64,000 nucleotides of DNA from an uncultured Muribaculaceae bacterium (GTDB lineage Bacteria > Bacillota_I > Bacilli_A > RF39 > UBA660): contig CAZVUP010000001.1 in the NCBI GenBank assembly GCA_964630365.1, positions 3,816-67,815 on the forward strand. Reading direction: 5' to 3'. The translations under genes and the position numbers were made by a program. Shown piece after piece: positions 1 to 64,000 of this stretch; the first letter of the stretch is position 1, and every line of letters begins with the position of its first letter. Below the pieces are notes generated by a model. That model had not been told where the DNA came from and searched no databases. It worked only from the letters and a program-made list of their open reading frames with translations.

Positions 1-439
1 CTCCACCTCCAATAATAAAACGTATAAGTCCAAAAAACCAAGCTGAAACAACTCCATATAGTATTACTGAACCAGAAAGTTTAAAAATATTCGAACCAAT
101 TCCATAAATCAAACCTTCATTTTTAGAATCCATACAACTACTAGTCATAGAATGAGCAAATCCTGTAATTGGTATTAATAAACCACATTTAAACTTTTGC
201 ACTAATTTATCAAATAACCCCAATGCTGTTAAGAATGTCGCTAAAAAAATAAAAACAACTATCATTAAAGTCGCTGAATCAACCCGCGACATGTGTAAAT
301 ATTTACAAAACAATTCAATCATAAATTCTGCTAAAAAGCCCAATATCCCACCAGAAAAAAATGCAACAATAGCATTTTTTATTCTATTTTCTGGCACTTT
401 ATGTAAATCAGCTATTTTATTATACCTTGTACTCCGCAT
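1..439 (-). CDS. spoVAC: Stage V sporulation protein AC (SpoVAC/SpoVAEB family), 3' end cut by window edge
   Basis: Not in the ORF track because it runs off the edge. Hand translation from the ATG at 439 gives MRSTRYNKIADLHKVPENRIKNAIVAFFSGGILGFLAEF...LIPITGFAHSM...GSNIFKLSG. This is the multi-TM SpoVAC pattern. It lies directly downstream of a SigF/G-type sigma gene, as spoVA does in Bacillus. Confidence 0.7.
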   Translation of the reverse strand, partial: MRSTRYNKIADLHKVPENRIKNAIVAFFSGGILGFLAEFMIELFCKYLHMSRVDSATLMIVVFIFLATFLTALGLFDKLVQKFKCGLLIPITGFAHSMTSSCMDSKNEGLIYGIGSNIFKLSGSVILYGVVSAWFFGLIRFIIGGG

Positions 440-492
440 CTCTATCACCTAAAAATAGCTTAACCAAAAATAAAAATAGTATACAAAAAAAC

Positions 493-1113
493 TTAAGCAA
501 TCAAACGATCCTTAAGTTTTTTTAATACCTTAGCTTCACTTCTTGAAACTTGAACTTGACTAATTCCTAAAATATTAGATGTTTCACTTTGCGTTAACTC
601 ATCAAAATATCTCGCAATAATTAATCTTCTTTCCTCAACTGGAAGCTTCATAATTTCATTTTTCAAATCTAAAACTTCAGCACTAGTATTATCATAAGTT
701 TTACCTACATCATATAAGCTATTCTCCAGAGAATCAACTTCATCTGTCGCAAGAATTGCCATATCAACCATATCTTCCTCTACTTCCAAATATAAAGATA
801 TTTCTAAATTAGTAGGCTCTCTTCCTAATTTTTGTGCCATCATCTCCTTAGCTGAAATTATTTTTTTCTTTAATTCAATTAAACTTTTACTTACTTTTAA
901 ACTACTACTTTCTCGTATATACTTGTTGACCTCACCTACTATATAGTAATAAGCAAATGTTGAAAATTTAGTTTCATAACTATTATCAAAATGCTTATAA
1001 GCATCAATTAAACCAAGCATTCCAACTTGATATAAATCATCTCTATCAAATCTTTTTGGATATTTACTTATAATACTATATATTAACCCTTCATAGTCTA
1101 AAACTTCTTCCAT
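493..1113 (-). CDS. Sigma-70 family sporulation-type sigma factor (SigF/SigG/SigB group)
   Basis: Region 2-4 motifs: FSTFAYYYIVGEVNKYIR, LKVSKSL, LGREPT, LGISQVQVSRSEAKVLKKL (compare B. subtilis SigF LGISQVQVSRLEKKILK). Start moved to MEEVLDY (ATG 1113, GGAGG upstream) because the hairpin at 1142-1169 overlaps the longer ORF. Confidence 0.8.
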   Translation of the reverse strand: MEEVLDYEGLIYSIISKYPKRFDRDDLYQVGMLGLIDAYKHFDNSYETKFSTFAYYYIVGEVNKYIRESSSLKVSKSLIELKKKIISAKEMMAQKLGREPTNLEISLYLEVEEDMVDMAILATDEVDSLENSLYDVGKTYDNTSAEVLDLKNEIMKLPVEERRLIIARYFDELTQSETSNILGISQVQVSRSEAKVLKKLKDRLIA

Positions 1114-1141
1114 TATCCTCCTTTCAAAAAAAGAATAAAAC

Positions 1142-1169
1142 AAAAAATCGAATGAGTCTACTCATTCGA
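1142..1169 (-). terminator. Rho-independent terminator after the L,D-transpeptidase gene
   Basis: 9-bp stem TCGAATGAG/CTCATTCGA with a 4-nt loop, followed by a T-run on the minus strand. Confidence 0.6.
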
Positions 1170-1190
1170 CAAAAGCTTTCATATTTAGAA

Positions 1191-2210
1191 TTATCTTTTT
1201 ACTAAAACTAAACTACCAACATAAAGATCATTATAAGCTTCTTGAACTTTATCAAGCGGCATATTTATACAACCATGACTACCATTTTTTATATAAATAT
1301 CTCCACCAAAGTACTCTCTCCACACTGCATCATGCAATCCTTCACCGCCGTTATAAGGCATCCAATAATTAACGTGTGTTTCATAGTCTGCCCCTTTTAA
1401 TATAACATCTCTGCCCTTTGAATCAATATCAAATAGGCCCAAATCAGAAGGAGTAGAATCTTTACCAGTAACTACAGGTGTAGTTAATATTATATTAGTA
1501 TTGTTATATAAATCAAGTCTTTGATCACTAATATCAACAACAGCATAAGTACCTGTTAAAATAGTAACATCATCTTTAGACAAATAACCAATAATATCTT
1601 CAAATTGGACAAAGTATCTGCTATTATCTTCATCATATATTTTTACTAATTCCAACCAAGGCACATTTGCAATAACATTTCCAACTTCATCATAAATATA
1701 TGTATCTTTGTTAAGACAACCATTATATAAAACTTCCTTATTAATGATATAAGTCTCTTTAACATAGTCACCACAAACATAACCAGTTTGACCATTATAG
1801 TTAACAGCATACCAACCATTATCAAGTTTAGAATAAACTGGTAAAACCTCTCCTACATTTAAAACACCATACACTTCTGAATCTGTATTACTATCACTAC
1901 GTACATTTACAGAAGCTATAGTTCTAACTGCGGGAATTAAATAATTATCTTTTATTTCAAATGGAGTTTGTATTGGTTCTTCTACTACCGGTTCTTCTAA
2001 TACTGGTTCTTCAGTCTCTTCAATTTCTGGCTCAGGTGTTTCATAAATAATTTCTTCACTAACTTCAGGTAAATCACAAGGTGTTTCTACTGGTGTTGTC
2101 GCTCTTAAATATAAATCTTTAATATATCCTGCTTTACAGCCAGACAAAGTAAAAGTAAGTCCTAAAGTAACTACCCCGGCAACTAATCGAGTATGTAAAT
2201 TTTTAACCAT
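1191..2210 (-). CDS. Lipoprotein L,D-transpeptidase (SH3b + YkuD domains)
   Basis: Lipobox LSGC. SH3b-like ASVNVRSDSN...GWYAVNYNGQTGYV. YkuD catalytic motif SHGCINMP near the C-terminus. Confidence 0.8.
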   Translation of the reverse strand: MVKNLHTRLVAGVVTLGLTFTLSGCKAGYIKDLYLRATTPVETPCDLPEVSEEIIYETPEPEIEETEEPVLEEPVVEEPIQTPFEIKDNYLIPAVRTIASVNVRSDSNTDSEVYGVLNVGEVLPVYSKLDNGWYAVNYNGQTGYVCGDYVKETYIINKEVLYNGCLNKDTYIYDEVGNVIANVPWLELVKIYDEDNSRYFVQFEDIIGYLSKDDVTILTGTYAVVDISDQRLDLYNNTNIILTTPVVTGKDSTPSDLGLFDIDSKGRDVILKGADYETHVNYWMPYNGGEGLHDAVWREYFGGDIYIKNGSHGCINMPLDKVQEAYNDLYVGSLVLVKR

Positions 2211-2266
2211 ATTATCACCCTCAGTGAAGCATATTATATCATATTTTCAAATAAAAAGCAATAAAT

Positions 2267-2722
2267 CTACTTATCAGTAGATCCAAAGCCTCCTTTTCTT
2301 TTTCCTTCAGCTCTATCCCCATCACATATCAAATATTTAGTAAACATAACTTGAGCAACAGCATCACCTTTTTTAATATGTATTTCATGATCAGAACAAT
2401 TAAAAACTTGAACCATAAAATGACCATCATTATCAGGATTCTCATAATAATCAGAATCTATTAATCCAAATCCATGTGGTGTTAATAGCCCTTTTTTCGG
2501 TCCACCAGATCTACTTAATAGAAAATAACATTCATCATCCTGACAATATGCCTTTAAACCAGTTGGAATTAAAGTTGGTTTAATACCAGGCTTATAAACA
2601 GGAACTATAACATCTTCAGCTGCTTCAATATCATATCCAGCAGCGTGAGCTGTCTTTCTAACCGGAATATGAATATCTTTATCTTCCCATCCTTTTGCAA
2701 TCTCAAATCCTCTAACTTTCAT
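2267..2722 (-). CDS. dut: dUTP diphosphatase
   Basis: Motifs AAGYDI, SRSG, GLIDSDYY, GGFGSTD. Start set at MKVRGFE (ATG 2722, GGAGGT 6 nt upstream). Confidence 0.85.
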   Translation of the reverse strand: MKVRGFEIAKGWEDKDIHIPVRKTAHAAGYDIEAAEDVIVPVYKPGIKPTLIPTGLKAYCQDDECYFLLSRSGGPKKGLLTPHGFGLIDSDYYENPDNDGHFMVQVFNCSDHEIHIKKGDAVAQVMFTKYLICDGDRAEGKRKGGFGSTDK

Positions 2723-2773
2723 AAATAACCTCCACAATAATATCATACCATATTCATTGTAATATAGATTATA

Positions 2774-4672
2774 TCAAAAAGTCTCCATCAGCTTTCGAAT
2801 TTTTTCTTGAAAATATTCAACAGCCTTATTCTCCCCCTCATCCATTCCATAAATCTTTGAAACAAAATACTCAAAAATCTCATGATGTAATTCGCTACAG
2901 TTATCATCACATTTTATACTTTTTCCCTTGAAGTATATATATTCATCTAACTTTTCTGACATATATGCAAGATTTCCTACAAAGTACTTTTGATCTGTGT
3001 CATAACCATCATAATCAACATACACAGATACTGCAGGTGGATACCTGCCATCAGCTTTACTAACATAATCAATAACAAAACTGTGATCCGAAGTGAGTTC
3101 ATAACGAATCTCAAAATAATTACCAACATCTTGAGAGAAACTGCCTTGATCTTCAACTGGATTATACTCCTCAGGTGAAGAAGTTAAAAATTTTGGAAGT
3201 GGAAGGTCCTCAATATTAACTATCTCAGCCCTATAATAATCGCCATAACTATCCCAATAACCCTCTTCGTTTCTAAAAGGTTTACTGTAACCTTGAGTTA
3301 TAAATTTTGTCTCCGCCATCATGCCATAAAAACTTTCAACATTACTTACATCCCAATTTAAAATTGTATCAATATTTTCTAATTGATCACATCCATAAAA
3401 CATACTATACATATAAATAACACTTAATACATCCCAATTAGCCAAACCATCTACATCTGTTAAACTGCTACACTGCGAAAACATACTACCCATATGAATA
3501 ACATTTGATACATCCCAATTAGCTAATCCATCTACATTAGTTAAACTACTACAACCATAGAACATATAAGACATATTCCTAACATTTGATACATTCCAAT
3601 TTATTAAACCATCTACATTTGTTAAGCTACTACAATCATAGAACAAATCACTCATATTAGTGATATTTGTCACGTTCCAATTTACTAAACCATCTACATT
3701 TGTTAAGTTACTACATGTATCAAACATTTCATCCATAGTAATTACTTTTGATGTATCCCAATTCATTAAACTGTCAACATCTGTTATTCCAGAAACCGCA
3801 AACATCACTGACATATCAGTAGTTTTAGAACTATCAAAATAACTAAAATCAGCTATATCATTTAATGAATGTAAATATGGAAACATAGCAGCTGCATCCT
3901 CATTTAAGTATATTCTATTAGCTTCTGTATAGTAATAAATTATTCCTTGATCAAACCACATATAGATTGGATATTCTGAACTACTTAATGACACAATATT
4001 ATCTGCAGTTAATCTTGATTTCATAGTATTACTTCTTTTAATAGCTGTAATTGTAGTATCTAATCCAAGAGACTCAATTTTATTTCCATAACAGTTTGCT
4101 CTTTCGTCACCAGTCATTCCTACGCAAAGATTTACATCTTGAACATCTGCTCCCGCAAGTTTTCTCATTTGGAGATTGACAATTCCTCCCTGTTTAAAAT
4201 CAGCTTCCCTTATTTCTACTTTAATGTATCCTACATACTTATATCCTGCTATTTTAGGAGGTTTATAACTAAATTTATTATTTACTGACTTACTTACTTC
4301 ACTTTCGCCAATCTTATTTATAGCAAACACTGCAGTAGGAACTAAAGATAACATTATAATCAATAAAAATAACTTTAGTTTTTTTTGTCGTAGTACAAAT
4401 AATTCTACTAAAAAAACAGATAAAGCAATAACTAGCATCGCAATTGGACTTCTAGTAATTGGATTATCAATAATAGTATTATTCTTTTGATAAACCAATT
4501 TATATTCCACTTTATTATTTATTACGTCATCATTAATAACTTCTTTATTAATACTACTTTGTTCTTCATTACTTAAACTGTCATAATCTACTGATAATAT
4601 TTTCACATCATAGTCTTTTGCAAATACTATCGTTGGCATTAATAATAATATTAGTATTATTATTTTTTTCAT
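2774..4672 (-). CDS. BspA-type leucine-rich-repeat (DUF285-like) surface protein
   Basis: Signal peptide MKKIIILILLLMPTIVFA. About 7 tandem 25-aa units with consensus NWDVSNV.nMs.MF.gCSSLTNVDGL. Start at ATG 4672 with AGGTGA upstream. Confidence 0.75.
   Translation of the reverse strand: MKKIIILILLLMPTIVFAKDYDVKILSVDYDSLSNEEQSSINKEVINDDVINNKVEYKLVYQKNNTIIDNPITRSPIAMLVIALSVFLVELFVLRQKKLKLFLLIIMLSLVPTAVFAINKIGESEVSKSVNNKFSYKPPKIAGYKYVGYIKVEIREADFKQGGIVNLQMRKLAGADVQDVNLCVGMTGDERANCYGNKIESLGLDTTITAIKRSNTMKSRLTADNIVSLSSSEYPIYMWFDQGIIYYYTEANRIYLNEDAAAMFPYLHSLNDIADFSYFDSSKTTDMSVMFAVSGITDVDSLMNWDTSKVITMDEMFDTCSNLTNVDGLVNWNVTNITNMSDLFYDCSSLTNVDGLINWNVSNVRNMSYMFYGCSSLTNVDGLANWDVSNVIHMGSMFSQCSSLTDVDGLANWDVLSVIYMYSMFYGCDQLENIDTILNWDVSNVESFYGMMAETKFITQGYSKPFRNEEGYWDSYGDYYRAEIVNIEDLPLPKFLTSSPEEYNPVEDQGSFSQDVGNYFEIRYELTSDHSFVIDYVSKADGRYPPAVSVYVDYDGYDTDQKYFVGNLAYMSEKLDEYIYFKGKSIKCDDNCSELHHEIFEYFVSKIYGMDEGENKAVEYFQEKIRKLMETF
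3308..3910 (-). repeat. Coding tandem repeat (about 75-nt LRR units) inside the BspA-like gene
   Basis: Repeated WN(V/D)(S/T)N(V/I)..M..MF..CS.LT(N/D)VDGL units at ORF residues about 270-470. Confidence 0.7.
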
Positions 4673-4793
4673 ACAATCACCTACCATAATTATAGCAAGA
4701 CACAATTTACTTAACAATTTAAAAGCAATTAATCATTGCCGATTTACAAAAAGACAGCAATACCATATAATAGCAAACAAAAATAACTTTAAT

Positions 4794-4822
4794 ATAAAAA
4801 AAGACTATTGCAGTCTTTTTTT
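4794..4822 (-). terminator. Rho-independent terminator overlapping the stop of the 160-aa gene
   Basis: AAGACT/AGTCTT stem, extendable by flanking A/T, followed by a T-run on the minus strand. Confidence 0.5.
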
Positions 4823-5287
4823 AGGTCTAAGTCTAATACCACCAAAAATCATATCAAATACAATTATTATAGCTAATAAATATACTATATTACGATTAGC
4901 ATTCATAAATCTAACATAATAACCAAGATATGGAACACTTATAGCACCAATTTTAAAAACATTTTCACCATAAGTAATAGTTTTCTTATCTCCAACATCT
5001 ATACTATCATCAACTAAATCTTTAATCTTATAAATAGTATAGTCTGATCCCTTTTTCTCAAGTATATTATCCCCAACACGCAATTCTTCTAAATCTACAT
5101 TTTTATAATATATAAGTGTCCCTGTTTTATAATAATCATTATTAGAACTACTAATATTAGTAGCTTTATATCCCAATAAAAATGGAATAAAAGTAATACC
5201 ATATACAAAAAGTATAATAAAACAAATATCTGAAAATAAACCAATAATACCTTTTATAACTTTCAAAATAAAATTAATAACTTTCAT
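4805..5287 (-). CDS. SipW-like (ER-type S26) signal-peptidase homolog, probably catalytically degenerate
   Basis: N- and C-terminal TM segments. VPYLGYYVRFMN matches the SipW C-terminal LPYAGYMLHF. The SGSMEP box reads SSSNND, and the catalytic His box (THRIV) reads IYKIK. Confidence 0.45.
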   Translation of the reverse strand: MKVINFILKVIKGIIGLFSDICFIILFVYGITFIPFLLGYKATNISSSNNDYYKTGTLIYYKNVDLEELRVGDNILEKKGSDYTIYKIKDLVDDSIDVGDKKTITYGENVFKIGAISVPYLGYYVRFMNANRNIVYLLAIIIVFDMIFGGIRLRPKKRLQ

Positions 5288-5322
5288 AAATACTCTCCTA
5301 TGATATTATTATATACAATCAA

Positions 5323-7479
5323 CTATCTAGGAATCAAGCTTAAACTAACTTTATTTTTTTCTAAAGAAATATCATCTACATAACAATCTACTATATCGCC
5401 AACACTAAATAAATCTGATGGATGTTTTATATATTGATTAGACAATTTTGAAATATGAGCCAATCCATCATCATGTAATCCAATATCAATAAAAAGTCCA
5501 AAATCAACAACATTTCTAACTGTTCCCTGTAGTTTCATTCCTACAGTTAAATCCTTTATATCTAAAATATCACTCTTTAAAATTGGTTGTGGATATTCAT
5601 CACGTGGATCAAGATTAGGTTTTTTAAGTGAAGTAATAACATCTTCAAGTGTATAAATATCAGTACCAAGTTTTTCTTTATAAACATTCAAATCAATCTT
5701 ATCTAAAACATCTATCAATTCCTTTTTACCAATATCATTAATTGTCATGTTTAACTCTTTAAGTAAATTAAGGGCCACTTGATAACTTTCAGGATGAATT
5801 GCTGTTGTATCTAAAATATTATCTCCCTCAGTTATTCTTAAGAAACCAATTGCCTGCTCATAGGCTTTATCTGATAATAATTTCTTTTTTCTTATTTCCT
5901 CTCTTGATAAGATTTTACCAACTTTTTCACGATAATCAATTATTTTTTTAATAGCAGCCTTCGTAACTCCTGATACATATGAAAGAAGTGATGCTGAAGC
6001 AGTATTAATATTAACTCCAACATTGTTTACACATTTTTCAACTACAAAGTCAAGTGAACTAGATAATTTACTAGCACTTACATCATGTTGATAAAGACCA
6101 ACCCCTATTCCTTCAGGTGGTATTTTAACAAGTTCAGCAAGAGGATCTTGTAATCTTCTTCCAATACTTACAGCGCTACGTTTTTCAACTGCTAAATCTG
6201 GAAATTCTTCTATAGCTTGTTTGGAAGCAGAATAAATAGATGCTCCAGCTTCACTAACAATTACATATTTACAATCTAAATTATTTTCTTTTATTAATTC
6301 AGCACATAATTTTTCACTTTCACGAGATGCAGTACCATTACCAATTGCTATTATATCAACATTATATTTTTTTATTAACTTAAGAATTTCTTCTTTTGAA
6401 ATATTAATTCTCTTCTCTTCATCACCCTTTAAGAAAGGTTTAACTACAGTACTATCAAGATACTTACCATTTTTATCAACAACTGCCAATTTACATCCAT
6501 TGACATATCCTGGATCAAATGCCAAAACTATTTTTTCTTTTATTGGTGGAGTAAGTAAAAGAGCTTCTAAATTCTTTCCAAAATTAGTGATTGCTGCTTC
6601 TTCACCTTTTTCAGTAAGTTCACTTCGAACTTCTCTAGTAACAGAAGGAGCTATTAATCTCTTATATGAATCTGCTATAGCTTCTTTAACGTAACTAGTA
6701 ACAAAACTTTTATCATTCTTTATAACTTTCTTTTCTAAATAGGAAAGAATCTCATCTTTATTAACATCTATATTAACAGTTAGTATTTTTTCTTTTTCAC
6801 CACGATTTAAAGCTAAAATACGATGCGGTTTTATATATTTAACAGGTTCATTATAGTCATAATACATCTCATAAATATTAACTTCATCTTTAGCATCTTT
6901 TTTTAATTTAGAATTAATAATCCCATTTTTATAAAAATAACTTCTAATCCATTTACGATAAAATGCATTATCACTTACCCATTCAGCAATAATATAACAA
7001 GCACCTTCTACAGCCTGGTCAACAGACTTAACTTTATCTGTAATAAATTTTTTACTAATTTCTTCAATGCTACCAGTTGTAGGATATGACATCATAATTT
7101 TGGCCAGTCCCTCAAGTCCTAAAGCTATAGCCTCAGTTGCTTTACTCTTCTTTTTCTCTTTATATGGGCGATATATATCTTCAACTTCAACTAGTTTTAC
7201 ACAAGCCATAACGTTATTTCTTATCTCATCTGTTAACATTCCTTTTTCATCAATAAGTCGAATTACATCCTCTTTTCTTTTCAAAAGATTAACTTGATAC
7301 TCATACACCTCATTAATGCTTTTAATAGCTTCTTCTGATAAAGCACCAGTAGCTTCTTTTCTATATCTAGCAATAAATGGTATTGTATTACCTTCACTAA
7401 GTAAATTTAAAACGGCACTAACCTGTTTTATATCTATTTCCAAATTATTTGCTATTTCTTTTATAATCTGTTCATTCAT
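5323..7479 (-). CDS. tex: Tex-like transcription accessory protein (YqgF/HHH/S1 domains)
   Basis: N-terminal IKQVSAVLNLLSEGNTIPFIARYRKEATG. C-terminal S1 domain GTVRNVVDFGLFIDIG. ATG 7479 with GAGGTG 6 nt upstream. Confidence 0.9.
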   Translation of the reverse strand: MNEQIIKEIANNLEIDIKQVSAVLNLLSEGNTIPFIARYRKEATGALSEEAIKSINEVYEYQVNLLKRKEDVIRLIDEKGMLTDEIRNNVMACVKLVEVEDIYRPYKEKKKSKATEAIALGLEGLAKIMMSYPTTGSIEEISKKFITDKVKSVDQAVEGACYIIAEWVSDNAFYRKWIRSYFYKNGIINSKLKKDAKDEVNIYEMYYDYNEPVKYIKPHRILALNRGEKEKILTVNIDVNKDEILSYLEKKVIKNDKSFVTSYVKEAIADSYKRLIAPSVTREVRSELTEKGEEAAITNFGKNLEALLLTPPIKEKIVLAFDPGYVNGCKLAVVDKNGKYLDSTVVKPFLKGDEEKRINISKEEILKLIKKYNVDIIAIGNGTASRESEKLCAELIKENNLDCKYVIVSEAGASIYSASKQAIEEFPDLAVEKRSAVSIGRRLQDPLAELVKIPPEGIGVGLYQHDVSASKLSSSLDFVVEKCVNNVGVNINTASASLLSYVSGVTKAAIKKIIDYREKVGKILSREEIRKKKLLSDKAYEQAIGFLRITEGDNILDTTAIHPESYQVALNLLKELNMTINDIGKKELIDVLDKIDLNVYKEKLGTDIYTLEDVITSLKKPNLDPRDEYPQPILKSDILDIKDLTVGMKLQGTVRNVVDFGLFIDIGLHDDGLAHISKLSNQYIKHPSDLFSVGDIVDCYVDDISLEKNKVSLSLIPR

Positions 7480-7538
7480 TATTAACACCTCATCTTATAT
7501 AATAACAAAAATTATTTTTAAAAAAAAGAAAAGAAGCA

Positions 7539-8429
7539 CTAACTTGCCTCTTTTTTACAACTATATCCACTTGCATTCATCTCTTTTTCAACATTACTAA
7601 TATCATCATCATTTCTATATTTAGGATATTGTCCACCAGCTTCTGTAAACGCTGCAGTAATATCATCTAAATTAATTGCTGCCAGATCAAATATCTGAGT
7701 TTCAGTCAATTTACCTTCAACATAACTACAATTTATAGTAGCACCTGCAATAGATTTAGCACTATCCTTAATTAAATTACATCTAGCAGCCAACTCATCA
7801 AGCTTATCCTCATCCAAAGTAATATCCCCACGTGTTTCTAATACTAATTTCATCTTTTTTAATTTATTATCAGTAAAAGAAAATTCCGCATTATGCTTAT
7901 AATTCAAACTAGCATCAGCATCATCTAAAGAGCAAATAAGTCGACCTGTAGTTATCTCTGGAGTATTCTCCTCAGCACTAGCAGCTTTCTTTTTAAGAAC
8001 CATCTCATTAATTTCTGGCAAATATAAAACAAAAGCTATTAAAGCACCAAAAAATACAAATAATAAAAATAATTTAAATGCACTTGGTGGTTTATAATTC
8101 AACTCAGCTTGCCTCATTTTTTCCTTATAACTATTAGCAATTTTTTGCTCTTTTTCTAAATCTGGACCTAAATTGGCACTAACAACTTGTTGTGTTGCAG
8201 CAACATCTATTTTAGCCATATCTTCCCTAGTAACAACTTCACTCTCAGCTGGTAGTTCACCCAAAAGACTTTCTGGATTAAAAACATTTACATCAGTATT
8301 AGGATTAGCTTCTGGTTTTGAATCAGTACTAACCGAAGAAGTATTTACTTCAGTTTTAACATTAGTATTATCTGTAACAGAAGGATTAACTTCTGGTGTA
8401 GTATTCGTGTCCTTTACATTATTATCCAC
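7539..8429 (-). CDS. Hypothetical bitopic membrane protein with a low-complexity N-terminus
   Basis: Thr/Asn/Val-rich N-terminus, one TM (FKLFLLFVFFGALIAFVLYL), C-terminal globular part. GTG start with GGAGTGG upstream. Confidence 0.45.
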   Translation of the reverse strand: MDNNVKDTNTTPEVNPSVTDNTNVKTEVNTSSVSTDSKPEANPNTDVNVFNPESLLGELPAESEVVTREDMAKIDVAATQQVVSANLGPDLEKEQKIANSYKEKMRQAELNYKPPSAFKLFLLFVFFGALIAFVLYLPEINEMVLKKKAASAEENTPEITTGRLICSLDDADASLNYKHNAEFSFTDNKLKKMKLVLETRGDITLDEDKLDELAARCNLIKDSAKSIAGATINCSYVEGKLTETQIFDLAAINLDDITAAFTEAGGQYPKYRNDDDISNVEKEMNASGYSCKKEAS

Positions 8430-8468
8430 ACTACCACTCCTATTCTAAAAAAATTATATCATACTATT

Positions 8469-9098
8469 TTATCTTAAACTAGTAATTTTTTCTTGAAAAT
8501 TATCACTTAAAACAATATAACTACCAGATGTCATAATATCAGCATCCGAAAGTAGATTTCTACTCTTATCATTAACTCCACCATCAACACTAATTAAAGC
8601 CTTACTATTGTATGATTCTATTAATCCTCTTATCTCTTTTACTTTATCAACAGTCTCTGGTATAAAAGATTGACCACCTTCACCAGGATGAACTCCCATA
8701 ACTAAAATTAAATCTAAATAAGGTAAATATGGAACTAGTTCACTTACTTTTGTTTCCGGATTAATTGCTAACCCACATTTTATAGAATAGCTTTTGATAA
8801 GTTCTAAATCTTTAACAATATCTTCCAACACTTCAACATGAAAAGTTATATATTCTGTATTTAACTCTGCATATAAAGGAATATACTTTGAAGGATTTTC
8901 AACCATTAAATGAACATCTAATCTTTTAGAAGTATATTTATAAATATATTTCAACTCATTAAATTGCATAGTTTTATTCTTAACAAATTTACCATCCATT
9001 ACATCAACATGAATATAATCAACATCCGTTTCATTTAGCTTCATTAAATCTTTAGGAACATTCTTACTACTCAAAAAAGTTGCACTAATTTTTTTCAT
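8469..9098 (-). CDS. rpe: Ribulose-phosphate 3-epimerase
   Basis: HVDVMDGKFV, DVHLMV, MGVHPGEGGQSF, SVDGGVN. Conserved position after rsgA. Confidence 0.9.
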   Translation of the reverse strand: MKKISATFLSSKNVPKDLMKLNETDVDYIHVDVMDGKFVKNKTMQFNELKYIYKYTSKRLDVHLMVENPSKYIPLYAELNTEYITFHVEVLEDIVKDLELIKSYSIKCGLAINPETKVSELVPYLPYLDLILVMGVHPGEGGQSFIPETVDKVKEIRGLIESYNSKALISVDGGVNDKSRNLLSDADIMTSGSYIVLSDNFQEKITSLR

Positions 9099-9924
9099 TT
9101 TTACCTCCTATAAAACTCAAATAATTCAAATATCTACTCTCTAGTATATTATTCTCTAAAACTTCTCGTTTTACTGAACATTCTGCTTCTTTTGTATGAC
9201 TACAGTCTTTAAATGGGCAAGGATACAAAGAAAACTCAATAAAAGATCTTCTTATTTGCTCTTCTGAATAATTATTTAAATCTAATGCTGAAAATCCAGG
9301 AGTATCTAAAACTTTACCATTCATAAATTCAAATAATTCTACTACTCTAGTCGTATGTTTACCTCTTCCAAGTGCCACTGACACATCTCCAGTTTCTAAA
9401 TTCCAAGAAGGATTTAATCTATTAAGCAAAGTACTCTTACCCGCACCAGTTTGCCCTGTAAAAACACTTGTTTTATTAGCTAACAATTTCTTAATAGTAT
9501 CAATATCAGTATTATAAATAACTTTATAGCCAATTTTTTTATAGTATTTTAAACATTTTTCAATATCGGTAAATTCCTTATCTTCAATCAAATCCCTTTT
9601 AGTTATGCAAATAATTGGTTCAACATTATTAATTTCCATTAAACTTATGAACTTATCTAACAAGTTAAGTGAAAAATCAGGTAATTTTAAACTAGTAACT
9701 AAAATAGCTTGATCTATATTACTAACTTTTGGTCTTTGAAATATATTTTTTCGCTCTAAAATACTCTCTATTAATTTTTTTTCTTTACTGAAAAGAACAT
9801 AATCCCCCACTACCGGAGTAATATGTTCTTTTCTAAATATACCACGACATTTACAAGGATAGATATTATTTTCAGCGCTAACAAAATATAAATCACTACT
9901 AATTTTAATAATTTGTCCTCTCAT
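9085..9924 (-). CDS. rsgA: Ribosome small-subunit-dependent GTPase A
   Basis: GQTGAGKSTLLN P-loop. C-terminal Zn knuckle CPFKDCSHTKEAECSV. Synteny after prkC. Confidence 0.9.
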   Translation of the reverse strand: MRGQIIKISSDLYFVSAENNIYPCKCRGIFRKEHITPVVGDYVLFSKEKKLIESILERKNIFQRPKVSNIDQAILVTSLKLPDFSLNLLDKFISLMEINNVEPIICITKRDLIEDKEFTDIEKCLKYYKKIGYKVIYNTDIDTIKKLLANKTSVFTGQTGAGKSTLLNRLNPSWNLETGDVSVALGRGKHTTRVVELFEFMNGKVLDTPGFSALDLNNYSEEQIRRSFIEFSLYPCPFKDCSHTKEAECSVKREVLENNILESRYLNYLSFIGGKNEKN

Positions 9925-9933
9925 AAATCTCCC

Positions 9934-11739
9934 CTAATTTGTATTATTTTGATCGTCCTCTTCATCGCCACTATCATCTGTTGTTGGCTTATCTTTATCA
10001 GGAGTAGGAGTTGGTTTTGCCTTAGGCTTAACAGCAACTGTTACTCTTAATGTTGTACCTTTTATAATAGTACTTCCTACTGTCCTTGATTGACCAATTA
10101 TCGTTCCCTCTGAATAAGCAGTTGTTTCTTGTTCAACTTTTTCAAGAATCAATCCATATTTATTACAGAAAGTTTCAACATCACTTAAACTCCAACCTTC
10201 TTCTGCCATATTTGGAAAAGTATCAACAATGTTAGGTGTATAAAGAGTTAATGAATCTCCCTTTTTAACTTCGCTATCTGCTGCTAAAGACTGACCTATT
10301 ATTTCATCTTCATCATACTCTTTATCAGTATCAGCAGGTTCTTTCTTCTCAATTGTAACAACAAGACCATACTTTTCTTCTAATCTAGTCTTGACTTCAA
10401 TAGAATTCATACCAGTATAATCTTCTATTTTAAATGTTTCTTCTCCAACAGATTTATAGATTGTAATCTTACTACCTTTTTTAATACTTCTACCCTTTGC
10501 TGGATCAGTTTTAACTACTAGATTTTTCTTAACCTTTGTAGAATTAACAGTTTTTATTTGCGTATTAACTTCGAATCCTGCTGCTTGTAATTTTTTCTCA
10601 CAGGCACTAACTTTTAAATTTTGACAATCAGGAACTGTTACAGCCTTTTTATTAGAAAGAGCTGGTACAACGAAAAAGATAATTACTAAGATTAAAAAGA
10701 TTACCGCAAAAACTATTGCTAAAATAATAATTAGTTTTTTATTTTTCTTTTCTTCTACATCTTCAATTTTAGTAGCAATTTCATCTGTAGAAGTTTTTTC
10801 AGCTTCATCATCTAAAAACGCTTCTTCTTCTTTTTCTTCTTTTACTTTTTTAATTTTCTTTCCATCATTCTCATTTTCAGGATATTTATATTGATAAACT
10901 TCCTCATTCATTCTTTCATCATTAAGAGCAGTTAACAAATCCTCATGCATTTCCCTAGCTGACTCATATCTGTTCTTAGGATTCTTAGCAGTAGCTTTTC
11001 TAATAATATTCTCAATACTTTGTGGTATTGCTGGATTATCCTCCCTTAGACTTGGAAGTGGATCACGCATATGTTTTAAAGCAATTTCAACAGCATTATC
11101 ACCTCTAAAAGGTAATGAACCACTCAAAAGTTCATAAAAGATAATTCCCATAGAATAAATATCACTTTTAATTGTACAACCTTTTCCACTAGCTTGTTCT
11201 GGAGGTAAATAATGTACACTACCCATTACAGAATTAGTTTGTGTAAGTTGTGTAGAATTAAGAGCCATTGCAATACCAAAATCAGTTATCTTTATTTGCC
11301 CATCATCTTTAATCATAATATTTTGTGGTTTTAAATCTCTATGAATAATATATGAATCATGAGCGTGAGCCATTCCATCAGTAAGTTGACTCATAATATC
11401 AATAGCCTCACTAAGTGTCAATGTACCACGTTTTTTAAGTAATTGCTTTAGTGTTTTACCATCAACATACTCCATAACAATATAATACGTTCCATCATCT
11501 TCACCAACATCATACATCTCAACTATATTAGGATGTGCAAGAGAAGATGCTGACAATGCTTCTCTTTGAAATCTTCTAACAAATTTCTCATCATTAGCCA
11601 AATCACCACGTAAAACTTTAATAGCAACATTTCTATCCAAGATAGTATCATAGCCAAGATAGACATTAGCCATTCCACCTTCACCAATAGCCCTAATTAT
11701 TTCGTAGCGATCATTAATTTTTTGCCCCTTTGTAATCAC
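9934..11739 (-). CDS. prkC: Ser/Thr protein kinase with PASTA repeats
   Basis: Hanks kinase motifs (VAIKVL, HRDLKPQN, DFG, SVHYLPPE), one TM, three PASTA-like extracellular repeats. Confidence 0.9.
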   Translation of the reverse strand: MITKGQKINDRYEIIRAIGEGGMANVYLGYDTILDRNVAIKVLRGDLANDEKFVRRFQREALSASSLAHPNIVEMYDVGEDDGTYYIVMEYVDGKTLKQLLKKRGTLTLSEAIDIMSQLTDGMAHAHDSYIIHRDLKPQNIMIKDDGQIKITDFGIAMALNSTQLTQTNSVMGSVHYLPPEQASGKGCTIKSDIYSMGIIFYELLSGSLPFRGDNAVEIALKHMRDPLPSLREDNPAIPQSIENIIRKATAKNPKNRYESAREMHEDLLTALNDERMNEEVYQYKYPENENDGKKIKKVKEEKEEEAFLDDEAEKTSTDEIATKIEDVEEKKNKKLIIILAIVFAVIFLILVIIFFVVPALSNKKAVTVPDCQNLKVSACEKKLQAAGFEVNTQIKTVNSTKVKKNLVVKTDPAKGRSIKKGSKITIYKSVGEETFKIEDYTGMNSIEVKTRLEEKYGLVVTIEKKEPADTDKEYDEDEIIGQSLAADSEVKKGDSLTLYTPNIVDTFPNMAEEGWSLSDVETFCNKYGLILEKVEQETTAYSEGTIIGQSRTVGSTIIKGTTLRVTVAVKPKAKPTPTPDKDKPTTDDSGDEEDDQNNTN

Positions 11740-12479
11740 TTATCTTCACCTTCTTCGCGAACTAAATAAGCAACCGAAATATTATCTGTTCCACCCCTAT
11801 TATTAGCTTTCTGAATTAATTTAGAAACTTTTTCTTCAACGCTTCCTTCTCCTAAAAGAACCTTTTCAATACTTTCTTTATCTAGCATACCAGTAAGGCC
11901 ATCACTAGATAAAAGAATTTCTGTAATATCCATATCACAATCAAAAATATCAACATCTATTTCTAATGAAGCCCCTAGCGCTTTCATTAAAACATTCTTC
12001 TTCGGATGAACACTAGCTTCTTCTTTAGTAAGTTCACCAGCACTAACTAATAGATTAACCAATGTATGATCGTAAGTAACTTTATGAAGTTTATCATCTT
12101 TCATAACAAAACCACTAGAATCACCAACATTACCAAATAATAAATAATCTTTAGTTAAAATAGCTAGTACAAGAGTTGTCCCCATTCCCTTACTTTCAGG
12201 ATGAGTTTTTTCATATTGAAAAATAGAAGTATTAATCTCATCAACAACATCTCTTATCCAATTAACAGCTTCAACCTTACTCTTCACTTTAAACGATTCA
12301 GTAAAATGTTTACCTAAATAATCAATTGCTATTGAAGAAGCAACTTCTCCAGCAGAATGTCCACCCATACCATCAGCAATTGCCATTAAATAATCATTAT
12401 TATCATTTTTAATAATAATAACACTATCTTCATTATGATCCCTAACTTTACCAGCATCGGTTAGATAAAAAGTTTTCAT
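11736..12479 (-). CDS. prpC: PP2C-family Ser/Thr phosphatase
   Basis: RDHNEDS, ADGMGGH, LSSDGL, GGTDNIS. Overlaps the prkC start. Confidence 0.9.
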   Translation of the reverse strand: MKTFYLTDAGKVRDHNEDSVIIIKNDNNDYLMAIADGMGGHSAGEVASSIAIDYLGKHFTESFKVKSKVEAVNWIRDVVDEINTSIFQYEKTHPESKGMGTTLVLAILTKDYLLFGNVGDSSGFVMKDDKLHKVTYDHTLVNLLVSAGELTKEEASVHPKKNVLMKALGASLEIDVDIFDCDMDITEILLSSDGLTGMLDKESIEKVLLGEGSVEEKVSKLIQKANNRGGTDNISVAYLVREEGEDK

Positions 12480-13498
12480 AACTCCTCCTTCTTGCTTCTA
12501 AGTTGTCCACAAGCAGCACTTATTTTACTACCAAATTCTCTTCTTATTGTTACATTAATATTATTCTTTTTAAGTATATCATAAAAACGCATAATTTGAA
12601 TAGTATTTGTTCGCTTAAACTCTAAGTTATTAGTTTCATTATAAGGAATTAAATTTATATAACAATTTATATTAGAAACTAATTTGGCTAATTCAGTGGC
12701 ACATTCTACACTATCATTAATACCATCTAATAATATATATTCGAATGTGACACGTCTATTTGTCTTTTCTAAATATGTTCTAACAGCTGGAATTAATTTA
12801 TCAAGAGGATAAGCTTTATTAATAGGCATTATCTTATCTCTAATTTCATTATTAGGGGCATGTAAACTTATTGCTAAATTTATTTGTAATGGGAATTCAC
12901 TAAATTCCAATATCTTTGGAACAATACCACAAGTAGATACTGTAATATGTCTAGCACCTATAGCTAAACCTTTAGGATGATTTATTATCTTAAAGAACTT
13001 AATTAAATTATCATAATTATCAAAAGGTTCTCCAATTCCCATAACAACAACATGACTTATTCTCTCTTTAAGTAATTTTTCAATCATTAAAAGTTGCAAA
13101 ACCATTTCTGATGTCTCTAGATTTCTAACTTTTTTCCGACGACCTGATTCACAAAACCTACACCCCATATTGCAACCAACCTGACTAGAAATACAAACAC
13201 TATTACCATAGTCATGACGCATTAAAACCGCTTCAATATGTTCACCATCACTAAGTTCAAATAAGTATTTGCAAACATCAACATCTTCTTGAACATCTAC
13301 AATTTTTAATCTCTCAATTGAATAATCATTTTTTAGTTTTTCAATTACTTCTTTTTTTATATCTGTTATATCATCATAACTTTCTATTCTTTTCTCATAT
13401 AACCAACTAAATAATTGTAAGGCATGAAATTTTCTGGAACCAATATCTAAAAAATAGTTTTCAATCTCTTCAATAGTTAACCCATATATATTTTTCAT
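12476..13498 (-). CDS. rlmN: 23S rRNA/tRNA (adenine-C2)-methyltransferase, radical SAM
   Basis: CNMGCRFCESG radical-SAM box, MGIGEP, C-terminal SAACGQL. Start set at MKNIYGLT (ATG 13498). Confidence 0.9.
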   Translation of the reverse strand: MKNIYGLTIEEIENYFLDIGSRKFHALQLFSWLYEKRIESYDDITDIKKEVIEKLKNDYSIERLKIVDVQEDVDVCKYLFELSDGEHIEAVLMRHDYGNSVCISSQVGCNMGCRFCESGRRKKVRNLETSEMVLQLLMIEKLLKERISHVVVMGIGEPFDNYDNLIKFFKIINHPKGLAIGARHITVSTCGIVPKILEFSEFPLQINLAISLHAPNNEIRDKIMPINKAYPLDKLIPAVRTYLEKTNRRVTFEYILLDGINDSVECATELAKLVSNINCYINLIPYNETNNLEFKRTNTIQIMRFYDILKKNNINVTIRREFGSKISAACGQLRSKKEEL

Positions 13499-13548
13499 AC
13501 TACCACCACTCAAAACATTATATCATAAAAAGAAAAAAATTAACAAAA

Positions 13549-14250
13549 CTACCCAATAGGATTGTTAATTTCTTCAATTTTTCCAAAATTACTATAACTA
13601 AGTTCTATTCTAAGTGAATTCTGACAAGTCTTATTCAAAACACAAAAACTATCCAAATAAAGAACAACATTATCAACTATATTATTCTCATTAGCAATAA
13701 TAACTAAACGATTAGGATTTTCCAAATAATCACTATCAATATTATAAAAATACTTATTAATTGTATTGCTAGAAATTAAATAATTATAATTCTTTTTTCC
13801 ACTTTCATACTCTGTTTTAGATTCAAAACTAGCTAATTTGATTAGTTCAGAAATCTTATCACTATCAACAAAAATTTCATCAACAATATAAGGACTATTT
13901 ACACTATTTAAATTACTACCATCATAAATAAAATATTTATCACCAGCCACATAATAATTATTACCATTAAACTCAAATAAACTTTTATCATTATTCTGTT
14001 TACCAATATAGTTATATTCAATTCCATCTAGATTTATTTTATAAATAAAATCATAGTTTTTATTACTCATTCCATTATAATTAGTACTTTTATTTCCTTC
14101 ATAATTTTTTGAAGTATTTGAATTATTATGACCTATACCTAATAAAGCAAAAACAAACACAAAAAACAAGAAATAAAAAGCAAAGAAAAAGATAGCCCCT
14201 CCTCGAGGAGAATTTTTTATTTCTTCAAGTTTTTCAATTAAAATTTTCAT
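13549..14250 (-). CDS. Hypothetical membrane-anchored protein (occupies the usual rsmB slot)
   Basis: One N-terminal TM (GAIFFFAFYFLFFVFVFALLGI), Asn/Tyr-rich ectodomain, no recognised motif. Confidence 0.4.
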   Translation of the reverse strand: MKILIEKLEEIKNSPRGGAIFFFAFYFLFFVFVFALLGIGHNNSNTSKNYEGNKSTNYNGMSNKNYDFIYKINLDGIEYNYIGKQNNDKSLFEFNGNNYYVAGDKYFIYDGSNLNSVNSPYIVDEIFVDSDKISELIKLASFESKTEYESGKKNYNYLISSNTINKYFYNIDSDYLENPNRLVIIANENNIVDNVVLYLDSFCVLNKTCQNSLRIELSYSNFGKIEEINNPIG

Positions 14251-15176
14251 TATTTAAACACCTTACCAATTAATTTTTCTTTTCCAATACCATTAGCAAA
14301 GCTATAGCTATCCATCATTTTTTTCCCAAAAGGTTTAATTTTTTCTAAGACAATAGCACCATCACCAGTTTTGACAACAATTCCTGATTTAGTAACATCA
14401 ACTATTTGCCCACATTCACCTTTATAAATATCATTCGAAATACTACAACTATATATTTTCATTTCTTTATCATCAAACAAAGCATTAGCAGCAGGAATTG
14501 GTGATAGACCTCTTATAAGGTTAAAAACATCCCTACTCTTTCTAGCAAAATCAATTTTTTCTTCTTCCCGTTTTATGTTAAAACCAAAAGTAACCTCATC
14601 TTCATTTTGCTTAATTCTAGCATTAGTTTTATTTATTATACTTGGAAGTGTTTCTATTAATAATTTACTGCCAAGAATACTAAGTTTATCATATAAAGAT
14701 TCCAAATTATCACTATCATCAATAACGATTTCTTTTTGCCTGATAATATCGCCACTATCCATTTTTTCATCCATATACATGATAGTAACACCCGTCTTTT
14801 CATATCCATCAATTAAAGCATGATGAATAGGTGCACCCCCACGTAATTTAGGTAATAATGAAGCATGAACATTAATACAACCAAGCTCTGGATAATCAAG
14901 CAATTCTTTCGGAATAATTTGTCCATAAGCACAAGTAACAATTAAATCTGGTTTACAATCCAATATTCTTTGGTAGTTTTCCCTTATTTTTTCAGGCTGA
15001 AAAACAGGAATATCATATTTTAAAGCCAACTCTTTTACTGGTGTATTAACAACTTCTCTATGTCTACCAACCATCTTATCAGGCTGACTAACAACTAAAC
15101 AAACATCATAATTATCAATTAACCCCTGCAATACATTAACTGCAAAATCAGGTGTTCCCATAAAAACAATTCGCAT
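14250..15176 (-). CDS. fmt: Methionyl-tRNA formyltransferase
   Basis: MRIVFMGTPDFA, HASLLPKLRGGAPI, SGDII. Confidence 0.9.
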   Translation of the reverse strand: MRIVFMGTPDFAVNVLQGLIDNYDVCLVVSQPDKMVGRHREVVNTPVKELALKYDIPVFQPEKIRENYQRILDCKPDLIVTCAYGQIIPKELLDYPELGCINVHASLLPKLRGGAPIHHALIDGYEKTGVTIMYMDEKMDSGDIIRQKEIVIDDSDNLESLYDKLSILGSKLLIETLPSIINKTNARIKQNEDEVTFGFNIKREEEKIDFARKSRDVFNLIRGLSPIPAANALFDDKEMKIYSCSISNDIYKGECGQIVDVTKSGIVVKTGDGAIVLEKIKPFGKKMMDSYSFANGIGKEKLIGKVFK

Positions 15177-15180
15177 TTTA

Positions 15181-16356
15181 TTACCCCCTCAGTATGATAA
15201 ATATAGTAATAATAACCCCCAAACTAATTAATAAAGAACCAAGTAACATAAATACAGAAGCAATACCATATTTATCCAAAAATTCATTATTAGCTTCTCT
15301 TCTTCTAAAATTAGCTAATTCTTCTTCAAGTGCCTCTTCCTTTTTTCTTTTATTATTTTCATAATAACAATCTAAAGTAATAATCTCCATATCATTAGGA
15401 TTAATTTCAGCCATACAAGGCACTTTACTATACTTTGAACTAAGCAATCTATCAACAATATCATAAATATCAGCAGAATCATTCAAATATTCATTAATAT
15501 CAATAACTTCATTACTAATCAATTTTCTCTTTACCAAAAGTAAACTAATCTTTTTCTCTTTTTTATGTAATAATTTCCATTCATCATTAACTAAATCTAA
15601 AATATATTTACTATCGTTACTATCAAATTCATCATTTAAAAACCTTTTTAATGGTCCCATCAACAGATCATAATCATCTATCAAATAAGCATCTTCTCTA
15701 TTTATCTTAAAAAGATTCTTACCAAGTAAAAACTTACTAAAAAATAAAGGCGCATAAGCTGAGTAATAGCATCCCATTACAAAGTCATCAGTAAAATAAC
15801 TACTATTATCAGAAAAATCCTTATCTAAAATATATTTTTTATTATATTTTTTAAATATATCGTTAACTTTTAAAAATCTTGCATAATAATTTTCATATTT
15901 TTCTGGAGTATATCCTTCTTTTTGAATAGCATACTTATAACTGTAATTAAAACCATGTACAAAGTAGCCAGAAACAATATACTTATCATATATATAAGTA
16001 ATTATATTTTTTCTAGCCTCAGCACTATTAATATCTTTAACAGCCAATTTAATAGCTACCATTCGACATATTAACTTATTTATACCAATAGTAATATCTT
16101 CAAAATTATCTATTTTTTTATAAAGTTTTTCTACCTGTTCCAAATATTCATCAAATAAAACTAAATCATCTAAAATAATCTTATATTTTAATAATGCATC
16201 ATAAAAAACATAAAGTGCCAATTCGCTAGATATATACATATCAGGCATAACAAACTTATCCCGATTTTTATTAAAATAATGATCATTAGTTTTTATTTCT
16301 CTAATCAAACTAACAACACCGCTATGCTTTAATAAATCATCTAACACTATTGCCAC
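15181..16356 (-). CDS. Hypothetical protein with a C-terminal TM anchor (occupies the usual def slot)
   Basis: Long ORF in operon context with a C-terminal TM (IASVFMLLGSLLISLGVIITIFIIL). No recognised motif. Confidence 0.4.
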   Translation of the reverse strand: MAIVLDDLLKHSGVVSLIREIKTNDHYFNKNRDKFVMPDMYISSELALYVFYDALLKYKIILDDLVLFDEYLEQVEKLYKKIDNFEDITIGINKLICRMVAIKLAVKDINSAEARKNIITYIYDKYIVSGYFVHGFNYSYKYAIQKEGYTPEKYENYYARFLKVNDIFKKYNKKYILDKDFSDNSSYFTDDFVMGCYYSAYAPLFFSKFLLGKNLFKINREDAYLIDDYDLLMGPLKRFLNDEFDSNDSKYILDLVNDEWKLLHKKEKKISLLLVKRKLISNEVIDINEYLNDSADIYDIVDRLLSSKYSKVPCMAEINPNDMEIITLDCYYENNKRKKEEALEEELANFRRREANNEFLDKYGIASVFMLLGSLLISLGVIITIFIILRG

Positions 16357-16373
16357 CTCCGTTTTTAAAATTC

Positions 16374-16577
16374 TTATTTAGTTCCTAAATATGCCGTTAC
16401 ATAATAAACTACACCGAGTACAATAACAACACCAAGTACTAAAAGTAATAATCTTACAAAAGCATTATTTTTATCCCAATACCCATCTAATTGCGTAGAT
16501 GACTTTTCCATCAAATTTTCATAGTCTTCACGATTCTTTTTATTAATTTCTAACTCATTAGTATTTTTATTATCCAT
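16374..16577 (-). CDS. Small membrane protein
   Basis: ATG 16577 with GAGGTG 7 nt upstream. One TM (LLLLVLGVVIVLGVVYYV). Confidence 0.4.
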   Translation of the reverse strand: MDNKNTNELEINKKNREDYENLMEKSSTQLDGYWDKNNAFVRLLLLVLGVVIVLGVVYYVTAYLGTK

Positions 16578-16615
16578 AACAAACACCTCTATTCTAAATA
16601 TAAGAATATCATAAT

Positions 16616-18790
16616 TTAAAACATTTGACTAGGATTAAAATCAATATCAATCTTTATTTTATTATTTGTTTTATAATGATTAACTATTTTAACTAGTATT
16701 TCATATATCTCGGTAATATTTTTATACTTCAATATTATATTATATCTAAAATTATTATTAATTTTAAAAACAGAAGCATTACTAGGACCCAAAATACTAA
16801 CCTTCTCTAAATTTCTCGTAAGACTACGCTTTATTTTCAAAGCTTCATTATAAATATAATTAGCATCTTTCCCACTAATTCGAAGAGAACATAAATAATA
16901 ATAAGGTGGATAATTAAGTTTTTTTCTTATTAACATTTCTTCTTTATAAAAAGACATATAATCATGCTTACTAGCAAGTTTAATAGCATAATGATCCGGG
17001 TTAAATGTTTGAATTATAACATGCCCTTCTTTATTACTTCTTCCACTTCGACCTGCTACTTGGCTTAATAATGAAAATGTATTTTCACTACTTCTAAAGT
17101 CTGGGATATTAAGTGAAGTATCAGCATTAATAACTCCAACCAGTGTTACATTATCAAAATCCAATCCTTTAGCAACCATCTGTGTTCCAAGTAAAATATC
17201 ATAATTTCCAGTTCTAAACTGTTCGATTATTTTTTTATGCATACCTTTCTTACTAGTTGTATCATAATCCATCCTAAGAACTCTAGCAGTAGGAAAAGTT
17301 TTATGTAATTCTTCTTCAATTCTCTCCGTACCAAGCCCTAAACTATTCAAACTTTTTTCTTTACAACTAGGACAAATTTCATGATTAGCATCACCATAAC
17401 CACAATAATGACATCTTAATGTATTACTACTTTTATGATATGTCAATGTAATATCACAATTTGGACATTTAAATGTGTATCCACAGTTTTTACAAGAAAC
17501 AAAAGAAGCATAACCTCGCCTATTTAAAAATAAAATAACTTGCTCTTTCTTATCTAAACAATTATTAATAGCATCAAGCAAAACATTTGAAAAATGCCCC
17601 TTACTCTTTCTTATTTCTTTATTCATATCTACTATAGTAACTTCAGGTAAAGCCTTCCCATTTACGCGATTTGGAAGTGTTAATAAAGTAAAAACACCTT
17701 TAAAAGCTCTAGCCATAGATTCCAAAGATGGAGTTGCACTTCCCATTAATACTACTGCATTATGTTTTTTTGCCCTAAGTAAAGCAATATCTTTAGCGTT
17801 ATATCTAGGATTAGGATCACTTTGCTTATATGAATCACTATGTTCTTCATCAATAATAATTATCCCTATATTAGAAAGAGGTGCAAAAATCGCACTACGT
17901 GCTCCAATAACAATTTTTACTTCGCCCCTACAAATTCTCCGCCATTCGTCATATTTTTCACTAGGACTAAGGCCAGAATGAATCGCAGCAATTGTTTTTC
18001 CAAATTTACTTTGAAACCTTTTTATCATTTGTGGAGTTAAGCTAATCTCTGGAACAAGCACTATACTAGTTTTTCCAATTTTTAAATAATAATCAATTAT
18101 TTCCATATAAACTTCTGTCTTACCAGAACCAGTAACACCATACAACAAATAATTATTATTAGGATTATTTATTACTTGATTAACTACTTTTTGCTGCTCC
18201 AAAGTCAAATTTTTTTTCTCATATTCAATATTTTCATATTCAACACGATAATGTTCTCTCCTACTTTCAACTAAAATGCCAACCTCAACTAATCTCTTTA
18301 AACTCGCTGCTGATATATTAGTTAATATAGACTTTGAAACAATCTTTTTATTTTTAACTAAATCAATTATTTCCTTCTGCTTACTACCAAATTTTTTCAA
18401 ATCTAAATCAATATCATTTAGAGAATAATAATAGTCATATTTTATATTAATAGATGTACCATTTTTAGCTTTTAAAGCCTTTGGTAACATCACTTGATAA
18501 CAACTAATTAAAGTCGCTAAAGTATCTTTTTGCATTGTTTTTCCTAGCTCTAATAACTCTTCATTTAAAACTATCTCTGAATCAATAATTTCAACTATTT
18601 TTCTTAATTCTTTATCTGTTGTTTTTCTACCACTAAGTGTAAGCACAAACCCCTCTAACATCATATTACCAAAAGGTACTAAGACTCTTATACCAATTTT
18701 AATTTTATCCACTAATTCTGGAGGAACAAGATATTCAAATATTTTATCTACATTTTTATTAGATATTTCTACTAAAACACCTGCTATCAA
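16616..18790 (-). CDS. priA: Primosomal protein N' (replication restart helicase)
   Basis: GVTGSGKTEVY Walker A, DEEH box, Cys-rich Zn motif CKNCGY..CPNCD..CHYCG. Probable TTG start at 18790 preceded by GGAGGTG. Confidence 0.9.
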   Translation of the reverse strand: MIAGVLVEISNKNVDKIFEYLVPPELVDKIKIGIRVLVPFGNMMLEGFVLTLSGRKTTDKELRKIVEIIDSEIVLNEELLELGKTMQKDTLATLISCYQVMLPKALKAKNGTSINIKYDYYYSLNDIDLDLKKFGSKQKEIIDLVKNKKIVSKSILTNISAASLKRLVEVGILVESRREHYRVEYENIEYEKKNLTLEQQKVVNQVINNPNNNYLLYGVTGSGKTEVYMEIIDYYLKIGKTSIVLVPEISLTPQMIKRFQSKFGKTIAAIHSGLSPSEKYDEWRRICRGEVKIVIGARSAIFAPLSNIGIIIIDEEHSDSYKQSDPNPRYNAKDIALLRAKKHNAVVLMGSATPSLESMARAFKGVFTLLTLPNRVNGKALPEVTIVDMNKEIRKSKGHFSNVLLDAINNCLDKKEQVILFLNRRGYASFVSCKNCGYTFKCPNCDITLTYHKSSNTLRCHYCGYGDANHEICPSCKEKSLNSLGLGTERIEEELHKTFPTARVLRMDYDTTSKKGMHKKIIEQFRTGNYDILLGTQMVAKGLDFDNVTLVGVINADTSLNIPDFRSSENTFSLLSQVAGRSGRSNKEGHVIIQTFNPDHYAIKLASKHDYMSFYKEEMLIRKKLNYPPYYYLCSLRISGKDANYIYNEALKIKRSLTRNLEKVSILGPSNASVFKINNNFRYNIILKYKNITEIYEILVKIVNHYKTNNKIKIDIDFNPSQMF

Positions 18791-18835
18791 AATATCACCT
18801 CCACCAATATTATTATACAAAAAAAAAGAAATATT

Positions 18836-19111
18836 TTACAATATTTCATCATCATAAGACTCCAAAACAACACTACTTATTATAACAGGCTCACTACTAG
18901 AAGTATCTTTATCATTATCAACCTTAATTTGTAATGTTACTGTTGGATTAAATACTTTATCAGAATTATTAGAATCAAGCTTTTCAACACTAACTGATTC
19001 ATTATCTTTATTATGATTTTGCCTTTTTTGAACATTATCAATAATAAATCCCACAATAAAAGATACAACTGCTACAGATATTAAAATTATATATATTAAA
19101 TCCATAAACAT
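18836..19111 (-). CDS. Small membrane-anchored hypothetical protein
   Basis: N-terminal TM followed by an acidic/Ser-rich tail. Context only. Confidence 0.3.
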   Translation of the reverse strand: MFMDLIYIILISVAVVSFIVGFIIDNVQKRQNHNKDNESVSVEKLDSNNSDKVFNPTVTLQIKVDNDKDTSSSEPVIISSVVLESYDDEIL

Positions 19112-19174
19112 TCCTCTTTTTCTATCTTCTAATATTATAGTATAACAAAAAAAAGAAAAAGAGAAACTTTTTCT

Positions 19175-20224
19175 TTAAAATAAACGTAAAATATCGTTAA
19201 ATGTAATGACAACCATTAACAACATTAATAGTATTAAGAAAATCATATGAATCTTATTTTCTAACTCTGGATTAACTGGAGATCCTTTTATTTTCTCAAT
19301 TATTATAAATAGAATATGTCCACCATCAAAAGCTGGTATTGGAAGTAAATTAATAAAACCAACATTAATACTCAAGAAAGCTGTCAAATACAATATATTA
19401 GCCAGACCACCTTTACTCTGTTCACCAACAATTGAGTAAATTCCAACAGGTCCAGATAATTGTGTAACCTTAATTCCACCAGAGAATAAATAACCAACTG
19501 TTATAAACATTTGCTTAAAAATTGAAATTGTCTTTTTGTATGTATAAACAAGAGAAGCTACTAAACCTCTAGTCTTTTCCTGTTTAATTTCTATTCCATA
19601 CTTATAACTAGCTTTATCCCCACTACCAACCTTTTCTGGTTTTATTTGATATAGAATCTCATTACCATCACGTAATATCAATATATCATTCTTAACTTTA
19701 GGATTAGCAATTGCTAAATAAAGAGAAATATCATCGTTAGTACTTATTCTGTGTTTATTTATTTTTACTATTTCATCCCCAGCAAGTAATCCCGCCTTGG
19801 CAGCAGCACTACCACTACTTACTGCTGTTATAGTAGGGCTCATAGTAGTTCCACCCCACACTAAAGCAATAAAGAAAAGTAAAACTATTGCTAATAAAAA
19901 ATTATTAACTGGCCCAAACACCATAATTAAAAATCTTTGCCAAGCTGTCTTATTTTGAAGCCTTCTCTTTTTAGGTATTTTCTTTAAATCATCATCGTCT
20001 AAATCTTCACCAGCCATCTGACAAAAACCACCTATTGGAATAGCTCTTATAGTATACTCAGTTTCTTTTCCCTTTTTACTAAATATTTTGGGTCCCATAC
20101 CAATAGCAAATTCATAAACGTAAACACCCGCTATCTTAGCCCAGGTAAAGTGTCCAAATTCATGAATAAAAACAATCACACCAAGAACTAAAATAAAAAT
20201 TAATAAATTAATAATAAAACTCAT
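19175..20224 (-). CDS. rseP: RIP site-2 metalloprotease (RseP/RasP family)
   Basis: HEFGH zinc motif, PDZ segment, NLLPIPAFDGGH. Confidence 0.85.
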   Translation of the reverse strand: MSFIINLLIFILVLGVIVFIHEFGHFTWAKIAGVYVYEFAIGMGPKIFSKKGKETEYTIRAIPIGGFCQMAGEDLDDDDLKKIPKKRRLQNKTAWQRFLIMVFGPVNNFLLAIVLLFFIALVWGGTTMSPTITAVSSGSAAAKAGLLAGDEIVKINKHRISTNDDISLYLAIANPKVKNDILILRDGNEILYQIKPEKVGSGDKASYKYGIEIKQEKTRGLVASLVYTYKKTISIFKQMFITVGYLFSGGIKVTQLSGPVGIYSIVGEQSKGGLANILYLTAFLSINVGFINLLPIPAFDGGHILFIIIEKIKGSPVNPELENKIHMIFLILLMLLMVVITFNDILRLF

Positions 20225-20235
20225 TTTTATTCCTC

Positions 20236-21039
20236 CTATAATATTACTTCAAGTATAACAATAAATGCCAAAGTAACAAAAATCAAACTATCAAATCTAT
20301 CAAGAATTCCACCATGACCAGGAATTAATTTTGAAAAATCTTTAATTGCGTAGTCACGCTTAATTGCTGAAAAAACAAGATCACCAAGTACTGCTACCAA
20401 ACACAAAACTAGTGATACACAAACAGCCAATACCAATGGTATCTGTGGATTAATTACTGTAACATAAAATGCAGTTGATACAAAAGTACCCATTAATAAT
20501 CCCCCAATAAGCCCTTCAACAGTCTTATTAGGACTAATCTTAGGACATAATTTATTTTTACCAATAAACATTCCCGTAACAAGAGCAAATGTATCTGTCA
20601 TAACTGTTATTAATAATAAGTATATGATATAACTCAAATCAAAATTACGAGTAATTATTATCAAATTAAAACTAAGTCCAATAAACAATACGGAACCAAT
20701 TAAGAATAAAGCATCATTAAAACCATACTTTTTCAAATCATTAATAAATACCATTGGTGATAAAAACAAGAATATGATAAATGCCATAGTTCTATATTCA
20801 AAACTACTTTTAAATTCAATAGATGTAAAATTATTTAAACATACAAGCGCAACAATTACATACGCAATTAACTTAAGAAAAGTCGGAAATGGTCGTTGCA
20901 TCTCTCTAACCTTAAACAACTCATAAAGCCCACAAATACTCATCGCAGACATAAAGACTGCAAAAGGAATACCACCAACTAATAAAAATGGTACAAATAT
21001 TGCTGTTATTATAATTGCACTACTAATTCTAGTTTTCAT
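20236..21039 (-). CDS. cdsA: Phosphatidate cytidylyltransferase
   Basis: Polytopic protein. C-terminal KRDYAIKDFSKLIPGHGGILDRFDS signature. Confidence 0.85.
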   Translation of the reverse strand: MKTRISSAIIITAIFVPFLLVGGIPFAVFMSAMSICGLYELFKVREMQRPFPTFLKLIAYVIVALVCLNNFTSIEFKSSFEYRTMAFIIFLFLSPMVFINDLKKYGFNDALFLIGSVLFIGLSFNLIIITRNFDLSYIIYLLLITVMTDTFALVTGMFIGKNKLCPKISPNKTVEGLIGGLLMGTFVSTAFYVTVINPQIPLVLAVCVSLVLCLVAVLGDLVFSAIKRDYAIKDFSKLIPGHGGILDRFDSLIFVTLAFIVILEVIL

Positions 21040-21746
21040 TTGACACCTCCAAATCTTCTATTTCGCTTATTAAATTCCAAGATAGCTTTATCAAATTCTT
21101 CAACTGTAAAATCAGGAAAATAAACTTTTGGAAAATAAAACTCTGCATAACTTGCTTGATACATCATAAAATTACTTAAACGATACTCACCACTAGTCCG
21201 AATTACAAAATCAAGTGGTGGTAAATCATGATATAAATTTCTTTGTATATAATCTTCATCAATATCTTCTATATTTATTTTACCATCTTTATACAATGAA
21301 CATACTTTCTTTGTCATATCTACTATTTCAGCATGACTACCATAATTAATACAAATATTAAGTACCAACTTATCATTATCTTTAGTTTCTTCTACTAAAT
21401 CATCCATAGCCTCAAGAACTCCCTTAGGTAAAGGTTCTCTTCGACCTGAAAATATAACCTTAACATGACGTTTCTTAATAAAATCAAACTCTTTATTAAA
21501 TGTATTTATAAATAATTTCATTAAGAAATCTACTTCTTTAATATCTCTTTTAAAATTTTCTGTAGAAAAAGCATACAAAGAAACGTATTTAACACCAATA
21601 TCAGCCATATGAATACATAACTCTTTTAAAGTAGAAACAGCTCTCTTATGACCCATAGTCCTAATCTGTCCTCTCTCTTGTGCCCATCTACCATTTCCAT
21701 CCATAATTATTCCAATATGGTTAGGAACAACAATATCTTTATTCAT
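21036..21746 (-). CDS. uppS: Undecaprenyl-diphosphate synthase
   Basis: HIGIIMDGNGRWA, YAFSTENFKR, IRTSGEYRLSNFMMYQ. Confidence 0.9.
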   Translation of the reverse strand: MNKDIVVPNHIGIIMDGNGRWAQERGQIRTMGHKRAVSTLKELCIHMADIGVKYVSLYAFSTENFKRDIKEVDFLMKLFINTFNKEFDFIKKRHVKVIFSGRREPLPKGVLEAMDDLVEETKDNDKLVLNICINYGSHAEIVDMTKKVCSLYKDGKINIEDIDEDYIQRNLYHDLPPLDFVIRTSGEYRLSNFMMYQASYAEFYFPKVYFPDFTVEEFDKAILEFNKRNRRFGGVK

Positions 21747-21869
21747 AAACCTACCTCATACAAAATTATATAACAAACTTTCATAAATTAAAAGTTATAT
21801 CTATAAATAATCAAATCACAATTAACAAAAAGAATATTTTAATTATCATTTAATATGTAAAAATTTGTA

Positions 21870-21896
21870 AAAAAAAAGAAAGTAATAAAACTTTCT
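21870..21896 (-). terminator. Rho-independent terminator after the KH-domain gene
   Basis: AGAAAGT/ACTTTCT stem overlapping the stop codon, followed by a T-run of about 8-9 on the minus strand. Confidence 0.6.
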
Positions 21897-22143
21897 AAAA
21901 CTTATCAATATCGATTTTTACATATTTATTATCTTTTAAAGCACTACTTGCTTGAACTAAAGTCCTAATAGCATTAGCAGTACGACCTTCTCGTCCTATA
22001 ACACGTCCAATATCTGCTTCATCAACCATTACTTGAATAAGCATAACATCATCTTCTTCAGTAGGAAATTCTTTAACACTAACACCTTCAGGATTAGCAA
22101 CTAGCGACTTAACTATCTCTTCAGTTAATTCTACTAAATTCAT
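21895..22143 (-). CDS. khpA: KH-domain RNA-binding protein (YlqC/KhpA family)
   Basis: VIGREGRTANAIRTLV (GxxG KH motif). Immediately downstream of rpsP, as in Bacillus. Confidence 0.8.
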   Translation of the reverse strand: MNLVELTEEIVKSLVANPEGVSVKEFPTEEDDVMLIQVMVDEADIGRVIGREGRTANAIRTLVQASSALKDNKYVKIDIDKF

Positions 22144-22145
22144 AA

Positions 22146-22424
22146 CTATTTATCCTTTTTTTCATTTTTAGAATCAGCAAATTTCTTCATGATTCCTGCT
22201 TTACTAAATAAATTTCTAACAGTATCTGTAGGAACTGCTCCTTCATTTAACCATTTTAAAGCAACTTCTTCATTAATATTAACTTTACATTCTCCAACTG
22301 GAGCATAAGTACCTATTAATTCCAAATATTTACCATCTCTTGGACTACGTGAATCAGTAGCAACAATTCTATAAGTAGGTTTCTTTTTAGCACCCATTCT
22401 TGTTAATCTTAATTTAACAGCCAT
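22146..22424 (-). CDS. rpsP: 30S ribosomal protein S16
   Basis: [22 protein letters not shown]. Start at ATG 22424 with GGAGGG upstream. A consensus promoter inside the longer ORF excludes its N-terminal extension. Confidence 0.92.
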
Positions 22425-22455
22425 TTCTTTCCCTCCATTTCTAAATAACATAGAT

Positions 22456-22484
22456 ATTATAATAAATAAATAAAATGATGTCAA
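22456..22484 (-). promoter_or_regulatory. Consensus sigma-A promoter of rpsP
   Basis: TTGACA, 17 nt, TATAAT on the minus strand. The -35 box lies inside the 3' arm of the upstream terminator hairpin. Confidence 0.7.
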
Positions 22485-22506
22485 CTATTTTTTGTTGACA
22501 TCATTT
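22473..22506 (-). terminator. Terminator after the DUF3419-like singleton gene
   Basis: Perfect 13-bp stem AAATGATGTCAAC/GTTGACATCATTT followed by U-rich sequence. Confidence 0.65.
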
Positions 22507-22513
22507 ATATTTT

Positions 22514-23302
22514 TTATTTTTTTTGATATGCATAACCACATGAATCAAAACTATGCCTATCAAAACGACTATTAAATATAGTTTTTTCAAAAGCTAAAGA
22601 TTCACTATCATCAGGTCTAATAAGGCTAGAGCAAACAACTATACCTTCTGGTTTCAAAATAGAATGTAAATTATCACGAGTTCTAATAAGTTTTAAAATA
22701 TTACCTTGACAATACTCTAAAATATTAGATGCAATAACAACATCATACTTTTTAGATTTATCTATATCACCTGTAATATCTTGTTCAATAAATCTAAATT
22801 TTTTATCTGCAATTAATCTATGTAAAGACTGAACATCTTCGACATTATTTCTATGATAATTTGAAATACGATAAAGTAAATCTGCATTACTATCCTCACT
22901 AATTCTTGAAGTCAATAAATGCCAGAACAATAAAGCTTGTTGTTCCTCTTCAGTTTTACAAACAACTAAATTAAGAAGATTTTTAATTAATTTAGTATTC
23001 TTAATAATATCTTTAGGTGGATAATAAACACCCATATATTCAATTACCCATTTACGTAGATAAAGATAATAATATGCAAGATTATTAATATCAAATATAT
23101 CAACACTATTAGCTCCACCAAGATAAGAATAAAAAGCCTGATCTCCTGAACCACAAACAGTTAAAACATCTTTACCCTCAACCGAAAAATTACTAAATAA
23201 TTCTTTCAAATCTTCATTTGAAGCATGATAAATTTTATCATATTCTTTTTCTGATTTCTTTCCTGAAGCAACTACAGCTGCCTTCTTAAAATCATTAACC
23301 AT
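22514..23302 (-). CDS. DUF3419/BtaA-like SAM-fold protein (eighth, dispersed paralog of the 52.3-58.6 kb array)
   Basis: IYHASNEDLKELFSNFSVEGKDVLTVCGSGDQ...VDIFDIN...YDVVIASNILEY...GIVVCSS aligns with the array consensus. Start set at MVNDFKK (ATG 23302, GAGGGGTG upstream). Confidence 0.6.
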   Translation of the reverse strand: MVNDFKKAAVVASGKKSEKEYDKIYHASNEDLKELFSNFSVEGKDVLTVCGSGDQAFYSYLGGANSVDIFDINNLAYYYLYLRKWVIEYMGVYYPPKDIIKNTKLIKNLLNLVVCKTEEEQQALLFWHLLTSRISEDSNADLLYRISNYHRNNVEDVQSLHRLIADKKFRFIEQDITGDIDKSKKYDVVIASNILEYCQGNILKLIRTRDNLHSILKPEGIVVCSSLIRPDDSESLAFEKTIFNSRFDRHSFDSCGYAYQKK

Positions 23303-23303
23303 A

Positions 23304-23340
23304 TAATAACACCCCTCTTTTTTAGAAACGGGTGTTATTA
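23304..23340 (-). promoter_or_regulatory. Stem-loop between cotE and the singleton gene, covering its Shine-Dalgarno
   Basis: 10-11 bp stem AATAACACCC/GGGTGTTATT. The 3' arm contains GGGTG of the SD. There is no clear U-tract, so it may be a weak terminator or a translational structure. Confidence 0.35.
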
Positions 23341-23365
23341 TATCAAAAAAAGACATTTTTGTCAA

Positions 23366-23899
23366 TTATAACGTCTCCGAAATAAAATTTTCATCAACAG
23401 AATTAATATCTGATTCCCTATTATTAGCTGAATCTTCTTCTACTATTTCATCCCAAGGATCTTCATCCATATTAGCTTCTATTTTAACCTTAATATCTCC
23501 GACAAGCTCTATACCCAACTCTTTTTCAATTACATAATTAATCTTATTACCATCTATATCTACTTTTACGCAACTAGGTTGTTTTAAACTTCTAACAATA
23601 ACTTCTTCTCCACTAACATCTTCTCTATTATGCATCTTAATAACTTCATTATAATTATTAGTCTGACGAATAACATCAGTCTTAGTATCATTATCATAAG
23701 AATACCATATATTAATATCATAACTACCTTTAATATTTATTTGATTATCGCTCTTAGTACCATTAAAATTATGATTTATTACCCAACACCCCAATATAGT
23801 TGATGGATTATTTTCAAGAGAGACACTATTATTTGTTGTAAAGGTTTTCTTTCCTTTAGATACAACTGCTTTTGTCACAATTTCTCTATAATTTGTCAT
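23366..23899 (-). CDS. cotE: Outer spore coat morphogenetic protein CotE
   Basis: MTNYREIVTKAVVSKGKK, STILGCWVINH and YDINIWYSY match B. subtilis CotE (YREIITKAVVAKGRK, SILGGWIINH, YDINVWYSY). Acidic C-terminus. miaB-ymcA-cotE synteny. Confidence 0.8.
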   Translation of the reverse strand: MTNYREIVTKAVVSKGKKTFTTNNSVSLENNPSTILGCWVINHNFNGTKSDNQINIKGSYDINIWYSYDNDTKTDVIRQTNNYNEVIKMHNREDVSGEEVIVRSLKQPSCVKVDIDGNKINYVIEKELGIELVGDIKVKIEANMDEDPWDEIVEEDSANNRESDINSVDENFISETL

Positions 23900-23914
23900 A
23901 GACTCCTCCCAATT

Positions 23915-23942
23915 TAATATATGTAAACACCTAAAAAAAAGT
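23915..23942 (-). promoter_or_regulatory. Candidate mother-cell (sigma-K type) promoter of cotE
   Basis: AC, 17 nt, CATATATTA on the minus strand fits the remembered sigma-K consensus AC-16/17-CATAnnnTA. It sits about 15 nt upstream of the RBS. Confidence 0.35.
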
Positions 23943-23971
23943 ACTAAAATTAAATAAAATACAAAAAACAA

Positions 23972-23980
23972 TGCTATAAT
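23972..23980 (+). promoter_or_regulatory. Extended -10 promoter for the plus-strand gene at 24001
   Basis: TGcTATAAT located 20 nt upstream of the ATG. The -35 box is weak. Confidence 0.4.
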
Positions 23981-24000
23981 CAAAATAGGAGGATGATAAT

Positions 24001-24633
24001 ATGGCATCAGCAATTATCCATTTAGCTATCGCAAAAAAAGTTAAAGAACATGTAAAAGTAAAAAGAGAAAAAGATTACTTCTTAGGTGCTATCGCACCAG
24101 ATATATCAAAACAAGTAGGAGAAACAAAAGAAAAATCACATTTTTTAATAAATACATATGACGAAATACCAAACATTGATTTATTTGTAAAAAAATACCA
24201 TGACTTTAAAAATAACTCATTTGACTTAGGTTATTTTACTCATCTCTACGCTGATAAACTATGGTTTGAGGAGTTTATCCCTAAAATAATGACAGACACT
24301 TCTGTAAAACTATTAGATGGTACAATAATGAAAACTACTCCCGAAGAAATATTAAATATGTTATATGCTGATTATACTAATCTAAACATAAAAGTAATTG
24401 AAGAATATGATTTAGATTTATCACTTTTTTATGAAGAATTTATGATACCTAAAACTAATATTCAAGAAGTACCAATCGAAAAGTTAGACATCCTAATAAA
24501 TAAAATGGGAATTTTAGTAGAAAACTCTAAAGGAGAAAAAACCTATACAATAGATATGTTCTTAATAAATAATTTTATAGAACATGCTGTTGAAGAAATA
24601 TTAATAAAAATAGATGAATATAGTAAAAAATAA
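24001..24633 (+). CDS. Hypothetical protein (possible Zn-dependent PLC-like/metal hydrolase fold)
   Basis: AGGAGG RBS. N-terminal AIIHLAIA...GAIAPD...SHF His/Asp pattern. The assignment is weak. Confidence 0.3.
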   Translation: MASAIIHLAIAKKVKEHVKVKREKDYFLGAIAPDISKQVGETKEKSHFLINTYDEIPNIDLFVKKYHDFKNNSFDLGYFTHLYADKLWFEEFIPKIMTDTSVKLLDGTIMKTTPEEILNMLYADYTNLNIKVIEEYDLDLSLFYEEFMIPKTNIQEVPIEKLDILINKMGILVENSKGEKTYTIDMFLINNFIEHAVEEILIKIDEYSKK

Positions 24634-24667
24634 CCCTTGTATAGGATTATTTTTTTATTACCAAACT

Positions 24668-25867
24668 TTATTTAGTAGAAACAAACTTATTTTCTTCTCG
24701 AAATTTTTCTAATAATTCGATTGCATAAATATCGAATTTACCCTTATCCATATCACCAATATCAAAATATTGATAATTTCCTTTCAATGCTTCATTTAAA
24801 GCCATTTTTAAATACTCAATATCATGCTCATTAAGAATTTTAGCACAAGCTTTATCGAAAATTTCATAAGCTTGGGAATCATGATTAGCATAGTTATTTA
24901 CATCCAACCTCTCACCTAAAAGTTTTGTAAAAAAATTCAAATTTGCGGCATAATGTTGTGGTTTTAAAAATTCATCAACCATCCCAAAGTAATGATCAAT
25001 ATCCATTGCAGGATCAAATTCAATAGCCATCATCTCAAAAATATCTTTAACATTAGAAAGAAATTTTCCCTTTGAAATATGTTTTGAATTACTTAATTCA
25101 GATTTTATATAATCATCATTTAAGAATTGTTCTAAATTATCTTTATCAAATACAATATCTTTATAAAATTTATAAATAAACCCTCTAAAATCACCCAAAG
25201 AAATATTCTCGAGAGAATTAGAAGTAACTTTAAAACTAAAGTATTTTTGAAGCATATAAGCTACCATTCCATTATAACTCAACCAATCATCATAAGCTAA
25301 CCCAACAACACCGGAACGCATTAAAAAAGGATTCGTTTCCCTAGCACAAGAGCTAAGCAAAGGATGATCATTAATAAAATTAATAACTTTAATAGTATCT
25401 TCTTTATTTACCATTCGCAGTACAATAGAATCTGCCCTAGGGCAATCAGAAACTTTCGAAATTGTCATCATTTTATTATCTGCAATATAATCAAAAAGAA
25501 TTTTAACACAGTCTTCAACACTATCAGCAGGAAAATTTAAATACAATTTATATGAAGGTTCAACATAACTTGCGTTATTAAACTGTAAAAAATGATTTTG
25601 ACGCTGATCCTCATAAACCTGAAGATTTGGATTATCTTTGAAATGATTTTTCCAACTAATGAAATAATCACCATATTTAGGATGCATCATTGGTTTCTTA
25701 TTAAATTTTACTAATTCACCCTCATAAACTTTATATGTCTGTAAAGCAAAATAAAAATGTCTCCATTGTACTGGCATAGTTGGATTATCACTATATACTT
25801 TTTTAAAATACATCAAAAAATCTTCCATAGCATTTTTGCGTTCTACCTTTTTATCTAATTCATCCAT
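24668..25867 (-). CDS. Hypothetical protein inserted between the ymcA-like gene and cotE
   Basis: Start at MDELDKK (ATG 25867, GAGGAGGA upstream). No motif recognised. Confidence 0.45.
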   Translation of the reverse strand: MDELDKKVERKNAMEDFLMYFKKVYSDNPTMPVQWRHFYFALQTYKVYEGELVKFNKKPMMHPKYGDYFISWKNHFKDNPNLQVYEDQRQNHFLQFNNASYVEPSYKLYLNFPADSVEDCVKILFDYIADNKMMTISKVSDCPRADSIVLRMVNKEDTIKVINFINDHPLLSSCARETNPFLMRSGVVGLAYDDWLSYNGMVAYMLQKYFSFKVTSNSLENISLGDFRGFIYKFYKDIVFDKDNLEQFLNDDYIKSELSNSKHISKGKFLSNVKDIFEMMAIEFDPAMDIDHYFGMVDEFLKPQHYAANLNFFTKLLGERLDVNNYANHDSQAYEIFDKACAKILNEHDIEYLKMALNEALKGNYQYFDIGDMDKGKFDIYAIELLEKFREENKFVSTK

Positions 25868-25914
25868 AAAAACATCCTCCTCTTTAATAATATCACACTC
25901 CAAAAATAAAAACA

Positions 25915-26256
25915 CTAGTTTTCACTAGTGTCATTATTAAGTAACTTATAAAAGTAATCATTCAAACTATCTTTAACAAATTCTATCTTACCATTTACTT
26001 TTTCTAAATATTGTAAATACATAACATATAAAGGAATATCATTAAGTTTAGAATTAACTAAATCTAATTCTTCTTTTATTTTAGAATCATAATTACTATT
26101 AACATATTTTTTTTGTAATTTTTTAACTTTTTCTACTAAATCTGTTAATTCTTTATTATTATCCATTTTCTTTTTCAACTCAATACACTTTAAATAGTCA
26201 TTTGAATTTTTAATTTCTAAAATAACATCTTCTAATGCTTTATCTAACTTTTCCAT
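25915..26256 (-). CDS. YlbF/YmcA-family (RicA-like) protein
   Basis: 113-aa helical protein directly downstream of miaB, as ymcA is in B. subtilis. The family pattern is only loosely recognisable. Confidence 0.55.
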   Translation of the reverse strand: MEKLDKALEDVILEIKNSNDYLKCIELKKKMDNNKELTDLVEKVKKLQKKYVNSNYDSKIKEELDLVNSKLNDIPLYVMYLQYLEKVNGKIEFVKDSLNDYFYKLLNNDTSEN

Positions 26257-27652
26257 CTAAACTCCATGTCTTAGCATCCATAATTAAAACATCTACTATC
26301 TCACCAGGAACTAAGTCTTTATCTGATTCAAAATTAATTAATTTATTAGTTTCACTATATCCATAATACATATTTTTCTTATCAGATATTCCCTCTACTA
26401 ATACTTTTAATACTGATCCTTCTAATTTCTTATTGTTTTCTAAAAAATATTTATTAACAACTTCATTAAGTCGATATAATCGCTCTTCTTTTTCTTTTAA
26501 AGTAGTATTATCTTTCAATTTACAAGCAGGTGTTCCTTCTCTTTCCGAAAATATAAAAGTAAAAGCATTATCATACTTACACTCTTCAACTAAGCTCATA
26601 GTCTCTAAAAAGTCTTCTTCACTCTCACCCGGAAAACCAACTATTATATCTGTAGAAATACTAACACCAGGAACAGTATCTTTAATCTTATGAAATAATT
26701 CTAAATAACTTTCTCTAGTATAACGTCTTCCCATTAACTTTAATACTCTACTAGATCCACTTTGAACAGGTAAATGAACACTAGGCATAATATTAGAATA
26801 TTTTCCAATAACTTGAATCATTTTATCAGTAAAATCCCAAGGATGACTAGTCATAAATCTAATTCTTGGAATATCTTTTTTGGCAATATCTTCAAGTAAA
26901 TCTCCCAAGTTATAATCATCATATAAATCTTTTCCATATGCATTAACATTTTGTCCAAGTAAAGTTATTTCTTTATAACCATCTTCAATTAATTGATCTA
27001 CTTCCGCTAAAATATCCTCTTTTTTCCTACTTCTCTCTCTTCCCCTAGTATAAGGAACTATACAATAAGTACAAAATTTATCACAACCATAAATAATATT
27101 AACATAAGCTTTATAAGAATTAGCTCTCACAACAGGTAATCCCTCTATTAAGTCACCTTCTCTTGAATATACTTCAATTTGTTGTTTATTTTCATTTATA
27201 GCCTTATCAATTATTTCTGGTAATTCATGCATATTATGTGTCCCAAAAACAAAGTTGACAAACTTATAGTCTCTAAGTATTTCTTCAACAACACTAGCTT
27301 CTTGAGCCATACAACCACATAAACCTATTATTAAGTCCTTTTTCTCATTCTTCAAATGCTTAAGTCGACCTAACATTCCAAAAGCCTTATTATGAGCATT
27401 TTCTCTAATACTACAAGTGTTTAAAAGTACTAAGTCAGCTTTTAAATAATCGTCAACTTTCGAAAACCCTAATAATTCAAGTAATGCTCCAATATTCTCA
27501 CTGTCATGTTCATTCATTTGACAACCATAAGTTTTAATAAAATATTTTTTTCCACTATACTTGTTTAAAACTTTTTTATCAATTTTAAAATCTATTCTAT
27601 TATATTCCCTTTTATCTCTTCTTCGAGCTTCATTATAATCAGGTAAATGCAT
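26240..27652 (-). CDS. miaB: tRNA-i6A37 methylthiotransferase
   Basis: YGCQMN, NTCSIRE, radical-SAM CDKFCTYCIVP, TRAM C-terminus. Start set at MHLPDYNE (ATG 27652). Confidence 0.9.
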   Translation of the reverse strand: MHLPDYNEARRRDKREYNRIDFKIDKKVLNKYSGKKYFIKTYGCQMNEHDSENIGALLELLGFSKVDDYLKADLVLLNTCSIRENAHNKAFGMLGRLKHLKNEKKDLIIGLCGCMAQEASVVEEILRDYKFVNFVFGTHNMHELPEIIDKAINENKQQIEVYSREGDLIEGLPVVRANSYKAYVNIIYGCDKFCTYCIVPYTRGRERSRKKEDILAEVDQLIEDGYKEITLLGQNVNAYGKDLYDDYNLGDLLEDIAKKDIPRIRFMTSHPWDFTDKMIQVIGKYSNIMPSVHLPVQSGSSRVLKLMGRRYTRESYLELFHKIKDTVPGVSISTDIIVGFPGESEEDFLETMSLVEECKYDNAFTFIFSEREGTPACKLKDNTTLKEKEERLYRLNEVVNKYFLENNKKLEGSVLKVLVEGISDKKNMYYGYSETNKLINFESDKDLVPGEIVDVLIMDAKTWSLDGKVR

Positions 27653-27726
27653 AATATCACTCCCAACGAAAATATGATATACCAAAAAAAGAAAATATAC
27701 AAGTAAAAGAAAAACACCCAAGGGTG

Positions 27727-28404
27727 TTATTCATTTATTAAATGACTATTTATAATAGACTCCAATACAGTAAATCTATTATGCATTATATCGTTCTTTA
27801 TCACATCTATATTATCAGAAATATTATTAATTAAATCTGAAACATTATTTTCTAAATCCTTTTTCTCTAATTTTTCAACTATAGTTTCTAAATTAGTTAT
27901 TTTACTATACTTTCCATAATTAGAATTTTTTAAACTTATTTTCATTAGATTTATAAGTGTCTTAATATCAATATTATTAAATCTCTTATCACTTAATATT
28001 TTAAAAGCACAACACAAATGACTATTATTAAGAGCTCTATCTAATGCTGTTTCCCCATTATTATTCTGAATATTAGGTAAATAATTTGTCTTTTTACTTA
28101 ACTCTTCAAATACTTTAACTGCTGCTATTGAATCATCAAGTGCCAATATATGCGCAAAAGTATCCCCATCAGCATTAGCATGATTAACATCCCAATTTTT
28201 CTTCTTCATAAGCTTAATTACAAAATTATAATATTTAGCTTTTAATAATCTAGTTATTACATCATTACCAACGCCATCAACTAAATTAACATTAACTAAA
28301 TTATCATCAATTAATGCCTCAATAGTTTCAATCTCATCTTGTTTTATCAATGAAAAAATGAGCCCTGGATCATCCTTACAAGAATTATATAAATGTTCAT
28401 TCAT
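27727..28404 (-). CDS. Ankyrin-repeat protein
   Basis: Repeats of the type DGDTFAHILA...(A/V)V and NGETALDRALNN. Confidence 0.65.
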   Translation of the reverse strand: MNEHLYNSCKDDPGLIFSLIKQDEIETIEALIDDNLVNVNLVDGVGNDVITRLLKAKYYNFVIKLMKKKNWDVNHANADGDTFAHILALDDSIAAVKVFEELSKKTNYLPNIQNNNGETALDRALNNSHLCCAFKILSDKRFNNIDIKTLINLMKISLKNSNYGKYSKITNLETIVEKLEKKDLENNVSDLINNISDNIDVIKNDIMHNRFTVLESIINSHLINE

Positions 28405-28436
28405 TTTATAATCACTCCTTCATTAGACAGTTATTT

Positions 28437-28465
28437 ATTCTAACAGAGTAAAAATTACCTGTCAA
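28437..28465 (-). promoter_or_regulatory. Sigma-A promoter of the ankyrin-repeat gene
   Basis: TTGACA, 17 nt, TAGAAT on the minus strand, about 30 nt upstream of the ATG. Confidence 0.55.
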
Positions 28466-28633
28466 AAAAGAAAAAAGTCAAGCTATAAAAATTTTTTATT
28501 ACTAAGATTCCCTTGAAAATAGTAGGTTTCCTAAACTATTTTTTTTAAAATTTAGTAATTTTTAGAAAGCAATAAACAATAACTATAGCTTCTTTTATAT
28601 TTATAATGATTAATATTTTAAATTTTTATACAC

Positions 28634-28658
28634 AAAAAAACTACCCAATGGGTAGTTT
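28634..28658 (-). terminator. Rho-independent terminator after the SPFH gene
   Basis: AAACTACCC/GGGTAGTTT stem followed by a T-run on the minus strand. Confidence 0.65.
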
Positions 28659-28664
28659 GAAATT

Positions 28665-29792
28665 TTATAATTCTTTTCCACAATTAGTACAGAATTTTCC
28701 ACCAGCTGATGGTGTTCCACAATTAGCACAGAATTTTCCGCCTTCAACAGCAGCTCCAGCTGCAGCAGCCGGCTTATTACCATTAGCTAAATCTTGAGCA
28801 CTAACTCCTTGGTTTTGGAAAGCACCTTGTGCAGTTCCGCCAACCATTCCACCGCTTGCCATGTTCATCATTCCAACACCCATGAAGGCATTAGCAGCAC
28901 CACCTTCATTTTTAGCAGCATCTTGAACAGCTTGGGCATAAGCTCCAGTAAGAGTACCTTGTTGCATGTAACTGTTTGAAGAAAGTTCGTAATTATCAAT
29001 TTTCTTATTAGATTCTTCATCTAATGTAACAGATTCAACAACAAATCCTTTAATACTTATACCACGATCTCTAATTGGTTGATCGAATACTTTCTCATCC
29101 ATTGTTTTCTTAATTTCATCAGTTGCACTTGGAAGTTCCAAAACAGGTACTTTATGTTCACTATTACCTAATTCATTTAACACATTTTGGAAAGATCCAA
29201 TAACTTCAGATCTCATTTGCTCAATAATAGCATCTTTACGATATTCTTCAGCAGTACCAGCAATTTTACTCATAAATGTTGCTGGATCACTAATAACAAA
29301 TGTATATTTACCAAAACATTTAACTTCAACACGTAATGGTGTCATTGCACCAGTCATTTGATTTGGAATTGGATGTGACCAATCTTGAAAAGGAATTGGT
29401 GCTGGAGTTCCAAATTTATTATCAATAATCTCTTTTGCATTAATATAGAAAACAGCTTGTTCCTTATTAGGTGCTCCGTTATAAGTAAAACGAGTCCACA
29501 TTTCTTTGAATACTTCTCCGAATTGTCCAGCAAAGAATGATGGAGAACCTGATTGATCAAAAGTATAAATACCTTCTTCAGCAGTTGCATCTAAAATTTT
29601 ACCATTTTGAAAAATAACTGCAACTTGTCCTGGTGCTACTTGAATAGCACTATCTTTTGAAATAACGCCATTAGGAGTTGATACTCTCTTCATTAAAATA
29701 TCATTACCTAAATCTTCACATCTGATATACTCTTTCCATTGATCATGTAGAGTACTTCCTACTGCCCCAACAGCAGCTCTAATTAATCCCAT
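28665..29792 (-). CDS. SPFH-domain protein with a C-terminal double zinc ribbon (YdjI-like)
   Basis: N-terminal MGLIRAAVGAVGS...SPFH-like core. Ala/Gly-rich linker. FCANCGT...FCTNCG ribbons. Confidence 0.65.
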   Translation of the reverse strand: MGLIRAAVGAVGSTLHDQWKEYIRCEDLGNDILMKRVSTPNGVISKDSAIQVAPGQVAVIFQNGKILDATAEEGIYTFDQSGSPSFFAGQFGEVFKEMWTRFTYNGAPNKEQAVFYINAKEIIDNKFGTPAPIPFQDWSHPIPNQMTGAMTPLRVEVKCFGKYTFVISDPATFMSKIAGTAEEYRKDAIIEQMRSEVIGSFQNVLNELGNSEHKVPVLELPSATDEIKKTMDEKVFDQPIRDRGISIKGFVVESVTLDEESNKKIDNYELSSNSYMQQGTLTGAYAQAVQDAAKNEGGAANAFMGVGMMNMASGGMVGGTAQGAFQNQGVSAQDLANGNKPAAAAGAAVEGGKFCANCGTPSAGGKFCTNCGKEL

Positions 29793-29873
29793 AATACACT
29801 TCCTATCTCATATTTATTAATTTAATTATACTATATTTATTTAGAAATTCAAATACTTATTTATTTTAGAAAA

Positions 29874-31007
29874 TTAACAATATGTAATTCCGCAAGATGA
29901 AGAACCATCTTCACTAACACTACACATATCATCAGAACATCCAAGTGAAAATGAAACATTTCCATTTTTATATATATGAGCTCTAAAACTTCTATAATAA
30001 TTACAATAATAATAATCTAAGCCCTCATAGCATTTATCATTTCCAAAAAGAGAAACAACTTTTTGTTTATTTTCTTCAAAATAAATACTATCAGGATTAT
30101 AAATAACATAGCCAAACTCATCAACACCTTCTGTTGCCCCAGCTCCGGTTATATAATGTTCTCCACCATTAAATTTAAACCCAACGCTAGATTCAACTAT
30201 AATACCATTAACTATTTTATGACGTAAAAATACCACTTTTCCAGTCTCCTGAGCCGAATTATATACTTGAACATTATCAGGAATAGCTTGGCCAATTTGA
30301 CATGGATTATCCATATCATTAAAAGTATATACATAATAATCTTTTTTTTCTATCTCTACATTTGATGAAACTTTAATATCATATTTACATAAAGCAGAGA
30401 CACTTATAGGTATTAAAATTGCTAGAATAAATAACATGATACTTTTATTCAACTTTACATTTTTCAAAGCAATTATTGACAATACAGAACTAATTAAAAG
30501 TATTAACATAATAGTAATAAGTGAACTATAGCCAGTTATTGGATTCTTAGTCTTACCTTCACCCGTCATACTTAACACCAATTCTTTAGAATCACTATAC
30601 TTACCATATTCTAAAATACTATCTGGAACTTCTTTATTATAAGAAACCCTCAGTTGAACAGTTCTACTTTCCCCGGCCTTTAACACTTTAGAACCACCAA
30701 CATCTACGAACTCATACTTTACATATTCTGAATCACCACCTAAATTACTTGGTGATAATTCATAATCCAAATCAGTTGTATTTTTAACAACTATTTTATA
30801 CTGAACATAGTCTCCTACTTCAGAAAGCTTTAGATTCAAATTAATCTTACCAGCATCAATACTAGCACTATTAACTTCTTCAGCATTTCCACTTTTTTCA
30901 GATAATTCCACTGATTTTAAACTAATACCATCCGGACTACATTCTTCAGCAAAAACTACAATTGGCATCATAAGCAAGAACAACATAAAAATCACACACT
31001 TTTTCAT
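29874..31007 (-). CDS. Secreted two-module protein: TasA-like beta domain, NPITG-TM-basic segment, second TM, Cys-rich C-domain
   Basis: Signal peptide. INLNLKLSEVGDYVQYKIVVKNTTD (compare TasA NLSNLKPGD..F.F.N.G). KNPITG plus a 22-aa hydrophobic stretch plus KNVKLNK. A second TM ending VSALC. Cys-rich tail. Confidence 0.5.
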   Translation of the reverse strand: MKKCVIFMLFLLMMPIVVFAEECSPDGISLKSVELSEKSGNAEEVNSASIDAGKINLNLKLSEVGDYVQYKIVVKNTTDLDYELSPSNLGGDSEYVKYEFVDVGGSKVLKAGESRTVQLRVSYNKEVPDSILEYGKYSDSKELVLSMTGEGKTKNPITGYSSLITIMLILLISSVLSIIALKNVKLNKSIMLFILAILIPISVSALCKYDIKVSSNVEIEKKDYYVYTFNDMDNPCQIGQAIPDNVQVYNSAQETGKVVFLRHKIVNGIIVESSVGFKFNGGEHYITGAGATEGVDEFGYVIYNPDSIYFEENKQKVVSLFGNDKCYEGLDYYYCNYYRSFRAHIYKNGNVSFSLGCSDDMCSVSEDGSSSCGITYC

Positions 31008-31021
31008 ATTATCTCCTTTTT

Positions 31022-31828
31022 CTATTTACCATCATTACCTATAATTTCTTCATCAATATCTTTACGAACTATTAAAGTATTATTATCAAGAACCTCATCC
31101 AGATAATCTTTATATCCATTTTTATTAGAATTTTTAATATCATAAATGAATAGTATCACAACAATAAACGTCAATGATAAAGATAAAATAATTATTTCAA
31201 TCCAGGGAACTCTCTTAACTATATTTCCATCATCATCAACTTTATAATCACCATTTTCTTTCTCATAAAATCCTTTTAAAATCCTAATATAATTAACACT
31301 AGCTGAATAGTAATTACCTTGCTCTATGTCACTATAAACATATGATAATATAGCATTTATCCTATAATCCGAATAAATCTTAAATGTCTTACTATCACTT
31401 TTACCACTATTACCCATAAATATTTCTGGATCACTAGGATGCTTATAAATAACAAAAACTACACCATCATCAAGAAAATCATTATAATCATAAAAATTAT
31501 AAGCAAAATCACTAATACTTTTATCACCAATATCATCAACAGTAATAATTGCTAAATCAAAATTCGAATAATCTATATAATCATTAATTTTTTCGTACAA
31601 TGAACTTTCTTCTTCTTCACTGAACAAATCAGCAAAATCATAAATTTTTTCTTTACTTGATACTGCAGGAGTTTTTAGTATACTATCATAATTTTCATCA
31701 GTTACTATTACATCTTTCGGTAAATATAAATTATCATTTGTCCTAGTATAAGTATTTACACTAGCTTTACAATTAATACAAGTAAATAATAAGAATATAC
31801 TTCCTAAAAGCCACACTTTTCTTCTCAT
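31022..31828 (-). CDS. TPM-domain protein (YdjH-like), membrane anchored
   Basis: Signal peptide. IYDFADLFSEEEESSLYEKIN...DLAIITVDDI TPM pattern. C-terminal TM. Confidence 0.6.
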   Translation of the reverse strand: MRRKVWLLGSIFLLFTCINCKASVNTYTRTNDNLYLPKDVIVTDENYDSILKTPAVSSKEKIYDFADLFSEEEESSLYEKINDYIDYSNFDLAIITVDDIGDKSISDFAYNFYDYNDFLDDGVVFVIYKHPSDPEIFMGNSGKSDSKTFKIYSDYRINAILSYVYSDIEQGNYYSASVNYIRILKGFYEKENGDYKVDDDGNIVKRVPWIEIIILSLSLTFIVVILFIYDIKNSNKNGYKDYLDEVLDNNTLIVRKDIDEEIIGNDGK

Positions 31829-31836
31829 AATTCCTC

Positions 31837-32757
31837 CTATAGTAAACTAGCAAGCAAAAAACTAATTCCAAAAATAATTAAGAAAATCACCAAACTAGAA
31901 ACAATTAATTCAGGTATACCAAAAGTTAATTTAAACCTATTAATTTCATTTTGCCCATTCATTAAAAACTGATAATCTTTACCTTTATTATTAACATTTA
32001 AATAATAAACTGGAACAAATACTTTTTTATAATCATTTAAATTTGTTTGTAATCCATTTTCTGATACCTTTTTTAATTCATGTGAAACACTAGTTCTAAT
32101 AACACTTAAAGATTTATTAACAATCTTTGTATTAATCTGTAATAGTTCCTCTTTTTGATCCAGATCAGAATTAATAATTATATCTTCAAATCTATTTAAA
32201 TCAACTTTTTGTAAATTACTATAATCATAAGTAAATACTTTTTGAAAAATAAAATCATTAATTTTAGACCATAAACAAATAAATACATTTCGATAATCAA
32301 AATTATTATAATTTTTTACATTATATTTTTTTATTTCTTCGACATTTTTTCCATCTTTTAAAGTATTAATCTTATCACCAGCAATAAAAATAACATCACC
32401 ATTAACATTAATATCTACTAAACAAGCAGGTATATAAACAGCTGTAATATTATTAACTACTTTTCTATTTTTAAATACTAATGGAATAATTGGATTAAAT
32501 AACACTTTTCTTTTATATGCTTTTATTGCTTTTTCTTTTTCAACATTAAATGGTAAAAAGTATGAATAACCATTAGTATCAATCTTTTCATCACTGACAT
32601 TTAACGCATGCCCACAAAAAATACAAGTATCAACTTTTTCCTTAGAAAAAAGCGATAAATGACAATTATCACATGTATAACTTAACAACCCATTATCATC
32701 ACTATCCCTCAAAGCTTCTTGCAAAACATCTGTACTAAAAGTTCCCATCTGCATCAC
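31837..32757 (-). CDS. Zinc-ribbon protein with a C-terminal TM (YdjG-like)
   Basis: CDNCH...CIFCGH ribbon near the N-terminus. C-terminal TM. Positioned upstream of the TPM and SPFH genes. Confidence 0.45.
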   Translation of the reverse strand: MMQMGTFSTDVLQEALRDSDDNGLLSYTCDNCHLSLFSKEKVDTCIFCGHALNVSDEKIDTNGYSYFLPFNVEKEKAIKAYKRKVLFNPIIPLVFKNRKVVNNITAVYIPACLVDINVNGDVIFIAGDKINTLKDGKNVEEIKKYNVKNYNNFDYRNVFICLWSKINDFIFQKVFTYDYSNLQKVDLNRFEDIIINSDLDQKEELLQINTKIVNKSLSVIRTSVSHELKKVSENGLQTNLNDYKKVFVPVYYLNVNNKGKDYQFLMNGQNEINRFKLTFGIPELIVSSLVIFLIIFGISFLLASLL

Positions 32758-32783
32758 CTACTATGTTAATTATATCAAAAACA

Positions 32784-33482
32784 TTAATATCTAACAATAT
32801 CGTTAGGAATAAAAACTTTACCTATAATTTCTTTAACCACACTACCACAATAACTACATTTCTTTTCACCTAAACTCTTAATTGGTGAACCACAATTAGG
32901 GCAATGTATACCTAAAACATTAACATTATCTTTTATTTCATTCTCATCAATTACATAAATAAATTCCACTTTTGCTCTGTCTTGAGTTTTAATAGAATTA
33001 GAATTTGTTTCCAAATAATATTGAAAACTTGAACTAAAATAAATTGTTACAATAGCATTATCTTTTTTATAACTTGATATTACAGTTTTATGAAATTTAA
33101 AATTATTAAATTTAACGCTTTTATTTTTATAATCATTTATCATATCATCAGCATAACTTTTAATTTTACCCTTTAAATTAGATGTATCCTGTTCTTCAAC
33201 TGCATTAAAAACATCTAAAATTATTTTTTCTGATTTTCTTTTTAATTCATTAATATTAATATCCTGAAAATCTTTCTTTATCTGTTCTAAATAAATACTA
33301 TCCATACTAGAAAGGGACTTTTCTTCTTCCTGATCTTCAAGTCTAGCTTCTTTGATAACATCATTCAAATTCATTCCCGTAAAGCCCGCTCTATCCAAAA
33401 TATTTCTAATCTTACCTTTAGCAAAAAAGTATACAAATAAAGAAAAAACTATAAGAACTATAACTCCAATAAAAAACCACAT
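32784..33482 (-). CDS. Membrane protein with a Tim44-like domain and a C-terminal zinc ribbon
   Basis: N-terminal TM. CPNCGS...CSYCGS. ATG 33482 preceded by GGAGTG. Confidence 0.4.
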   Translation of the reverse strand: MWFFIGVIVLIVFSLFVYFFAKGKIRNILDRAGFTGMNLNDVIKEARLEDQEEEKSLSSMDSIYLEQIKKDFQDININELKRKSEKIILDVFNAVEEQDTSNLKGKIKSYADDMINDYKNKSVKFNNFKFHKTVISSYKKDNAIVTIYFSSSFQYYLETNSNSIKTQDRAKVEFIYVIDENEIKDNVNVLGIHCPNCGSPIKSLGEKKCSYCGSVVKEIIGKVFIPNDIVRY

Positions 33483-33523
33483 ATTAATCACTCCATTATT
33501 AATATAATCATATCATAAATAAT

Positions 33524-33550
33524 AAAAAAAGAAGAGAAAACTATCTCTTC
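33524..33550 (-). terminator. Rho-independent terminator after serS
   Basis: GAAGAGA/TCTCTTC stem followed by T7 on the minus strand. Confidence 0.6.
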
Positions 33551-33555
33551 ACATA

Positions 33556-34839
33556 TTATTTAACTTCAATTTTTTCTTTTCCACCCATATATGGTTGTAA
33601 TACTTTAGGTATTTTAATTGATCCATCCTCTTGATAATTATTTTCTACTAAAGCAATTAATCCACGTGGAGTAGCAACAACTGTATTATTTAGTGTATGT
33701 AAATAATAAGTTCCTTTTTCTCCTTTAGCTCTAATACCTAAACGTCTAGCTTGTGCATCACCTAGATTACTACAGCTTGCAACTTCAAAATATTTCTTTT
33801 GTCTTGGGCTCCAAGCTTCAATATCACAAGACTTAACTTTTAAATCTGCAAGATCTCCACTACAGCATTCTAATTGTCTTACTGGAATATCAAAATTTCT
33901 AAATATATCTACTGTCAATTTCCACATTTTATTATACCAATCCATTGATTCTTCTGGCTCACAGATAACAATCATTTCTTGTTTTTCGAATTGATGAACA
34001 CGATATAATCCTCTCTCTTCTAATCCGTGAGAACCTCCTTCTTTTCTAAAGCATGGAGAGTAACTTGTCATATTGATTGGAAGTTCATCCCTCTTAATAA
34101 TTTGATCTTTAAACTTACCAATCATAGAATGTTCTGAAGTACCAATTAAATATAAATCTTCTCCTTCTATTTTATACATCATAGCTTCCATTTCAGGAAA
34201 AGACATAACACCAGTAACTACATCACCATGAATCATAAATGGTGGTATAGCATAAGTAAAGCCATGATCAATCATAAAGTCTCTAGCATAAGCAATCATC
34301 GCTTCATGAAGTCTAGCAATATCTCCTAATAAATAATAAAAACCTTCTCCACTAGTTCTACCAGCAGCAACTTTATCCATTCCCTTTAATCTTTCAATAA
34401 TATCAGCATGATATGGAATTTCATAATCAGGTACAACAGGATCACCAAATTTTTCTACTTCAACATTTTCTGAATCATCTTTCCCAATTGGTACAGTCTC
34501 ATCCATAATCTGTGGAATAACGAGCATAATATCACGTATTTTTCCTTGAAGTTCTACCATTTCTTCTTCAAGCGCTTTTATTTCTTCACCATCTTTAGCA
34601 ATCTCTGCTTTAACTTTTTCAGCTTCTTCATTCTTACCATCTTTCATTAATTTACCGATTTCAGAACTTAAACGATTCTTCTCAGCTTTCATTCCATCCA
34701 TTTTTACCTGAACTTCACGAACTCTTTTATCAAGTTCATATACTTCATCAACTAATGGTAATTTCTCATCTTGAAATTTCTTCTTAATATTCTCCTTTAC
34801 TAAATCCCTATTTTCTCTTATTAATTTAATATCTATCAT
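33556..34839 (-). CDS. serS: Seryl-tRNA synthetase
   Basis: N-terminal coiled coil MIDIKLIREN. Class II motifs FRKEGGSHG..RVHQFEK and GDAQARR. Confidence 0.93.
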   Translation of the reverse strand: MIDIKLIRENRDLVKENIKKKFQDEKLPLVDEVYELDKRVREVQVKMDGMKAEKNRLSSEIGKLMKDGKNEEAEKVKAEIAKDGEEIKALEEEMVELQGKIRDIMLVIPQIMDETVPIGKDDSENVEVEKFGDPVVPDYEIPYHADIIERLKGMDKVAAGRTSGEGFYYLLGDIARLHEAMIAYARDFMIDHGFTYAIPPFMIHGDVVTGVMSFPEMEAMMYKIEGEDLYLIGTSEHSMIGKFKDQIIKRDELPINMTSYSPCFRKEGGSHGLEERGLYRVHQFEKQEMIVICEPEESMDWYNKMWKLTVDIFRNFDIPVRQLECCSGDLADLKVKSCDIEAWSPRQKKYFEVASCSNLGDAQARRLGIRAKGEKGTYYLHTLNNTVVATPRGLIALVENNYQEDGSIKIPKVLQPYMGGKEKIEVK

Positions 34840-35762
34840 TTTAATTCCTCCTTAAATAATTTATCATAAACATTTTTATACATTATTTTTTCAATTTCCT
34901 CGGCAGTGAACCTTTGACTTAATAATTTCTCTAAGTCCGCTTTAACAGTCTTATAATTAAAAACCATCTTCCCAAAGTCTTCATCAAATAATACTTTTGC
35001 AAAAATCATATCATCCGTTGAAACTCCAACATTATCAATACCAAGTATTGATACTGCTCTTTCAATATGTTCCAAATACTTAGAAGATAAATCAGTATTT
35101 TCACTATCACTAACAAAAGGTCCAAATCCAACTATCCCTAATAAACCATCAACTGATTGTAATGCCAATAACTGTTCATTATCCAAATTTCTCTTATGCT
35201 GACATATTTCAAAACAATTAGAATGACTAGCAATGACTTTAACCTTTTTGCCTAATGATCTCTGCTCTTTAATAAGCTCTATAGTATCATAAAAGGTCTT
35301 TTTATTCATATGACTCATATCAATAGAAATACCTAAATCAATAGCTTTAATTAAAAATTCTTTACCCTCAACAGTTAATCCATATTCTCCTCTATTTCCT
35401 GAACCATATTTATTTGGACAATTCCAAACTAATAAAATATTCCTAAGTCCTAAATTATATAATTGTTCAAGTTCAAAAACATCTTTGATATAGTCACAGC
35501 CCTCAATACTGAAAATAACTTTTTCACCAGGTAAATATTTTTTAAATAGAGAAACTGCTTTCTCAAACATTTCTACCACATTAAAATCTTTAGTCCCAAG
35601 TTCTCCTTCCATTTCATCTAGACTCATAAAATAAAGATTAGCTAAAAGTCCCGAGACATTATCACTATTAAAATTTTTAATCCATTCTTCTAAATAACTA
35701 TAATCATTTCTCAAATAACTATAATACATTATAGAAAGCAAATCATGATGCAAATCAATCAT
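34836..35762 (-). CDS. M19-family (renal-type) dipeptidase
   Basis: MIDLHHDLL (H.D metal site). VIASHSNCFEICQHKRNLDNEQL matches M19 SHSN...RN..D. Overlaps the serS start. Confidence 0.65.
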   Translation of the reverse strand: MIDLHHDLLSIMYYSYLRNDYSYLEEWIKNFNSDNVSGLLANLYFMSLDEMEGELGTKDFNVVEMFEKAVSLFKKYLPGEKVIFSIEGCDYIKDVFELEQLYNLGLRNILLVWNCPNKYGSGNRGEYGLTVEGKEFLIKAIDLGISIDMSHMNKKTFYDTIELIKEQRSLGKKVKVIASHSNCFEICQHKRNLDNEQLLALQSVDGLLGIVGFGPFVSDSENTDLSSKYLEHIERAVSILGIDNVGVSTDDMIFAKVLFDEDFGKMVFNYKTVKADLEKLLSQRFTAEEIEKIMYKNVYDKLFKEELK

Positions 35763-35780
35763 TTAATCATCTCCTCAAAA

Positions 35781-35962
35781 ATAAAAAGAATGGCCCAAGG
35801 AGTGCAAAGCACGGTACCATCCTTTTTTTTACTTAATTAGATAACGGTATTACCCGGAAAAAATCATCTATAGAGTAGATAAATAAGGTTCTATATCCGT
35901 TTTCACCAACCACGAACTCTCTACAATAGAAGTATCTTATTATTAGTTCTAATTATCGACTT
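35781..35962 (-). promoter_or_regulatory. T-box leader (tRNA-Ser specifier) controlling dipeptidase-serS
   Basis: Minus strand shows AGAGAG, GGTGAAA, F-box CCGTTA, and T-box GGATGGTACCGTG (35822-35810). A terminator/antiterminator follows, then a T-run. Candidate specifier UCU followed by A at 35874-35871, directly 5' of the Stem I base helix TCTAT/ATAGA. Confidence 0.8.
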
Positions 35963-35968
35963 GTTTTA

Positions 35969-35997
35969 ATTATATATAAAATTCATTATAAAATCAA
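35969..35997 (-). promoter_or_regulatory. Sigma-A promoter of the T-box operon
   Basis: TTGATT, 17 nt, TATAAT on the minus strand. The -35 box overlaps the upstream stop codon. Confidence 0.6.
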
Positions 35998-37241
35998 GCG
36001 CTTTTCGTTTTACCATAATTTATTTCACAATAATTATCAGACAAATAAGGTGTAAAACCTAATTCACGTTTAAAGTTAACAGTATCAGTATCTATTTCTT
36101 CATATAAAGTCTCATCAAAACCATATACTCCATCAGTCATTGCTATATAGTATTTTGCAGTACCATTCTCAACAACAATTTTTACACTAACTTCAATTGA
36201 TTCCCTAGAACCATACAAAACAAGAAATGTTTTTTTACCAACATCTGGATAATAAAGATAATATGTACCATTATCTTGCGAAAACTGAACTTTATCACAA
36301 CTTAATTGACTACTATTAAATCTTGATTTAGCTTCATAATAAACTTGATCAGCAACATATACATAATATGATTTTTTTATTTTATCAGCATAAGTAACAA
36401 AGTCATCTCTTCTATAATAAATAGTAATTCCTAATCCTCCAAATAAGAATAATAAGATACAAGTTAAAACAAACTTTTTAAACTTATAATCTTTTTCTCC
36501 AGTTAATCTTGTATCATTATAAATAATTCCCTTATAAACACTACCGCCAAAAGCTATTACCGGAAACATTATGAATGGAAATAAAATAACTAAAATAGCA
36601 CTAACTGAAAACTTTTTAGCTAAAGAGAATTGAATTTTTAAAAAATATAAAAATAAAAGTATATAGCCAACTAAAGCTAAAAGCAAAGTGAATTTATTCA
36701 TTTGCAAAAGAAAAGTAATTAAACCACTAAAAATAATAAAATATAAACCTGTTATCCATTTTTCACATGCTATTTGAAAATAAGTAAAATAGTTCAATAC
36801 CGGTATAAAAACAAACCACCATGGTTTATTTGCCTTCATATAGATAATTTGTAAACTAACAGACATCAAAAAAGCAAATGAAACTCCTACTGTAACTAAA
36901 CTCCATAAGGAAAGCATTTCTTTATTATAATCACCAATAAAAGAATGAACTAACACTGTCTCTAAAATAATTGCTAAAAAGAATAATAGTAAATTAAAAA
37001 TATAGCAAGCTACTTTATTACCAGATTTATTAGTTGTAATAATATCTCCCGCTCTTTGTTCACCATTAGTAACTGTTGCACCGCCACCAATTTGATAAGT
37101 ACTTGATTGATTAGGAACATATTGCATCATACTCTTATTTGCCTCATGATTAGGATTTAAATTTCCACATTTCATGCAATATCTTGCATCGGCCTTCATT
37201 TCTGCACCACAACGACCACAATAAATAATATTATTATCCAT
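35994..37241 (-). CDS. Zinc-ribbon polytopic membrane protein
   Basis: YCGRCGAEMKADARYCMKCGN, several TMs, C-terminal ectodomain. Start at MDNNIIY (ATG 37241, GGAGAGGA upstream). Confidence 0.5.
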   Translation of the reverse strand: MDNNIIYCGRCGAEMKADARYCMKCGNLNPNHEANKSMMQYVPNQSSTYQIGGGATVTNGEQRAGDIITTNKSGNKVACYIFNLLLFFLAIILETVLVHSFIGDYNKEMLSLWSLVTVGVSFAFLMSVSLQIIYMKANKPWWFVFIPVLNYFTYFQIACEKWITGLYFIIFSGLITFLLQMNKFTLLLALVGYILLFLYFLKIQFSLAKKFSVSAILVILFPFIMFPVIAFGGSVYKGIIYNDTRLTGEKDYKFKKFVLTCILLFLFGGLGITIYYRRDDFVTYADKIKKSYYVYVADQVYYEAKSRFNSSQLSCDKVQFSQDNGTYYLYYPDVGKKTFLVLYGSRESIEVSVKIVVENGTAKYYIAMTDGVYGFDETLYEEIDTDTVNFKRELGFTPYLSDNYCEINYGKTKSA

Positions 37242-37284
37242 ATAATCCTCTCCATTATAAGATAATTTTATCACAAAAATAAAA

Positions 37285-37310
37285 ATAAAAAAAGAAGCTA
37301 TTTCGCTTCT
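37285..37310 (-). terminator. Terminator overlapping the spoVS stop
   Basis: AGAAGC/GCTTCT stem followed by a T-run on the minus strand. Confidence 0.5.
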
Positions 37311-37558
37311 ATTATTAATTTTATTGCTGTTCTCTCTTCACCATCAATTGCTATATCTTGAAAGGCAGGAATACAAACTAAATTCTTGCCACTAGGTGCT
37401 ACAAATCCTCTTGCAATTGCTATTGCCTTAATTGCTTGATTAAGTGCTCCAGCACCAACAGCCTGAACTTCTACACTACCCTTTTCTCTAAAGACATTAG
37501 CTAAAGCTCCTGCTACACTATTTGGATTAGATTTACTACTAACTTTTAATGTTTCCAT
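37298..37558 (-). CDS. spoVS: Stage V sporulation protein S
   Basis: Near-identical over its length to remembered B. subtilis SpoVS (LKVS.KS.PNSVAGALA, GAGALNQA.KA.AIARGFVAPSG, IPAF.DI.IDGEERTAIKLI). Confidence 0.92.
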   Translation of the reverse strand: METLKVSSKSNPNSVAGALANVFREKGSVEVQAVGAGALNQAIKAIAIARGFVAPSGKNLVCIPAFQDIAIDGEERTAIKLIIEAK

Positions 37559-37596
37559 TTTTTCCTCACTTTCTATACTTAATACTATTCATAAAC

Positions 37597-37622
37597 AAAA
37601 AAAAATATGTCAAAAGACATAT
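37597..37622 (-). terminator. Terminator after the VanW-family gene
   Basis: ATATGTC/GACATAT stem followed by T8 on the minus strand. Confidence 0.6.
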
Positions 37623-38848
37623 TAATCTTCAGAATACCATGTAGTAGCAATAACACTATTATCAACTTCTACTCCATCTTTCCATTTATGCAAATATGTA
37701 CGATATCCTCTAACTCCAATCTTTACAGATTCTGTTGTATATTCATACCCATCTTTCGCATTACTATTTGACCAAAACTCAACATGAGCATTACCATTTT
37801 CAGAATATGCTTTAATATATATAGGATATTGATAAGTATTTTTAAACTGCATATCAACACACCAACCACTACTATAACTTGCAACAGTGGCATCAAGTCC
37901 ACCATCAATATAAAGACTCTTTTTCTTATGGGGATAACGTTTAACTATCTCTAATCCACCAAGCAAAGCTGCATTATAGGTTGTAGTTGCAATCTGACAT
38001 ACACCATTACCAACAAATTCATAATAAAAGACATATCCTTGTTTATTAAATGGACCAGCTTTATCACAATAACTAAATACTTCCCCAGGTTCAACAATAG
38101 TACCATTAATATATCCAAGTGCCGTATTCAAATTAATATTTCTCATATAAGTATTAGGCATAAATGGCGTTACAGCAGCAGATGTAAGAGTATCAATCTT
38201 AGCATAATTTTCATTTCCAACAGGTTGAACACTATTACCAACAAGTTCAACCACACTAGGACTAACTTCATTTGAAAAAGTTGTTTTAAGCGCTTTAATA
38301 CTTTCATCAATATTCAAATCATATCCAGCTGATCCGCCATTATAAGAAACACCATTAGAAGTATCAAAATATCCATTTACAACATCAACATGAGCAGCTA
38401 CAGCAATTTTATCAAAAACTTGCTTCAACATATCATCATTTACCTTATAAATTGCATTAAATACTTTTTTCTGCTTTCTATTTATAATTCTAATTTTTTT
38501 ACTATAATTTAAACTCTCTTGATATTTTTTTATTTGTTCAATAGTTTTTTCATCATCAATAGTAATTCCTAACTCATTTAATTTATAATTATACTCTACT
38601 CCATTAGCAACAAGTTTAATTGGTGTAGACAAAACTTTATAACTATTTGCTTCTAACGTTACTTTTGCACCATCAAAAGAATTAGAAGATAAATTAATAT
38701 CTCCAACATAAATTCCCGGAAGAACCATATTATTATATTTCTTTAACATGTTTGTATTATAAATAATAAGTCCTACATAAGCCAAAATCAAAATACATAG
38801 TAAAGAAATAATAATTATTAATTTATGTTTACTATCAATTTTTTTCAT
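37622..38848 (-). CDS. VanW-family protein
   Basis: N-terminal TM. VEPGEVFSY...GVCQIATTTYNAALLGGLEIVKRYPH...GLDATV...D.QFKN VanW signature. Confidence 0.8.
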   Translation of the reverse strand: MKKIDSKHKLIIIISLLCILILAYVGLIIYNTNMLKKYNNMVLPGIYVGDINLSSNSFDGAKVTLEANSYKVLSTPIKLVANGVEYNYKLNELGITIDDEKTIEQIKKYQESLNYSKKIRIINRKQKKVFNAIYKVNDDMLKQVFDKIAVAAHVDVVNGYFDTSNGVSYNGGSAGYDLNIDESIKALKTTFSNEVSPSVVELVGNSVQPVGNENYAKIDTLTSAAVTPFMPNTYMRNINLNTALGYINGTIVEPGEVFSYCDKAGPFNKQGYVFYYEFVGNGVCQIATTTYNAALLGGLEIVKRYPHKKKSLYIDGGLDATVASYSSGWCVDMQFKNTYQYPIYIKAYSENGNAHVEFWSNSNAKDGYEYTTESVKIGVRGYRTYLHKWKDGVEVDNSVIATTWYSED

Positions 38849-39768
38849 TACTCCACAACTCTTTTTATTTCTTTTAATATTCTCCTATATCCATCTTCAT
38901 TAAGATAAATACCATTTTCCGTATAATCTTCCTTTAATTCATCATTATCACTTATAAATGAATAAACATCTAAATAATTAACATCTTTCTCCTCAACAAG
39001 TCCTTCAATTTTTTTATTCAAAGAACTTATTAATTCATTATCAATACCATCATCTAAAATATCATCATCAAAATCATCAACATTTTTATTTATAGGATAA
39101 ATAGATTCAACATATATCTTAGCATATGGTCTATTTTCTTTTATTCCATCAATTATTTTTCCAAGGTTTTCTATAAGTTCATCTTCAGATTTGCCATCAT
39201 TTAAATCATTTATACCTAACTGAAGGAATACAATCGATGGATTATATAAATAAATCTTATTTTTCATATCATCCAAAATATCATCAGTAGTATAATGATC
39301 ATCTGCTTCTTTTACATAATGATAATCAACATCATCAAAAGAAAACTTTTCAGTATAAAAATCACCCACAAACAAATAATTATCATCTATTATTTTTTCA
39401 GGTTCCTTTTCTTTCTCTTCTACAACAATTTTCTCTTCACTTTTTTCTTTTTCAGTAGATTTAAAAAAGTTATGCTTTACCAAAAAAACAATTATTATAA
39501 CAATTACAAATAATGTACCTAATAAATAGAAAAAATGTTTAATTAAATCCCAATTAATATTCGAATGTTTTTTTTCTTTATAAAATTTCTCTTTTGATAC
39601 CTTAGAACTCTTAATTTTTTTATCTAATCTACCCTCTAAAAAACTAGTATCTAAACTATCATAATCATTAAGACGATCTTTATCAATCCTAATTCTCGTT
39701 GTCTGCTCTAATTCTTTCTTACTTTTTCTAGCTTTATTATCGTTATAAGGTTTACTACTTTTTGCCAT
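38848..39768 (-). CDS. Membrane-anchored SGNH/GDSL-like protein with a substituted catalytic triad
   Basis: Block III LGINDL is present. Block I reads VGDFY (Ser to Phe). Block V reads NGIYLNEDGY (Asp to Asn, His to Tyr). Confidence 0.55.
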   Translation of the reverse strand: MAKSSKPYNDNKARKSKKELEQTTRIRIDKDRLNDYDSLDTSFLEGRLDKKIKSSKVSKEKFYKEKKHSNINWDLIKHFFYLLGTLFVIVIIIVFLVKHNFFKSTEKEKSEEKIVVEEKEKEPEKIIDDNYLFVGDFYTEKFSFDDVDYHYVKEADDHYTTDDILDDMKNKIYLYNPSIVFLQLGINDLNDGKSEDELIENLGKIIDGIKENRPYAKIYVESIYPINKNVDDFDDDILDDGIDNELISSLNKKIEGLVEEKDVNYLDVYSFISDNDELKEDYTENGIYLNEDGYRRILKEIKRVVE

Positions 39769-39830
39769 ACAATCAACCACTTTCTACATCATTAACATTA
39801 TAGCAAATTATTAATAGATAAAAAAGATAA

Positions 39831-39861
39831 AAAAGAAAAAACGTATGAATTTTCATACGTT
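39831..39861 (-). terminator. Terminator after the 559-aa cargo gene
   Basis: ACGTATGA/TCATACGT stem followed by a T-run. Same sequence as the hairpin at 41624-41653. Confidence 0.7.
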
Positions 39862-41539
39862 AAGCCAATGGATAAATTTGATAGGGATTAGAACTACTCC
39901 CATTACCTTCTATAATTATTGTATTAGGATCTAAATACAATGTCGGCCAAATGTTAAAAGCAGAAGATACATTACTATAATTAGCAGATGAATTATTAAC
40001 AATATACCAAGCATTGGTTGCACCACTTTGTCCAGGAGTTATTGTCCATGTTGAATTGTTACTTTTTATCCAAGAAGAATTGGCACATGAAGTATATAAG
40101 GCCATCCAATATATTTGATGATTACAATTTGATAAATCTGCACTATAATAATAATCCGTTGGATACATTAATGCCACTTTTCCAGTCCAAGAAGTATCAT
40201 TACCACTATAAATAGATCCATTTCCATGCTCATAATAATACATATCACTAATCGAAACAAGAGCCAAATTTGGACTTGTAAAATATAAAGTTTCATCAGT
40301 AATGAAATTTCTTGTATCATCATTTTGCAAACCAGTAGTAGTAAAATCACAGTTTGATGTTGCAGCATTATCACCACTATAACACTTACCAGAAGCAGCA
40401 TTCCAATACAAACTACCACCAACACTAGCAGTTTCAAAACCAGAATTCAAAAGCTTATTGGCAGCAGATGTTTTCCAATTATTTGTCGAAGTGTCCCAAG
40501 AGTACTGACCAATAGGTGATTCTCTAAGTAATTTCACTTTACCGCCAAATACTCCTATTATCCGCCATTTTTCACAAGTACTATCACTTTGATTATCATA
40601 GTCCTGGCAATTAAAGTATATATAGTTACTAGGATTAGTGCCATAGTATCTTAAGTCTCCACCATTAGCACTATTTGCTCTACCACCAAACCTGTCATTA
40701 ATAATACCTAAAGATGTAGCTCTATTATATGTGTAATTGCCATTTTTAACCGTATTTATAACAGGATTTGCATAAATACCACTATAAAGTCCATCATCTA
40801 TATATCGGCTTAATGGCCAAAATTTTATTGTCACATCTGATTCTACACTATCTATTTTTACATATCTCTCCTTAATATTATATTGTGATCCAGCTACAGT
40901 ATAATTGTCAGTATTCGTAAAAGTTATACTGGCTCCACCAATTGGCACTCCAGATTGTATAAACTCCATATGATTCATTGCATATGTTTTATAATTATTT
41001 CCTCGAGGAGCATTTACATAGGTAATTGTATGATATCCTCGAAAATCAAATTCTAATAATAAATCAAAAGTTGTGTTATTCGCATCATATGCTCCATCAG
41101 CATATTTCATAGTAATATTAAATGTTTTTACTGCGCCTAAACTACATTTACTACTGTTATTATCATCACATAATGGTTCTGTCATTTGATAATTAGACAC
41201 TTCACAAACTAAATTACTAGGACAACCAGTAATTTCAGCAATTCCCATATTTTGATTTCCAATATTTGTAACTTCAACTGTATAAGTAACTGTTGAATCA
41301 GAATTAGGTAAAGAAAAATTTGGCGTAATATTATTAACATTATAATCTTCACTTATAGCTAACCCATCACTAGTACTACCATTAGGAGTAATATTAGTTA
41401 TACGTATATCTTTAATAATTCTTATTTGAGCACCTAAATCTCTCATCATCAAATTTCTATTCATTGCTGAAAAACCAACACTTATAGAAACTACAATAAG
41501 AAACACATAAATATAAACATACTTTATAAAATGCTTCAT
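39860..41539 (-). CDS. Secreted cargo protein 2 (shared leader/TasA-like N-module plus adhesin-like C-terminal half)
   Basis: Leader ...VGFSAMNRNLMMRDLG. N-module STVTYTVEVTNIGN. C-half CEKWRIIGVFGGKVKLL...W.TSAANKLLN...WTITPG...WPTLYL (the pattern I recall as DUF6273-like). Paralog of 41652-43334. Confidence 0.6.
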   Translation of the reverse strand: MKHFIKYVYIYVFLIVVSISVGFSAMNRNLMMRDLGAQIRIIKDIRITNITPNGSTSDGLAISEDYNVNNITPNFSLPNSDSTVTYTVEVTNIGNQNMGIAEITGCPSNLVCEVSNYQMTEPLCDDNNSSKCSLGAVKTFNITMKYADGAYDANNTTFDLLLEFDFRGYHTITYVNAPRGNNYKTYAMNHMEFIQSGVPIGGASITFTNTDNYTVAGSQYNIKERYVKIDSVESDVTIKFWPLSRYIDDGLYSGIYANPVINTVKNGNYTYNRATSLGIINDRFGGRANSANGGDLRYYGTNPSNYIYFNCQDYDNQSDSTCEKWRIIGVFGGKVKLLRESPIGQYSWDTSTNNWKTSAANKLLNSGFETASVGGSLYWNAASGKCYSGDNAATSNCDFTTTGLQNDDTRNFITDETLYFTSPNLALVSISDMYYYEHGNGSIYSGNDTSWTGKVALMYPTDYYYSADLSNCNHQIYWMALYTSCANSSWIKSNNSTWTITPGQSGATNAWYIVNNSSANYSNVSSAFNIWPTLYLDPNTIIIEGNGSSSNPYQIYPLA

Positions 41540-41623
41540 GTTATCCTCCGCTTACAAATATTTTGTGTACAATTTTGTATTCAAATAAATTGTAGCAAAA
41601 ATATCAATAACATACAATATAAA

Positions 41624-41653
41624 AAGAAAAAAACGTATGAATTTTCATACGTT
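41624..41653 (-). terminator. Terminator after the 560-aa cargo gene
   Basis: Identical ACGTATGA/TCATACGT hairpin and T-run. Confidence 0.7.
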
Positions 41654-43334
41654 ATGCTAGAGGGTATATTTTATAAGGTTTAGCATTTGTACCTTCACCA
41701 TCTATAAATATTGTATTAGCATATAAATACATTGTAGGAAGTACTGAATATCCTTCATAAACATCATTATAATTAGCTTTACTAGAAGATTCAACAATCC
41801 ACATATTACCTGTACCACTATACCCAGGGGTAGTAACCCACATTTTATTACTTTGTTTCATCCACGATGTATTAGCACATCCTGTTCCTAACCAATAAAT
41901 ATTAGCCGTACAATTACTTAAATTAGCACTATAATAATAGTCAGTTGCATAAGGGAGCATAACTTTTCCAGTCCATGATCTTTCAGCACCATTTCTTAAA
42001 CTTCCATTATTATGTTCTTGATAATACATATCACTTATAGATAAAAGAGCATTTTGAGGACCGGTAAAGTAAACGGTTTCATCTGATATAAAATCTTTTG
42101 TATCCCCATCTCTTAAACCATTACTTGTAAAACTACAATCAACTTGTTTAACACTTTGAAAAAGCCCAGCCTCAGTTGTATAACATTTACCACTACTACG
42201 ATTCCAATATAAACTGTTATTAACACTTTCACCACTATACCCTGAATTTAAAAGCTTTCTCATTGCTGATGTTGACCAAACATTACTACTTGGATCATAA
42301 GAAAAAGTCCCAATACTTGTTGTATTAATAATCTTAACTTTACCATTAAAAACACCTATTATTCGCCACTTTTCACAAGTACTATCTGATTGATTAGAAT
42401 AATCACTACAATTATAGTAAATATAATTATTAGCACTTGTTCCATAATATCTGACATTTCCACCATCAGGATCACTTGCTCTACCACCTTCTCTATCATT
42501 AATAAGGCCTAAAGAGGTAACTCGATTATAAGTATAAGAAGAAGAGCCGATAGTACCTCCATTAGAAACCGTACTTTTAGCACCATCAGCATATAATTTA
42601 TTTATATATTCACCAAGTGGCCTAAATCTTATTGTTATATCAGAATTTACAGATGCTGCATTAATTGTTAATGTTTTGTTACTCAAAGAATAATTAGTAC
42701 CATTAACTAGTGTTCCTCCATCATTAGTAATAGACATTCCACCAGCTGGATCATATGCTTGAATAAAATTAATATTATCCATAGCATATGTCTTATAATT
42801 ATTTCCACGAGGAGCATTTACATAAGTAACTGTATGATATCCTCGAAAATCAAATTCTAATAATAAATCAAAATTTGTGTTATTAGCATCATATGCCCCA
42901 GATGCATATTTAACAGTAACATCAAAAGATTTTACTGCCCCTAATTTACATTTTCCACTAGTATCACAAATAGGCTCTGTCATAGTATATCCAGAAACCT
43001 CACATACTAAATTACTAGGACATCCTGTAACATTAGCTATTCCCATTTCTACATTTCCAAAATTAGTAACTTCAATTGTATAACTAACAGTTGAATCTTG
43101 ATTAGGTAAACTTAAACTTGGCGTTACATTACTAACATTATAATCTTCATTCATAGCTAACCCATTACTTGTACTACCGCTAGGAGTAATACCAGTAACT
43201 CTTATATCTTTCTCAATTCTTATTTGAGCACCAATATCACGCATCATTAAATTTTTATTCATTGCCGAAAAACCAATAGTAAGTGTCAGAACTAAAAACA
43301 AAATAACAAAAGGAACAAATTTAAATCTTTTCAT
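41652..43334 (-). CDS. Secreted cargo protein 1 (paralog of 39860-41539)
   Basis: Leader ...IGFSAMNKNLMMRDIG. Same domain order. Blocks such as FDLLLEFDFRGYHT.TYVNAPRGNNYKTYAM are identical between the copies. Confidence 0.6.
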   Translation of the reverse strand: MKRFKFVPFVILFLVLTLTIGFSAMNKNLMMRDIGAQIRIEKDIRVTGITPSGSTSNGLAMNEDYNVSNVTPSLSLPNQDSTVSYTIEVTNFGNVEMGIANVTGCPSNLVCEVSGYTMTEPICDTSGKCKLGAVKSFDVTVKYASGAYDANNTNFDLLLEFDFRGYHTVTYVNAPRGNNYKTYAMDNINFIQAYDPAGGMSITNDGGTLVNGTNYSLSNKTLTINAASVNSDITIRFRPLGEYINKLYADGAKSTVSNGGTIGSSSYTYNRVTSLGLINDREGGRASDPDGGNVRYYGTSANNYIYYNCSDYSNQSDSTCEKWRIIGVFNGKVKIINTTSIGTFSYDPSSNVWSTSAMRKLLNSGYSGESVNNSLYWNRSSGKCYTTEAGLFQSVKQVDCSFTSNGLRDGDTKDFISDETVYFTGPQNALLSISDMYYQEHNNGSLRNGAERSWTGKVMLPYATDYYYSANLSNCTANIYWLGTGCANTSWMKQSNKMWVTTPGYSGTGNMWIVESSSKANYNDVYEGYSVLPTMYLYANTIFIDGEGTNAKPYKIYPLA

Positions 43335-43440
43335 ATAATATCTCCCGAAACTTTGATAGTAAATAATTTTTACTAATCAAAAATTATAAATGCCAATTAT
43401 TATAATATCATAATAATTATAGCATTAGTTTCACTAACTG

Positions 43441-43470
43441 AAAAGAAAAAATGCATGAATTCCATGCATT
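43441..43470 (-). terminator. Terminator after the cassette-B accessory gene
   Basis: ATGCATG/CATGCAT stem followed by a T-run on the minus strand. Confidence 0.6.
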
Positions 43471-43504
43471 ATTCTAACGTATAAAATATAAAAAAAAGGA
43501 TAAA

Positions 43505-44968
43505 TTATTTATTACCCTCTTCTAAATCTACTTCTTTAATTGTTAATAAATATAATTCTTCTTCATGACTAATAAAGAAATAACACTTCTGATGCTTATT
43601 AACAACATAATACTTAATTGGTAATTTTAAATTATCACGTACATCTAATAATTCTTGAAATTTACCAACTTTAATAACATTAATATTATCATTAATAACA
43701 GGAGCTGTTTCAGTCTCAACAATCAAACGATCATATTCTTTTAAAACTTTAGAAACATATTTATCATAATTAGATTTTTTTACCAAAACATACCTGATTA
43801 ATCTAACCAGTTTAATTGTAAAATATATCATTCCAACAAAACAAATAATTGCTAAAAGTGCAAAGAAATAATTAGTAACTGCTAAATGTTCAGTAGCTAA
43901 AACCTGCTTATTTTCATTAACCTCTTTATAATCTAACTTAACACTAATAGCTTTTTCAGATAGTGGGATATTTATAAGCATCTCACTATTGCCTTGTATA
44001 GGATATTTTACATCATATTTACTATTATCTTGTCTTACTCTAAAATAAACAAATAAATTACTCTTTGTCTCAAGACCATAACTAGTTCTAAAATTATTAG
44101 CTAAAGCATTATAGTAATTATAATCAATATTTATACTTTTTCTAATATTATGAGAAGAACTATTGCCAACCTTTTCTGTTACTGGTTCTTGTAAAACATA
44201 TTCTTTTTCAAAAAATAGATTTTTTTCACTATTATCAGTAATTTGAAGCTTAGCAACTATATCATATGTTAAATCAAGATCAACCATCTTATCAATATTA
44301 AAATTATAATCAAAATCTACATTAATATGATCAATAAGATTAGCTACATATAACATGTCTTTTCCTAAGTGATCCGTTTCATAGAAATTATTCTCTTTTA
44401 AATAAACTTGATAATCTAAGTTACTTTTTTCATTATAACTAATTGCATCACCATTAATTGTTGAAAAAGATTTTAGAATAAAGAATAAAGTCAAACCAAA
44501 TGATAATAATAACAATACTACCATTTTTCCTACACGATATTCATAACTAACATATTTTCCTTCATTTGGAATATGATTTTCAACTTTAGTTACATTTCCA
44601 CTATCTTGAAGTTTATTACTAGTATCAACACTTTCTTTTTCAGCTATTTGTTCAGATATCTCTGCAAGACTATCATCATTTGAAACAACATCATTAGAAT
44701 CCGGACTAAATGCATTAATAGACTCTTTTATCTGTCTTACTAAATCTTCAGATGTAATAGTTTCATCCATATAATCATCAACAATTTTATCAACATCTAA
44801 ATTGTTTTCGCTGGAATTCATATCAATTTCTTCAAGAGCTTTATTTATCTCTTTAACAAGATCTTCAGAACTCATAGTCTTTTCCAGTTCGTCATCTTTT
44901 CTAAGTGTCTCTTCAAGAGAATTCAACAATTCATTTGTCTGTTTCTTTTTTTTCTTGTGCCTAGACAT
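43505..44968 (-). CDS. Bitopic accessory membrane protein B (DUF5305-like) with an acidic cytoplasmic N-extension
   Basis: NEKSNLDYQVYLKENNFYETDHLGKDMLYVANLIDHINVDFDY aligns with 49406-50434. Order is TM, about 200-aa ectodomain, TM, cytoplasmic tail. ATG 44968 with GGGAGG upstream. Confidence 0.55.
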   Translation of the reverse strand: MSRHKKKKKQTNELLNSLEETLRKDDELEKTMSSEDLVKEINKALEEIDMNSSENNLDVDKIVDDYMDETITSEDLVRQIKESINAFSPDSNDVVSNDDSLAEISEQIAEKESVDTSNKLQDSGNVTKVENHIPNEGKYVSYEYRVGKMVVLLLLSFGLTLFFILKSFSTINGDAISYNEKSNLDYQVYLKENNFYETDHLGKDMLYVANLIDHINVDFDYNFNIDKMVDLDLTYDIVAKLQITDNSEKNLFFEKEYVLQEPVTEKVGNSSSHNIRKSINIDYNYYNALANNFRTSYGLETKSNLFVYFRVRQDNSKYDVKYPIQGNSEMLINIPLSEKAISVKLDYKEVNENKQVLATEHLAVTNYFFALLAIICFVGMIYFTIKLVRLIRYVLVKKSNYDKYVSKVLKEYDRLIVETETAPVINDNINVIKVGKFQELLDVRDNLKLPIKYYVVNKHQKCYFFISHEEELYLLTIKEVDLEEGNK

Positions 44969-44985
44969 CCACAAAAGCCTCCCTT

Positions 44986-46113
44986 CTATAATTCATTTAA
45001 CCAAACAGTTGGCATTCCTATAAAAGGAATTTTATGATCAACTGTTCCTATTATCATATCTTCAGTTATTACCCAGTTATCTTCATCATCATTACTATCA
45101 CCTTTACTATAGAAATAATATTTACCATTATCCTCTATAATATTAACTAAACGATGAACAATAATAACTCCCTCATATCTATAAGCAATTACTTGACCAG
45201 GTTTTAATTTCCCTATATGCTTATCGATCTTTTCAATAATAACTACATCACCTCGAGAAATATTAGGTTCCATACTACCACTTGCTATCGCAATTGCATA
45301 ATAATGGAAATAACCCGAAGTAAAATATACTAATACTATTGTCAACAAAACAGGCACAATATATGCACCTAAAAGCTTTTTATTATAATTTCTAGTTAAG
45401 AATTCATCATAATCTTTTGATAAAAATTTATGAACTCTAAATAAGAAACCAATAGGTAACAATAATTGAATAATAGATGTCAAATATTCATCTGGATTAG
45501 GTATTATTGGAAATACATAACGATATAGTCCAATTACTAAAGCAAAGAAAATTATAGGCTTATAACCAATTTTTAATGTTAAATAACAATAAACAATATT
45601 GCTTGCTATGACTGGTAATAAAGTCAATGCTATAAATATAAAGACTTTATAATTTGAAGAAAAATCAGATGCAGTAATTGCTACTGTAATATCTAAAAAT
45701 ATAAATAGCAACCAAGTCATTACATATAAAAGCCTATTACCTTCAGCTTTAGACATAATCATATAACGAAGTATTTCTTTTAAAACAATAGTAAAAGTTA
45801 TTGGTAATATAAATGTTTTTAATCCATATAAATTATAATAGCCATCAACTTTTGCAAAGCTTATAAAGATTCCCAAAAGATAAAACAAAATAAAGAATAT
45901 TATCAAATAAATAATAGTATCTAAAATAACATCTTTCGCATATCTATGTTTATCTTTTTCAAAACCAAATAAAAATTTAAAAGCTATAAGAACTACTATA
46001 AGAAATAATAACATTTTATATCCTGATAATATATTCCATACAAAACTATTTAGAATCAAGAATAAAAAAATTAGTACTTCAAAAGTCAATAAACGACTAT
46101 ACCCCTTTTTCAT
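44986..46113 (-). CDS. Polytopic membrane domain fused to a SipW-type (ER-type S26) signal peptidase, copy B
   Basis: About 250 aa with about 7 TMs, then IASGSMEP (Ser), IVHRLV (His), SKGDSNDDEDN, IPFIGMPTVWLNE. Confidence 0.7.
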   Translation of the reverse strand: MKKGYSRLLTFEVLIFLFLILNSFVWNILSGYKMLLFLIVVLIAFKFLFGFEKDKHRYAKDVILDTIIYLIIFFILFYLLGIFISFAKVDGYYNLYGLKTFILPITFTIVLKEILRYMIMSKAEGNRLLYVMTWLLFIFLDITVAITASDFSSNYKVFIFIALTLLPVIASNIVYCYLTLKIGYKPIIFFALVIGLYRYVFPIIPNPDEYLTSIIQLLLPIGFLFRVHKFLSKDYDEFLTRNYNKKLLGAYIVPVLLTIVLVYFTSGYFHYYAIAIASGSMEPNISRGDVVIIEKIDKHIGKLKPGQVIAYRYEGVIIVHRLVNIIEDNGKYYFYSKGDSNDDEDNWVITEDMIIGTVDHKIPFIGMPTVWLNEL

Positions 46114-46153
46114 GCTATCCTCCTAAATAATCTTGTTAAAATACATTATAGTA

Positions 46154-46180
46154 GGCACAACCGACATAGTCGATTGCGCC
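46154..46180 (-). promoter_or_regulatory. GC-rich intercistronic stem-loop between the TasA-like B and peptidase B genes
   Basis: 11-bp stem. It is perfect (with two G-U pairs) only in the minus-strand RNA and has two mismatches on the plus strand. The downstream sequence is only weakly U-rich. Confidence 0.4.
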
Positions 46181-46201
46181 ATCTATAAAAAATTCTAAGT
46201 A

Positions 46202-46855
46202 TTAATCTACAGAACCATATAGTAAAGAAACATCACCAAAAGCTACAGTGAAATCACCATCAGCTCTATCTCCACCTTCAGCATAAGTAATAGTTACTAC
46301 AACATCTTCACTAGCACCAACTGCTAATGCATGACTAGATATTGAACCATTTGATGAAGTATATGCAGATCCATCACCAACTTTAACACTGATAGAAATA
46401 TCATCACAAGCAGCGGTAACTAAAGCAGCAGTTGTTCCATTACCTGGAGTACAAACTTTAGCAGCAGCAGGACTAGAACCATTAACATTATTAAATGTTA
46501 CTCCATTTAAATAAGCTTGTAATTCACCAGTATTCTTAGCCTTAAAAGTATAAGTAGCAGTTTGTCCTGGTGCAGTAAAATTAGCTTTTAAACCAGTGAT
46601 ATCATGGTCACTATTGTTAATAGTAGCAGTATCAGCAGTAAAACCACTTGCTGGAGATAATGTTGGAGTTACAGAAGTACCATTTTCAGTACTATTAGTA
46701 AATACAACATTGAAAGTATTTTGATCAGGGCTAACAGCAGCACTAGACTTAATATTCAAAGTTTGAGAAAATGCTGCAAAACCTAATGATAAACCTCCAA
46801 CAGCTAACAATAAAGCAACAATTGCCATAACTTGAGCTCTTCTATTTTTTTCCAT
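46202..46855 (-). CDS. TasA/camelysin-like secreted protein B (candidate major subunit)
   Basis: Leader ...LSLGFAAFSQTLNIKSS (compare TasA GGTWAAFNDIKS). Ala/Thr/Ser/Gly-rich beta module with PGQTATYTFKAKNTGEL. AGGAGGTG RBS. Confidence 0.6.
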   Translation of the reverse strand: MEKNRRAQVMAIVALLLAVGGLSLGFAAFSQTLNIKSSAAVSPDQNTFNVVFTNSTENGTSVTPTLSPASGFTADTATINNSDHDITGLKANFTAPGQTATYTFKAKNTGELQAYLNGVTFNNVNGSSPAAAKVCTPGNGTTAALVTAACDDISISVKVGDGSAYTSSNGSISSHALAVGASEDVVVTITYAEGGDRADGDFTVAFGDVSLLYGSVD

Positions 46856-46980
46856 AGATTACACCTCCTTTTCCTTATTTCAAGCATATGATGACATTTC
46901 TTTTATTCTTTTTAGAGAGATAACAATCCCCATATCATGTACTTTCAATACATACCTATTGTCATATGCTATCTATGAAA

Positions 46981-47009
46981 ATTCTAACATCAAAAGCAGT
47001 AAAAATCAA
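46981..47009 (-). promoter_or_regulatory. Candidate sigma-A promoter of cassette B
   Basis: TTGATT, 17 nt, (TGt)TAGAAT on the minus strand. Confidence 0.4.
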
Positions 47010-47034
47010 GTGTATACAAATAATTTTTATATGC

Positions 47035-47066
47035 AAAAAAACTTTACAAATTTTTTGTAAAGTTTT
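47035..47066 (-). terminator. Terminator ending cassette A
   Basis: AACTTTACAAA/TTTGTAAAGTT palindrome immediately after the stop codon, with T-rich flanks. Confidence 0.6.
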
Positions 47067-47067
47067 C

Positions 47068-49416
47068 TTATTCAGATTTTATAAAGTGCATTCCCGTCCA
47101 CACTTGAACTCTATCACCAGGATTATAATAAGTATTTTCAGAAGTACTATACCATCTTCCAGTAATTAATTTAGATAATGTATAATAATCCCCTTCTTTA
47201 ACCAAATAATTACTTTTAATCAACATATTGTCCTGATCAGTAGTAACCATCCAATATCTTTCATTATTTTTCATTATTGGCGGTAACAACATATTATCAG
47301 CTATAATACTATTTTTAATATAATCTTTAAATAACGCTAAATTCGTTCGATTGTCATTAAGAAGAATTGCTAACTCGCCTGCTCTAAATCCTTTATACAT
47401 ATAATATGGTAATACATCTTCTAAGTATTTATAATCAATAGTTTTAACTACTCTATCATTACTCCATGTAATATCATCATTAAACTTATATAAATTCGTA
47501 ATATCCGTATATCTATCTGTCGTTATAAAATCATCAGATACTATATTATAATATCTAGTTGACGCTACAAAATAATATTTTTTATTCTCATTAACCACCT
47601 CAATATTAGTAACACTAACAGTAGTTAACTTATCACCATTTAATTTCTTAACATTAGTACCAATATGAAAATGTTCTCTATCCTTAAAATTAACAAACTT
47701 ATTCTCATCGGCACTAAAGAATGAATGATCATTAAAAATACTAATAGTTGAATTATCACTAAAAGTAATTTTTATATATGAAGGAGTTGTATAAGCTTTT
47801 TCAATCCATAATGGATATTCTGGAACAAGTCTACCTAATTCATAGCTCCATACCATTAATAAATCATCATATTTAATATCTTCTATATTCTTATACTTAC
47901 CATTAGCTAGTAAAACTTTTGTACCTTCAATTAAGCAACTACCACCTTCAGCAGTTATAACAACATCACCAACAACATTTGGAATCGATACTCGACCATT
48001 ATTATATGTATAACTACCAGTACCAAGAGTTTGTCCGCCCATTGTAACAGTAATAGACTCAGGTAAAGTATTATTACCACTAGCTGTCATTGTACCAGTA
48101 TAAGTTTGATTACGATTTACTGTCGAAGTATTAGGACAATTCAAATTAGTACAACTAAAACTAACATTAAAAACCCATTTATAAGCATCCGATGTGCTAC
48201 GTGAAGCGTGCCCACGACCAGTCGTTGCTGAATTAACATAATCGCTACCACTATTACCACTTTCATCTGTACCACTAACAACAAAATAATATGTTCCCTC
48301 ACTAAGACCAGTAACAACTAAACTCTCACTATCATCACTAGTATTCATAGTTTTAACAACACTTCCACTATTATTAAAAACAGTCACCGTATAGAAAGAA
48401 ATATTTGTATCATCCTCACCACTCCAAGTAACAAGAACAGATCCAACATCATCTTGAATAACAGCATTAACATTACTAATGAAAGGTGGTGTTGTATCAA
48501 CATAAACAACTGTCTTATCAACCAATAAAGAAATTCTACCAGCATTTATTGCACTATCACCAGTAGGAGTAACATACACAGTAACACGCTCTTCATCAAC
48601 ATTATATTCATTACCTGCTAACTCTTTTACATAAAAAGTATAATTAGAATCTCCTCCAGCTGTAATAGTCTGTGTTGGATATGGATTTCCATTAGCATCT
48701 ACTATTTGAAAGTGATCACTACTAATTGAAATATCAAAAGTACTATCATAACTATAAGTACTTAAAACCCTAACAGAAAACTCTGCTGTATCAGGATTAC
48801 CCCTTAAATCACCTGTCGTTGGAGCATTCATAGATGCCAAAATATGAGCCGTTGTATCTTCTGCTACTTGTGGCGCAAAATCTCCATTAATAACAAAAGT
48901 ATCAGTATCTTGCTCACTAGATGGATTAGTAAAAGTAAACGATACCGTAAACGTCTTTGACTCCCCTGAAGATATAACATCACCAGCGGCAATACCAGTT
49001 ATTGTATATCCTACATAAGAAGAATCAATAAGTTCTCCATTACTCTGTCTATTAACAGTCATTGGATAACTAAGACTCGTATACACAAAATCATAAAAAC
49101 TATCATTTTGAATAGTAACATCAAACACTGCAACATATGTAGCACTCTGATCAGCAACAGTCGTAAATTTAAGTCCAAAATCAATAGAATTACCATTATT
49201 AATTACAGGATTAGAAATAGCATTAGTGTGCGTTCCTTGAGTAACACTCTTAATATAAATATCTCCCCCAGCTTTAAAGATAGATCCCCCACTTAAATTC
49301 AAAATTTGCCCATAAAGAGCAAATCCCACAGTCATAAAAAGTAATACAAAAACAGCAAAAAAAGAGATTATAACGCTGCTTTTTAATCTTTTCTTCTCAA
49401 CATACCTATTCATCAT
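47068..49416 (-). CDS. Large secreted cargo protein: shared leader/TasA-like module, Fn3-like and Ig-like domains, Hint domain, unknown C-terminal domain
   Basis: Leader ...VGFALYGQILNLSGG. Fn3-like PPFISNV...VTWSG...GTYYFVVSGTDESGN. Hint block A GSCLIEGTKVLLANGKYKNIEDIKYDDLLMV (Cys codon 47935-47937). Block B-like ISIFNDHSFF. ATG 49416/49413 after GAGGA. Confidence 0.65.
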   Translation of the reverse strand: MMNRYVEKKRLKSSVIISFFAVFVLLFMTVGFALYGQILNLSGGSIFKAGGDIYIKSVTQGTHTNAISNPVINNGNSIDFGLKFTTVADQSATYVAVFDVTIQNDSFYDFVYTSLSYPMTVNRQSNGELIDSSYVGYTITGIAAGDVISSGESKTFTVSFTFTNPSSEQDTDTFVINGDFAPQVAEDTTAHILASMNAPTTGDLRGNPDTAEFSVRVLSTYSYDSTFDISISSDHFQIVDANGNPYPTQTITAGGDSNYTFYVKELAGNEYNVDEERVTVYVTPTGDSAINAGRISLLVDKTVVYVDTTPPFISNVNAVIQDDVGSVLVTWSGEDDTNISFYTVTVFNNSGSVVKTMNTSDDSESLVVTGLSEGTYYFVVSGTDESGNSGSDYVNSATTGRGHASRSTSDAYKWVFNVSFSCTNLNCPNTSTVNRNQTYTGTMTASGNNTLPESITVTMGGQTLGTGSYTYNNGRVSIPNVVGDVVITAEGGSCLIEGTKVLLANGKYKNIEDIKYDDLLMVWSYELGRLVPEYPLWIEKAYTTPSYIKITFSDNSTISIFNDHSFFSADENKFVNFKDREHFHIGTNVKKLNGDKLTTVSVTNIEVVNENKKYYFVASTRYYNIVSDDFITTDRYTDITNLYKFNDDITWSNDRVVKTIDYKYLEDVLPYYMYKGFRAGELAILLNDNRTNLALFKDYIKNSIIADNMLLPPIMKNNERYWMVTTDQDNMLIKSNYLVKEGDYYTLSKLITGRWYSTSENTYYNPGDRVQVWTGMHFIKSE

Positions 49417-50434
49417 AATCCTCTTTTTCAATTACATATTCCCAAGCCATATGTTCAAATATAATAACAAATCTTGTTCTATTCTTTTCTTGAACATAAT
49501 TAATTGGCGTTCTAACGTCATTATAAACTACTAACAAATCATCAAAAGAACTAACTTCTACTAAATTAAATTTACTTAGTTTTAATTCTTTTACTTTTAC
49601 CATAATACTACCATAATCATTAGTAATCTTAATAACATTTCCATTATAACTATCTAATTTCTTATTCTTAGCTAACCATACAAAATGCTTAAACACAACA
49701 TAGAATAATCCAAAGATATCTATTAAGAATAATATCTTAAAGATAATATGCTTTAAATCATTAAGTCTTACTTTACGAGTTATTTCTTTTTGTTTATTAT
49801 TTTGATCAGTATTAATAACACCCTCTACTGCTACTTTAGATAAAGGTATTTTTACACTTATTTCAGAATTAACAGGAATAGTATCTTCAGCACTAACTTG
49901 TGGTTTACCATCAACAACAAGTGCAAGTTTCAAGAATCCATCACTACTCAAATTATAAGTATCAACAAATGATAATAATAATTCATTATATTTCTGATAA
50001 TCAATATTAATTGACTCAGATATTTCACAATCTTCTTCACCAAATAAATATTTAGTTCTGATATCAGTTAAATTAAAACTCTTCTCCCAATAAGTACCAA
50101 CTTGATTATTTGTCTTTTCAGCACTAACTGTTGCTACTATATGATATTTTAATTCACCATCAACAGGAGTATTAAATAATACTTTATATTTATAATCAAC
50201 AACTAAATGATCTATCAAACTAGTAATATAGGTTTTATCTTTACCAAGAAAAGGTTGATCAAAGAAATTATTTTCTTTTAGATATACTTTATAATCAATA
50301 CTATTATCTTCATTGTAAGAGTATTTTATATCTTGGCAATCATTGAAACCAATGGAATAAAATACTAAACCAAGAATGACTAGTACTGCAACATATACCC
50401 AAAAATAATCTGTTGACCTTTTCTTTACTAGCAC
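49406..50434 (-). CDS. Bitopic accessory membrane protein A (DUF5305-like)
   Basis: NEDNSIDYKVYLKENNFFDQPFLGKDKTYITSLIDHLVVDYKY. TMs at about residues 10-28 and 229-250. GTG start with AAGGAGTG upstream. Overlaps the next gene by 11 nt. Confidence 0.55.
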   Translation of the reverse strand: MLVKKRSTDYFWVYVAVLVILGLVFYSIGFNDCQDIKYSYNEDNSIDYKVYLKENNFFDQPFLGKDKTYITSLIDHLVVDYKYKVLFNTPVDGELKYHIVATVSAEKTNNQVGTYWEKSFNLTDIRTKYLFGEEDCEISESINIDYQKYNELLLSFVDTYNLSSDGFLKLALVVDGKPQVSAEDTIPVNSEISVKIPLSKVAVEGVINTDQNNKQKEITRKVRLNDLKHIIFKILFLIDIFGLFYVVFKHFVWLAKNKKLDSYNGNVIKITNDYGSIMVKVKELKLSKFNLVEVSSFDDLLVVYNDVRTPINYVQEKNRTRFVIIFEHMAWEYVIEKEDYDE

Positions 50435-50439
50435 CTATA

Positions 50440-51594
50440 TCACTCCTTTCTTAAAAATTCATTAAACCAAACCGTTGGCCACCCTATATATTTACAAACA
50501 TAGATAACTTTACCAATAATATCTTCTTCTTCAATTAAATAACCATCTTCATTGTTATTGGCATCTCCTTTAGTATAGAAGAAAACTTGTTCCTCATATT
50601 CAACCTTTTTAACAACCCTATGAGCAATAATTTTACCACTCTTTTGATAGATTAATATTTCCCCAACTTCAGTATCTTTAGGATTTTTCTTATCAACCAA
50701 TACTGCATCTCCCTTATAGTAAACAGGTATCATTGAGTTTGATGCTATCGCAATCAATTGATATCTAAGTATTCCAGAAACTAGTATTGTTAAAATAATT
50801 AAAGCTACAACTAAAGGTCTAGTCATAAACCCAACACTAAATTTATTCTCTTTTCCTCTTCTTCTATCTAATCTATTTATTTTAACGATATATTTTCTAT
50901 CTGCTAAATAAATAACAAAAGGTATTAATATATGCATAGTCCCATATAAATACTCATTTAAATTAGCGAAGAATGGAAATATATATATATAACATTTAGC
51001 CAATACCTTGAATACTAAACTAGGTAATAGACCAAAATTATATGTCATATAACTACATAATAATTCCTGTGCAATTATAGGAAAAATAGTTATAGAAATA
51101 AAAATGAACCATTTAAGTTTATTATCAAGAAATCCTATATTCATCTCTAATAATATATTCAATATAATTAACAAAATAGTTAATATAACAATTTCACTTT
51201 TATTTATATAAGTACTTTTAATAAGAGTATATCTAAAAACCTCTTCAACCACTAAAAATATAAGTACAGGAATAAATCCATTTAATACTTTATCAACATC
51301 AAGTGAAAATGCTGTTTTAGAAAATCCAATTAAAATTCCAAGCAAAAAACAAATAAAGAAAAATCCTACAAAAACAGAAATTTCTATTTTTATAGCTGTC
51401 TCTCTATCAAAAGAATTATCCTTCTTATAACCTAAGAAGTAAATTGCCGGAATAAGTAAAATTACTAAAAAGCATACAATTACAAAGCTTCTACCAAGAG
51501 GATTATTATAGTTAGACATTAAAAGGAAATATAATACTTCAAATATTAATAAAGCTATCTCAAATATATAAATCCTTTTAAGTCTAACCTTCAT
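50440..51594 (-). CDS. Polytopic membrane domain fused to a SipW-type signal peptidase, copy A
   Basis: About 260 aa with about 7 TMs, then IASNSMIP, IAHRVV, TKGDANNNEDG, YIGWPTVWFNE. Confidence 0.7.
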   Translation of the reverse strand: MKVRLKRIYIFEIALLIFEVLYFLLMSNYNNPLGRSFVIVCFLVILLIPAIYFLGYKKDNSFDRETAIKIEISVFVGFFFICFLLGILIGFSKTAFSLDVDKVLNGFIPVLIFLVVEEVFRYTLIKSTYINKSEIVILTILLIILNILLEMNIGFLDNKLKWFIFISITIFPIIAQELLCSYMTYNFGLLPSLVFKVLAKCYIYIFPFFANLNEYLYGTMHILIPFVIYLADRKYIVKINRLDRRRGKENKFSVGFMTRPLVVALIILTILVSGILRYQLIAIASNSMIPVYYKGDAVLVDKKNPKDTEVGEILIYQKSGKIIAHRVVKKVEYEEQVFFYTKGDANNNEDGYLIEEEDIIGKVIYVCKYIGWPTVWFNEFLRKE

Positions 51595-51618
51595 AATCAC
51601 ACCATCTTTATATTAAAA

Positions 51619-52197
51619 TTAAGCTACATCTTCATAAAGAAAAGATCCATTAATTGTAATTGTTTTATCTTCTGTTGGTAAATCTGCTTGTGGAATATCT
51701 TCTTTATTTTTATAAGTAATAGTTAATGTTACATCTTTTGTAGCACCATTTTCATTAATTACATTAGATAAACCTGTTGCATTAGTAGTATAATCTGCTC
51801 CATCATAAGTAAGTTTACACTCAGCAAATTTTTGTTGATCAGCTGTTAAACCACTAAAATTAATAGTAGTAAGTTTTGCTTTAATAGTACCATCATTAAC
51901 AACTTTCCACTTTGCAACATAAGTATCACCTGGTTTATTCAAAGTTACATTGAAAGTAAAATCAGTATTTGTTAAACTACTTGATTGAGCAACATCAGCT
52001 GTACCACTTTCTTGTAAAGTTCCTGATTTATAATGAACATTCCAAGCATTTTTGAAAACAGCTTTACTTGAAGTACCACTAGCTCCACCACCGATATTTA
52101 ATGTTGTAGAATATAATGCGAAACCTACAGCCATGAATAATAGTACTGCTACCAATAAAATAATAGTCTTTCTTTCACTCTTTTTACTTTTTCTCAT
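51619..52197 (-). CDS. TasA/camelysin-like secreted protein A (candidate major subunit)
   Basis: Start MRKSKKSERK (ATG 52197, AGGAGG 7 nt upstream). Leader ...VGFALYSTTLNIGGG. FTFNVTLNKPGDTYVAKWKVVNDGT resembles TasA NLSNLKPGDKLTKDFQFENNGS. Confidence 0.6.
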   Translation of the reverse strand: MRKSKKSERKTIILLVAVLLFMAVGFALYSTTLNIGGGASGTSSKAVFKNAWNVHYKSGTLQESGTADVAQSSSLTNTDFTFNVTLNKPGDTYVAKWKVVNDGTIKAKLTTINFSGLTADQQKFAECKLTYDGADYTTNATGLSNVINENGATKDVTLTITYKNKEDIPQADLPTEDKTITINGSFLYEDVA

Positions 52198-52245
52198 CTT
52201 CATACCTCCTCTATTATATAAATTTAACATTTTTCGACATATTTC

Positions 52246-52274
52246 ACAATATTTTTATTAAAAATTTGTTGCAA
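52246..52274 (-). promoter_or_regulatory. Candidate promoter of cassette A
   Basis: TTGCAA, 17 nt, TATTGT on the minus strand. The -35 box overlaps the preceding terminator T-run. Confidence 0.3.
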
Positions 52275-52324
52275 AAAAAAATATTTGTGATATAAGGCAT
52301 TCCCTATTAAAAAACCACAAATAT
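52272..52324 (-). terminator. Terminator ending the seven-paralog array
   Basis: 9-bp outer stem ATATTTGTG/CACAAATAT plus an inner ATAGGG/CCTTAT helix, followed by T9 on the minus strand. Confidence 0.5.
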
Positions 52325-53149
52325 TTATTTTTTGTTGTATATATATACTTTATCAACTTCAACCATTTCATCTTGACCGGTGTATTCTTCAAATTTTATG
52401 TCTTTCTTATGCGGAGGTGCATAAACAGCTACTTGCCCATGCTCAGTTAAATGAGGTTGTACCTTATCATCTAAAAAACTAGTTAATGTAGTAAATTGCT
52501 CATTACTAAAATAGTCTGTTATATTCGACATAAAAACAGCATCATATTTTTCATCAGAACTAAGTTTAGAAATAAAGTCATGAAATGTAGCATGATGTAA
52601 TCTAACATCTACCCTTTCCAAGTTATCCCTTGTAACATAATAGTTTTCATCAAAAGCAAAACATCTAAGTCTACTATCAATAAAGAATTGTAAGAAGATA
52701 AATCTAGATTTATTATTTTTTAAATTTCCGCTTTGATATAATGTATCCCAAAATATTAGTGAATCTAAGTCCAACTCTTCTCTAATTTTTAAATATATAT
52801 TCAAATCAAATATCTCAGAAGGATCTCTAAAACCAAAAAAGTATGCAAATTCATCTTGACTTAAAGTTTTTAAAGCCGCTAATTTTAACTTTATCAAATA
52901 TATCTGAAATCTATTTTTATCAAAAGCATCTACTTCTTTTGCTCCACTATAAACAGCTTGTAAGATATGATCTCCACTGCCAGCAACAGTTAATACTTTC
53001 GCACCATCTAACTTAAACTTATCATAATAAATTGATAAAGCTTCATTTGTTCGAATATAAATTTTTCCATAATTTTTTGGATATTTCTGAAAATAAACAT
53101 CATTTAACATATTTATAGCAACTTCAATATCTCGTGGTAATTCCTTCAT
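52325..53149 (-). CDS. DUF3419/BtaA-like SAM-fold protein, array member 7
   Basis: IYIRTNEALSIYY, KVLTVAGSGDHILQAVYSGAKEVDAFDKNRF, KLKLAALK, FWDTLY, YDAVFMSNITDY, VAVYAPP. Confidence 0.6.
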   Translation of the reverse strand: MKELPRDIEVAINMLNDVYFQKYPKNYGKIYIRTNEALSIYYDKFKLDGAKVLTVAGSGDHILQAVYSGAKEVDAFDKNRFQIYLIKLKLAALKTLSQDEFAYFFGFRDPSEIFDLNIYLKIREELDLDSLIFWDTLYQSGNLKNNKSRFIFLQFFIDSRLRCFAFDENYYVTRDNLERVDVRLHHATFHDFISKLSSDEKYDAVFMSNITDYFSNEQFTTLTSFLDDKVQPHLTEHGQVAVYAPPHKKDIKFEEYTGQDEMVEVDKVYIYNKK

Positions 53150-53162
53150 AAGGCACCCCCAT

Positions 53163-53975
53163 TTATAATTTACTTTTTATATAAACTTTTTGCTTATCTA
53201 AATAAGTATCTTCAGTATAGTCTTCGTATTGTACTACATCACTCAGAGTCGGTACATATACTGCCATTTTGCCACCTGTTTCTAAGTTTTTACTTAAAAC
53301 ATGCAATACATAATCCTTAAATTCATTCTTTTCTACAAAAGTTAACCAATCATAAATATTAGATAGAAATATTGCTTTATAAGAATCTGTAAGCACTCCA
53401 CCTAAATCAAATAAATCACTCAAATAATAGCCAATAGATACATCATCTATTTTTTCCCTAATAGAATAATAATTTGCACTATCCCTGTAACTATCTATCC
53501 CCAAATCATGACGTTGTGGTCCAAAAACAATTCTATGAATATTTTTTATATTACCATCTTGATATAAACTATCCCAAAACAACTGAGCATCATCAGCTAA
53601 ATAATCAGAAAACTTCTCATAAATTCTTAGGCTCATAAAATCAAAAGCTCCATTATTTAATGAAAAAAAGTTTTCAAAATCTTCATGACTTAATGTTTTT
53701 ATAGCAGCAACCTTTAATTTAACAACATATAAAGCAAATCTATTATGATCAAACACATCTACTTTTTTTGCTCCTTCATGTACTGCTTGCAAAAGATGAT
53801 CTCCACTTGCCGCAACTGTTAAAACTTTTTCACCAGAAATTGAAAATTTTTTATAATAAGTTGATATTTGCTCATTTGTATTTAAAAAAGCTTTTGAATA
53901 AGTAGACGGAAAAATATAATTTATATCATTTAAAGTTCTAAGCGCAACTGCAATATCTTTTTTTACTTGATTCAC
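53163..53975 (-). CDS. DUF3419/BtaA-like SAM-fold protein, array member 6
   Basis: Same motif set (FLNTNE, VLTVAASGDHLLQAV, VDVFDHNRF, KLKVAAIK, FWDSLY, AIFLSNIYDW, MAVYVP). GTG start with GAAGGGGT SD. Confidence 0.6.
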   Translation of the reverse strand: MNQVKKDIAVALRTLNDINYIFPSTYSKAFLNTNEQISTYYKKFSISGEKVLTVAASGDHLLQAVHEGAKKVDVFDHNRFALYVVKLKVAAIKTLSHEDFENFFSLNNGAFDFMSLRIYEKFSDYLADDAQLFWDSLYQDGNIKNIHRIVFGPQRHDLGIDSYRDSANYYSIREKIDDVSIGYYLSDLFDLGGVLTDSYKAIFLSNIYDWLTFVEKNEFKDYVLHVLSKNLETGGKMAVYVPTLSDVVQYEDYTEDTYLDKQKVYIKSKL

Positions 53976-53977
53976 TT

Positions 53978-54802
53978 TTAACCCCTTCTCTCATAAACAT
54001 ATACTTTTCTATCTAACTCTTGTTGACCAATATATTTTTCATAATTAAATCCCTCATTATGATGCGGAACATATACTGCTACTCTAGCTTCTGGATTTAA
54101 ATGGCTATTTAAATCCTTCATAATAAATCTAGGATAATTTTTTTTACCCCATCCCATTAAATAATCATAAATATTAGATAAAAATACGGCACCATATTTT
54201 AGATCACTTTGAATACTATCTAAAACACCATAAATATCACTATGACAATAAGTGATTTCTACATTTTCTAAAAGTGTTTTTGTCATCCAGAAATTATCTT
54301 TCTCATCATATCTTTCAGCTGTTCTATCAAATCTAGAACTTAAAAAAGTCATATACCCATGCCAACTAATAAACCCAGCCTTATACATTGCATCCCAAAA
54401 CATAGCTGTTTCTTCATCTAAATAATCACGTATTTTTTTATAAAGATTAAAACTAAAATTCTCCCTAAATTTAGCATAATTATAAAAATTAAGAAATTCT
54501 TTTTGACTTAAAGCTTTAACAGCAGCAATCTTTAATTTAGCTGCATATATAGCAAACTTATTTTTATCAAATGAATCAATTCTCTTCGCCCCATAATAAA
54601 CAGCTTGTAATATTTGATCTCCTCCAGAAGAAACCGTTAAAACATTTCCTCCATCTATTGGAAAAAATCTATAATATTCAGATAAATTTTCATTAGTATT
54701 AACATAAATTGTTCCATACCCATCAGGAAAAGTATATGGACAAGGTGAATGTAAACAATCAACACCAATTTTTATATCTTTTTCTACTTCTTGTAAACTC
54801 AC
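53978..54802 (-). CDS. DUF3419/BtaA-like SAM-fold protein, array member 5
   Basis: Same motif set (YVNTNE, VLTVSSGGDQILQAV, IDSFDKNKF, KLKIAAVK, FWDAMY, AVFLSNIYDY, VAVYVP). GTG start with AAGAGGGTG SD. Confidence 0.6.
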   Translation of the reverse strand: MSLQEVEKDIKIGVDCLHSPCPYTFPDGYGTIYVNTNENLSEYYRFFPIDGGNVLTVSSGGDQILQAVYYGAKRIDSFDKNKFAIYAAKLKIAAVKALSQKEFLNFYNYAKFRENFSFNLYKKIRDYLDEETAMFWDAMYKAGFISWHGYMTFLSSRFDRTAERYDEKDNFWMTKTLLENVEITYCHSDIYGVLDSIQSDLKYGAVFLSNIYDYLMGWGKKNYPRFIMKDLNSHLNPEARVAVYVPHHNEGFNYEKYIGQQELDRKVYVYERRG

Positions 54803-54804
54803 AA

Positions 54805-55659
54805 TTACACCCTCTTAAATTCTTTTTCTAACTTTTCTCCTCTTTTTAAAGTATAAACAACTCCCTCTTCTCCATGAGAATCATTAATTGAACAAATCTC
54901 TGGATCAGGATTATCAAATGGTGCATATACAGCCATTACCCCATCATCAGTAAGATATTCAGAAAGTTCTACAATTAAATCAGAAAACTTTTCTCTTTCA
55001 TCTAAAATTAACCAATCATAAATATTTGATAAAAATATGGCATCATATTTTCTATTCTTATCCAAACAAGCCACTAATTCATATAAACTTAAATTAAAAA
55101 AATTAATTTCAGAATTATTTAATCTTTTCTTTGTCTTAGTATAAAAATAAGGACTAGAAAATCTTCTAAAACCATAATCTAAACATTTTGTAAATAAAGT
55201 ATATGACCAAGCTACAAGATTATTTCTATTATCTGAAAGCTGACCTTCAAAATACATCGCATCCCAGAAAGCTTTAACATCATTATCTAAATAGATTCTA
55301 ATTCGCATATAAGTATTAGTATTCAAAAAACCTTTTAAACTATAATAATAATTTATAAATTCTTCTCTTTCTAGTACTTTCAAAGCAGTTATTTTAAGTT
55401 TTGCAGCATATATAGCTATCTTATTTTTATCAAAGGCATCTACTTCTCTAGCACCATTACAAACAGCTTGTAATATATGATCTCCTCCTGAAGAGACAGT
55501 AAGAACTCTTCCACCTTTACATGGAAAAGCTCTATAGTACTTTGATAAACCTTCATTAGTATTAAAATAAACACTACCGTATCTATCATCCATTTTAAAC
55601 TTATGTGTCTTATCTAGAATAGAAAGTCCCTCTTTTATGTCCTCTTCTATATTTGACAT
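54805..55659 (-). CDS. DUF3419/BtaA-like SAM-fold protein, array member 4
   Basis: Same motif set (YFNTNE, VLTVSSGGDHILQAVCNGAREVDAFDKNK, KLKITALK, FWDAMY, AIFLSNIYDW, MAVYAP). Its ATG abuts the stop of the upstream small gene. Confidence 0.6.
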   Translation of the reverse strand: MSNIEEDIKEGLSILDKTHKFKMDDRYGSVYFNTNEGLSKYYRAFPCKGGRVLTVSSGGDHILQAVCNGAREVDAFDKNKIAIYAAKLKITALKVLEREEFINYYYSLKGFLNTNTYMRIRIYLDNDVKAFWDAMYFEGQLSDNRNNLVAWSYTLFTKCLDYGFRRFSSPYFYTKTKKRLNNSEINFFNLSLYELVACLDKNRKYDAIFLSNIYDWLILDEREKFSDLIVELSEYLTDDGVMAVYAPFDNPDPEICSINDSHGEEGVVYTLKRGEKLEKEFKRV

Positions 55660-56022
55660 TTATTTTACCTTCTCTTCAGAAAGTCCTTCTAAATGCAATA
55701 AAACATCTTCTAAATGCTTGGTCTCATATGCTAAAGAACGTCCATATTCATTTAATGCTACATATTGACGAACTAATGAATTATCTTGTATTAATTTTTT
55801 TGCTTCTTCTGCTATTTCAACAAAACTAGAAAAAGTATCATCCTCCGTATTTAAAACCATATCAATGCTCAATCCATTATAAATAAGATAAGTACTTATC
55901 TCTACATATCTTTTTAATGAACTATCATCTAGTTTTCTAAGATTTTCTAAATCACCAATTACACTAGACAATAAAGCATTTTTTTCTCTATAAACTCTTT
56001 TTACATTTTTATAATTATCCAT
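55660..56022 (-). CDS. Small helical cytoplasmic protein embedded in the paralog array
   Basis: 120 aa with no TM or signal peptide and helix-favouring composition. AGAGGGGA RBS. Its stop TAA is directly followed by the ATG of member 4. Confidence 0.45.
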   Translation of the reverse strand: MDNYKNVKRVYREKNALLSSVIGDLENLRKLDDSSLKRYVEISTYLIYNGLSIDMVLNTEDDTFSSFVEIAEEAKKLIQDNSLVRQYVALNEYGRSLAYETKHLEDVLLHLEGLSEEKVK

Positions 56023-56114
56023 TAAACATATCCCCTCTACTAGGTAATTAATAAAAAATAGAAATAGAATAAACTATATATAAAATATAACTACCCCTCT
56101 TTTTATTGCTAGCT

Positions 56115-56143
56115 ATAATATCATATTTTCTTAAAAAAGTAAA
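56115..56143 (-). promoter_or_regulatory. Candidate internal promoter in the only sizeable gap of the array
   Basis: TTTACT, 17 nt, (TGa)TATTAT on the minus strand within the 143-nt gap. Confidence 0.3.
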
Positions 56144-56165
56144 GAAAAACAGAAACTAATCTAAA

Positions 56166-56978
56166 TTAATTTCTGCCATTTTTATGATAGACATAAACTT
56201 TTTCATCATCTTTTTTTATAGACCCCTTATATTCTTCAATATATGCTACTTCTTCATATGGAGAAGCATATACTGCAATCATTCCTTCATCAGTTAACAC
56301 TTTAGACAAAATATTTTCCAAAAAGGAATTAAATTCCAACATTTCATCACCACGTAACCAATTATAAATATTTGATAAAAATACCGCATCATACCTACTA
56401 TCAGGAGGTGTTTTATCTAAAACAGTATGTAATGTACTTAGATAATAATTAATCTTTACCCTCTCAAGATTATTTTTAGTCTTTTCATAATTTTCATCAA
56501 ATGCATAATATCCTTTAGAATTTTCTACTAAAAAGCCTCTATCAACTAAATAATCTATATACTCTTCACAATTCTTACTAGAATATAAAGCATCAAAAAA
56601 GATTCTTACATCTAAATCTAAATATTTTCGAACTTTTCTATAATAACTCATATTCTCAAAATCTTTATAATACTCACTAAATTCCCACTGATCTAATGCT
56701 TTAACAGCAGCAACTTTAAGCTTAGCAAAATATAAAGCAATCTTATTTTTATCAAAAGCATCTATTTCTCTCGCACCATTACAAACAGCTTGTAATATAT
56801 GATCACCTGATGCAGCTACAGTCAATACCCTACCACCTTCTATTGGAAAAACTTTATAGTATTGTCCTAAAGGCTCATTGGTATTCAAAAATGCTGTGGT
56901 ATACTCTTCAGGTACAGGAATACCATTCAAATATGCATACGTCAATAAAACATCTTTATAAGCTCCTGCTATTTTCAT
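56166..56978 (-). CDS. DUF3419/BtaA-like SAM-fold protein, array member 3
   Basis: Start MKIAGAYKD (ATG 56978, GAGGTGA upstream), overlapping member 2 by 23 nt. FLNTNE, VLTVAASGDHILQAVCNGAREIDAFDKNK, KLKVAAVK, AVFLSNIYNW, IAVYASP. Confidence 0.6.
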   Translation of the reverse strand: MKIAGAYKDVLLTYAYLNGIPVPEEYTTAFLNTNEPLGQYYKVFPIEGGRVLTVAASGDHILQAVCNGAREIDAFDKNKIALYFAKLKVAAVKALDQWEFSEYYKDFENMSYYRKVRKYLDLDVRIFFDALYSSKNCEEYIDYLVDRGFLVENSKGYYAFDENYEKTKNNLERVKINYYLSTLHTVLDKTPPDSRYDAVFLSNIYNWLRGDEMLEFNSFLENILSKVLTDEGMIAVYASPYEEVAYIEEYKGSIKKDDEKVYVYHKNGRN

Positions 56979-57795
56979 TATTATCACCTCTTCGATACAC
57001 ATAAATTTTTCCCCTATCAAAATGCTTTTGATTTTTATAATTAGCAAAAGTTAAATTCGCCTCAGCAACAGGAGCATAAGCAACAATAACCCCATCATCT
57101 GTTAGATGCTTACTACACTCTTCACTTATAAATCTATAAAATCTTTTTCTTTTAAGAAAAGATAAATGATCATATATATTTGATAAAAATATCGCATCAT
57201 ATAATTCGTCATCAGAAAGATTATCAACAAATGCATGCAAATCAGAATGATCATAACTAATTAAAGCTGAATCTAACTTAGATCTAGTATCATCATATCT
57301 ATCAGGACTACAATATGAGTCTAGACCATCATCACTAAATCTATAATAATTAATTATATTATCATAAAACTTATCAAGCCAACCTCTAACATACATTGTA
57401 TCCCAAAAAACTAAGACATCATCATCTAAATAATCTCTAATTTTACTATATATTTGTTTATTTAAAAATTTCTCATCATTCCAATCAAAAAAACTAATAA
57501 AATCTTCTCTTGAAAGCGCTTTAATAGCGGTTATTTTTAATTTGGCAAAATATAATTGAAATTTATTCTTATCAAATGTATCAATTCTTTTAGCACCATT
57601 AGAAACAGCTTGCAATATATGATCACCACTAGATGTCACAGTAAGAACTTTCCTACCCTCTAAAGGAATATATTTATAGTATCCTGAAACAAATTCATTT
57701 GTAGAAATATATATATAGTTATAATCACTAGGAAAATGCTCATTCCCATGCAAGATAGCTACTCCAACACTTATATCATAGTCTAAACTACTCAT
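56956..57795 (-). CDS. DUF3419/BtaA-like SAM-fold protein, array member 2
   Basis: YISTNE, VLTVTSSGDHILQAVSNGAKRIDTFDKNKF, KLKITAIK, FWDTMY, AIFLSNIYDH, IVAYAP. Confidence 0.6.
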   Translation of the reverse strand: MSSLDYDISVGVAILHGNEHFPSDYNYIYISTNEFVSGYYKYIPLEGRKVLTVTSSGDHILQAVSNGAKRIDTFDKNKFQLYFAKLKITAIKALSREDFISFFDWNDEKFLNKQIYSKIRDYLDDDVLVFWDTMYVRGWLDKFYDNIINYYRFSDDGLDSYCSPDRYDDTRSKLDSALISYDHSDLHAFVDNLSDDELYDAIFLSNIYDHLSFLKRKRFYRFISEECSKHLTDDGVIVAYAPVAEANLTFANYKNQKHFDRGKIYVYRRGDNNENSRSL

Positions 57796-57815
57796 AATAC
57801 CACACCAATCTAAAT

Positions 57816-58625
57816 TTATTTATCTTTTTTATACACATATACTTTTTGATAAGAATCTATTATTCCTTCATAAGGTACTATTTCAGGATTAGTTACATAA
57901 GGAGGTGCATATACCGCAATAGCCCCCTCAGAAGATAATCTCTCAGCTAGATTTTTATTAATACATCTATTAAATTCCCTCTTAGCATCTAAACTTAAAT
58001 AATTAAAAATATTTGATAAGAATACACAACTATAATCAGCACTAGTATTTTTTTGTAAAAAATGATTAAGTGATGCATGATAAAAATTCATATCTACAGA
58101 TTCTAACCTTTTTCTAGTTAAATAATAGTTATCTGGAATAGAATAAGCAAAATCAGTAACATCAAATTGAAATTCCGAAAAAAATAATTGTTTCGCAACA
58201 GAACGAAAACTAACTAATTTTTCATAAAGTGCATCCCAAAATAGTTTTGTCTCATCATCTAAATACAAACGAATTTTATGATATAAATCAGTATCAAAAA
58301 AAGTAATTTCATCATAAAAAAAACTTTGAAATTCATAACAAGACAAAACTTTAATTGCCGCTATTTTTAATTTTGAAACATATAGTGCAAATTTATTTCT
58401 ATCAAAAGCATCTATTTTACTAGCCCCTTTACAAACAGCTTGTAATATTTGATCTCCTCCGGAAGAAACAGTTAAAACTTTATTTCCCGCTATAGGAAAT
58501 TCATTATAATATAAAGATAGTTCTTCATTAGTATTTACAAAAACATGTCCATAACTTCTTGGAATAGGCCTAATATCTGTTAAAACTCCTAAAGCAACCA
58601 TAATATCTTTTTCTACTCGACTCAC
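57816..58625 (-). CDS. DUF3419/BtaA-like SAM-fold protein, array member 1
   Basis: GTG start with GAGGTG 5-6 nt upstream. FVNTNE, VLTVSSGGDQILQAVCKGASKIDAFDRNKF, KLKIAAIK, FWDALY, CVFLSNIFNY, IAVYAPP. Confidence 0.6.
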   Translation of the reverse strand: MSRVEKDIMVALGVLTDIRPIPRSYGHVFVNTNEELSLYYNEFPIAGNKVLTVSSGGDQILQAVCKGASKIDAFDRNKFALYVSKLKIAAIKVLSCYEFQSFFYDEITFFDTDLYHKIRLYLDDETKLFWDALYEKLVSFRSVAKQLFFSEFQFDVTDFAYSIPDNYYLTRKRLESVDMNFYHASLNHFLQKNTSADYSCVFLSNIFNYLSLDAKREFNRCINKNLAERLSSEGAIAVYAPPYVTNPEIVPYEGIIDSYQKVYVYKKDK

Positions 58626-58682
58626 ATTAACACCTCTAGTTGAAAACGATTTATAGCTATAATAACATTTTTATTAAAATAA

Positions 58683-58716
58683 GCCAATAGAAACTAGCAA
58701 AAGTTAGTCTATTGGC
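58683..58716 (-). terminator. Terminator overlapping the stop of the S11 carboxypeptidase gene
   Basis: GCCAATAGA/TCTATTGGC stem (extendable) followed by U-rich sequence. It separates that gene from the paralog array. Confidence 0.55.
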
Positions 58717-59848
58717 CATTTAAAAGTGACTTTAAAGATTGTTTGTATAAATCTATTATTCCTGCTTTTGAAACAGATTTATCTACTGTTAGAGGAACAC
58801 TTTTAACCTTTTTACCATCAGAATATATAATAATTTTACCAACTACATCTCCTACTTTTATTGGCGCACTTATTTCTTTTCTTACATCAATATCATAAGT
58901 ATATTTATTACTTTTATCACCATCATCTAAAACATTTACATCTTCAATCAGTTTTAATTTGACCATATCTTCCTTACCACTAATTACTTTAATTTTACCA
59001 ATATCAGAATTTTTCTTTAATATATTCTTAATTTTATAGTTTTGAAACCCATAATCAAGTAAAGACATCGCTTCACTATTCCTAATTTTACTACTTTCTT
59101 CTTTCATAAGAATACCAATTAAACGAAGTCCATTTCTTTTGGCCGTAACTGCCATACAATAACCCGCATCATCAGTATGACCTGTTTTTAATCCATCAAC
59201 TCCATCATATAAATTAATAAGCTTATTAGTATTAACTAACCAAAATTTTCGATCAGTATCTTTTCGTAAATAATCTTCATGAATAGAAGAAAATCTCAAA
59301 ATATCTGGATGATTAATAATTAATTCTCTAGCAATCATAGCCATATCATAACTTGTAGAAAAATGACCATCTTCATCAAGCCCTGTACAATTCTTAAAAT
59401 GTGTATTTTTAAGACCCAACTCTTTTACTTTATCATTCATTCTTTTAACAAACTTTTTCTCATTACCACTAATATATTCAGCCATAGCTACAGTTGCATC
59501 ATTACCACTAGCAACAGAAATACCTTTCATCAAATCTTCAACACTCATCTCTTCACCAGTTTCCAAATAAATTTGCGATCCACCCATATCACTAGCATTC
59601 TTACTAACAGTAACCATATCAGTCCACTTAATATTACCTGATTCAATTTCTTCTAAAATTATTATTTGTGCCACCATCTTAGTCATAGAAGCAACACTTA
59701 CTTTTAAATTTTTCTCTTTTTCAAACAATACTTTTCCACTATCAGCATCAATTAAAATTCCACTCCCAGCCTTATTAAGCAACTCTTCTTCTGCAAAAAC
59801 ACTAATAGGAAAAAGAAATAAACTAAGTATTAACAATATTTTTTTCAT
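58709..59848 (-). CDS. D-alanyl-D-alanine carboxypeptidase (S11, PBP5-like)
   Basis: Signal peptide. SMTKM (SxxK), SGND (SxN), KTGHT (KTG). C-terminal beta domain. Confidence 0.85.
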   Translation of the reverse strand: MKKILLILSLFLFPISVFAEEELLNKAGSGILIDADSGKVLFEKEKNLKVSVASMTKMVAQIIILEEIESGNIKWTDMVTVSKNASDMGGSQIYLETGEEMSVEDLMKGISVASGNDATVAMAEYISGNEKKFVKRMNDKVKELGLKNTHFKNCTGLDEDGHFSTSYDMAMIARELIINHPDILRFSSIHEDYLRKDTDRKFWLVNTNKLINLYDGVDGLKTGHTDDAGYCMAVTAKRNGLRLIGILMKEESSKIRNSEAMSLLDYGFQNYKIKNILKKNSDIGKIKVISGKEDMVKLKLIEDVNVLDDGDKSNKYTYDIDVRKEISAPIKVGDVVGKIIIYSDGKKVKSVPLTVDKSVSKAGIIDLYKQSLKSLLNGQ

Positions 59849-59878
59849 ATAATCCTCCTACAATTTTCTATGTAAAAT

Positions 59879-59895
59879 ATGAATAATTTATTCAT
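59879..59895. promoter_or_regulatory. 17-bp perfect palindrome in the divergent intergenic region
   Basis: ATGAATAAtTTATTCAT between the divergently transcribed S11 and M15 peptidase genes. Confidence 0.3.
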
Positions 59896-59939
59896 AAAAT
59901 AATTTTTTAATGCTATTATATAATTAGGAGATATGATAT

Positions 59940-60836
59940 ATGAGTAAGAAAAAAAAGAAAAAAATAAAACTCAAAAAGAAAAACATTATTATTTTTCTAA
60001 TATGCCTATTTTTAATTATCTTTATCCCCATAAAGACAATAAATTTAATATCTAAATCAATTTCAAACCATAAAGTAAAGCTTAAAGAACAAGAACAAGC
60101 AAAGAAAAAACACAATAATGGAATAAATAAAAATATTAGTTATTATAATAAAAACTATTTATCACGTTATTTGAAATATAAAAAAGAAAATAAAAACTTA
60201 TCAGATGAACAAATAATAAAAAATGTAAACATGAATTTAGACTTAAAACAATATGAGGATACAATAAAAGCTAAAAACTTAAACACGGAAAAAGTATTAG
60301 TAAATAAATATTACTATTTAGAAGAAGATTATGTTCCAGATAACTTAGAAGAAATTAATAAACAATACGCCTTAAATGGCATGAAATTAGTAGATGTCGC
60401 TAAAGAAGCTTTTGAGGATATGGCTAAAGATGCTAAAAAGGAAGATTTAACAATAGTAGCTATGTCTTCATACCGTAGTTATGATTATCAAGTTGATCTA
60501 TATAATCGTTATGCTAAAAAAGATGGTACAGAAGCAGCAGATACGTATTCTGGTAGACCAGGACATTCTGAACATCAAACCGGCTTAGCAGTCGATGTAT
60601 ATAACGAAGAAAAAGATTATACTAATTTTGAAAAAACAGATGAATATGAATGGATGATAAAACATGCTCATGAATATGGTTTTATACTGAGATTTCCTAA
60701 AGATAAAGAAAAAGAAACTGGCTATCACTTTGAATCTTGGCATTATCGTTATGTCGGTCAAGAAATAGCAAAATATATAAAAGAACATAATATTTCATTT
60801 GAAGAATATTATGCCACTAAAATAAAAGATTGGTAA
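59940..60836 (+). CDS. M15B (VanY-like) D,D-carboxypeptidase, membrane anchored
   Basis: N-terminal TM. SSYRSYDYQ, RPGHSEHQTGLAVD, ESWHYRYVG metal/catalytic motifs. Confidence 0.8.
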   Translation: MSKKKKKKIKLKKKNIIIFLICLFLIIFIPIKTINLISKSISNHKVKLKEQEQAKKKHNNGINKNISYYNKNYLSRYLKYKKENKNLSDEQIIKNVNMNLDLKQYEDTIKAKNLNTEKVLVNKYYYLEEDYVPDNLEEINKQYALNGMKLVDVAKEAFEDMAKDAKKEDLTIVAMSSYRSYDYQVDLYNRYAKKDGTEAADTYSGRPGHSEHQTGLAVDVYNEEKDYTNFEKTDEYEWMIKHAHEYGFILRFPKDKEKETGYHFESWHYRYVGQEIAKYIKEHNISFEEYYATKIKDW

Positions 60837-60878
60837 CAATCTTTTTTTATGATAAAATTATAATAGAAAGGAGAATAT

Positions 60879-61646
60879 ATGGAAAAAGAAAAGAAAAATG
60901 GTGGTAAATTCTTACTTGGAATCGTCTTAGGTTTATTAGTAGGTGCTTGCTGTAGTTTTGGATATTTTAAATTTGTAAATCCCCAAATAGTTGAAACTAC
61001 TAAAACAAGTAGCGATAAAGAAGAAAAAAAGGAAAATGCTACTAAAGAATGTCCAAAAGTCTATGATTCATATGATGAAGTAGCCATATCAAACATTGAA
61101 AAGTTTATGCATGCTGATGGATACTTTTGTGGAACACAAGATAGTTTCTTTAAAGATACAAAAGTAACTGCTGCTGATATTTCAAATTCACAAGCTTATT
61201 TAACTGTAGCTCAAAAATACTATGAAAATAAAGAAACAATCTCAAAAGAACAAATAGAATCTGATATAGCTGCATTATTTGGCAAAGATTACAAATATGC
61301 AGGTAGTGATGATTTTGGACCTGGAAAAATATGTACATCCCACTATTATGATAGTGCAACTGGTAACTATCCATATCAAGAAACTGCTTGTGGTGGTACA
61401 TGTGGACCAAGTAATCCAAAATACTACATTTCAAAAGCAGTACTTGATGACGGAATTTTGACAATAAATTTAAAAGTCTTATTCCAAGATGGTGATGAAG
61501 GTGTTTATTTTTCAGATCCAGCAAAAACACAAAAAATAAACGAATATTCTGAAATGAAAATAATTCAAAAAGGAAAATCATATCGTTTTACATTAAAAGA
61601 AGAAAATGGAAATTATGTGTTCGTATCAAGTGAACCTATAAACTAA
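60879..61646 (+). CDS. Hypothetical membrane-anchored protein
   Basis: AGGAG RBS, one N-terminal TM, Cys-containing ectodomain, no recognised motif. Confidence 0.45.
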   Translation: MEKEKKNGGKFLLGIVLGLLVGACCSFGYFKFVNPQIVETTKTSSDKEEKKENATKECPKVYDSYDEVAISNIEKFMHADGYFCGTQDSFFKDTKVTAADISNSQAYLTVAQKYYENKETISKEQIESDIAALFGKDYKYAGSDDFGPGKICTSHYYDSATGNYPYQETACGGTCGPSNPKYYISKAVLDDGILTINLKVLFQDGDEGVYFSDPAKTQKINEYSEMKIIQKGKSYRFTLKEENGNYVFVSSEPIN

Positions 61647-61672
61647 AAAAGACTGAAAATTCAGTCTTTTTT
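61645..61672. terminator. Bidirectional terminator between convergent genes
   Basis: AAAAGACTGA/TCAGTCTTTT hairpin with A/T runs on both sides. Confidence 0.6.
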
Positions 61673-62243
61673 AATCATATTTTTTTTGAAAATATTTATA
61701 CAACCAATAAAACCCTGTAAACAATAACCATACAACTAATAAAAAGTTGCTTACTTGTACTAAAGATAATATTGTATCATTTTGATACAATACAGATGTA
61801 TTAACTAAATCAACTGCATCATAAGACGCTAAGGCTATAAATGACATAAAAAAGTAATATAAAATACTAAAGAATAAATAATTAATAATTTTTTTAACCT
61901 TAGATATCTTTTTACTAAATAAAGTCCATAATATCATCACAGTTACAAAGATAATAATAAAGAAATAAACAATAGTTGATGGAAAATAAATATAATTCAT
62001 AACAGCCTTTGTAAAGGAATGAAAACAAGTTTTAACATAAGTACTATAACTAATAAGTATTCCTATAATAAAACCAATATATACTCCAATACCTATCATT
62101 TGAACCATCTTATTATCACGTTTCAAATTTACAACTAAAATCAAAAATAAAAGAAGGCTAAGTAGAAGTGTCTCTATAGATAAATAGGAAGAGCAAATAT
62201 ACTTAAATATCACTCGTAATCTTCCTATTAAAGACAAATTCAT
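61671..62243 (-). CDS. Polytopic membrane protein (unknown function) downstream of the sortase
   Basis: About 5 hydrophobic segments. Starts 12 nt after the sortase stop. Confidence 0.4.
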   Translation of the reverse strand: MNLSLIGRLRVIFKYICSSYLSIETLLLSLLLFLILVVNLKRDNKMVQMIGIGVYIGFIIGILISYSTYVKTCFHSFTKAVMNYIYFPSTIVYFFIIIFVTVMILWTLFSKKISKVKKIINYLFFSILYYFFMSFIALASYDAVDLVNTSVLYQNDTILSLVQVSNFLLVVWLLFTGFYWLYKYFQKKYD

Positions 62244-62255
62244 ATTATCACCTTC

Positions 62256-62927
62256 CTAGCCAACAAGTTCAGAAATATATACAGTCTGTGTATAATCATT
62301 ATTCTTTGTACATGTAATCATTGTTAATGTAGTTCTATCATAATTCCTTACAATTCTAACAATTCCAGTTTTTGGTACTTCATAAATATTAACTATTTGA
62401 TATTGGTATCTAACTCCACCATAAGTTACATATGCATAATCACCAACATTTAAGCGATAAAGATACGCAAAATATGATATATAAGCATCTCCAGAATGTG
62501 CCATTAAAATTAAATTTCCATTAACAACATCCGGAAGGCTTGATCCACCTACCATAGTAACATTATATTGAATATTATTATATTTCGAACCGACGTTATA
62601 AAATCCCCTTTTTAACCCTATTTTTGGTATTTCCAAGACTCCTAAGTATTTACTATAATCTATTGGTCTTGGAGCTGCTTGTGGTTCTTCAGGACTAACC
62701 TCCACATTATTAGCTATGGGTGTATCAGAAACCAAGCCAGTATCTTCTGTATCATCTGTAACATCCATCATAGCAATTCGCATATCAGAATAGATTTCAT
62801 CTTTTGTTTTGATTAAATAGTTCCATGACAAAAATACAATTCCCAAAAATATAAGTAAAGAGCCAAGCATTAATGTATGGCTCTTTTTAATCTTACTGCT
62901 TAATTTCAACAGGTTTTGCATTAGCAT
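62256..62927 (-). CDS. Sortase-family transpeptidase
   Basis: N-terminal TM. LILMAHSG (His) and TLTMITCT (TLxTC Cys). No Arg in the 17 residues after the Cys. The start is uncertain because the ORF overlaps the upstream gene. Confidence 0.7.
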   Translation of the reverse strand: MLMQNLLKLSSKIKKSHTLMLGSLLIFLGIVFLSWNYLIKTKDEIYSDMRIAMMDVTDDTEDTGLVSDTPIANNVEVSPEEPQAAPRPIDYSKYLGVLEIPKIGLKRGFYNVGSKYNNIQYNVTMVGGSSLPDVVNGNLILMAHSGDAYISYFAYLYRLNVGDYAYVTYGGVRYQYQIVNIYEVPKTGIVRIVRNYDRTTLTMITCTKNNDYTQTVYISELVG

Positions 62928-64000
62928 AAATAATTCCTACACCACATAACAATACTATTAATCCAATGAAATAAATTGTTTGTACTTTGTTCATTCCAGT
63001 ATCTGGAGCAGCAGCTACTTCTAATGTAGTACCATTACTAATACTTGTAGTATCACCAGTAACGGAAATAACTCTTTGCCATGATTTTCCATTTGAATCA
63101 GTTCCCTCAGTACCATAATAATGTCCAGTCAATGTATCAAAATTACCAGTTACACTAATTGTAAGTCTTTGAACTTCTTCTTTAACTTTTGACTTTGGTA
63201 CTCTAACATAGAACTTATTTATATTCTTACTAACATTTGAAGTATCAATATTATTACCATCTGCATCAACAACGTAAGCTCCTTCAATTCCATTTACAGA
63301 AATAGAATATCCTTTAAAATCGCTAACCAAATCATTTTCAATTATAACACTAATTTCTGGAGATTGATAAAAATCTTCACCCTTAGTAAATTCTGTACCA
63401 TTTGCTTCAACACTAATTACATTATTACCAATTGCTTTAGCATCTGCTACTAAATCTTTTACATATTTATTATATATATTTATACCTTCATCAGGTAACA
63501 CAATTGGAGAATCAGCATTATCAGTATATGAAGTAGCTAACTGTAGAGCTGTAGCAGCATCGCTACCTGGTGCAATTCCACCATTAGCACCCAAATACAT
63601 CCAAATTGCAACCTGAGTTATCCAAGCTTGCTCATAAACACTATCGCCATTATATGAATAAGGTTTTTCAACATTACCATATCCAACATTTAAAATATAT
63701 AAAAGACCAAAATCCTGAATTTCTTTTGGAGATCCACCAACTTTTTCTATTGTATAGGTTGGTTTGTTAAAACTGATTGGAGCTTCATGCTCAATACAAA
63801 AAATTGGGTTTGTTTCAGCTTCATCTGAAAAATAAAGCGGAATATATGCACTCTTGCCATTTACAACAGATCTAAATCCATGATCACTAGCATAAAATGT
63901 AAAAGACTCGCCAGTTGGTGAAGTAGGTGCCGCATAACTTATTTGGTTAATACCAAATGCTACAAGAGATACTATTGCAAATATAGCAACAGCAAAACTT
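62893..64000 (-). CDS. Thioester-domain (TED) surface adhesin with a sortase sorting signal, 5' end just beyond the window
   Basis: Hand translation of 63601-63999 extends the ORF: ...AIFAIVSLVAFG (signal peptide)...PIFCIEHE (Cys codon 63796-63798)...AWITQVAIW (TQxA(I/V)W Gln). C-terminus APDTG, hydrophobic stretch, NAKPVEIKQ. Confidence 0.7.
   Translation of the reverse strand, partial: SFAVAIFAIVSLVAFGINQISYAAPTSPTGESFTFYASDHGFRSVVNGKSAYIPLYFSDEAETNPIFCIEHEAPISFNKPTYTIEKVGGSPKEIQDFGLLYILNVGYGNVEKPYSYNGDSVYEQAWITQVAIWMYLGANGGIAPGSDAATALQLATSYTDNADSPIVLPDEGINIYNKYVKDLVADAKAIGNNVISVEANGTEFTKGEDFYQSPEISVIIENDLVSDFKGYSISVNGIEGAYVVDADGNNIDTSNVSKNINKFYVRVPKSKVKEEVQRLTISVTGNFDTLTGHYYGTEGTDSNGKSWQRVISVTGDTTSISNGTTLEVAAAPDTGMNKVQTIYFIGLIVLLCGVGIIYANAKPVEIKQ

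What the first reader, a model, noticed from the sequence alone, without database searches (positions are those of the whole stretch)
39831..52274. Two tandem cassettes (TasA-like subunit, membrane-fused SipW-type peptidase, bitopic accessory protein, large cargo proteins): candidate undescribed surface-fibre/display system
Seen in the sequence: two same-strand cassettes share one gene order. Cassette A runs 52197 to 47068. It encodes a 192-aa secreted protein, a 384-aa peptidase fusion, a 342-aa bitopic protein and an approximately 782-aa cargo protein. These genes are at most 18 nt apart or overlap, and hairpin terminators bracket the cassette (52272-52324 and 47035-47066). Cassette B runs 46855 to 39860. 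It encodes a 217-aa secreted protein, a 375-aa peptidase fusion and a 487-aa bitopic protein. Two paralogous 560/559-aa cargo genes follow, each with its own terminator. Established knowledge: dedicated ER-type signal peptidases (SipW) process TasA-family fibre subunits in B. subtilis tapA-sipW-tasA and in the C. perfringens sipW-bsaA locus. Inference: this locus is related but architecturally different. The peptidase carries a large polytopic domain. A DUF5305-like protein sits where TapA would be. Adhesin-like and Hint-containing cargo proteins carry the same leader and N-module. I do not know a described system with this composition.
Basis: partly seen in the sequence, partly recalled or inferred. 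Interest (0 to 1): 0.85.

Follow-up and report, generated by a model that had tools for sequence, protein, structure and literature searches.

The report
Two TasA-like surface-fibre operons
Two neighbouring operons in an uncultured gut bacterium each encode a small secreted subunit, a dedicated membrane-embedded signal peptidase, a helper protein and large adhesin-like proteins with the same leader. They most likely build surface fibres of the recently described TasA/Tafi/AbpX kind, so this is an uncharacterised variant, not a wholly new system.

Summary
Two same-strand cassettes (S subunit, fused signal peptidase P, DUF5305 protein D, large "cargo" C) lie at 39860-52197 and are separated by hairpin terminators. 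The order S-P-D is conserved: S sits directly upstream of P in 76 of 80 cases and D directly downstream in 78 of 80, across 84 related loci, all from uncultured gut Bacilli/Clostridia MAGs.

P is an ER/archaeal-type signal peptidase. It passes TIGR02228, matches SEC11 and keeps invariant Ser/His/Asp, and it follows an unannotated 8-helix membrane domain. D is DUF5305.

S and all three cargo proteins share one leader, G-[FYW]-[AS]|x-[FY]-x3-L-x-I, and an S-like N-terminal beta-sandwich module. No other ORF in the window has this leader. The S model's best, though weak, structural matches are donor-strand fibre subunits: Caf1, the archaeal thread, TasA and AbpA. S is not a sequence-level TasA member (no PF12389 or TIGR04088 match; hhalign 7.7%).

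The composition is not undescribed. Archaeal Tafi loci (2023-2025) and AbpX loci in archaea and Bacillota (preprint, 2026) combine TasA-like pilins, tip proteins, a polytopic SPase I and a DUF5305 accessory protein.

Verdict: a new variant of a known kind. New details are a large unannotated subunit family and a Hint-domain cargo protein. Fibre formation is inferred, not shown.

The parts
52270..52326 (-). Hairpin plus U-run terminator of the upstream DUF3419 gene. It marks the 5' boundary of cassette A.
   Evidence: -14.7 kcal/mol, z -3.5.
51619..52197 (-). A1: 192-aa small secreted subunit (S family, A-type). Leader ...MAVGFA|LYSTTLNI.
   Evidence: S-family profile E 8e-36.
50440..51594 (-). 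A2: 384-aa fused peptidase (P, A-type). Polytopic N-domain followed by an ER/archaeal-type signal peptidase I domain.
   Evidence: TIGR02228 7e-24, 84.5 bits vs cut-off 51.85. Invariant Ser/His/Asp in alignments A1 and A3. A-type subgroup.
49406..50434 (-). A3: 342-aa bitopic DUF5305 protein (D). TM 11-29, external domain, TM 230-248, cytoplasmic C-domain.
   Evidence: Pfam DUF5305 9.6e-8, 32.2 bits vs cut-off 29. TM segments. 21 of 24 family members match DUF5305.
47068..49431 (-). A4: about 782-787-aa cargo protein (Ca). Same leader (MTVGFA|LYGQILNL), S-like N-module, Ig/FN3-like middle, Hint domain, conserved C-terminal domain of about 130 aa.
   Evidence: Family length 777-795 aa in eight further loci, with longer or truncated variants in L014, L064 and L063.
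47467..47937 (-). Hint (intein/Hedgehog-like) autoprocessing domain of A4, about aa 499-655. Invariant Cys499 in G|CL[IV]EGTK. It ends ...ITTD and lacks the intein His-Asn plus nucleophile.
   Evidence: alignment; profile vs PDB 6tmm/6y75, E 8e-5 over the whole Hint chain; sub-threshold Pfam Hint-type matches in 7 of 11 members.
47035..47067 (-). Hairpin plus U-run terminator after A4.
   Evidence: -11.8 kcal/mol, z -5.0.
46202..46855 (-). B1: 217-aa small secreted subunit (S family, B-type). Leader ...LSLGFA|AFSQTLNI. Predicted beta-sandwich.
   Evidence: (pLDDT 87.6).
44986..46113 (-). B2: 375-aa fused peptidase (P, B-type). Eight-helix N-domain (aa 1-235), anchor TM 249-265, external catalytic domain 266-375 with Ser280, His320, Asp339 and Asp345.
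43505..44968 (-). B3: 487-aa bitopic D-family protein with an extra acidic N-terminal extension of about 150 aa.
   Evidence: 30% identity to A3, E 9e-42. TM segments 152-170 and 369-387. No direct Pfam match.
43446..43475 (-). Hairpin plus U-run terminator after B3.
   Evidence: z -3.9.
41652..43334 (-). B4: 560-aa cargo protein (Cb). Leader LTIGFS|AMNKNLMM, S-like N-module, unannotated C-terminal domain with 10 Cys.
   Evidence: S profile E 1e-40 on aa 5-182.
41626..41653 (-). Hairpin plus U-run terminator after B4. Its 22-nt stem-loop is identical to the one after B5.
   Evidence: z -5.5.
39860..41539 (-). B5: 559-aa cargo protein (Cb), 59% identical to B4.
   Evidence: S profile E 7e-37 on aa 6-215.
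39834..39861 (-). Hairpin plus U-run terminator after B5.
   Evidence: z -5.4.

Best explanation
Each cassette most likely encodes a surface-fibre system of the TasA-superfamily type, where subunits link by donor-strand complementation. It carries its own leader peptidase.

Step 1 (read from sequence). The small S proteins and the large C proteins are made with a Sec-type signal-anchor. It ends in the conserved motif G-[FYW]-[AS] followed by x-[FY]-x-x-x-L-x-I.

Step 2 (catalytic equipment and topology read from sequence and model; the cleavage itself is inferred). The cassette's peptidase P has an ER/archaeal-type Ser-His-Asp catalytic domain. This domain sits on the outer face of the membrane, tethered to an 8-helix membrane domain. 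P probably works with the bitopic DUF5305 protein D as an accessory subunit. It would cut after the small residue at -1 (GFA|A or GFS|A).

Step 3 (inferred). Cleavage frees an amphipathic N-terminal strand with an aromatic residue at +2, as in TasA and AbpX. This strand inserts into the beta-sandwich of the next subunit, so S polymerises into a fibre.

Step 4 (inferred). C proteins carry the same leader and an S-like N-module, so they are built into the fibre as minor or tip subunits. They display variable binding domains. Elsewhere in the family these are BspA-type LRR, DUF6273/Lcl_C, ConA-like lectin and Listeria-Bacteroides repeats.

Step 5 (inferred). In the A-type cassette the cargo ends in a Hint module. 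It should self-cleave at Gly498|Cys499 through a thioester.

The two cassettes are two old subtypes living side by side (31% identical peptidases), not a recent duplication.
For: Peptidase:
- TIGR02228 above its cut-off for A2 and B2. SEC11A/C at E 1e-13 by sequence profile and 1.1e-4 by fold.
- Ser280-Met, His320-Arg, Asp339 and Asp345 are invariant in 54 sequences, including both window copies.
- The model has 9 helices. Charged loops follow the positive-inside rule and place the catalytic domain outside.

Dedicated relationship:
- S lies immediately upstream of P in 76 of 80 cases and D immediately downstream in 78 of 80.
- There are 1-6 tandem S copies per locus.
- The leader motif occurs in 91 of 94 S ORFs and 45 of 52 C ORFs of those loci.
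- In the whole 64-kb window it occurs only in the five S and C proteins.

Subunit:
- Confident model, pLDDT 87.6. It has a beta-sandwich, and the segment after the predicted cut (aa 26-49) shows no regular secondary structure.
- That segment is among the most conserved in the family: G25, A27, L33, I35 and A39 are invariant.
- Six of the seven best PDB fold matches are donor-strand fibre subunits: Caf1 (twice), the Sulfolobus 0406 thread, the TasA fibre, AbpA and FimG.
- Mature S is acidic, median pI 4.3.

Module sharing:
- The S profile matches the N-termini of A4, B4 and B5 at E 8e-19 to 1e-40.
- All 51 ORFs of 300 aa or more with an S module have it at the N-terminus.
- Many of the 4504 library relatives are 300-650 aa with the S module first. 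Some carry adhesin-type domains.

Precedent:
- In Tafi, deleting the signal peptidase TafD abolishes pilin processing and fibres. DUF5305 (TafG) co-occurs with it (PMC11821415).
- AbpX loci in archaea and Bacillota contain minor and tip subunits, a ten-TM SPase I and a DUF5305 accessory protein.
Against: - No polymerisation evidence of any kind exists for this family.
- Structural similarity to known donor-strand subunits is weak: no Foldseek hit at E<=1e-3, and TM at most 0.41.
- The S profile shows no significant similarity to TasA (hhalign 7.7%) or to any PDB sequence.
- The leader is not recognised by the SipW-cognate model TIGR04088.
- Position +4 of the predicted mature N-terminus is N/Q/T/S, not the acidic residue conserved in TasA and AbpX.
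- The cleavage site is predicted only from the -3/-1 rule.
- No multimer prediction could be run.
- No anchoring component such as LPXTG, SLH or a sortase is present in the cassettes.
Confidence: 0.6

Rival explanations
1. This is a dedicated leader-peptidase sorting system with no fibre. P and D recognise the G-F-A|x-F...L-x-I leader and mature a private set of surface proteins. These stay monomeric, bound to the wall or membrane, or form a layer. The N-terminal S-like module would then be a common stalk or wall-binding domain, not a polymerisation module.
For: - The shared leader and strict S-P-D synteny show a dedicated substrate-peptidase relationship, not polymerisation.
- Fold matches to fibre subunits are weak.
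- There is no sequence link to TasA.
- NCBIfam lists several classes of SipW-dependent exported proteins: TIGR04088, TIGR04089 and TIGR04090.
Against: - The top fold matches are enriched for donor-strand subunits.
- The post-cleavage N-terminal strand is the most conserved part of S and has no regular structure in the monomer model. A simple cleavage site would not need this.
- There are up to six tandem S paralogues per locus, as with major and minor pilins.
- The characterised systems of this composition, Tafi and the AbpX protein itself, form fibres.
Confidence: 0.22
2. Cassette A is mainly a toxin or effector delivery module. The Hint domain of A4 acts like a pre-toxin Hint of polymorphic toxin systems and releases the C-terminal domain of about 130 aa as an effector. 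The S-like part only serves export.
For: - A Hint domain with an invariant N-terminal Cys is followed by a separate C-terminal domain.
- From my own knowledge, polymorphic toxins use Hint domains in front of toxin tips. This was not tested here.
Against: - The C-terminal domain is conserved in sequence and length across 9-10 distant MAGs. It is not polymorphic.
- No immunity-like small gene follows A4. A terminator and cassette B follow directly.
- The end of the Hint domain (ITTD) lacks the Asn needed for C-terminal cleavage, so the C-terminal domain would stay attached to Hint.
Confidence: 0.06
3. P is simply the cell's general signal peptidase, and the neighbouring genes are unrelated secreted proteins that happen to lie next to it.
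For: These lineages have small genomes; some contigs of 1.1-1.4 Mb carry the gene. Whether another SPase I exists in the genome could not be checked.
Against: - Two divergent P copies each sit inside their own cassette.
- S-P-D order holds in more than 95% of 80 testable cases.
- The leader motif is restricted to cassette proteins.
Confidence: 0.04

Closest known systems
AbpX-type loci of archaea and Bacillota/Chloroflexota (TasA superfamily; bioRxiv 10.64898/2026.01.04.697558)
   Same: - A small acidic secreted subunit of about 217 aa precursor length, with an aromatic residue at +2 of the mature N-terminus.
- Extra subunit-like 'minor' and 'tip' proteins.
- A dedicated TIGR02228-type SPase I with many TM helices.
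- A DUF5305 accessory protein with an external beta-sandwich, two TM helices and a cytoplasmic domain.

   Different: - The S family here has N/Q/T/S at +4, not the acidic calcium-binding residue.
- Nine predicted helices versus the ten reported.
- No LPXTG or SLH anchor, sortase, histidine kinase or c-di-GMP genes in the cassettes.
- A Hint-bearing subunit is not mentioned in that paper (0 occurrences of Hint or intein).
- Homology of S to AbpX, and of the P N-domain to the AbpX-locus SPase, could not be tested because no sequences were available.
Haloarchaeal Tat-fimbriae (Tafi: TafA/C/E pilins, TafD peptidase, TafG DUF5305, TafF adhesin-like; PMC11821415, PMC12337348)
   Same: - Donor-strand pilins next to a dedicated signal peptidase I and a DUF5305 protein, plus adhesin-like proteins.
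- Peptidase/DUF5305 pairs can be duplicated within one genome.
- The peptidase is required for pilin processing.
   Different: - Tafi is archaeal and mostly Tat-exported.
- TafD has four TM helices, with the peptidase domain at the N-terminus followed by a second external domain.
- Here the host is bacterial, the leaders are Sec-type without twin arginines, and the peptidase domain is C-terminal after eight helices.
Bacillus subtilis tapA-sipW-tasA and the C. perfringens sipW-bsaA operon
   Same: - An ER-type signal peptidase is encoded beside its fibre-subunit substrates.
- The leader ends in small-aromatic-A-A-F-like residues. TasA has GTWA|AFND (my reading of the sequence; the cut position is from my own knowledge).
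- The fibre forms by donor-strand exchange (PMC9674648, listed).
   Different: - From my own knowledge, SipW is about 190 aa with two TM helices. It has no polytopic domain.
- The accessory protein there is TapA, not DUF5305.
- S does not match PF12389, TIGR04088 or TIGR04090, and hhalign gives 7.7%.
CPBP/CAAX-protease-like 8-TM proteins (S. aureus SpdC, PDB 6u0o_A)
   Same: - The only fold match covering the peptidase N-domain: 266 columns, probability 0.93, TM 0.49. Chain identity comes from PMC10811503.
- The invariant E113-x-x-R116 and F137-x-x-x-D141 on consecutive helices recall the CPBP motifs EExxxR and FxxxH. Those motifs are from my own knowledge.
   Different: - E-value is 0.13.
- No Pfam match to any CPBP/Rce1 model in 54 members.
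- The motif His residues are absent.
- This is a lead only.

Membership tests
ER/archaeal-type signal peptidase I (SipW/SEC11; TIGR02228, S26B) | Sequence match above the curated cut-off | tested here: met
   A2 84.5 bits and B2 76.4 bits vs cut-off 51.85. SEC11A/C E 1e-13. Foldseek SEC11C/A 1.1e-4, TM 0.57.
ER/archaeal-type signal peptidase I (SipW/SEC11; TIGR02228, S26B) | Catalytic Ser and His (not the Ser/Lys of bacterial P-type enzymes), plus conserved Asp residues | tested here: met
   S280 (S-M), H320 (H-R), D339 and D345 are invariant in 54 sequences, including A2 and B2.
ER/archaeal-type signal peptidase I (SipW/SEC11; TIGR02228, S26B) | Equivalog of B. subtilis SipW (NF046067) | tested here: not met
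   50.6 and 61.8 bits vs cut-off 190. Related, but not a SipW equivalog.
DUF5305 (Pfam PF17231; TafG / 'SPase I accessory') | Pfam match above the gathering score | tested here: met
   A3 32.2 bits vs 29. 21 of 24 D-family members match, best 3.9e-18. B3 has no direct match but is 30% identical to A3, E 9e-42.
DUF5305 (Pfam PF17231; TafG / 'SPase I accessory') | Two TM helices flanking an external domain, with a cytoplasmic C-terminal domain | tested here: met
   Hydropathy: A3 TM 11-29 and 230-248; B3 TM 152-170 and 369-387. Described architecture.
TasA/camelysin family (Pfam PF12389 Peptidase_M73) | Sequence or profile similarity of the subunit | tested here: not met
   No PF12389 match at E<=0.1. 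hhalign of the S profile vs a TasA profile gives probability 7.7%. S profile vs PDB sequences gives nothing.
SipW-dependent-type signal peptide (NCBIfam TIGR04088) | Leader matches the model | tested here: not met
   No match for four leaders and two full S proteins at E<=10. The TasA control scores 38 bits vs cut-off 19.
TasA superfamily in the structural sense (donor-strand biomatrix fibres: TasA, AbpA, 0406 thread, Tafi, AbpX) | Beta-sandwich/jelly-roll subunit fold similar to known members | tested here: inconclusive
   The model is confident (pLDDT 87.6). The best matches include 7pnb (prob 0.98, TM 0.40), 7ueg (0.97, 0.41) and 8aur (0.77, 0.26). All have E>=4e-3.
TasA superfamily in the structural sense (donor-strand biomatrix fibres: TasA, AbpA, 0406 thread, Tafi, AbpX) | Conserved amphipathic N-terminal donor strand exposed by signal-peptide cleavage | tested here: inconclusive
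   The motif x-[FY]-x3-L-x-I after a -3/-1 site occurs in 91 of 94 S and 45 of 52 C ORFs. The segment is invariant-rich and has no regular structure in the monomer model. Cleavage and strand insertion were not shown.
TasA superfamily in the structural sense (donor-strand biomatrix fibres: TasA, AbpA, 0406 thread, Tafi, AbpX) | Polymerisation by donor-strand complementation | not testable with these tools
   Only monomer prediction was available. This needs AF-Multimer/AF3, or EM.
AbpX-like subfamily | Acidic subunit (pI about 4) with an aromatic residue at +2 and an acidic residue at +4 of the mature N-terminus | tested here: not met
   pI median 4.27 and aromatic at +2: yes. Position +4 is N/Q/S/T in S (position table).
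AbpX-like subfamily | Locus with a polytopic SPase I plus DUF5305 plus minor and tip subunits | tested here: met
   The helix count is 9, versus the 10 reported.
Hint superfamily (inteins, Hedgehog, bacterial intein-like domains) | Hint fold or sequence with an N-terminal nucleophile | tested here: met
   Profile A5 vs PDB 6tmm/6y75, E 8e-5 across the whole chain. Invariant Cys in CL[IV]EGTK. Pfam and NCBIfam matches are all below their cut-offs.
Hint superfamily (inteins, Hedgehog, bacterial intein-like domains) | True intein: C-terminal His-Asn plus a downstream Cys/Ser/Thr for splicing | tested here: not met
   The Hint domain ends ...NxI[AS][ND]DxITTD in all members. It is not a splicing intein; only N-terminal cleavage or thioester formation is expected.
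Sortase-assembled Gram-positive pili | LPXTG sorting signal on the subunits and a sortase in the locus | tested here: not met
   The C-termini of S and C lack LPXTG and a C-terminal TM. There is no sortase in the cassettes.

The most novel reading that the evidence does not exclude
The A-type cassette builds a donor-strand fibre whose large subunit uses its Hedgehog-like Hint module to convert its own Gly498-Cys499 bond into a thioester. It then transfers the fibre-bound N-terminal fragment onto an outside nucleophile, such as peptidoglycan, a lipid or a host glycan or protein. That would be sortase-independent covalent anchoring or covalent adhesion. Separately, the peptidase's 8-helix domain may be a divergent CPBP-type second active site that handles the leader. 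Either would be a mechanism not yet reported for TasA-type fibres.
Probability: 0.1. Interest if true: 0.8.

Novelty: new variant of a known kind. Interest (0 to 1): 0.5.

Why it matters
- The S family is large: 4504 clusters at 50% identity, 614 of them at E<=1e-30. It has no annotation and appears confined to uncultured gut Bacilli and Clostridia of ruminants, rabbits, mice and humans.
- If these are fibres, they are probably a main adhesion or biofilm organelle of lineages that have no cultured members.
- They would also extend the TasA/Tafi/AbpX principle (a dedicated polytopic signal peptidase, DUF5305 and donor-strand subunits) to the animal gut.
- The modular design (leader plus S-module plus a swappable binding domain) gives a simple rule for finding their adhesins.
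- The Hint-bearing subunit and the fused 8-helix domain are concrete, testable additions to how such fibres are processed.

Tried and rejected
- Sequence searches of S against Pfam, NCBIfam and PDB found nothing useful.
- hhalign of S against a TasA profile built from real TasA homologues was negative.
- Pfam scans of 54 peptidases at E<=10 found no family for the N-domain. The CPBP/SpdC resemblance therefore stays a weak structural lead.
- A D-family profile against PDB found nothing, so no link to eukaryotic SPC subunits by sequence.
- B5 and A4 against PDB gave only marginal FN3-like hits.
- The C-terminal domain of B4/B5 stays unidentified. My guess of DUF6273 was not supported for B5 itself, although DUF6273 occurs in related cargo proteins.
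- Rfam found no riboswitch or other RNA in the window or the cassettes.
- The sigma-70 promoter scan was no better than shuffles: 101 sites vs 104 expected. No promoter is claimed.
- Type IV pilin rejected: the conserved G-F motif follows the hydrophobic segment instead of preceding it.
- Sortase pilus rejected: no LPXTG and no sortase.
- Recent tandem duplication rejected: the two peptidases are 31% identical and belong to two subtypes with different distributions.

Full report
**Observation**

The window is low-GC (about 28%) and almost every gene is on the minus strand.

- A1 starts at the ATG at 52197, 7 nt after AGGAGG, giving 192 aa.
- A2 and B3 start at an ATG two codons inside the mechanical ORF, giving 384 and 487 aa.

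The cassettes are paralogous gene by gene:
- Peptidases: 31% identity, E 1e-62.
- Bitopic proteins: 30%, E 9e-42.
- Small proteins: 24%, E 4e-12.
- The small proteins also resemble the N-terminal ~190 aa of the large proteins. A1 vs A4 is 31% (E 7e-13) and B1 vs B5 is 26% (E 1.5e-6).
- B4 and B5 are 59% identical.

Five hairpin plus U-run terminators are real, with z from -3.5 to -5.5 against shuffles. They divide the region into four units: [A1-A2-A3-A4], [B1-B2-B3], [B4] and [B5]. The promoter scan was no better than chance, so I claim no promoters.

**What the parts are**

The peptidases (P):
- Both pass the curated cut-off of TIGR02228, the archaeal/ER-type signal peptidase I model. They fall short of the B. 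subtilis SipW equivalog model.
- A family profile matches human SEC11A/C at E 1e-13. The predicted structure matches them at E 1.1e-4.
- Ser280-Met, His320-Arg, Asp339 and Asp345 are invariant in 54 sequences, including both window copies. This is the Ser/His(/Asp) equipment of ER-type enzymes.
- The model (pLDDT 80) has eight helices, then a basic cytoplasmic loop, a ninth anchor helix and the beta-rich catalytic domain.
- Loop charges follow the positive-inside rule and put the catalytic domain outside (my reading).
- The eight-helix domain has no Pfam family in any of 54 members, even at E<=10.
- Its only fold match is S. aureus SpdC, a CAAX-protease-like protein: 6u0o_A, E 0.13, probability 0.93, TM 0.49 over 266 columns. 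The chain identity comes from PMC10811503.
- Invariant E113xxR116 and F137xxxD141 on consecutive helices recall the CPBP motifs. I treat this as a lead only.

The bitopic proteins (D):
- They are DUF5305. A3 is above the gathering score and 21 of 24 family members match.
- They have two TM helices around an external domain and a cytoplasmic tail.

**Substrates**

All five S and C proteins carry a basic n-region and a hydrophobic stretch of about 20 residues. Then comes G-[FYW]-[AS]-x-[FY]-x-x-x-L-x-I.
- Across 84 related loci the motif is present in 91 of 94 S ORFs and 45 of 52 C ORFs.
- In all six frames of this 64-kb window it occurs in these five proteins and nowhere else.
- The -3/-1 rule places cleavage at GFA|A or GFS|A. 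This gives a mature N-terminus with an aromatic residue at +2 and hydrophobic residues at +6 and +8.
- That stretch holds a large share of the invariant columns of the S family. It has no regular secondary structure in the otherwise confident model of B1 (pLDDT 87.6).
- An S-family profile built from the other genomes matches the N-termini of A4, B4 and B5 at E 8e-19 to 1e-40.
- In the loci, all 51 ORFs of 300 aa or more with an S module have it at the N-terminus.

**Is S TasA-like?**

By sequence, no:
- There is no PF12389 match.
- There is no match to the SipW-cognate leader model TIGR04088. Real TasA matches it as a control.
- The S profile matches no PDB sequence.
- hhalign against a profile of 30 genuine TasA proteins gives 7.7%. 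It aligns only a 'PGxxxxxxFxxxNxG' hairpin.

By fold, weakly yes:
- No Foldseek hit reaches E 1e-3.
- However, six of the seven best PDB matches are donor-strand fibre subunits: Caf1 (twice), the Sulfolobus 0406 thread, the TasA fibre, Pyrobaculum AbpA and FimG.
- Probabilities reach 0.98 and TM-scores 0.41.

I read this as a beta-sandwich of the donor-strand pilin kind whose family assignment is open.

**Distribution and context**

- The fused peptidase has more than 800 relatives, almost all 374-377 aa. The only names given are 'signal peptidase I [Bacilli bacterium]'.
- A scan of species-representative genomes found 121 matches. Every one of the 80 listed comes from an uncultured gut MAG: goat, sheep, deer, rabbit, mouse or Hadza humans. 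They are labelled Bacilli, Erysipelotrichaceae, Mycoplasma or Tenericutes, with a few Clostridia.
- S lies directly upstream of P in 76 of 80 testable cases and D directly downstream in 78 of 80. There are one to six S copies per locus.
- Precomputed Pfam annotation of independent contigs shows the same triad.
- The peptidases fall into two subtypes. A-type has 8 loci: L006 at 94% identity to A2, and Clostridia MAGs at 36-43%. All of them have the Hint cargo next to D. B-type has 75 loci.
- The two cassettes are therefore co-resident subtypes, not a recent duplication. L006, a goat-jejunum MAG, has the same pair.
- The S family is large: 4504 clusters at 50% identity with E<=1e-3, and 614 at E<=1e-30. 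Many are 300-650 aa with the S module first.
- The C-terminal parts of such proteins carry BspA-type LRR, DUF6273/Lcl_C, ConA-like lectin and Listeria-Bacteroides repeats. These are typical binding modules.
- The C-terminal domain of B4 and B5 remains unidentified.

**The Hint cargo**

- A4 has a Hint domain from Cys499.
- A family profile matches a solved Hint-type chain over its whole length: 6tmm/6y75, E 8e-5. It also matches intein entries weakly.
- Single-sequence Pfam and NCBIfam matches are all below their cut-offs.
- The Cys in G|CL[IV]EGTK and a downstream His are conserved. The domain ends ...ITTD without the intein His-Asn and following nucleophile.
- Splicing is therefore not expected. 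N-terminal cleavage or thioester chemistry is.
- A conserved domain of about 130 aa follows the Hint domain. Family length is 777-795 aa in eight other loci, and three further loci carry longer or truncated variants.

**Comparison with what is known**

The literature held here contains closer systems.
- Haloarchaeal Tat-fimbriae have donor-strand pilins, a dedicated signal peptidase TafD, a DUF5305 protein TafG and an adhesin-like TafF. TafD is needed for pilin processing and fibre formation, and TafG is proposed to assist it. Similar Sec-dependent clusters occur in Thermococcales and Archaeoglobales (PMC11821415, PMC12337348).
- A January 2026 preprint on Pyrodictium AbpX describes abpX loci in archaea and in Bacillota and Chloroflexota. 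These loci have AbpX-like minor subunits, tip proteins, a TIGR02228 SPase I 'possessing ten transmembrane helices' and a DUF5305 'SPase I accessory' protein.
- The composition found here is therefore described, at least bioinformatically.

Differences from those systems:
- The S family is unannotated and lacks the acidic +4 residue of AbpX and TasA.
- The peptidase has nine predicted helices.
- There is no anchor or regulator in the cassettes.
- There is a Hint-bearing subunit. The AbpX preprint mentions neither Hint nor intein, and one full-text search turned up no paper linking a Hint domain to such fibres.

I could not test direct homology to the AbpX or Tafi proteins.

**Mechanism and confidence**

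The best explanation (0.6) is a donor-strand fibre system with its own leader peptidase, accessory subunit and modular adhesin subunits.
- Shown: the enzyme type and its catalytic residues, the topology, the shared leader and module, and the synteny.
- Inferred: the cleavage position, the P-D complex, polymerisation, incorporation of the cargo, and Hint self-cleavage.

The main rival (0.22) is the same dedicated processing system acting on proteins that do not polymerise.

**Verdict**

This is a real, widespread, uncharacterised system. It is a new variant of a kind defined in 2022-2026, not a categorically new one. Interest 0.5.

Noticed in passing
window 52325-58625 (minus strand): A tandem array of seven paralogous 269-293-aa genes lies directly upstream of cassette A, interrupted by a 120-aa ORF at 55660-56022. 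The five scanned against Pfam all match DUF3419 (SAM-methyltransferase-like) at E 1e-11 to 4e-20. The two not scanned, 53978-54802 and 54805-55659, are included only on visible sequence resemblance. Function and any link to the fibre cassettes are unknown.
   Followed up: partly
window 29874-31007 (minus strand): A 377-aa protein with an ordinary signal peptide (...VVFA|EE). It has an S-like beta-sandwich domain (S profile E 3e-8, aa 28-126), then two hydrophobic segments and a Cys-rich C-terminal domain. An S-like domain with no donor-strand leader, followed by a membrane anchor, could be a fibre base or acceptor. This is pure speculation.
   Followed up: partly
window 43505-44968 (B3, N-terminal ~150 aa): B3 has an acidic, low-complexity cytoplasmic extension that A3 lacks. 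D-family lengths range from 337 to 617 aa across loci, so the cytoplasmic side of this accessory protein is variable.
   Followed up: no
window 44986-46113 and 50440-51594 (peptidase N-domains): Residues E113, R116, P167, P186, P202 and P220 are invariant, and F137, D141 and N172 nearly so, inside the eight-helix domain. Together with a conserved C-terminal G-x-P-T-V-W-x-N tail, this suggests the membrane domain has a specific function of its own.
   Followed up: partly
window 41626-41653 and 39834-39861: The terminators after B4 and B5 share an identical 22-nt stem-loop, AACGTATGAAAATTCATACGTT. The B4/B5 duplication therefore included the 3' flank.
   Followed up: no
window 35994-39780 and 58709-59848: Flanking genes are envelope-related:
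- a membrane-anchored GDSL lipase/acylhydrolase (38848-39780);
- VanW with a peptidoglycan-binding domain (37622-38848);
- a Zn-ribbon polytopic protein (35994-37274);
- a PBP5-type D-Ala-D-Ala carboxypeptidase (58709-59848).
A SpoVS-like 86-aa ORF at 37298-37558 was named only from my reading of its sequence and was not scanned. The organism therefore makes peptidoglycan, although some relatives are labelled Mycoplasma or Tenericutes.
   Followed up: partly
L017 (rabbit MAG), about 3000-8000; L052; L031: Some loci carry 3-6 tandem S paralogues upstream of one P-D pair, reminiscent of major and minor pilin arrays or antigenic diversification.
   Followed up: no
L001 16511-18665: One related MAG also encodes a classical sortase with a TED/SpaA-domain protein about 5 kb from its S-P-D triad. 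Sortase pili and this system can therefore coexist.
   Followed up: no

Follow-up and report, generated by a model that had tools for sequence, protein, structure and literature searches.

Two tandem paralogous cassettes, with the gene order A-B-C-D followed by E-F-G-H-I, were found in the 64-kb window (the whole stretch of DNA that was analysed), and these probably represent two secreted fibre systems (surface or matrix) of the TasA superfamily, of which the AbpX type is the closest. A dedicated multi-pass signal peptidase I of the SipW/archaeal type (B and F) and a DUF5305 partner (C and G) are encoded in each cassette. The five motif-bearing proteins, A, D, E, H and I (192, 781, 217, 560 and 559 aa, respectively), are all encoded on the minus strand, and their ORFs were present as given in the initial annotation.

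The first cassette begins with the short subunit A (51619-52197; all genes and protein domains given here lie on the minus strand), a putative major fibre subunit that was assigned from the motif, the A-type family alignment A2 and a profile match to AbpX. It is followed by the signal peptidase B (384 aa, 50440-51594; TIGR02228, hydropathy and catalytic motifs), the DUF5305 protein C (342 aa, 49406-50434; PF17231 and hydropathy), which is a putative peptidase partner, and the large subunit D (47068-49413; motif, module profiles and a Hint match). The second comprises the short subunit E (46202-46855; motif and A2 alignment), also a putative major subunit, the signal peptidase F (375 aa, 44986-46113; TIGR02228, Peptidase_S26 and motifs) and the DUF5305-like protein G (487 aa, 43505-44968; 30 % identity to C and hydropathy), after which lies a terminator-like hairpin (43450-43470). 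The cargo subunit H (41652-43334; motif, H-type module profile and a Foldseek match of its model) and its paralogue I (39860-41539; 59 % identity to H and the same architecture) are each monocistronic with their own terminator, the hairpins at 41632-41653 and 39840-39861 being identical. The locus showed neither a cell-wall anchor (LPXTG or SLH) nor a sortase, and neither c-di-GMP nor two-component genes adjoin it.

B and F scored 84.5 and 76.4 bits with TIGR02228 (cut-off 51.85), and F also scored 29.9 bits with Peptidase_S26 (22.9). The catalytic domain of B is of the archaeal/ER (SipW) type (S-N-S-M285, A-H-R-V324 and G-D-A-N343) and that of F is likewise SipW-type (S-G-S-M278, V-H-R-L319 and G-D-S-N338), with 31 % identity between the two proteins. 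Eight to nine hydropathy peaks precede the catalytic domain in both, indicating approximately nine transmembrane (TM) helices by a crude Kyte-Doolittle count rather than by a topology predictor. C matched PF17231 (DUF5305) with 32.2 bits (cut-off 29), and its hydropathy profile places TM helices at residues 11-29 and 230-248 around an extracytoplasmic domain, with a cytoplasmic tail after them. G had no Pfam match of its own, but aligned with C (E 2e-31 to 3e-32) and has the same two-TM topology (152-170 and 369-387), to which an acidic, cytoplasmic stretch of about 150 aa is added at the N-terminus. Both the AbpX and the Tafi papers have put forward DUF5305 proteins as peptidase partners. The initial annotation had neither linked the five proteins to the two peptidase and DUF5305 genes between them nor recognised the layout of two paralogous cassettes.

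In a six-frame translation of the whole window, the pattern GF[AS][AL].{3,5}L[NM][ILM] was found only in A, D, E, H and I, in each case directly behind the N-terminal hydrophobic core. The consensus of the five proteins is a hydrophobic core, G-F-(A/S) and x-(Y/F/M)-x-x-x-L-(N/M)-(I/L/M); the motif proposed earlier was thus confined to these proteins in the window, although its regular expression was slightly off, as A and D read GFA-LY... and not GFA-A-.... The motif was kept in 65 of the 70 sequences in the three subfamily sets examined and its pattern was matched by 128 of the 149 best representatives of the wider family, the listed non-matches still having G[FY]A.

The alignment of the A2 profile with AbpX begins at the donor strand, with mature residue +1 directly behind GFA, and x-(Y/F)-x-x-x-L-x-(I/L) is aligned position by position with W2-S3-E4-T5-L6 of AbpX. 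As this alignment puts cleavage directly behind GF(A/S), the second half of the motif is probably a mature N-terminal donor strand for insertion into the following subunit, and the leader proper would consist only of the hydrophobic core and G-F-(A/S), the latter forming positions -3 to -1 of the predicted cleavage site. What had been described as one class-specific leader therefore holds for the core and G-F-(A/S), whereas the remainder aligns with the AbpX mature donor strand. On this division, the leaders occupy residues 1-27 of A (52117-52197) and positions 49318-49413 (D), 46775-46855 (E), 43266-43334 (H) and 41468-41539 (I). The putative donor strands are LYSTTLNIGG in A (residues 28-37, 52087-52116), LYGQILNLSG in D (49288-49317), AFSQTLNIKS in E (46745-46774), AMNKNLMMRD in H (43236-43265) and AMNRNLMMRD in I (41438-41467). 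The long, strongly hydrophobic h-regions would also suit uncleaved signal anchors; the five would then be type II membrane proteins, their conserved juxtamembrane motif would serve a different role, and the peptidases would process something else. This is improbable, however, given that the signal peptidase I rule is satisfied by glycine at -3 and A/S at -1, both nearly invariant among the sequences examined, that each cassette has its own peptidase, and that G-F-(A/S) ends exactly where the alignment to the mature N-terminus of AbpX, which was defined by experiment, begins.

Position 2 of the putative donor strand is aromatic in three of the five proteins (Y in A and D, F in E) and is Met in H and I. 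Position 4 is T in A, Q in D and E, K in H and R in I, none of which is acidic; an acidic residue is present there in some members of the wider family, such as P0234 with F-S-E-T-L. Between the A-type and D-type proteins of one locus, the residues at +1 (12/24, expected 6.1) and +2 (15/24, expected 7.7) co-varied, these counts being uncorrected for phylogeny. Residues 28-47 were disordered in the AlphaFold model of A, as reported for the AbpX monomer, and the donor-strand segment was unstructured in the monomer models of both A and H.

The claim that the five proteins share an N-terminal β module was borne out by profiles built without the signal peptides, in which the modules of about 150 aa were homologous with hhalign probabilities of 93-95 % (A-type against H-type 94.7 %, E 6e-8; D-type against A-type 95.2 %, E 2.9e-8; D-type against H-type 93.1 %, E 3.2e-7). 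When the donor strand was removed too, A-type and H-type profiles still matched (85 %, E 6e-6). Pairwise BLAST of the mature parts was weak even in a tiny database (A-E 0.001, A-D 0.004, E-I 0.13); E belongs to alignment A2 and is 27 % identical to A. The TasA-like strand pairs pointed out previously (LNKPGDTYVAKWKVVNDGT and others) lie inside the best-conserved block of the family alignments, and N101 and G103 are invariant in A2. The AlphaFold models of A (pLDDT 80.7 overall, about 90 in the core) and H contained β-rich N-modules with pLDDT of about 90. Profile homology and overlapping lists of Foldseek neighbours are the grounds for regarding the modules of A and H as the same fold. Of the three module types, that of H diverges most, and it had no TasA match of its own.

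The locus is most likely a TasA superfamily fibre system that is closest to the AbpX type. Against PDB sequences, the A2 profile matched AbpX (9sj2_C) with a barely significant E of 8.9e-4, and 9rhp_A with E 0.027. The best Foldseek match of the A model, and the sole one with E <= 1e-3, was the TasA fibre 8aur_A (E 4e-4, probability 1.0); the TM scores of 0.32/0.28 were low relative to the 0.5 taken for a global superposition of the core, with 47 non-core residues (signal helix and linker) included in the query. CanA cannulae appeared at ranks 16 and 25 of the same list. Pfam PF12389 (Peptidase_M73/camelysin) did not match A, D, E, H or I at E < 0.1, and was weak in two of 15 A-type members (best E 0.0043). 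Up to E 10, TIGR04088 (SipW-cognate class signal peptide) gave no match with A, E, P0019 or P0024; P0108, an unrelated protein of 816 aa, reached 15.3 bits (cut-off 19).

AbpX loci belong to the TasA superfamily and their fibres assemble by donor-strand complementation; the gene set includes a multi-TM signal peptidase I, a DUF5305 partner, and minor subunits and tip proteins that are predicted to co-assemble in the same way (bioRxiv 10.64898/2026.01.04.697558). The gene content of the window matches these loci. AbpX of Pyrodictium abyssi and its archaeal and bacterial homologues are, as in the window, short acidic β-sandwich subunits with an N-terminal amphipathic donor strand (x-aromatic-S-x-T-L-x-I/L; putative in the window), encoded with a dedicated signal peptidase I of about ten TM helices, a DUF5305 partner and additional module-bearing minor or tip proteins. 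The overall design of module-sharing fibre subunits, peptidase and DUF5305 protein is therefore already published (2026, bioRxiv 10.64898/2026.01.04.697558). There are also differences. The acidic position 4, which is the AbpX calcium site, is absent from the donor strands of the window, which makes calcium-bridged assembly doubtful. The window proteins (mature pI 4.26-5.14, Asp+Glu 8.8-11.6 %) are less acidic than AbpX (pI about 4, Asp+Glu about 15 %), and their locus is found in low-GC gut Bacilli, forms two tandem cassettes, and lacks SLH or LPXTG anchors and adjoining c-di-GMP or two-component genes.

All five proteins would be exported by Sec and cut directly behind G-(F/Y)-(A/S) by B or F, probably with C or G. 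The cut would expose an amphipathic strand at the N-terminus, x-(Y/F)-x-x-x-L-x-(I/L)-x-G, as suggested by the AbpX alignment, and, by analogy with TasA, AbpX and Tafi, this strand would enter the open β-sandwich of a neighbouring subunit, so that A and E may polymerise into fibres by donor-strand complementation. D, H and I, with the same strand and module, could join these fibres as nucleator, anchor or tip subunits, H and I displaying an enlarged C-type-lectin-like domain, with D carrying Ig and fn3 spacers and the Hint domain. The earlier suggestion that the short proteins are major subunits and the long ones accessory or tip subunits is thus partly supported, by homology, synteny and analogy.

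In the Bacillus subtilis operon tapA-sipW-tasA (PDB 8AUR), the fibre subunit is likewise processed by an operon-encoded ER/archaeal-type signal peptidase, the mature N-terminus of TasA (A-F-N-D...) serves as the donor strand, and an accessory protein is encoded in the operon. SipW, however, has only two TM helices, no DUF5305 protein is present there, and D, H and I show no relationship to TapA, whereas the accessory proteins of the window share their module with the major subunit. The haloarchaeal Tat-fimbriae (Tafi; TafA/C/E) form a donor-strand filament of major and minor subunits, as proposed here for the locus, and their cluster includes a dedicated signal peptidase (TafD), which experiments have shown to be needed both to process the subunits and to form the filament, and a DUF5305 protein (TafG). 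Tafi differ in using the Tat pathway, in the four TM helices and two domains of their peptidase and in their archaeal host, and sequence similarity between them and the window proteins was not detected.

The family is large and unannotated, with 8,710 representatives, many of which have variable C-terminal cargo. In 37 of the 149 best representatives, the N-terminal module is followed by unrelated cargo, and the cargo domains of the wider family include DUF285, BspA-type LRR, DUF4886, NAGPA and DUF6273. An assembly module with variable cargo, as envisaged in the initial annotation, is consistent with these fusions. Such a broad range, from LRR and DUF285 to glycosidase-like and lectin-like domains, would also fit dedicated sorting and processing without fibres, in which the leader and G-F-(A/S) mark substrates of the peptidase and DUF5305 protein and the N-module is a common stalk or quality-control domain of monomeric adhesins or enzymes that are secreted or shown at the surface. 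The weak similarity to TasA and AbpX and the monocistronic arrangement of H and I point the same way, yet this explanation appears unlikely: the conserved segment behind the cut corresponds in the alignment to the donor strand of AbpX and lacks structure in the monomer models, three tandem modules occur in the relative P0229, and every characterised relative with such a gene set (TasA, AbpX and Tafi) forms donor-strand fibres. A and E, moreover, consist of the module alone and so would have no function as stalks.

In H, the H-type module (42819-43265) is followed by a small β domain (42615-42818) and a large C-terminal domain (41655-42614); in I, the module reaches to about 41015 and the corresponding C-terminal domain lies at 39863-40822. 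The H model matched the Thomasclavelia ramosa IgA peptidase (IgAse, PDB 9QA6) in Foldseek with E 6.6e-7 over 303 columns, which agrees with the appended domain recognised previously in H and I. The match appears to fall on the C-type-lectin-like N-terminal domain of the IgAse, which resembles the domain of H in size (about 320 aa in H) and irregular α/β character, and the C-terminal domain of H and I is therefore probably an enlarged C-type-lectin-like domain of an adhesin. No sequence-level match of this domain to the T. ramosa IgAse was found, and H differs from that enzyme in having no metalloprotease domain, the HExxH motif being absent.

The TasA-like module of D reaches to about 48844 and is followed by Ig-like and fn3 domains, a further β domain, the Hint domain (residues 493-633, starting with CLIEGT; 47515-47937) and a conserved C-terminal domain of 148 aa (47071-47514). 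Ig-like and fn3 domains recall sortase-assembled Gram-positive pilins, and the G-F behind a charged N-terminus superficially resembles the prepilin site G|F(T/S)LIE of type IV pilins. Either kind of pilin is nevertheless highly improbable, as the hydrophobic stretch precedes G-F instead of lying behind it, no prepilin peptidase or pilus ATPase was found among the neighbouring genes, and there was no LPXTG-like motif near any C-terminus and no sortase gene within about 10 kb.

The appended domains of D that had been named earlier were recovered in profiles and homologues: fn3 was found in homologues of D, and the A6 profile of the Hint region matched the BIL/Hint structure 6y75_A (E 2.5e-6, profile positions 7-147) as well as several inteins, whilst the Pfam Hint matches were all below the gathering score. 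Across 21 homologues of D, neither Cys493 nor His563 varies, and these residues correspond to the N-terminal Cys and block-B His that Hint/BIL and Hedgehog-type domains need for the N-S acyl shift. In the homologue alignment, the domain ends in ...L-T-T-D/E, and the residues after it vary (R, G, T, A, S). A C-terminal His-Asn is absent, as is a conserved +1 nucleophile (Cys/Ser/Thr); splicing is therefore unlikely, and this is not a splicing intein. The Cys and His would be expected to cleave the Gly492-Cys493 bond or to form a thioester there. As in Hog proteins, in which an adduct-recognition region follows Hint, a conserved C-terminal domain is present behind the Hint domain of D.

The AbpX preprint, the only literature checked, lacks the term Hint and so gave no report of such a domain in a fibre subunit of the TasA type; the Hint-bearing fibre subunit is thus new relative to that preprint, which does not mention lectin-like cargo subunits either. 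The notion of variable cargo does not extend to D. The order A-type, peptidase, DUF5305, D-type was present in 23 of 26 related loci of gut Bacilli, and D is a core member of this four-gene operon, rather than optional cargo, in about two dozen species.

Nine neighbouring genes, designated A to I, all lie on the minus strand in a region of approximately 28 % G+C. Gene A (51619–52197) encodes a short secreted protein of 192 aa, B (50440–51594) a signal peptidase I (384 aa), C (49406–50434) a DUF5305 protein (342 aa) and D (47068–49413) a large secreted protein (781 aa). These are followed by E (46202–46855), encoding a second short secreted protein (217 aa), F (44986–46113), a signal peptidase I (375 aa), G (43505–44968), a DUF5305-like protein (487 aa), and H (41652–43334) and I (39860–41539), secreted cargo proteins of 560 and 559 aa. 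B and F (31 % identity), C and G (30 %) and H and I (59 %) are paralogues, and the locus therefore consists of two paralogous cassettes, A-B-C-D and E-F-G-H-I. Terminator-like hairpins were found on the minus strand after G (43450–43470), H (41632–41653) and I (39840–39861). The last two (22 nt each, AACGTATGAAAATTCATACGTT followed by a T-run, directly 3′ of the stop codon) are identical, so the terminator was copied along in the H/I duplication; H and I are each probably monocistronic. The overlap between C and D is 26 nt (49406–49431) with the longest D ORF (TTG start, 787 aa) and 8 nt with the ATG start chosen by the gene caller (781 aa), the latter suggesting that C and D are translationally coupled. 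Similarly short overlaps occur in related loci, e.g. L007 (7791–9014 and 9001–11376).

When all 64 kb were translated in six frames, the motif GF[AS][AL].{3,5}L[NM][ILM] was confined to A, D, E, H and I, in each case where the N-terminal hydrophobic core ends. The five N-terminal regions could be aligned, with G26, F27, L34, N102 and a few others as invariant columns. Direct blast of the mature parts gave weak matches, and family alignments were therefore built from 15 short A-type proteins including E (A2), 10 N-terminal modules of the H-type (A3) and 21 D-type proteins (A5). With signal peptides removed, the profiles of all three module types remained related to each other (A-type versus H-type, 94.7 %, E 6e-8; D-type versus A-type, 95.2 %, E 2.9e-8; D-type versus H-type, 93.1 %, E 3.2e-7), and the A-type and H-type profiles still matched (85 %, E 6e-6) when the donor-strand segment, i.e. 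the putative mature N-terminal strand that inserts into the next subunit in fibres of the TasA superfamily, was also removed. For both A and H, AlphaFold modelled a confident β-rich N-terminal module (pLDDT 80.7 and 82.1 for the respective models). The unique motif, the profile matches obtained without leaders and the two models confirm the proposal of the initial annotation that the five proteins share a leader end and an N-terminal β module of about 150 aa.

The module-bearing proteins are homologous to AbpX (‘archaeal bundling protein X’) and TasA. Among all PDB sequences, the A2 profile matched AbpX best (9sj2_C, E 8.9e-4), with a second AbpX entry at E 0.027 (9rhp_A). A Foldseek search with the model of A gave the cryo-EM TasA fibre as the sole match at E ≤ 1e-3 (8aur_A, E 4e-4, prob 1.0), with CanA cannulae further down the list; the TM-scores to the TasA fibre were low (0.3), partly because the query retained the signal helix and linker. 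AbpX is a TasA-superfamily protein that polymerizes through complementation by a donor strand at the N-terminus, and the abpX loci of archaea and bacteria comprise genes for a dedicated signal peptidase I (ten TM helices) and a DUF5305 ‘peptidase accessory’ protein, for minor subunits resembling AbpX and for tip proteins that were co-assembled with the major subunit by AF3 (bioRxiv 10.64898/2026.01.04.697558). The gene set described there is also present in the window. By analogy with AbpX, A and E would polymerize by donor-strand complementation, and D, H and I would join the fibre via the same strand and module. The general architecture was already published in January 2026, and the model of the initial annotation, with short major subunits and long minor or tip subunits, therefore does not represent a new kind. 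TasA-type donor-strand fibres are a recently recognized means by which biofilm matrices are built across domains of life.

The shared motif can be divided into two parts. A logo of three subfamily sets (70 sequences, 65 of which possess the motif) read hydrophobic core, G, F/Y, A/S, then x, Y/F, x, x, x, L, x, I/L, x, G; the G preceding F/Y was invariant in the A- and D-type sets and present in 12 of the 13 H-type sequences. With G at -3 and A/S at -1, the motif conforms to the signal peptidase I rule, and cleavage after G-F-(A/S) is predicted. When the HMM was aligned to the chain of AbpX, i.e. to the mature protein, profile positions S30-x-T-L-N-I paired with AbpX S3-E4-T5-L6-S7-L8, so that Y29 falls on W2 and the +1 residue comes directly after G-F-A. 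The AbpX donor strand extends from W2 to I12 (bioRxiv 10.64898/2026.01.04.697558), which identifies the first half of the motif as the predicted cleavage site, whilst the second half most likely represents the mature donor strand. The ‘class-specific leader’ of the initial annotation therefore stands as a motif common to all five proteins, but its second half probably belongs to the mature subunit. Residues 28–47 were unstructured in the model of A, as was reported for the AbpX monomer (bioRxiv 10.64898/2026.01.04.697558). AbpX differs in possessing a calcium-binding Glu at position 4 of the donor strand, where the window proteins have T, Q, Q, K or R, and H and I, unlike AbpX, have Met at position 2; F-S-E-T-L was found in some members of the wider family. 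The window proteins (pI 4.3–5.1) are also less acidic than AbpX. Between A-type and D-type proteins of the same locus, the +1 residue was identical in 12 of 24 pairs (6.1 expected) and the +2 residue in 15 of 24 (7.7 expected; permutation p = 0.009 for this co-variation, kinship being ignored), which is consistent with the two proteins using one peptidase or one acceptor groove in common.

The initial annotation recognized the module correctly but left the dedicated peptidases and their partners out of its reading. B and F scored 84.5 and 76.4 bits, respectively, against TIGR02228 (archaeal-type signal peptidase I; cut-off 51.85) and also matched the SipW model. Both possess Ser, His and Asp boxes (SNSM/SGSM, AHRV/VHRL and GDAN/GDSN) and eight to nine hydropathy peaks ahead of the catalytic domain. 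C exceeded the Pfam DUF5305 cut-off (32.2 versus 29 bits), and C and G are alike in topology, with a TM helix, approximately 200 extracytoplasmic residues, a second TM helix and a cytoplasmic tail. In the haloarchaeal Tafi system, subunit processing and the filament have been shown by experiment to depend on the locus peptidase TafD; the cluster's TafG belongs to DUF5305.

No usable family for the module was found when the five proteins were compared with Pfam and NCBIfam, neither of which has a model covering it, and the locus represents a new, divergent gut-Bacilli branch outside current domain libraries. A word-indexed protein search with the five modules gave 25 relatives, from which the family appeared rare. 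This was overturned by an exhaustive HMMER scan of 1.84 billion representatives (50 % identity), which identified 8710 matches at E ≤ 1e-3, 5138 at E ≤ 1e-10 and 342 at E ≤ 1e-30; an unannotated module family on this scale is likewise new. The G(F/Y)(A/S)-type pattern was present in 128 of the best 149 of the 8710 representatives, and the non-matching sequences listed among these 149 still read G(F/Y)A. Thirty-seven of the best 149 were proteins of 268–610 aa in which the N-terminal module is followed by unrelated domains, and the cargo domains identified were DUF285, BspA-type LRR, DUF4886, an ALK/LTK glycine-rich domain, NAGPA and DUF6273. P0229 (480 aa, locus L042) comprises three tandem fibre modules in a single chain and may serve as an oligomer linked in advance or as a nucleator; its gene adjoins DUF5305 fragments and two genes for proteins of about 618 aa.

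Shuffling in the reverse direction was seen for the C-terminal domain of H, which has more than 1300 relatives, mostly members of a widespread family of 816-aa proteins (P0032–P0145, e.g. P0108; loci L005/L006). These possess two copies of the lectin-like domain of H and I behind a different N-terminal β region, and their leader, which ends GSTYAMFT(T/A)SAE, fell just under the TIGR04088 (SipW-dependent signal) threshold, a weak likeness. Their N-terminal module showed no detectable homology to the window modules, and the gene for the 816-aa protein is a solitary one near nusB/xseA that lacks a neighbouring peptidase gene; for these reasons they were dropped as evidence of module homology and retained for cargo shuffling. 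As N-modules carry unrelated cargo and the H domain occurs on other N-termini, the ‘assembly domain plus variable cargo’ design put forward initially is real and general. In this family, the fibre module serves as an all-purpose handle on which lectin-like, LRR/BspA, DUF285 and enzyme-like domains are displayed. With a model of the module and of its G-(F/Y)-(A/S) cleavage/donor-strand signature, thousands of gut-metagenome surface proteins now listed as hypothetical would be annotated.

The best PDB match of the H model was the Thomasclavelia ramosa IgA peptidase (9qa6, E 6.6e-7, prob 1.0, 303 columns; Foldseek). No HExxH motif was found in H, and the match length fits the N-terminal domain of the peptidase, which comprises 290 residues and was called an enlarged C-type-lectin-like domain by its authors (PMC12237041). 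The match thus appears to be to this lectin-like domain; the Legionella Lcl lectin-like domain was also among the matches. Against PDB sequences, the H-type module profile gave only chance-level lectin matches and the full H-family profile did not find the IgA peptidase. On the basis of the structural model, the C-terminal domain of H and I may be a carbohydrate- or ligand-binding head and the two proteins putative adhesins. The tandem pair of cassettes and the lectin-like cargo are new features.

New above all is a conserved subunit that carries a Hint domain. Homologues of D comprised approximately 40 full-length proteins (32–45 % identity) and one partial sequence at 100 %, the window's own protein. 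They share a leader, donor strand, module, Ig-like domain, fn3, a further β domain and an invariant C-L-(I/V)-E-G-T. A profile of this last region matched solved Hint/BIL domains full length in the PDB (6y75_A, E 2.5e-6), as well as several inteins. Cys493 and His563 were invariant among the homologues, and at the end of the domain L-T-T-D/E gives way to variable residues. The domain has neither His-Asn nor a +1 nucleophile in the D-type alignment, which makes splicing unlikely, but it could plausibly undergo an N-S acyl shift, with the Gly492-Cys493 bond as the point of cleavage or transfer, and D would then be autoprocessed. A conserved domain of 148 aa follows, and the C-terminal part alone had no relative among PDB sequences. 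The reading of D as a polymorphic toxin, with a pre-toxin Hint domain that frees a C-terminal toxin, is unlikely given that the C-terminal domain is conserved and that no candidate immunity gene was seen downstream.

A scan of GTDB species genomes with a five-sequence alignment detected full-length D-type genes in 26 species-level MAGs and a Hint-region fragment only at one further locus (L034). The MAG records were labelled Bacilli, Erysipelotrichaceae, ‘Tenericutes’, ‘Mycoplasma sp.’ or Mollicutes and their sources were goat, sheep, rumen and human gut. Bacilli bacterium RGIG2470 from goat jejunum was the closest match (93 % identity). Uncultured low-GC gut Bacilli of ruminants and humans thus carry a compact version of the fibre system. 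The order A-type, peptidase (374–399 aa), DUF5305, D-type was intact in 23 of the 26 loci, indicating that D is a core component of the system; the second cassette was additionally present only in the closest relative among these loci.

No LPXTG, SLH or sortase anchor was seen near the locus, which motivated the idea, to our minds an improbable one, that the Hint domain of the D-type subunit acts as a covalent coupling device of the fibre. D would be exported and join the fibre via its donor strand and module before any Hint chemistry, and Cys493 would then form a thioester at the Gly492-Cys493 bond. In the role that the adduct-recognition region has in Hedgehog proteins, the 148-aa domain would steer transfer of the N-terminal fragment, itself bound in the fibre, to a nucleophile, e.g. 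peptidoglycan, lipid or host glycan. Such coupling would amount to sortase-independent anchoring of a TasA-type fibre or irreversible attachment to a target, and would explain both the lack of LPXTG and SLH anchors in these loci and the place of D among the core genes of the operon in about two dozen species. The conserved Hint-bearing subunit suggests that autoprocessing chemistry may be tied to the assembly or anchoring of the fibre, a testable connection not described before.

Directly upstream of A, seven tandem paralogues of approximately 270–284 aa (52325–58625, minus strand) all matched Pfam DUF3419 (PF11899), the array being broken by one ORF of 120 aa (55660–56022). A comparable array was otherwise found only in the closest relative, L008 (four copies), with one copy in L023; the paralogues were therefore rejected as part of the conserved fibre system. 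Downstream of I, three minus-strand ORFs were by eye SpoVS-like (86 aa, 37298–37558), VanW-like (408 aa, 37622–38848) and, for a membrane-anchored product of 310 aa (38848–39780), GDSL-type esterase-like; PBP5/VanY genes with Pfam matches lie upstream of the locus. If the SpoVS call is right, this gene together with the PBP5/VanY genes argues for a walled Bacillota host and against a true mollicute, despite the MAG labels. Only two plus-strand genes were noticed in the window, an ORF at 24001–24633 and a VanY-like gene at approximately 59940–60836 (mapped from L001), the latter coinciding with a flip in the sign of the GC skew at 60001–62000 (+0.09, compared with about -0.35 elsewhere in the window).

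Follow-up and report, generated by a model that had tools for sequence, protein, structure and literature searches.

A candidate autoprocessing Hint module at the C-terminus of the large pilin-like subunit of a fibre locus in uncultured gut Bacilli

Hint domains are known in selfish inteins, in toxin-associated bacterial intein-like (BIL) domains and in the lipidation of animal Hedgehog proteins. The B-type BIL domains, reportedly described by Amitai et al. in 2003, are presumably those of the Pfam family Hint_2 (PF13403). B-type BIL domains have the N-terminal motifs without a C-terminal His-Asn, and their N-terminal junction is cleaved rather than spliced, while A-type BIL domains carry His-Asn at a varying position and undergo C-terminal cleavage (PMC7765530). 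The locus described here also resembles the TasA/Tafi/AbpX-type loci, which encode donor-strand fibres (PMC11821415, PMC12337348). In bacteria, such loci often include an anchor subunit that ends in SLH or LPXTG, and the signal peptidase I (SPase I) associated with AbpX has a long multi-TM N-terminal part (bioRxiv 10.64898/2026.01.04.697558). DUF5305 proteins are putative accessory subunits of SPase I (PMC11821415; bioRxiv 10.64898/2026.01.04.697558). The text of the AbpX preprint contains neither 'Hint' nor 'intein' (bioRxiv 10.64898/2026.01.04.697558), and a literature search found no paper on the Hint-plus-tail module that is the subject of this study.

The window, that is, the whole stretch of 64,000 nucleotides analysed here, carries the module in a fibre cassette on the minus strand, as are all features given below. 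The first cassette gene encodes a small pilin-like subunit of 203 aa (51619..52230), assigned by its signal class and its homology to the N-domain of the large subunit. It is followed by a polytopic archaeal/SipW-type SPase I (50440..51600; TIGR02228 score 84.5 bits, cut-off 51.85), whose long multi-TM N-terminal part fits the description of the AbpX-associated enzyme, and by a TafG-like DUF5305 protein (49406..50434; Pfam DUF5305 score 32.2 bits, cut-off 29). The DUF5305 gene overlaps by 26 nt with the downstream gene of the large subunit (47068..49431), an intact ORF of 787 aa with a TTG start. This gene order recurs in 35 of 64 loci and, divergently oriented, in three more, and the 203-aa small subunit is syntenic in most loci. 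A second cassette (43505..46855) contains a small subunit of 217 aa (46202-46855), an SPase I (44986-46113) and a DUF5305-like protein of 489 aa (43505-44974) but no Hint protein; the second TIGR02228 score in the window is 76.4 bits. A preliminary description had called the 787-aa protein a large cargo protein. Rather than a generic cargo, this protein is predicted to be the large subunit, pilin-like in type, that belongs to a fibre locus of the TasA/Tafi/AbpX kind. It shares with LPXTG or SLH anchor subunits, and with tip and minor subunits, the locus grammar and the pilin-like N-domain of a large subunit, and differs from them in ending in a Hint domain and an extension. A functional link with the adjacent array of DUF3419 paralogs was considered and rejected; the array is common to the two closest relatives only.

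The 787-aa protein consists, in order, of a signal/anchor, a pilin-like domain, an Ig/Fn3-like stalk, a Hint domain and a C-terminal extension, and its relatives, typically 770-800 aa long, have an identical layout. The N-terminal signal/anchor of the SipW-cognate class (residues about 1-45; 49297..49431) was assigned by a shared motif, a hydrophobic stretch followed by VGFALY..LNLSGG, which also occurs in the two small subunits (small203 and small217), in p560 and in p559. A regular expression found it in at least 62 family members, and more were recognised by eye. The pilin-like N-domain (residues about 46-185; 48877..49296) is homologous to the 203-aa small subunit (31% identity over 202 columns, BLASTP E 2e-12). 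The beta-rich, Ig/Fn3/PKD-like stalk (residues 186-498; 47938..48876) was assigned by Pfam matches to K319L-like_PKD, Big_13 and Ig_J, all below threshold and within residues 324-414, and is kept in relatives, Saccharibacteria proteins included. It terminates in VVITAEGGS (residues 490-498), and the carbonyl of Ser498 is the site that would carry a thioester.

The Hint domain (residues 499-639; 47515..47937) was delimited by AF2 and Foldseek, by family conservation and by the HMMER register against BIL2. An AF2 model of residues 480-787 (pLDDT 85.5, pTM 0.82) reaches a pLDDT >90 over residues 499-639. When this model was compared with the PDB, Foldseek returned 58 matches at E<=1e-3, all of them Hint domains with a probability of 1.0, headed by Tetrahymena BIL2 (6y75, E 7.8e-8), Hedgehog (1at0, E 4.4e-7) and a C. 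thermocellum BIL domain (2lwy, E 7.1e-7); the target TM-scores of the top matches are 0.7-0.88. The Hint domain that the preliminary description had read from motifs is thus upheld by the model, in which residues 499-639 adopt a genuine, horseshoe-like all-beta Hint fold, and a chance resemblance of the motifs is ruled out. Block A, CLIEGTKV, begins at residue 499 (codon 47935-47937), the block B-like ISIFNDHSFF spans residues 563-572 and contains His569, and the block F/G-like KYYFVASTRYYNIVSDDFITTD spans residues 618-639 and ends in T-T-Asp639, after which 148 residues remain to the C-terminus. The ORF, motif and residue positions given earlier, including the Cys499 codon, the TD end and the length of about 150 aa after it, were all correct. 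The AF2 strand pattern and the HMMER profile alignment to BIL2, in which profile Asp143 (Asp639) lies on the mutated terminal Asn143, both place the end of the Hint domain at residue 639. KYYFVASTRYYNIVSDDFITTD also aligns without gaps to VYDIGVERDHNFALKNGFIASN of Npu DnaE, and this alignment and the one to BIL2 both confirm the block F/G register.

Sequence profiles recognise this fold poorly. No model reached its curated threshold in a Pfam and NCBIfam scan of the module, and a search of PDB chain sequences gave no match with the single sequence and a marginal match to BIL2 only with the profile. The Hint profile search suggested in the preliminary description succeeded below threshold only: Pfam Hint (PF01079) matched five of 13 module members at E>=0.002, Hint_2 matched one of 13 (E 0.0014), and PT-HINT (PF07591) matched in none of the 13 member scans. 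The best sub-threshold profile matches were to intein models, namely Hom_end_hint (single-sequence Pfam, 19.6 bits against a cut-off of 32.1), Intein_splicing (Pfam, 13.7 against 35.8) and TIGR01445 (single-sequence NCBIfam, 20.9 against 24.5), and among family members the best intein-model matches have E values of 1.6e-6 and 1.7e-5. Present Pfam and NCBIfam models miss the Hint-plus-tail clade.

The key residues of the Hint domain are Cys499 (block A), Lys514, Asp523, Asp559, His569 (block B) and Asn629 (block F). Among 116 relatives with full modules, on which all family conservation counts are based, 115 retain Cys1 and all retain the block-B His, and both residues are also present in divergent short variants. 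The residues for N-terminal thioester chemistry thus appear intact. At the C-terminal end, where inteins have their terminal Asn, 84 relatives have D, 13 have E and 19 have other residues (N in 2), the penultimate residue is T/S rather than His, and the +1 position is mostly G (50), P (12) or A (9), with Ser in five only. Because the His-Asn and Cys/Ser/Thr set is missing, canonical splicing can be regarded as excluded for the module. The preliminary description had rightly noted the missing C-terminal splicing residues, and the cleavage or transfer that it expected in place of splicing agrees with the chemistry of B-type BIL domains and Hedgehog Hog domains (PMC7765530). Conservation does not extend to the Thr of TxxH in block B (V/I/A/Y/F at position -3; Phe566 in the 787-aa protein) or to the block-F Asp/His that act as helpers in many inteins, and catalysis could therefore be slow. 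These losses, together with that of the penultimate His, would also suit a catalytically dead Hint fold that serves purely as a structural spacer or binding domain. We consider this reading improbable, given that the near-invariant residues across sequences of ~30% identity include exactly Cys1 and the block-B His.

The module resembles each of the described Hint classes in part. As in B-type BIL domains, a Hint fold with the N-terminal intein motifs and without the C-terminal motif is found in a secreted, non-conserved bacterial protein; the differences are that the module falls outside the Hint_2 profile and that B-type BIL domains lie inside variable regions, mainly of proteobacterial proteins, whereas the module is always terminal and followed by a conserved extension. 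With Hog it shares the fold (target TM-score 0.73 for 1at0) and the lack of splicing residues, and its architecture of varied secreted N-domains, a Cys-initiated Hint domain and a short helical C-terminal extension is analogous to that of Hog. It differs from Hog in its weak PF01079 matches, its bacterial host and its extra beta subdomain, and the catalytic Asp and the late Cys143 of Hedgehog have no identified counterpart in the module. A-type BIL and pre-toxin HINT domains (2lwy; Neisseria MafB/FhaB) are likewise located near the C-terminus of secreted bacterial proteins, and 2lwy has the highest identity (20%) of the top 50 Foldseek matches, with an rmsd of 2.4 and a target TM-score of 0.81, but the His-Asn kept in that class is absent here. 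Mini-inteins such as Npu DnaE and gp41-1 reach target TM-scores of up to 0.88, with blocks A, B and F/G aligned gap-free. Unlike inteins, however, the module has no C-extein, +1 Cys/Ser/Thr or homing endonuclease, lacks the terminal Asn in most members and is not inserted in a conserved host, and the region after its Hint domain is a conserved family domain.

That region, the tail of ~150 aa, had been described as a single domain of unknown type. The tail is indeed conserved and has no significant structural match, but it consists of two parts, a helical extension and an optional beta subdomain. Structure prediction, as suggested for this region, yielded a C-domain model with a pLDDT of 92.9, from which, together with conservation, the post-Hint extension (residues 640-717; 47281..47514) was defined. 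The extension comprises an ITNLYKF motif, in which Asn646, Tyr648 and Phe650 are near-invariant, followed by a PYYMYKGFR segment and three helices, and is present in all family variants; short variants stop right after it. The C-terminal beta subdomain (residues 718-787; 47071..47280), which carries RYWMVTT, EGxYYTL and WYSTSENTYYNPGDRVQVWTGMHF and is absent from short variants, was assigned by weak Flg_new/InlB-B-repeat matches. Pfam Flg_new matched four of 50 members, below the cut-off (best E 9.6e-5), and hhalign aligned the tail with true Flg_new repeats over 25 columns (probability 54%, P 1.3e-4), while an HMM of those repeats gave no significant sequence-level match to the tail. Foldseek found no PDB match for the tail model at E<0.1, and its top BFVD match, to an InlB-like protein, has a probability of 0.99 and an E of 0.011. 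The beta subdomain is probably a divergent beta-grasp of the Flg_new/InlB-B-repeat type. One alternative is that the Hint domain works as a pre-toxin peptidase that releases the 148-aa tail, which the fibre would deliver as an effector. Hint domains directly precede the C-terminal toxins of MafB/CdiA-type proteins, and the N-terminal parts that present the module are diverse. Such a polymorphic-toxin-style module is nevertheless very unlikely. The tail is one conserved family rather than a polymorphic set and is similar to adhesin-type repeats rather than to a toxin fold, PT-HINT has no match in the 13 members scanned, and no polymorphic toxin/immunity pair lies beside the module. The genes downstream of the module differ among the 54 loci compared; they are unrelated housekeeping genes and include no conserved immunity-like partner.

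The module extends well beyond this locus. An exhaustive homologue search was far more sensitive than word-indexed searches, which gave 15, 26 and 6 matches. Clusters at 50% identity number at least 179 at E<=1e-30 and 2322 at E<=1e-10, although the latter total may take in other Hint-bearing proteins. In all 116 full members the module forms the extreme C-terminus, with 0-5 residues after it in 103. Its hosts include at least 62 SipW-class proteins, a type IV prepilin (Pfam N_methyl motif, 35.3 bits), the TasA AYFTD class, lipoproteins and LRR/Flg_new surface proteins. The majority are pilin-like subunits of the SipW class, encoded in TasA/Tafi/AbpX-type loci. The carriers are gut Bacilli and Saccharibacteria, and one Saccharibacteria member (L053) lies outside any pilus operon. 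The module ends hundreds of bacterial surface proteins. It represents a large unnamed bacterial Hint clade with a Hedgehog-like layout, carried by pilus and surface proteins in gut lineages of which little is known.

We propose with moderate confidence that residues 499-787 constitute a C-terminal autoprocessing module of the Hog/BIL-B-like type on a large SipW-dependent fibre subunit. The 787-aa protein would be exported by Sec and fold outside the cell, where Cys499, helped by His569, would convert the peptide bond between Ser498 and Cys499 to a thioester. This intermediate would be barred from splicing because the module has neither a terminal Asn/His pair nor a +1 nucleophile. Attack by an external nucleophile would then cut off the 289-aa Hint-plus-tail and leave a fibre subunit that ends at Ser498. 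The extension may hold a binding partner, for example the cell surface or an acceptor, up to the moment of cleavage, or may position the nucleophile like the sterol-recognition region of Hedgehog, and would be the part that gives the cut its purpose. From the sequence we infer that the acyl shift and scission happen, and that they do so outside the cell. If scission happens at all, water would be a slightly better candidate for the nucleophile than a specific acceptor, and the choice between release and transfer of the N-terminal part is purely a matter of inference. Hydrolytic self-removal alone brings no obvious benefit. With cutting alone, the maturation of TasA/AbpX-type fibres and of type IV fibres would include a new step.

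A tentative alternative is a Hedgehog- or sortase-like transfer, in which a nucleophile held by the extension, and not water, would resolve the Ser498 thioester and the subunit would become covalently bound. The acceptor could, with similar reservation, be sought in the envelope of the producer (peptidoglycan, lipid II or lipid), resulting in self-anchoring, or in a molecule of a target surface, resulting in covalent adhesion at the pilus tip. The combination of a constant Hint domain and a helical extension of ~75 aa on many secreted N-domains mirrors Hog (PMC7765530), and the extension is retained where the beta subdomain is lost. The subunit at the same position in related AbpX loci ends in LPXTG, the substrate of sortase thioester chemistry, or in SLH. 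An anchor at the C-terminus would be logical, as the N-terminal signal is lost in most hosts. Moreover, the organism of the window has peptidoglycan, since a PBP5-type carboxypeptidase, a PASTA kinase and VanW are encoded in the window; the same genes leave a wall-less (Mollicutes) host with a sterol acceptor unsupported. A low-sensitivity search of 1.13 Mb (window and loci) found no SrtA-like gene. However, NPxTG-type sorting signals are present in some related loci, so sortase is not generally absent. Conservation is also lower in the extension (1.7-1.8 bits per column) than in the Hint domain (2.6), and we know of no bacterial Hint domain shown to transfer to a non-protein acceptor. In addition, self-anchoring makes little sense for type IV pilin and lipoprotein hosts, and one unified function is therefore not evident. 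In its most explicit form, to which we give limited credence, the transfer reading would make the module a bacterial counterpart of Hog and an enzyme-free 'sorting domain': the extension would present the acceptor, the protein would be attached to it, and the Hint domain and tail would leave. An amine or hydroxyl of the envelope, or a host- or prey-surface molecule, might be the acceptor, though we hold this no more firmly. If true, this would amount to sortase- or thioester-adhesin-like chemistry without a sortase in uncultured gut Bacilli and episymbiotic Saccharibacteria. Transfer would provide a new bacterial means to anchor or glue surface proteins and a compact self-labelling tag for protein engineering.

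The autoprocessing explanation makes no use of Asn646, which is located seven residues past the Hint end, is near-invariant (113 of 116 relatives) and hints at a second, C-terminal reaction. This residue was missed in the preliminary description, which had correctly read the TD end. Inteins with Asp or Gln in place of the terminal Asn can still cyclise (PMC4031507), and by analogy Asp639 would not be inert. The residue at the Asp639 position varies among family members (D, E, N, S, T, L or Y), which argues against a conserved functional residue there. Asn646 is far more conserved than Asp639, so C-terminal cleavage is possible. A double cleavage, in which Asn646 or Asp639 would cyclise in addition to thioester formation, cut after the Hint domain and free the tail, is nonetheless unlikely. 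The same holds for BIL-type splicing, in which an attack of the new alpha-amine on the thioester would release the Hint domain and link the tail to the stalk, with no side-chain nucleophile involved. The survival of Asn646 in variants without Asp/Glu at the canonical position and the C-terminal cleavage by A-type BIL domains with variably placed His-Asn (PMC7765530) speak for such a reaction. On the other hand, Asn646 is off the canonical register set by the Hint end at residue 639, the spacing from the last strand to Asn646 differs among variants, and no penultimate or block-F His is available to help cyclisation.

A guanylate-kinase fusion (P0005/L001) was considered as a sign of intein-like mobile insertion and rejected. 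P0005 is judged to be a chimera or rearrangement because MAG contig L015, which represents the same locus, encodes a 452-aa type IV pilin-like protein, and this protein contains the 24 residues found before the Cys. Two further sequences, P0131 and P0183, resemble the chimeric P0005.

The 787-aa protein encoded by the intact minus-strand ORF 47068..49431 consists of an N-terminal fibre part and a module that combines a Hint domain (residues 499-639) with a C-terminal tail. Block A (CLIEGTKV) begins at residue 499 (codon 47935-47937), and the block B-like ISIFNDHSFF (residues 563-572) and the block F/G-like KYYFVASTRYYNIVSDDFITTD (residues 618-639) follow, exactly where the preliminary description had placed them. 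These motifs alone are insufficient to settle Hint identity, because single-sequence profile searches with the window protein were sub-threshold (Pfam Hom_end_hint, 19.6 bits, below the cut-off of 32.1; Pfam Intein_splicing, E 0.057; NCBIfam TIGR01445, 20.9 bits against a cut-off of 24.5) and phmmer found no match to the module among PDB sequences. The Pfam profiles that had been suggested as a check did not claim the family: the Hedgehog Hint profile matched 5 of 13 members (E at least 0.002), Hint_2 one (E 0.0014) and PT-HINT none. AlphaFold2 modelled residues 480-787 from 16 sequences (mean pLDDT 85.5, pTM 0.82; pLDDT above 90 in most of the Hint part); the model gave 58 Foldseek matches in the PDB at E<=1e-3, every one a Hint structure at probability 1.0, and the predicted structure thus bears out the Hint domain first proposed from the sequence. 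The matches include Tetrahymena BIL2, a bacterial intein-like domain (6y75; E 7.8e-8), the PhoCDC21-1 and Npu DnaB inteins (E about 2e-7), Hedgehog HhC (1at0; E 4.4e-7), C. thermocellum BIL (2lwy; E 7.1e-7, 20% identity, rmsd 2.4) and gp41-1 (target TM-score 0.88), and the aligned length of ~143-150 residues agrees with the span 499-639. Three agreeing observations establish the register of block F/G: a gap-free alignment with Npu DnaE, the HMMER profile alignment of family position 143 (Asp639) with the terminal Asn143 of BIL2 (mutated to Ala in that crystal), and the match of AlphaFold2 strands 630-632 and 635-638 to the final Hint hairpin.

A word-indexed homologue search returned only 15 clusters, and an exhaustive HMMER search with a 13-sequence profile against 1.84 billion representatives returned 3771 proteins at E<=1e-3, of which 2322 reached E<=1e-10 and 179 reached E<=1e-30. 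Conservation was analyzed in the best 150 proteins of the exhaustive search together with the first 15 clusters; 116 of these contain the full module, with a modal length of 770-800 aa, and in 103 of the 116 the module is followed by five or fewer residues. The block-B His (His569), Lys514 and Asp523 are conserved in all 116 proteins, Cys1 (Cys499) and Asp559 in 115 and the block-F Asn629 in 113. The position of the intein terminal Asn is occupied by Asp (84), Glu (13), Tyr (4), Ser (3), Asn (2) or Thr (2), with gaps or other residues in the rest; the penultimate position is Thr/Ser, and the +1 position is mostly Gly (50), Pro (12) or Ala (9), followed by Asp (8), Ile (7) and Ser (5). The earlier observation that block F/G ends without intein-type splicing residues therefore holds for Asp639 and for the family. 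Because Cys1 and the block-B His are kept while the terminal-Asn and +1 positions vary, the thioester-forming N-terminal half is strongly constrained and the splicing C-terminal half is not. With the nucleophile and the block-B His invariant, we consider it very unlikely that the Hint domain is a dead, structural one. A 994-aa Saccharibacteria member (L053 7718-10702) retains Asn itself at the intein terminal position (FLTTN|G) and ends after the helical extension of the tail; it is surrounded by housekeeping genes (BipA, TatD) rather than by a pilus operon, and a Flg_new protein is encoded 3 kb from it.

The preliminary description overlooked Asn646 (codon 47494-47496; motif at 47482-47502), which lies seven residues past Asp639 in [ST]-N-[LM]-Y-x-F and is kept in 113 of the 116 members. 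Asn646 is more conserved than Asp639, since it persists in divergent short variants with Leu, Cys, Thr, Glu or Tyr at the canonical position. The distance between Asn646 and the last strand differs among members and AlphaFold2 places this Asn after a short helical turn, and thus it lies outside the canonical block-G register. Asn646 may be a displaced cyclising Asn, a lid on the active site or a purely structural residue. Given that some inteins cyclise with Asp or Gln at the terminal position (PMC4031507), C-terminal cleavage is formally possible; it is not the conserved feature of the family, and a second cut or a BIL-type ligation via Asn646 or Asp639 seems improbable.

The structure prediction suggested for the C-terminal part gave a confident model of the tail (residues 640-787; 50 sequences, pLDDT 92.9, pTM 0.81), in which an NLYxF-bearing linker is followed by three helices (~676-709) and a small beta subdomain (718-787). 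A Foldseek search of the PDB gave no match below E 0.1, and the weak list (all E>=0.1) is enriched in beta-grasp/adhesin repeats, including InlB (9qr4), MucBP (3lyy) and ubiquitin-like folds. The top BFVD match (probability 0.99, E 0.011) is a protein whose annotation rests on its similarity to internalin B. Pfam Flg_new (Listeria-Bacteroides repeat) matched sub-threshold in 4 of 50 members (best E 9.6e-5); hhalign aligned the beta subdomain with genuine Flg_new repeats of other family members over a G..Y.LP....F.GWY core (probability 54%, P 1.3e-4), and a plain HMM search of these repeats against the tail gave no significance. The ~150-aa domain described earlier as of unknown type thus stands in extent (148 residues) and in its lack of a PDB match, but its beta subdomain is probably a divergent Flg_new-type repeat, a surface-protein building block and neither an enzyme nor a toxin. 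The beta subdomain is dispensable, as short variants, many from Saccharibacteria, terminate directly after the helices; the helical extension is found in every variant. The tail also occurs as a stand-alone 176-aa ORF (P0165; L067 6001-6531, L068 5715-6245), in which 18 unrelated N-terminal residues precede it, the junction falls at LLTSDG and a signal peptide is lacking. This ORF is present on 3 contigs that come from at least 2 samples, with ABC-transporter genes on one side and a protein kinase gene on the other, and may represent a remnant of the module that has been domesticated or is decaying.

The Hint gene is the fourth of a four-gene minus-strand cassette. The first gene (51619-52230) encodes a small secreted protein of 203 aa, the second (50440-51600) a polytopic signal peptidase I of the archaeal/SipW type (TIGR02228, 84.5 bits against 51.85) and the third (49406-50434) a DUF5305 protein (32.2 bits against 29). 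The small subunit is homologous to residues 1-185 of the Hint protein (31% identity, E 2e-12). Small pilins, a multi-TM signal peptidase I, DUF5305 and larger minor, tip or anchor subunits characterize TasA/Tafi/AbpX-type donor-strand fibres (PMC11821415, PMC12337348). The anchor subunit of bacterial AbpX loci often ends in SLH or LPXTG, with a sortase (10.64898/2026.01.04.697558), whereas this protein ends in Hint plus extension; that preprint mentions neither Hint nor intein. Directly downstream, a second minus-strand cassette without a Hint-bearing subunit (43505-46855) encodes a 217-aa subunit (46202-46855), a signal peptidase I (44986-46113) and, at 43505-44974, a DUF5305-like protein of 489 aa whose N-terminus is extended by a long acidic segment. 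Tandem 560/559-aa paralogs follow (39860-43334, minus strand), with SipW-class N-termini (TIGFSAMN / SVGFSAMN), a C-terminal half rich in Cys and neither a Hint domain nor a Pfam family; similar genes adjoin the Hint gene in loci L003, L011, L013 and L014. Among one-genome-per-species contigs, the module is encoded in 64 loci, all MAGs, from rumen/gut 'Bacilli', Tenericutes/Mycoplasmatota, Erysipelotrichaceae and Candidatus Saccharibacteria/Nanosyncoccus. The four-gene order is retained in 35 of the 64, and 3 more are divergently oriented. In loci L035, L037 and L038, 372-376-aa TasA-class proteins with AYTSYE/AYESYE/AYQSYE-type signals lie ~10-1220 nt after the module gene and end in a sortase-type sorting signal, in which NP(G/K)TGD is followed by a TM segment and then by a basic tail.

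The module is promiscuous in its hosts. At least 62 SipW-class proteins identified by regular expression, and further ones by eye, end in it, as do type IV prepilin-like proteins (G|FTLIELL; Pfam N_methyl, 35.3 bits), TasA-class AYFTD proteins, lipoproteins and surface proteins rich in BspA-LRR and Flg_new. A polymorphic toxin/immunity system is argued against by the unrelated housekeeping genes downstream of the module (54 loci) and by the conserved tail, and a toxin module is highly improbable. Three apparent fusions to cytoplasmic enzymes were set aside. The guanylate kinase (gmk)-Hint fusion P0005 (L001 282-1460) reflects either a chimeric assembly or a rearrangement, because this locus in another assembly (L015 9536-10894) encodes a type IV pilin-like protein in which the same 24 residues precede the Cys; a chimera is also the best explanation for P0131, where the N-terminus of glucan phosphorylase meets the module at a shared LDENG, and for the nitroreductase fusion P0183.

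What is the biological function of a Hint module that is always terminal on exported proteins? Beyond the fold, we infer that the module probably serves post-export scission at Ser498-Cys499. Cys499 would attack the Ser498 carbonyl after export, an outside nucleophile would resolve the resulting thioester and the 289-aa module would then depart. To our knowledge, characterised bacterial Hints all cleave or splice and none transfers to a non-protein acceptor, which favours water as the nucleophile and argues against a chosen acceptor in its place. Such a transfer is nonetheless a tentative possibility: self-removal alone is purposeless unless the tail does something, the minimal unit (Hint plus a ~75-aa helical extension on varied secreted N-domains) has the layout of the Hedgehog autoprocessing domain Hog, and LPXTG or SLH anchors occupy the same position in sister loci. 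Moreover, the window encodes, on the minus strand, a PBP5-type D-Ala-D-Ala carboxypeptidase (58709-59848), a PASTA-domain Ser/Thr kinase (9934-11739) and a VanW-like protein (37622-38848); the host is thus a walled Firmicute, and a wall acceptor is available. A sterol acceptor, suggested by the 'Tenericutes' labels of some relatives, is unsupported in a walled organism.

The fold and chemistry are already known and not categorically new. New are the clade, its Hog-like architecture in bacteria and its restriction to the C-terminus of pilus and surface proteins. The clade has no curated family model, and our literature searches found no description of the module (Hint domain, pilin, intein-like) and no publication pairing a Hint domain with Saccharibacteria; specialists in Hint/intein or pilus biology would find it surprising.

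Approximately seven tandem paralogs of 270-293 aa (52325-58625, minus strand; DUF3419 in the three scanned, the others alike by eye), interrupted by an unrelated 120-aa ORF (55660-56022), are unlinked to the fibre cassette, because the array is common only to the closest relatives L003 and L050. A 647-aa protein (2774-4717, minus strand) contains DUF285 ('Mycoplasma protein') and BspA-type LRR repeats, a repeat type that recurs in the Hint-tail proteins P0089, P0128 and P0157. Outside its sole stretch of positive GC skew (~59900-61650), coding in the window is strongly biased towards the minus strand; that stretch holds two (59940-60836 and 60879-61646) of the three plus-strand ORFs that reach 120 aa or more, the third lying at 24001-24633.
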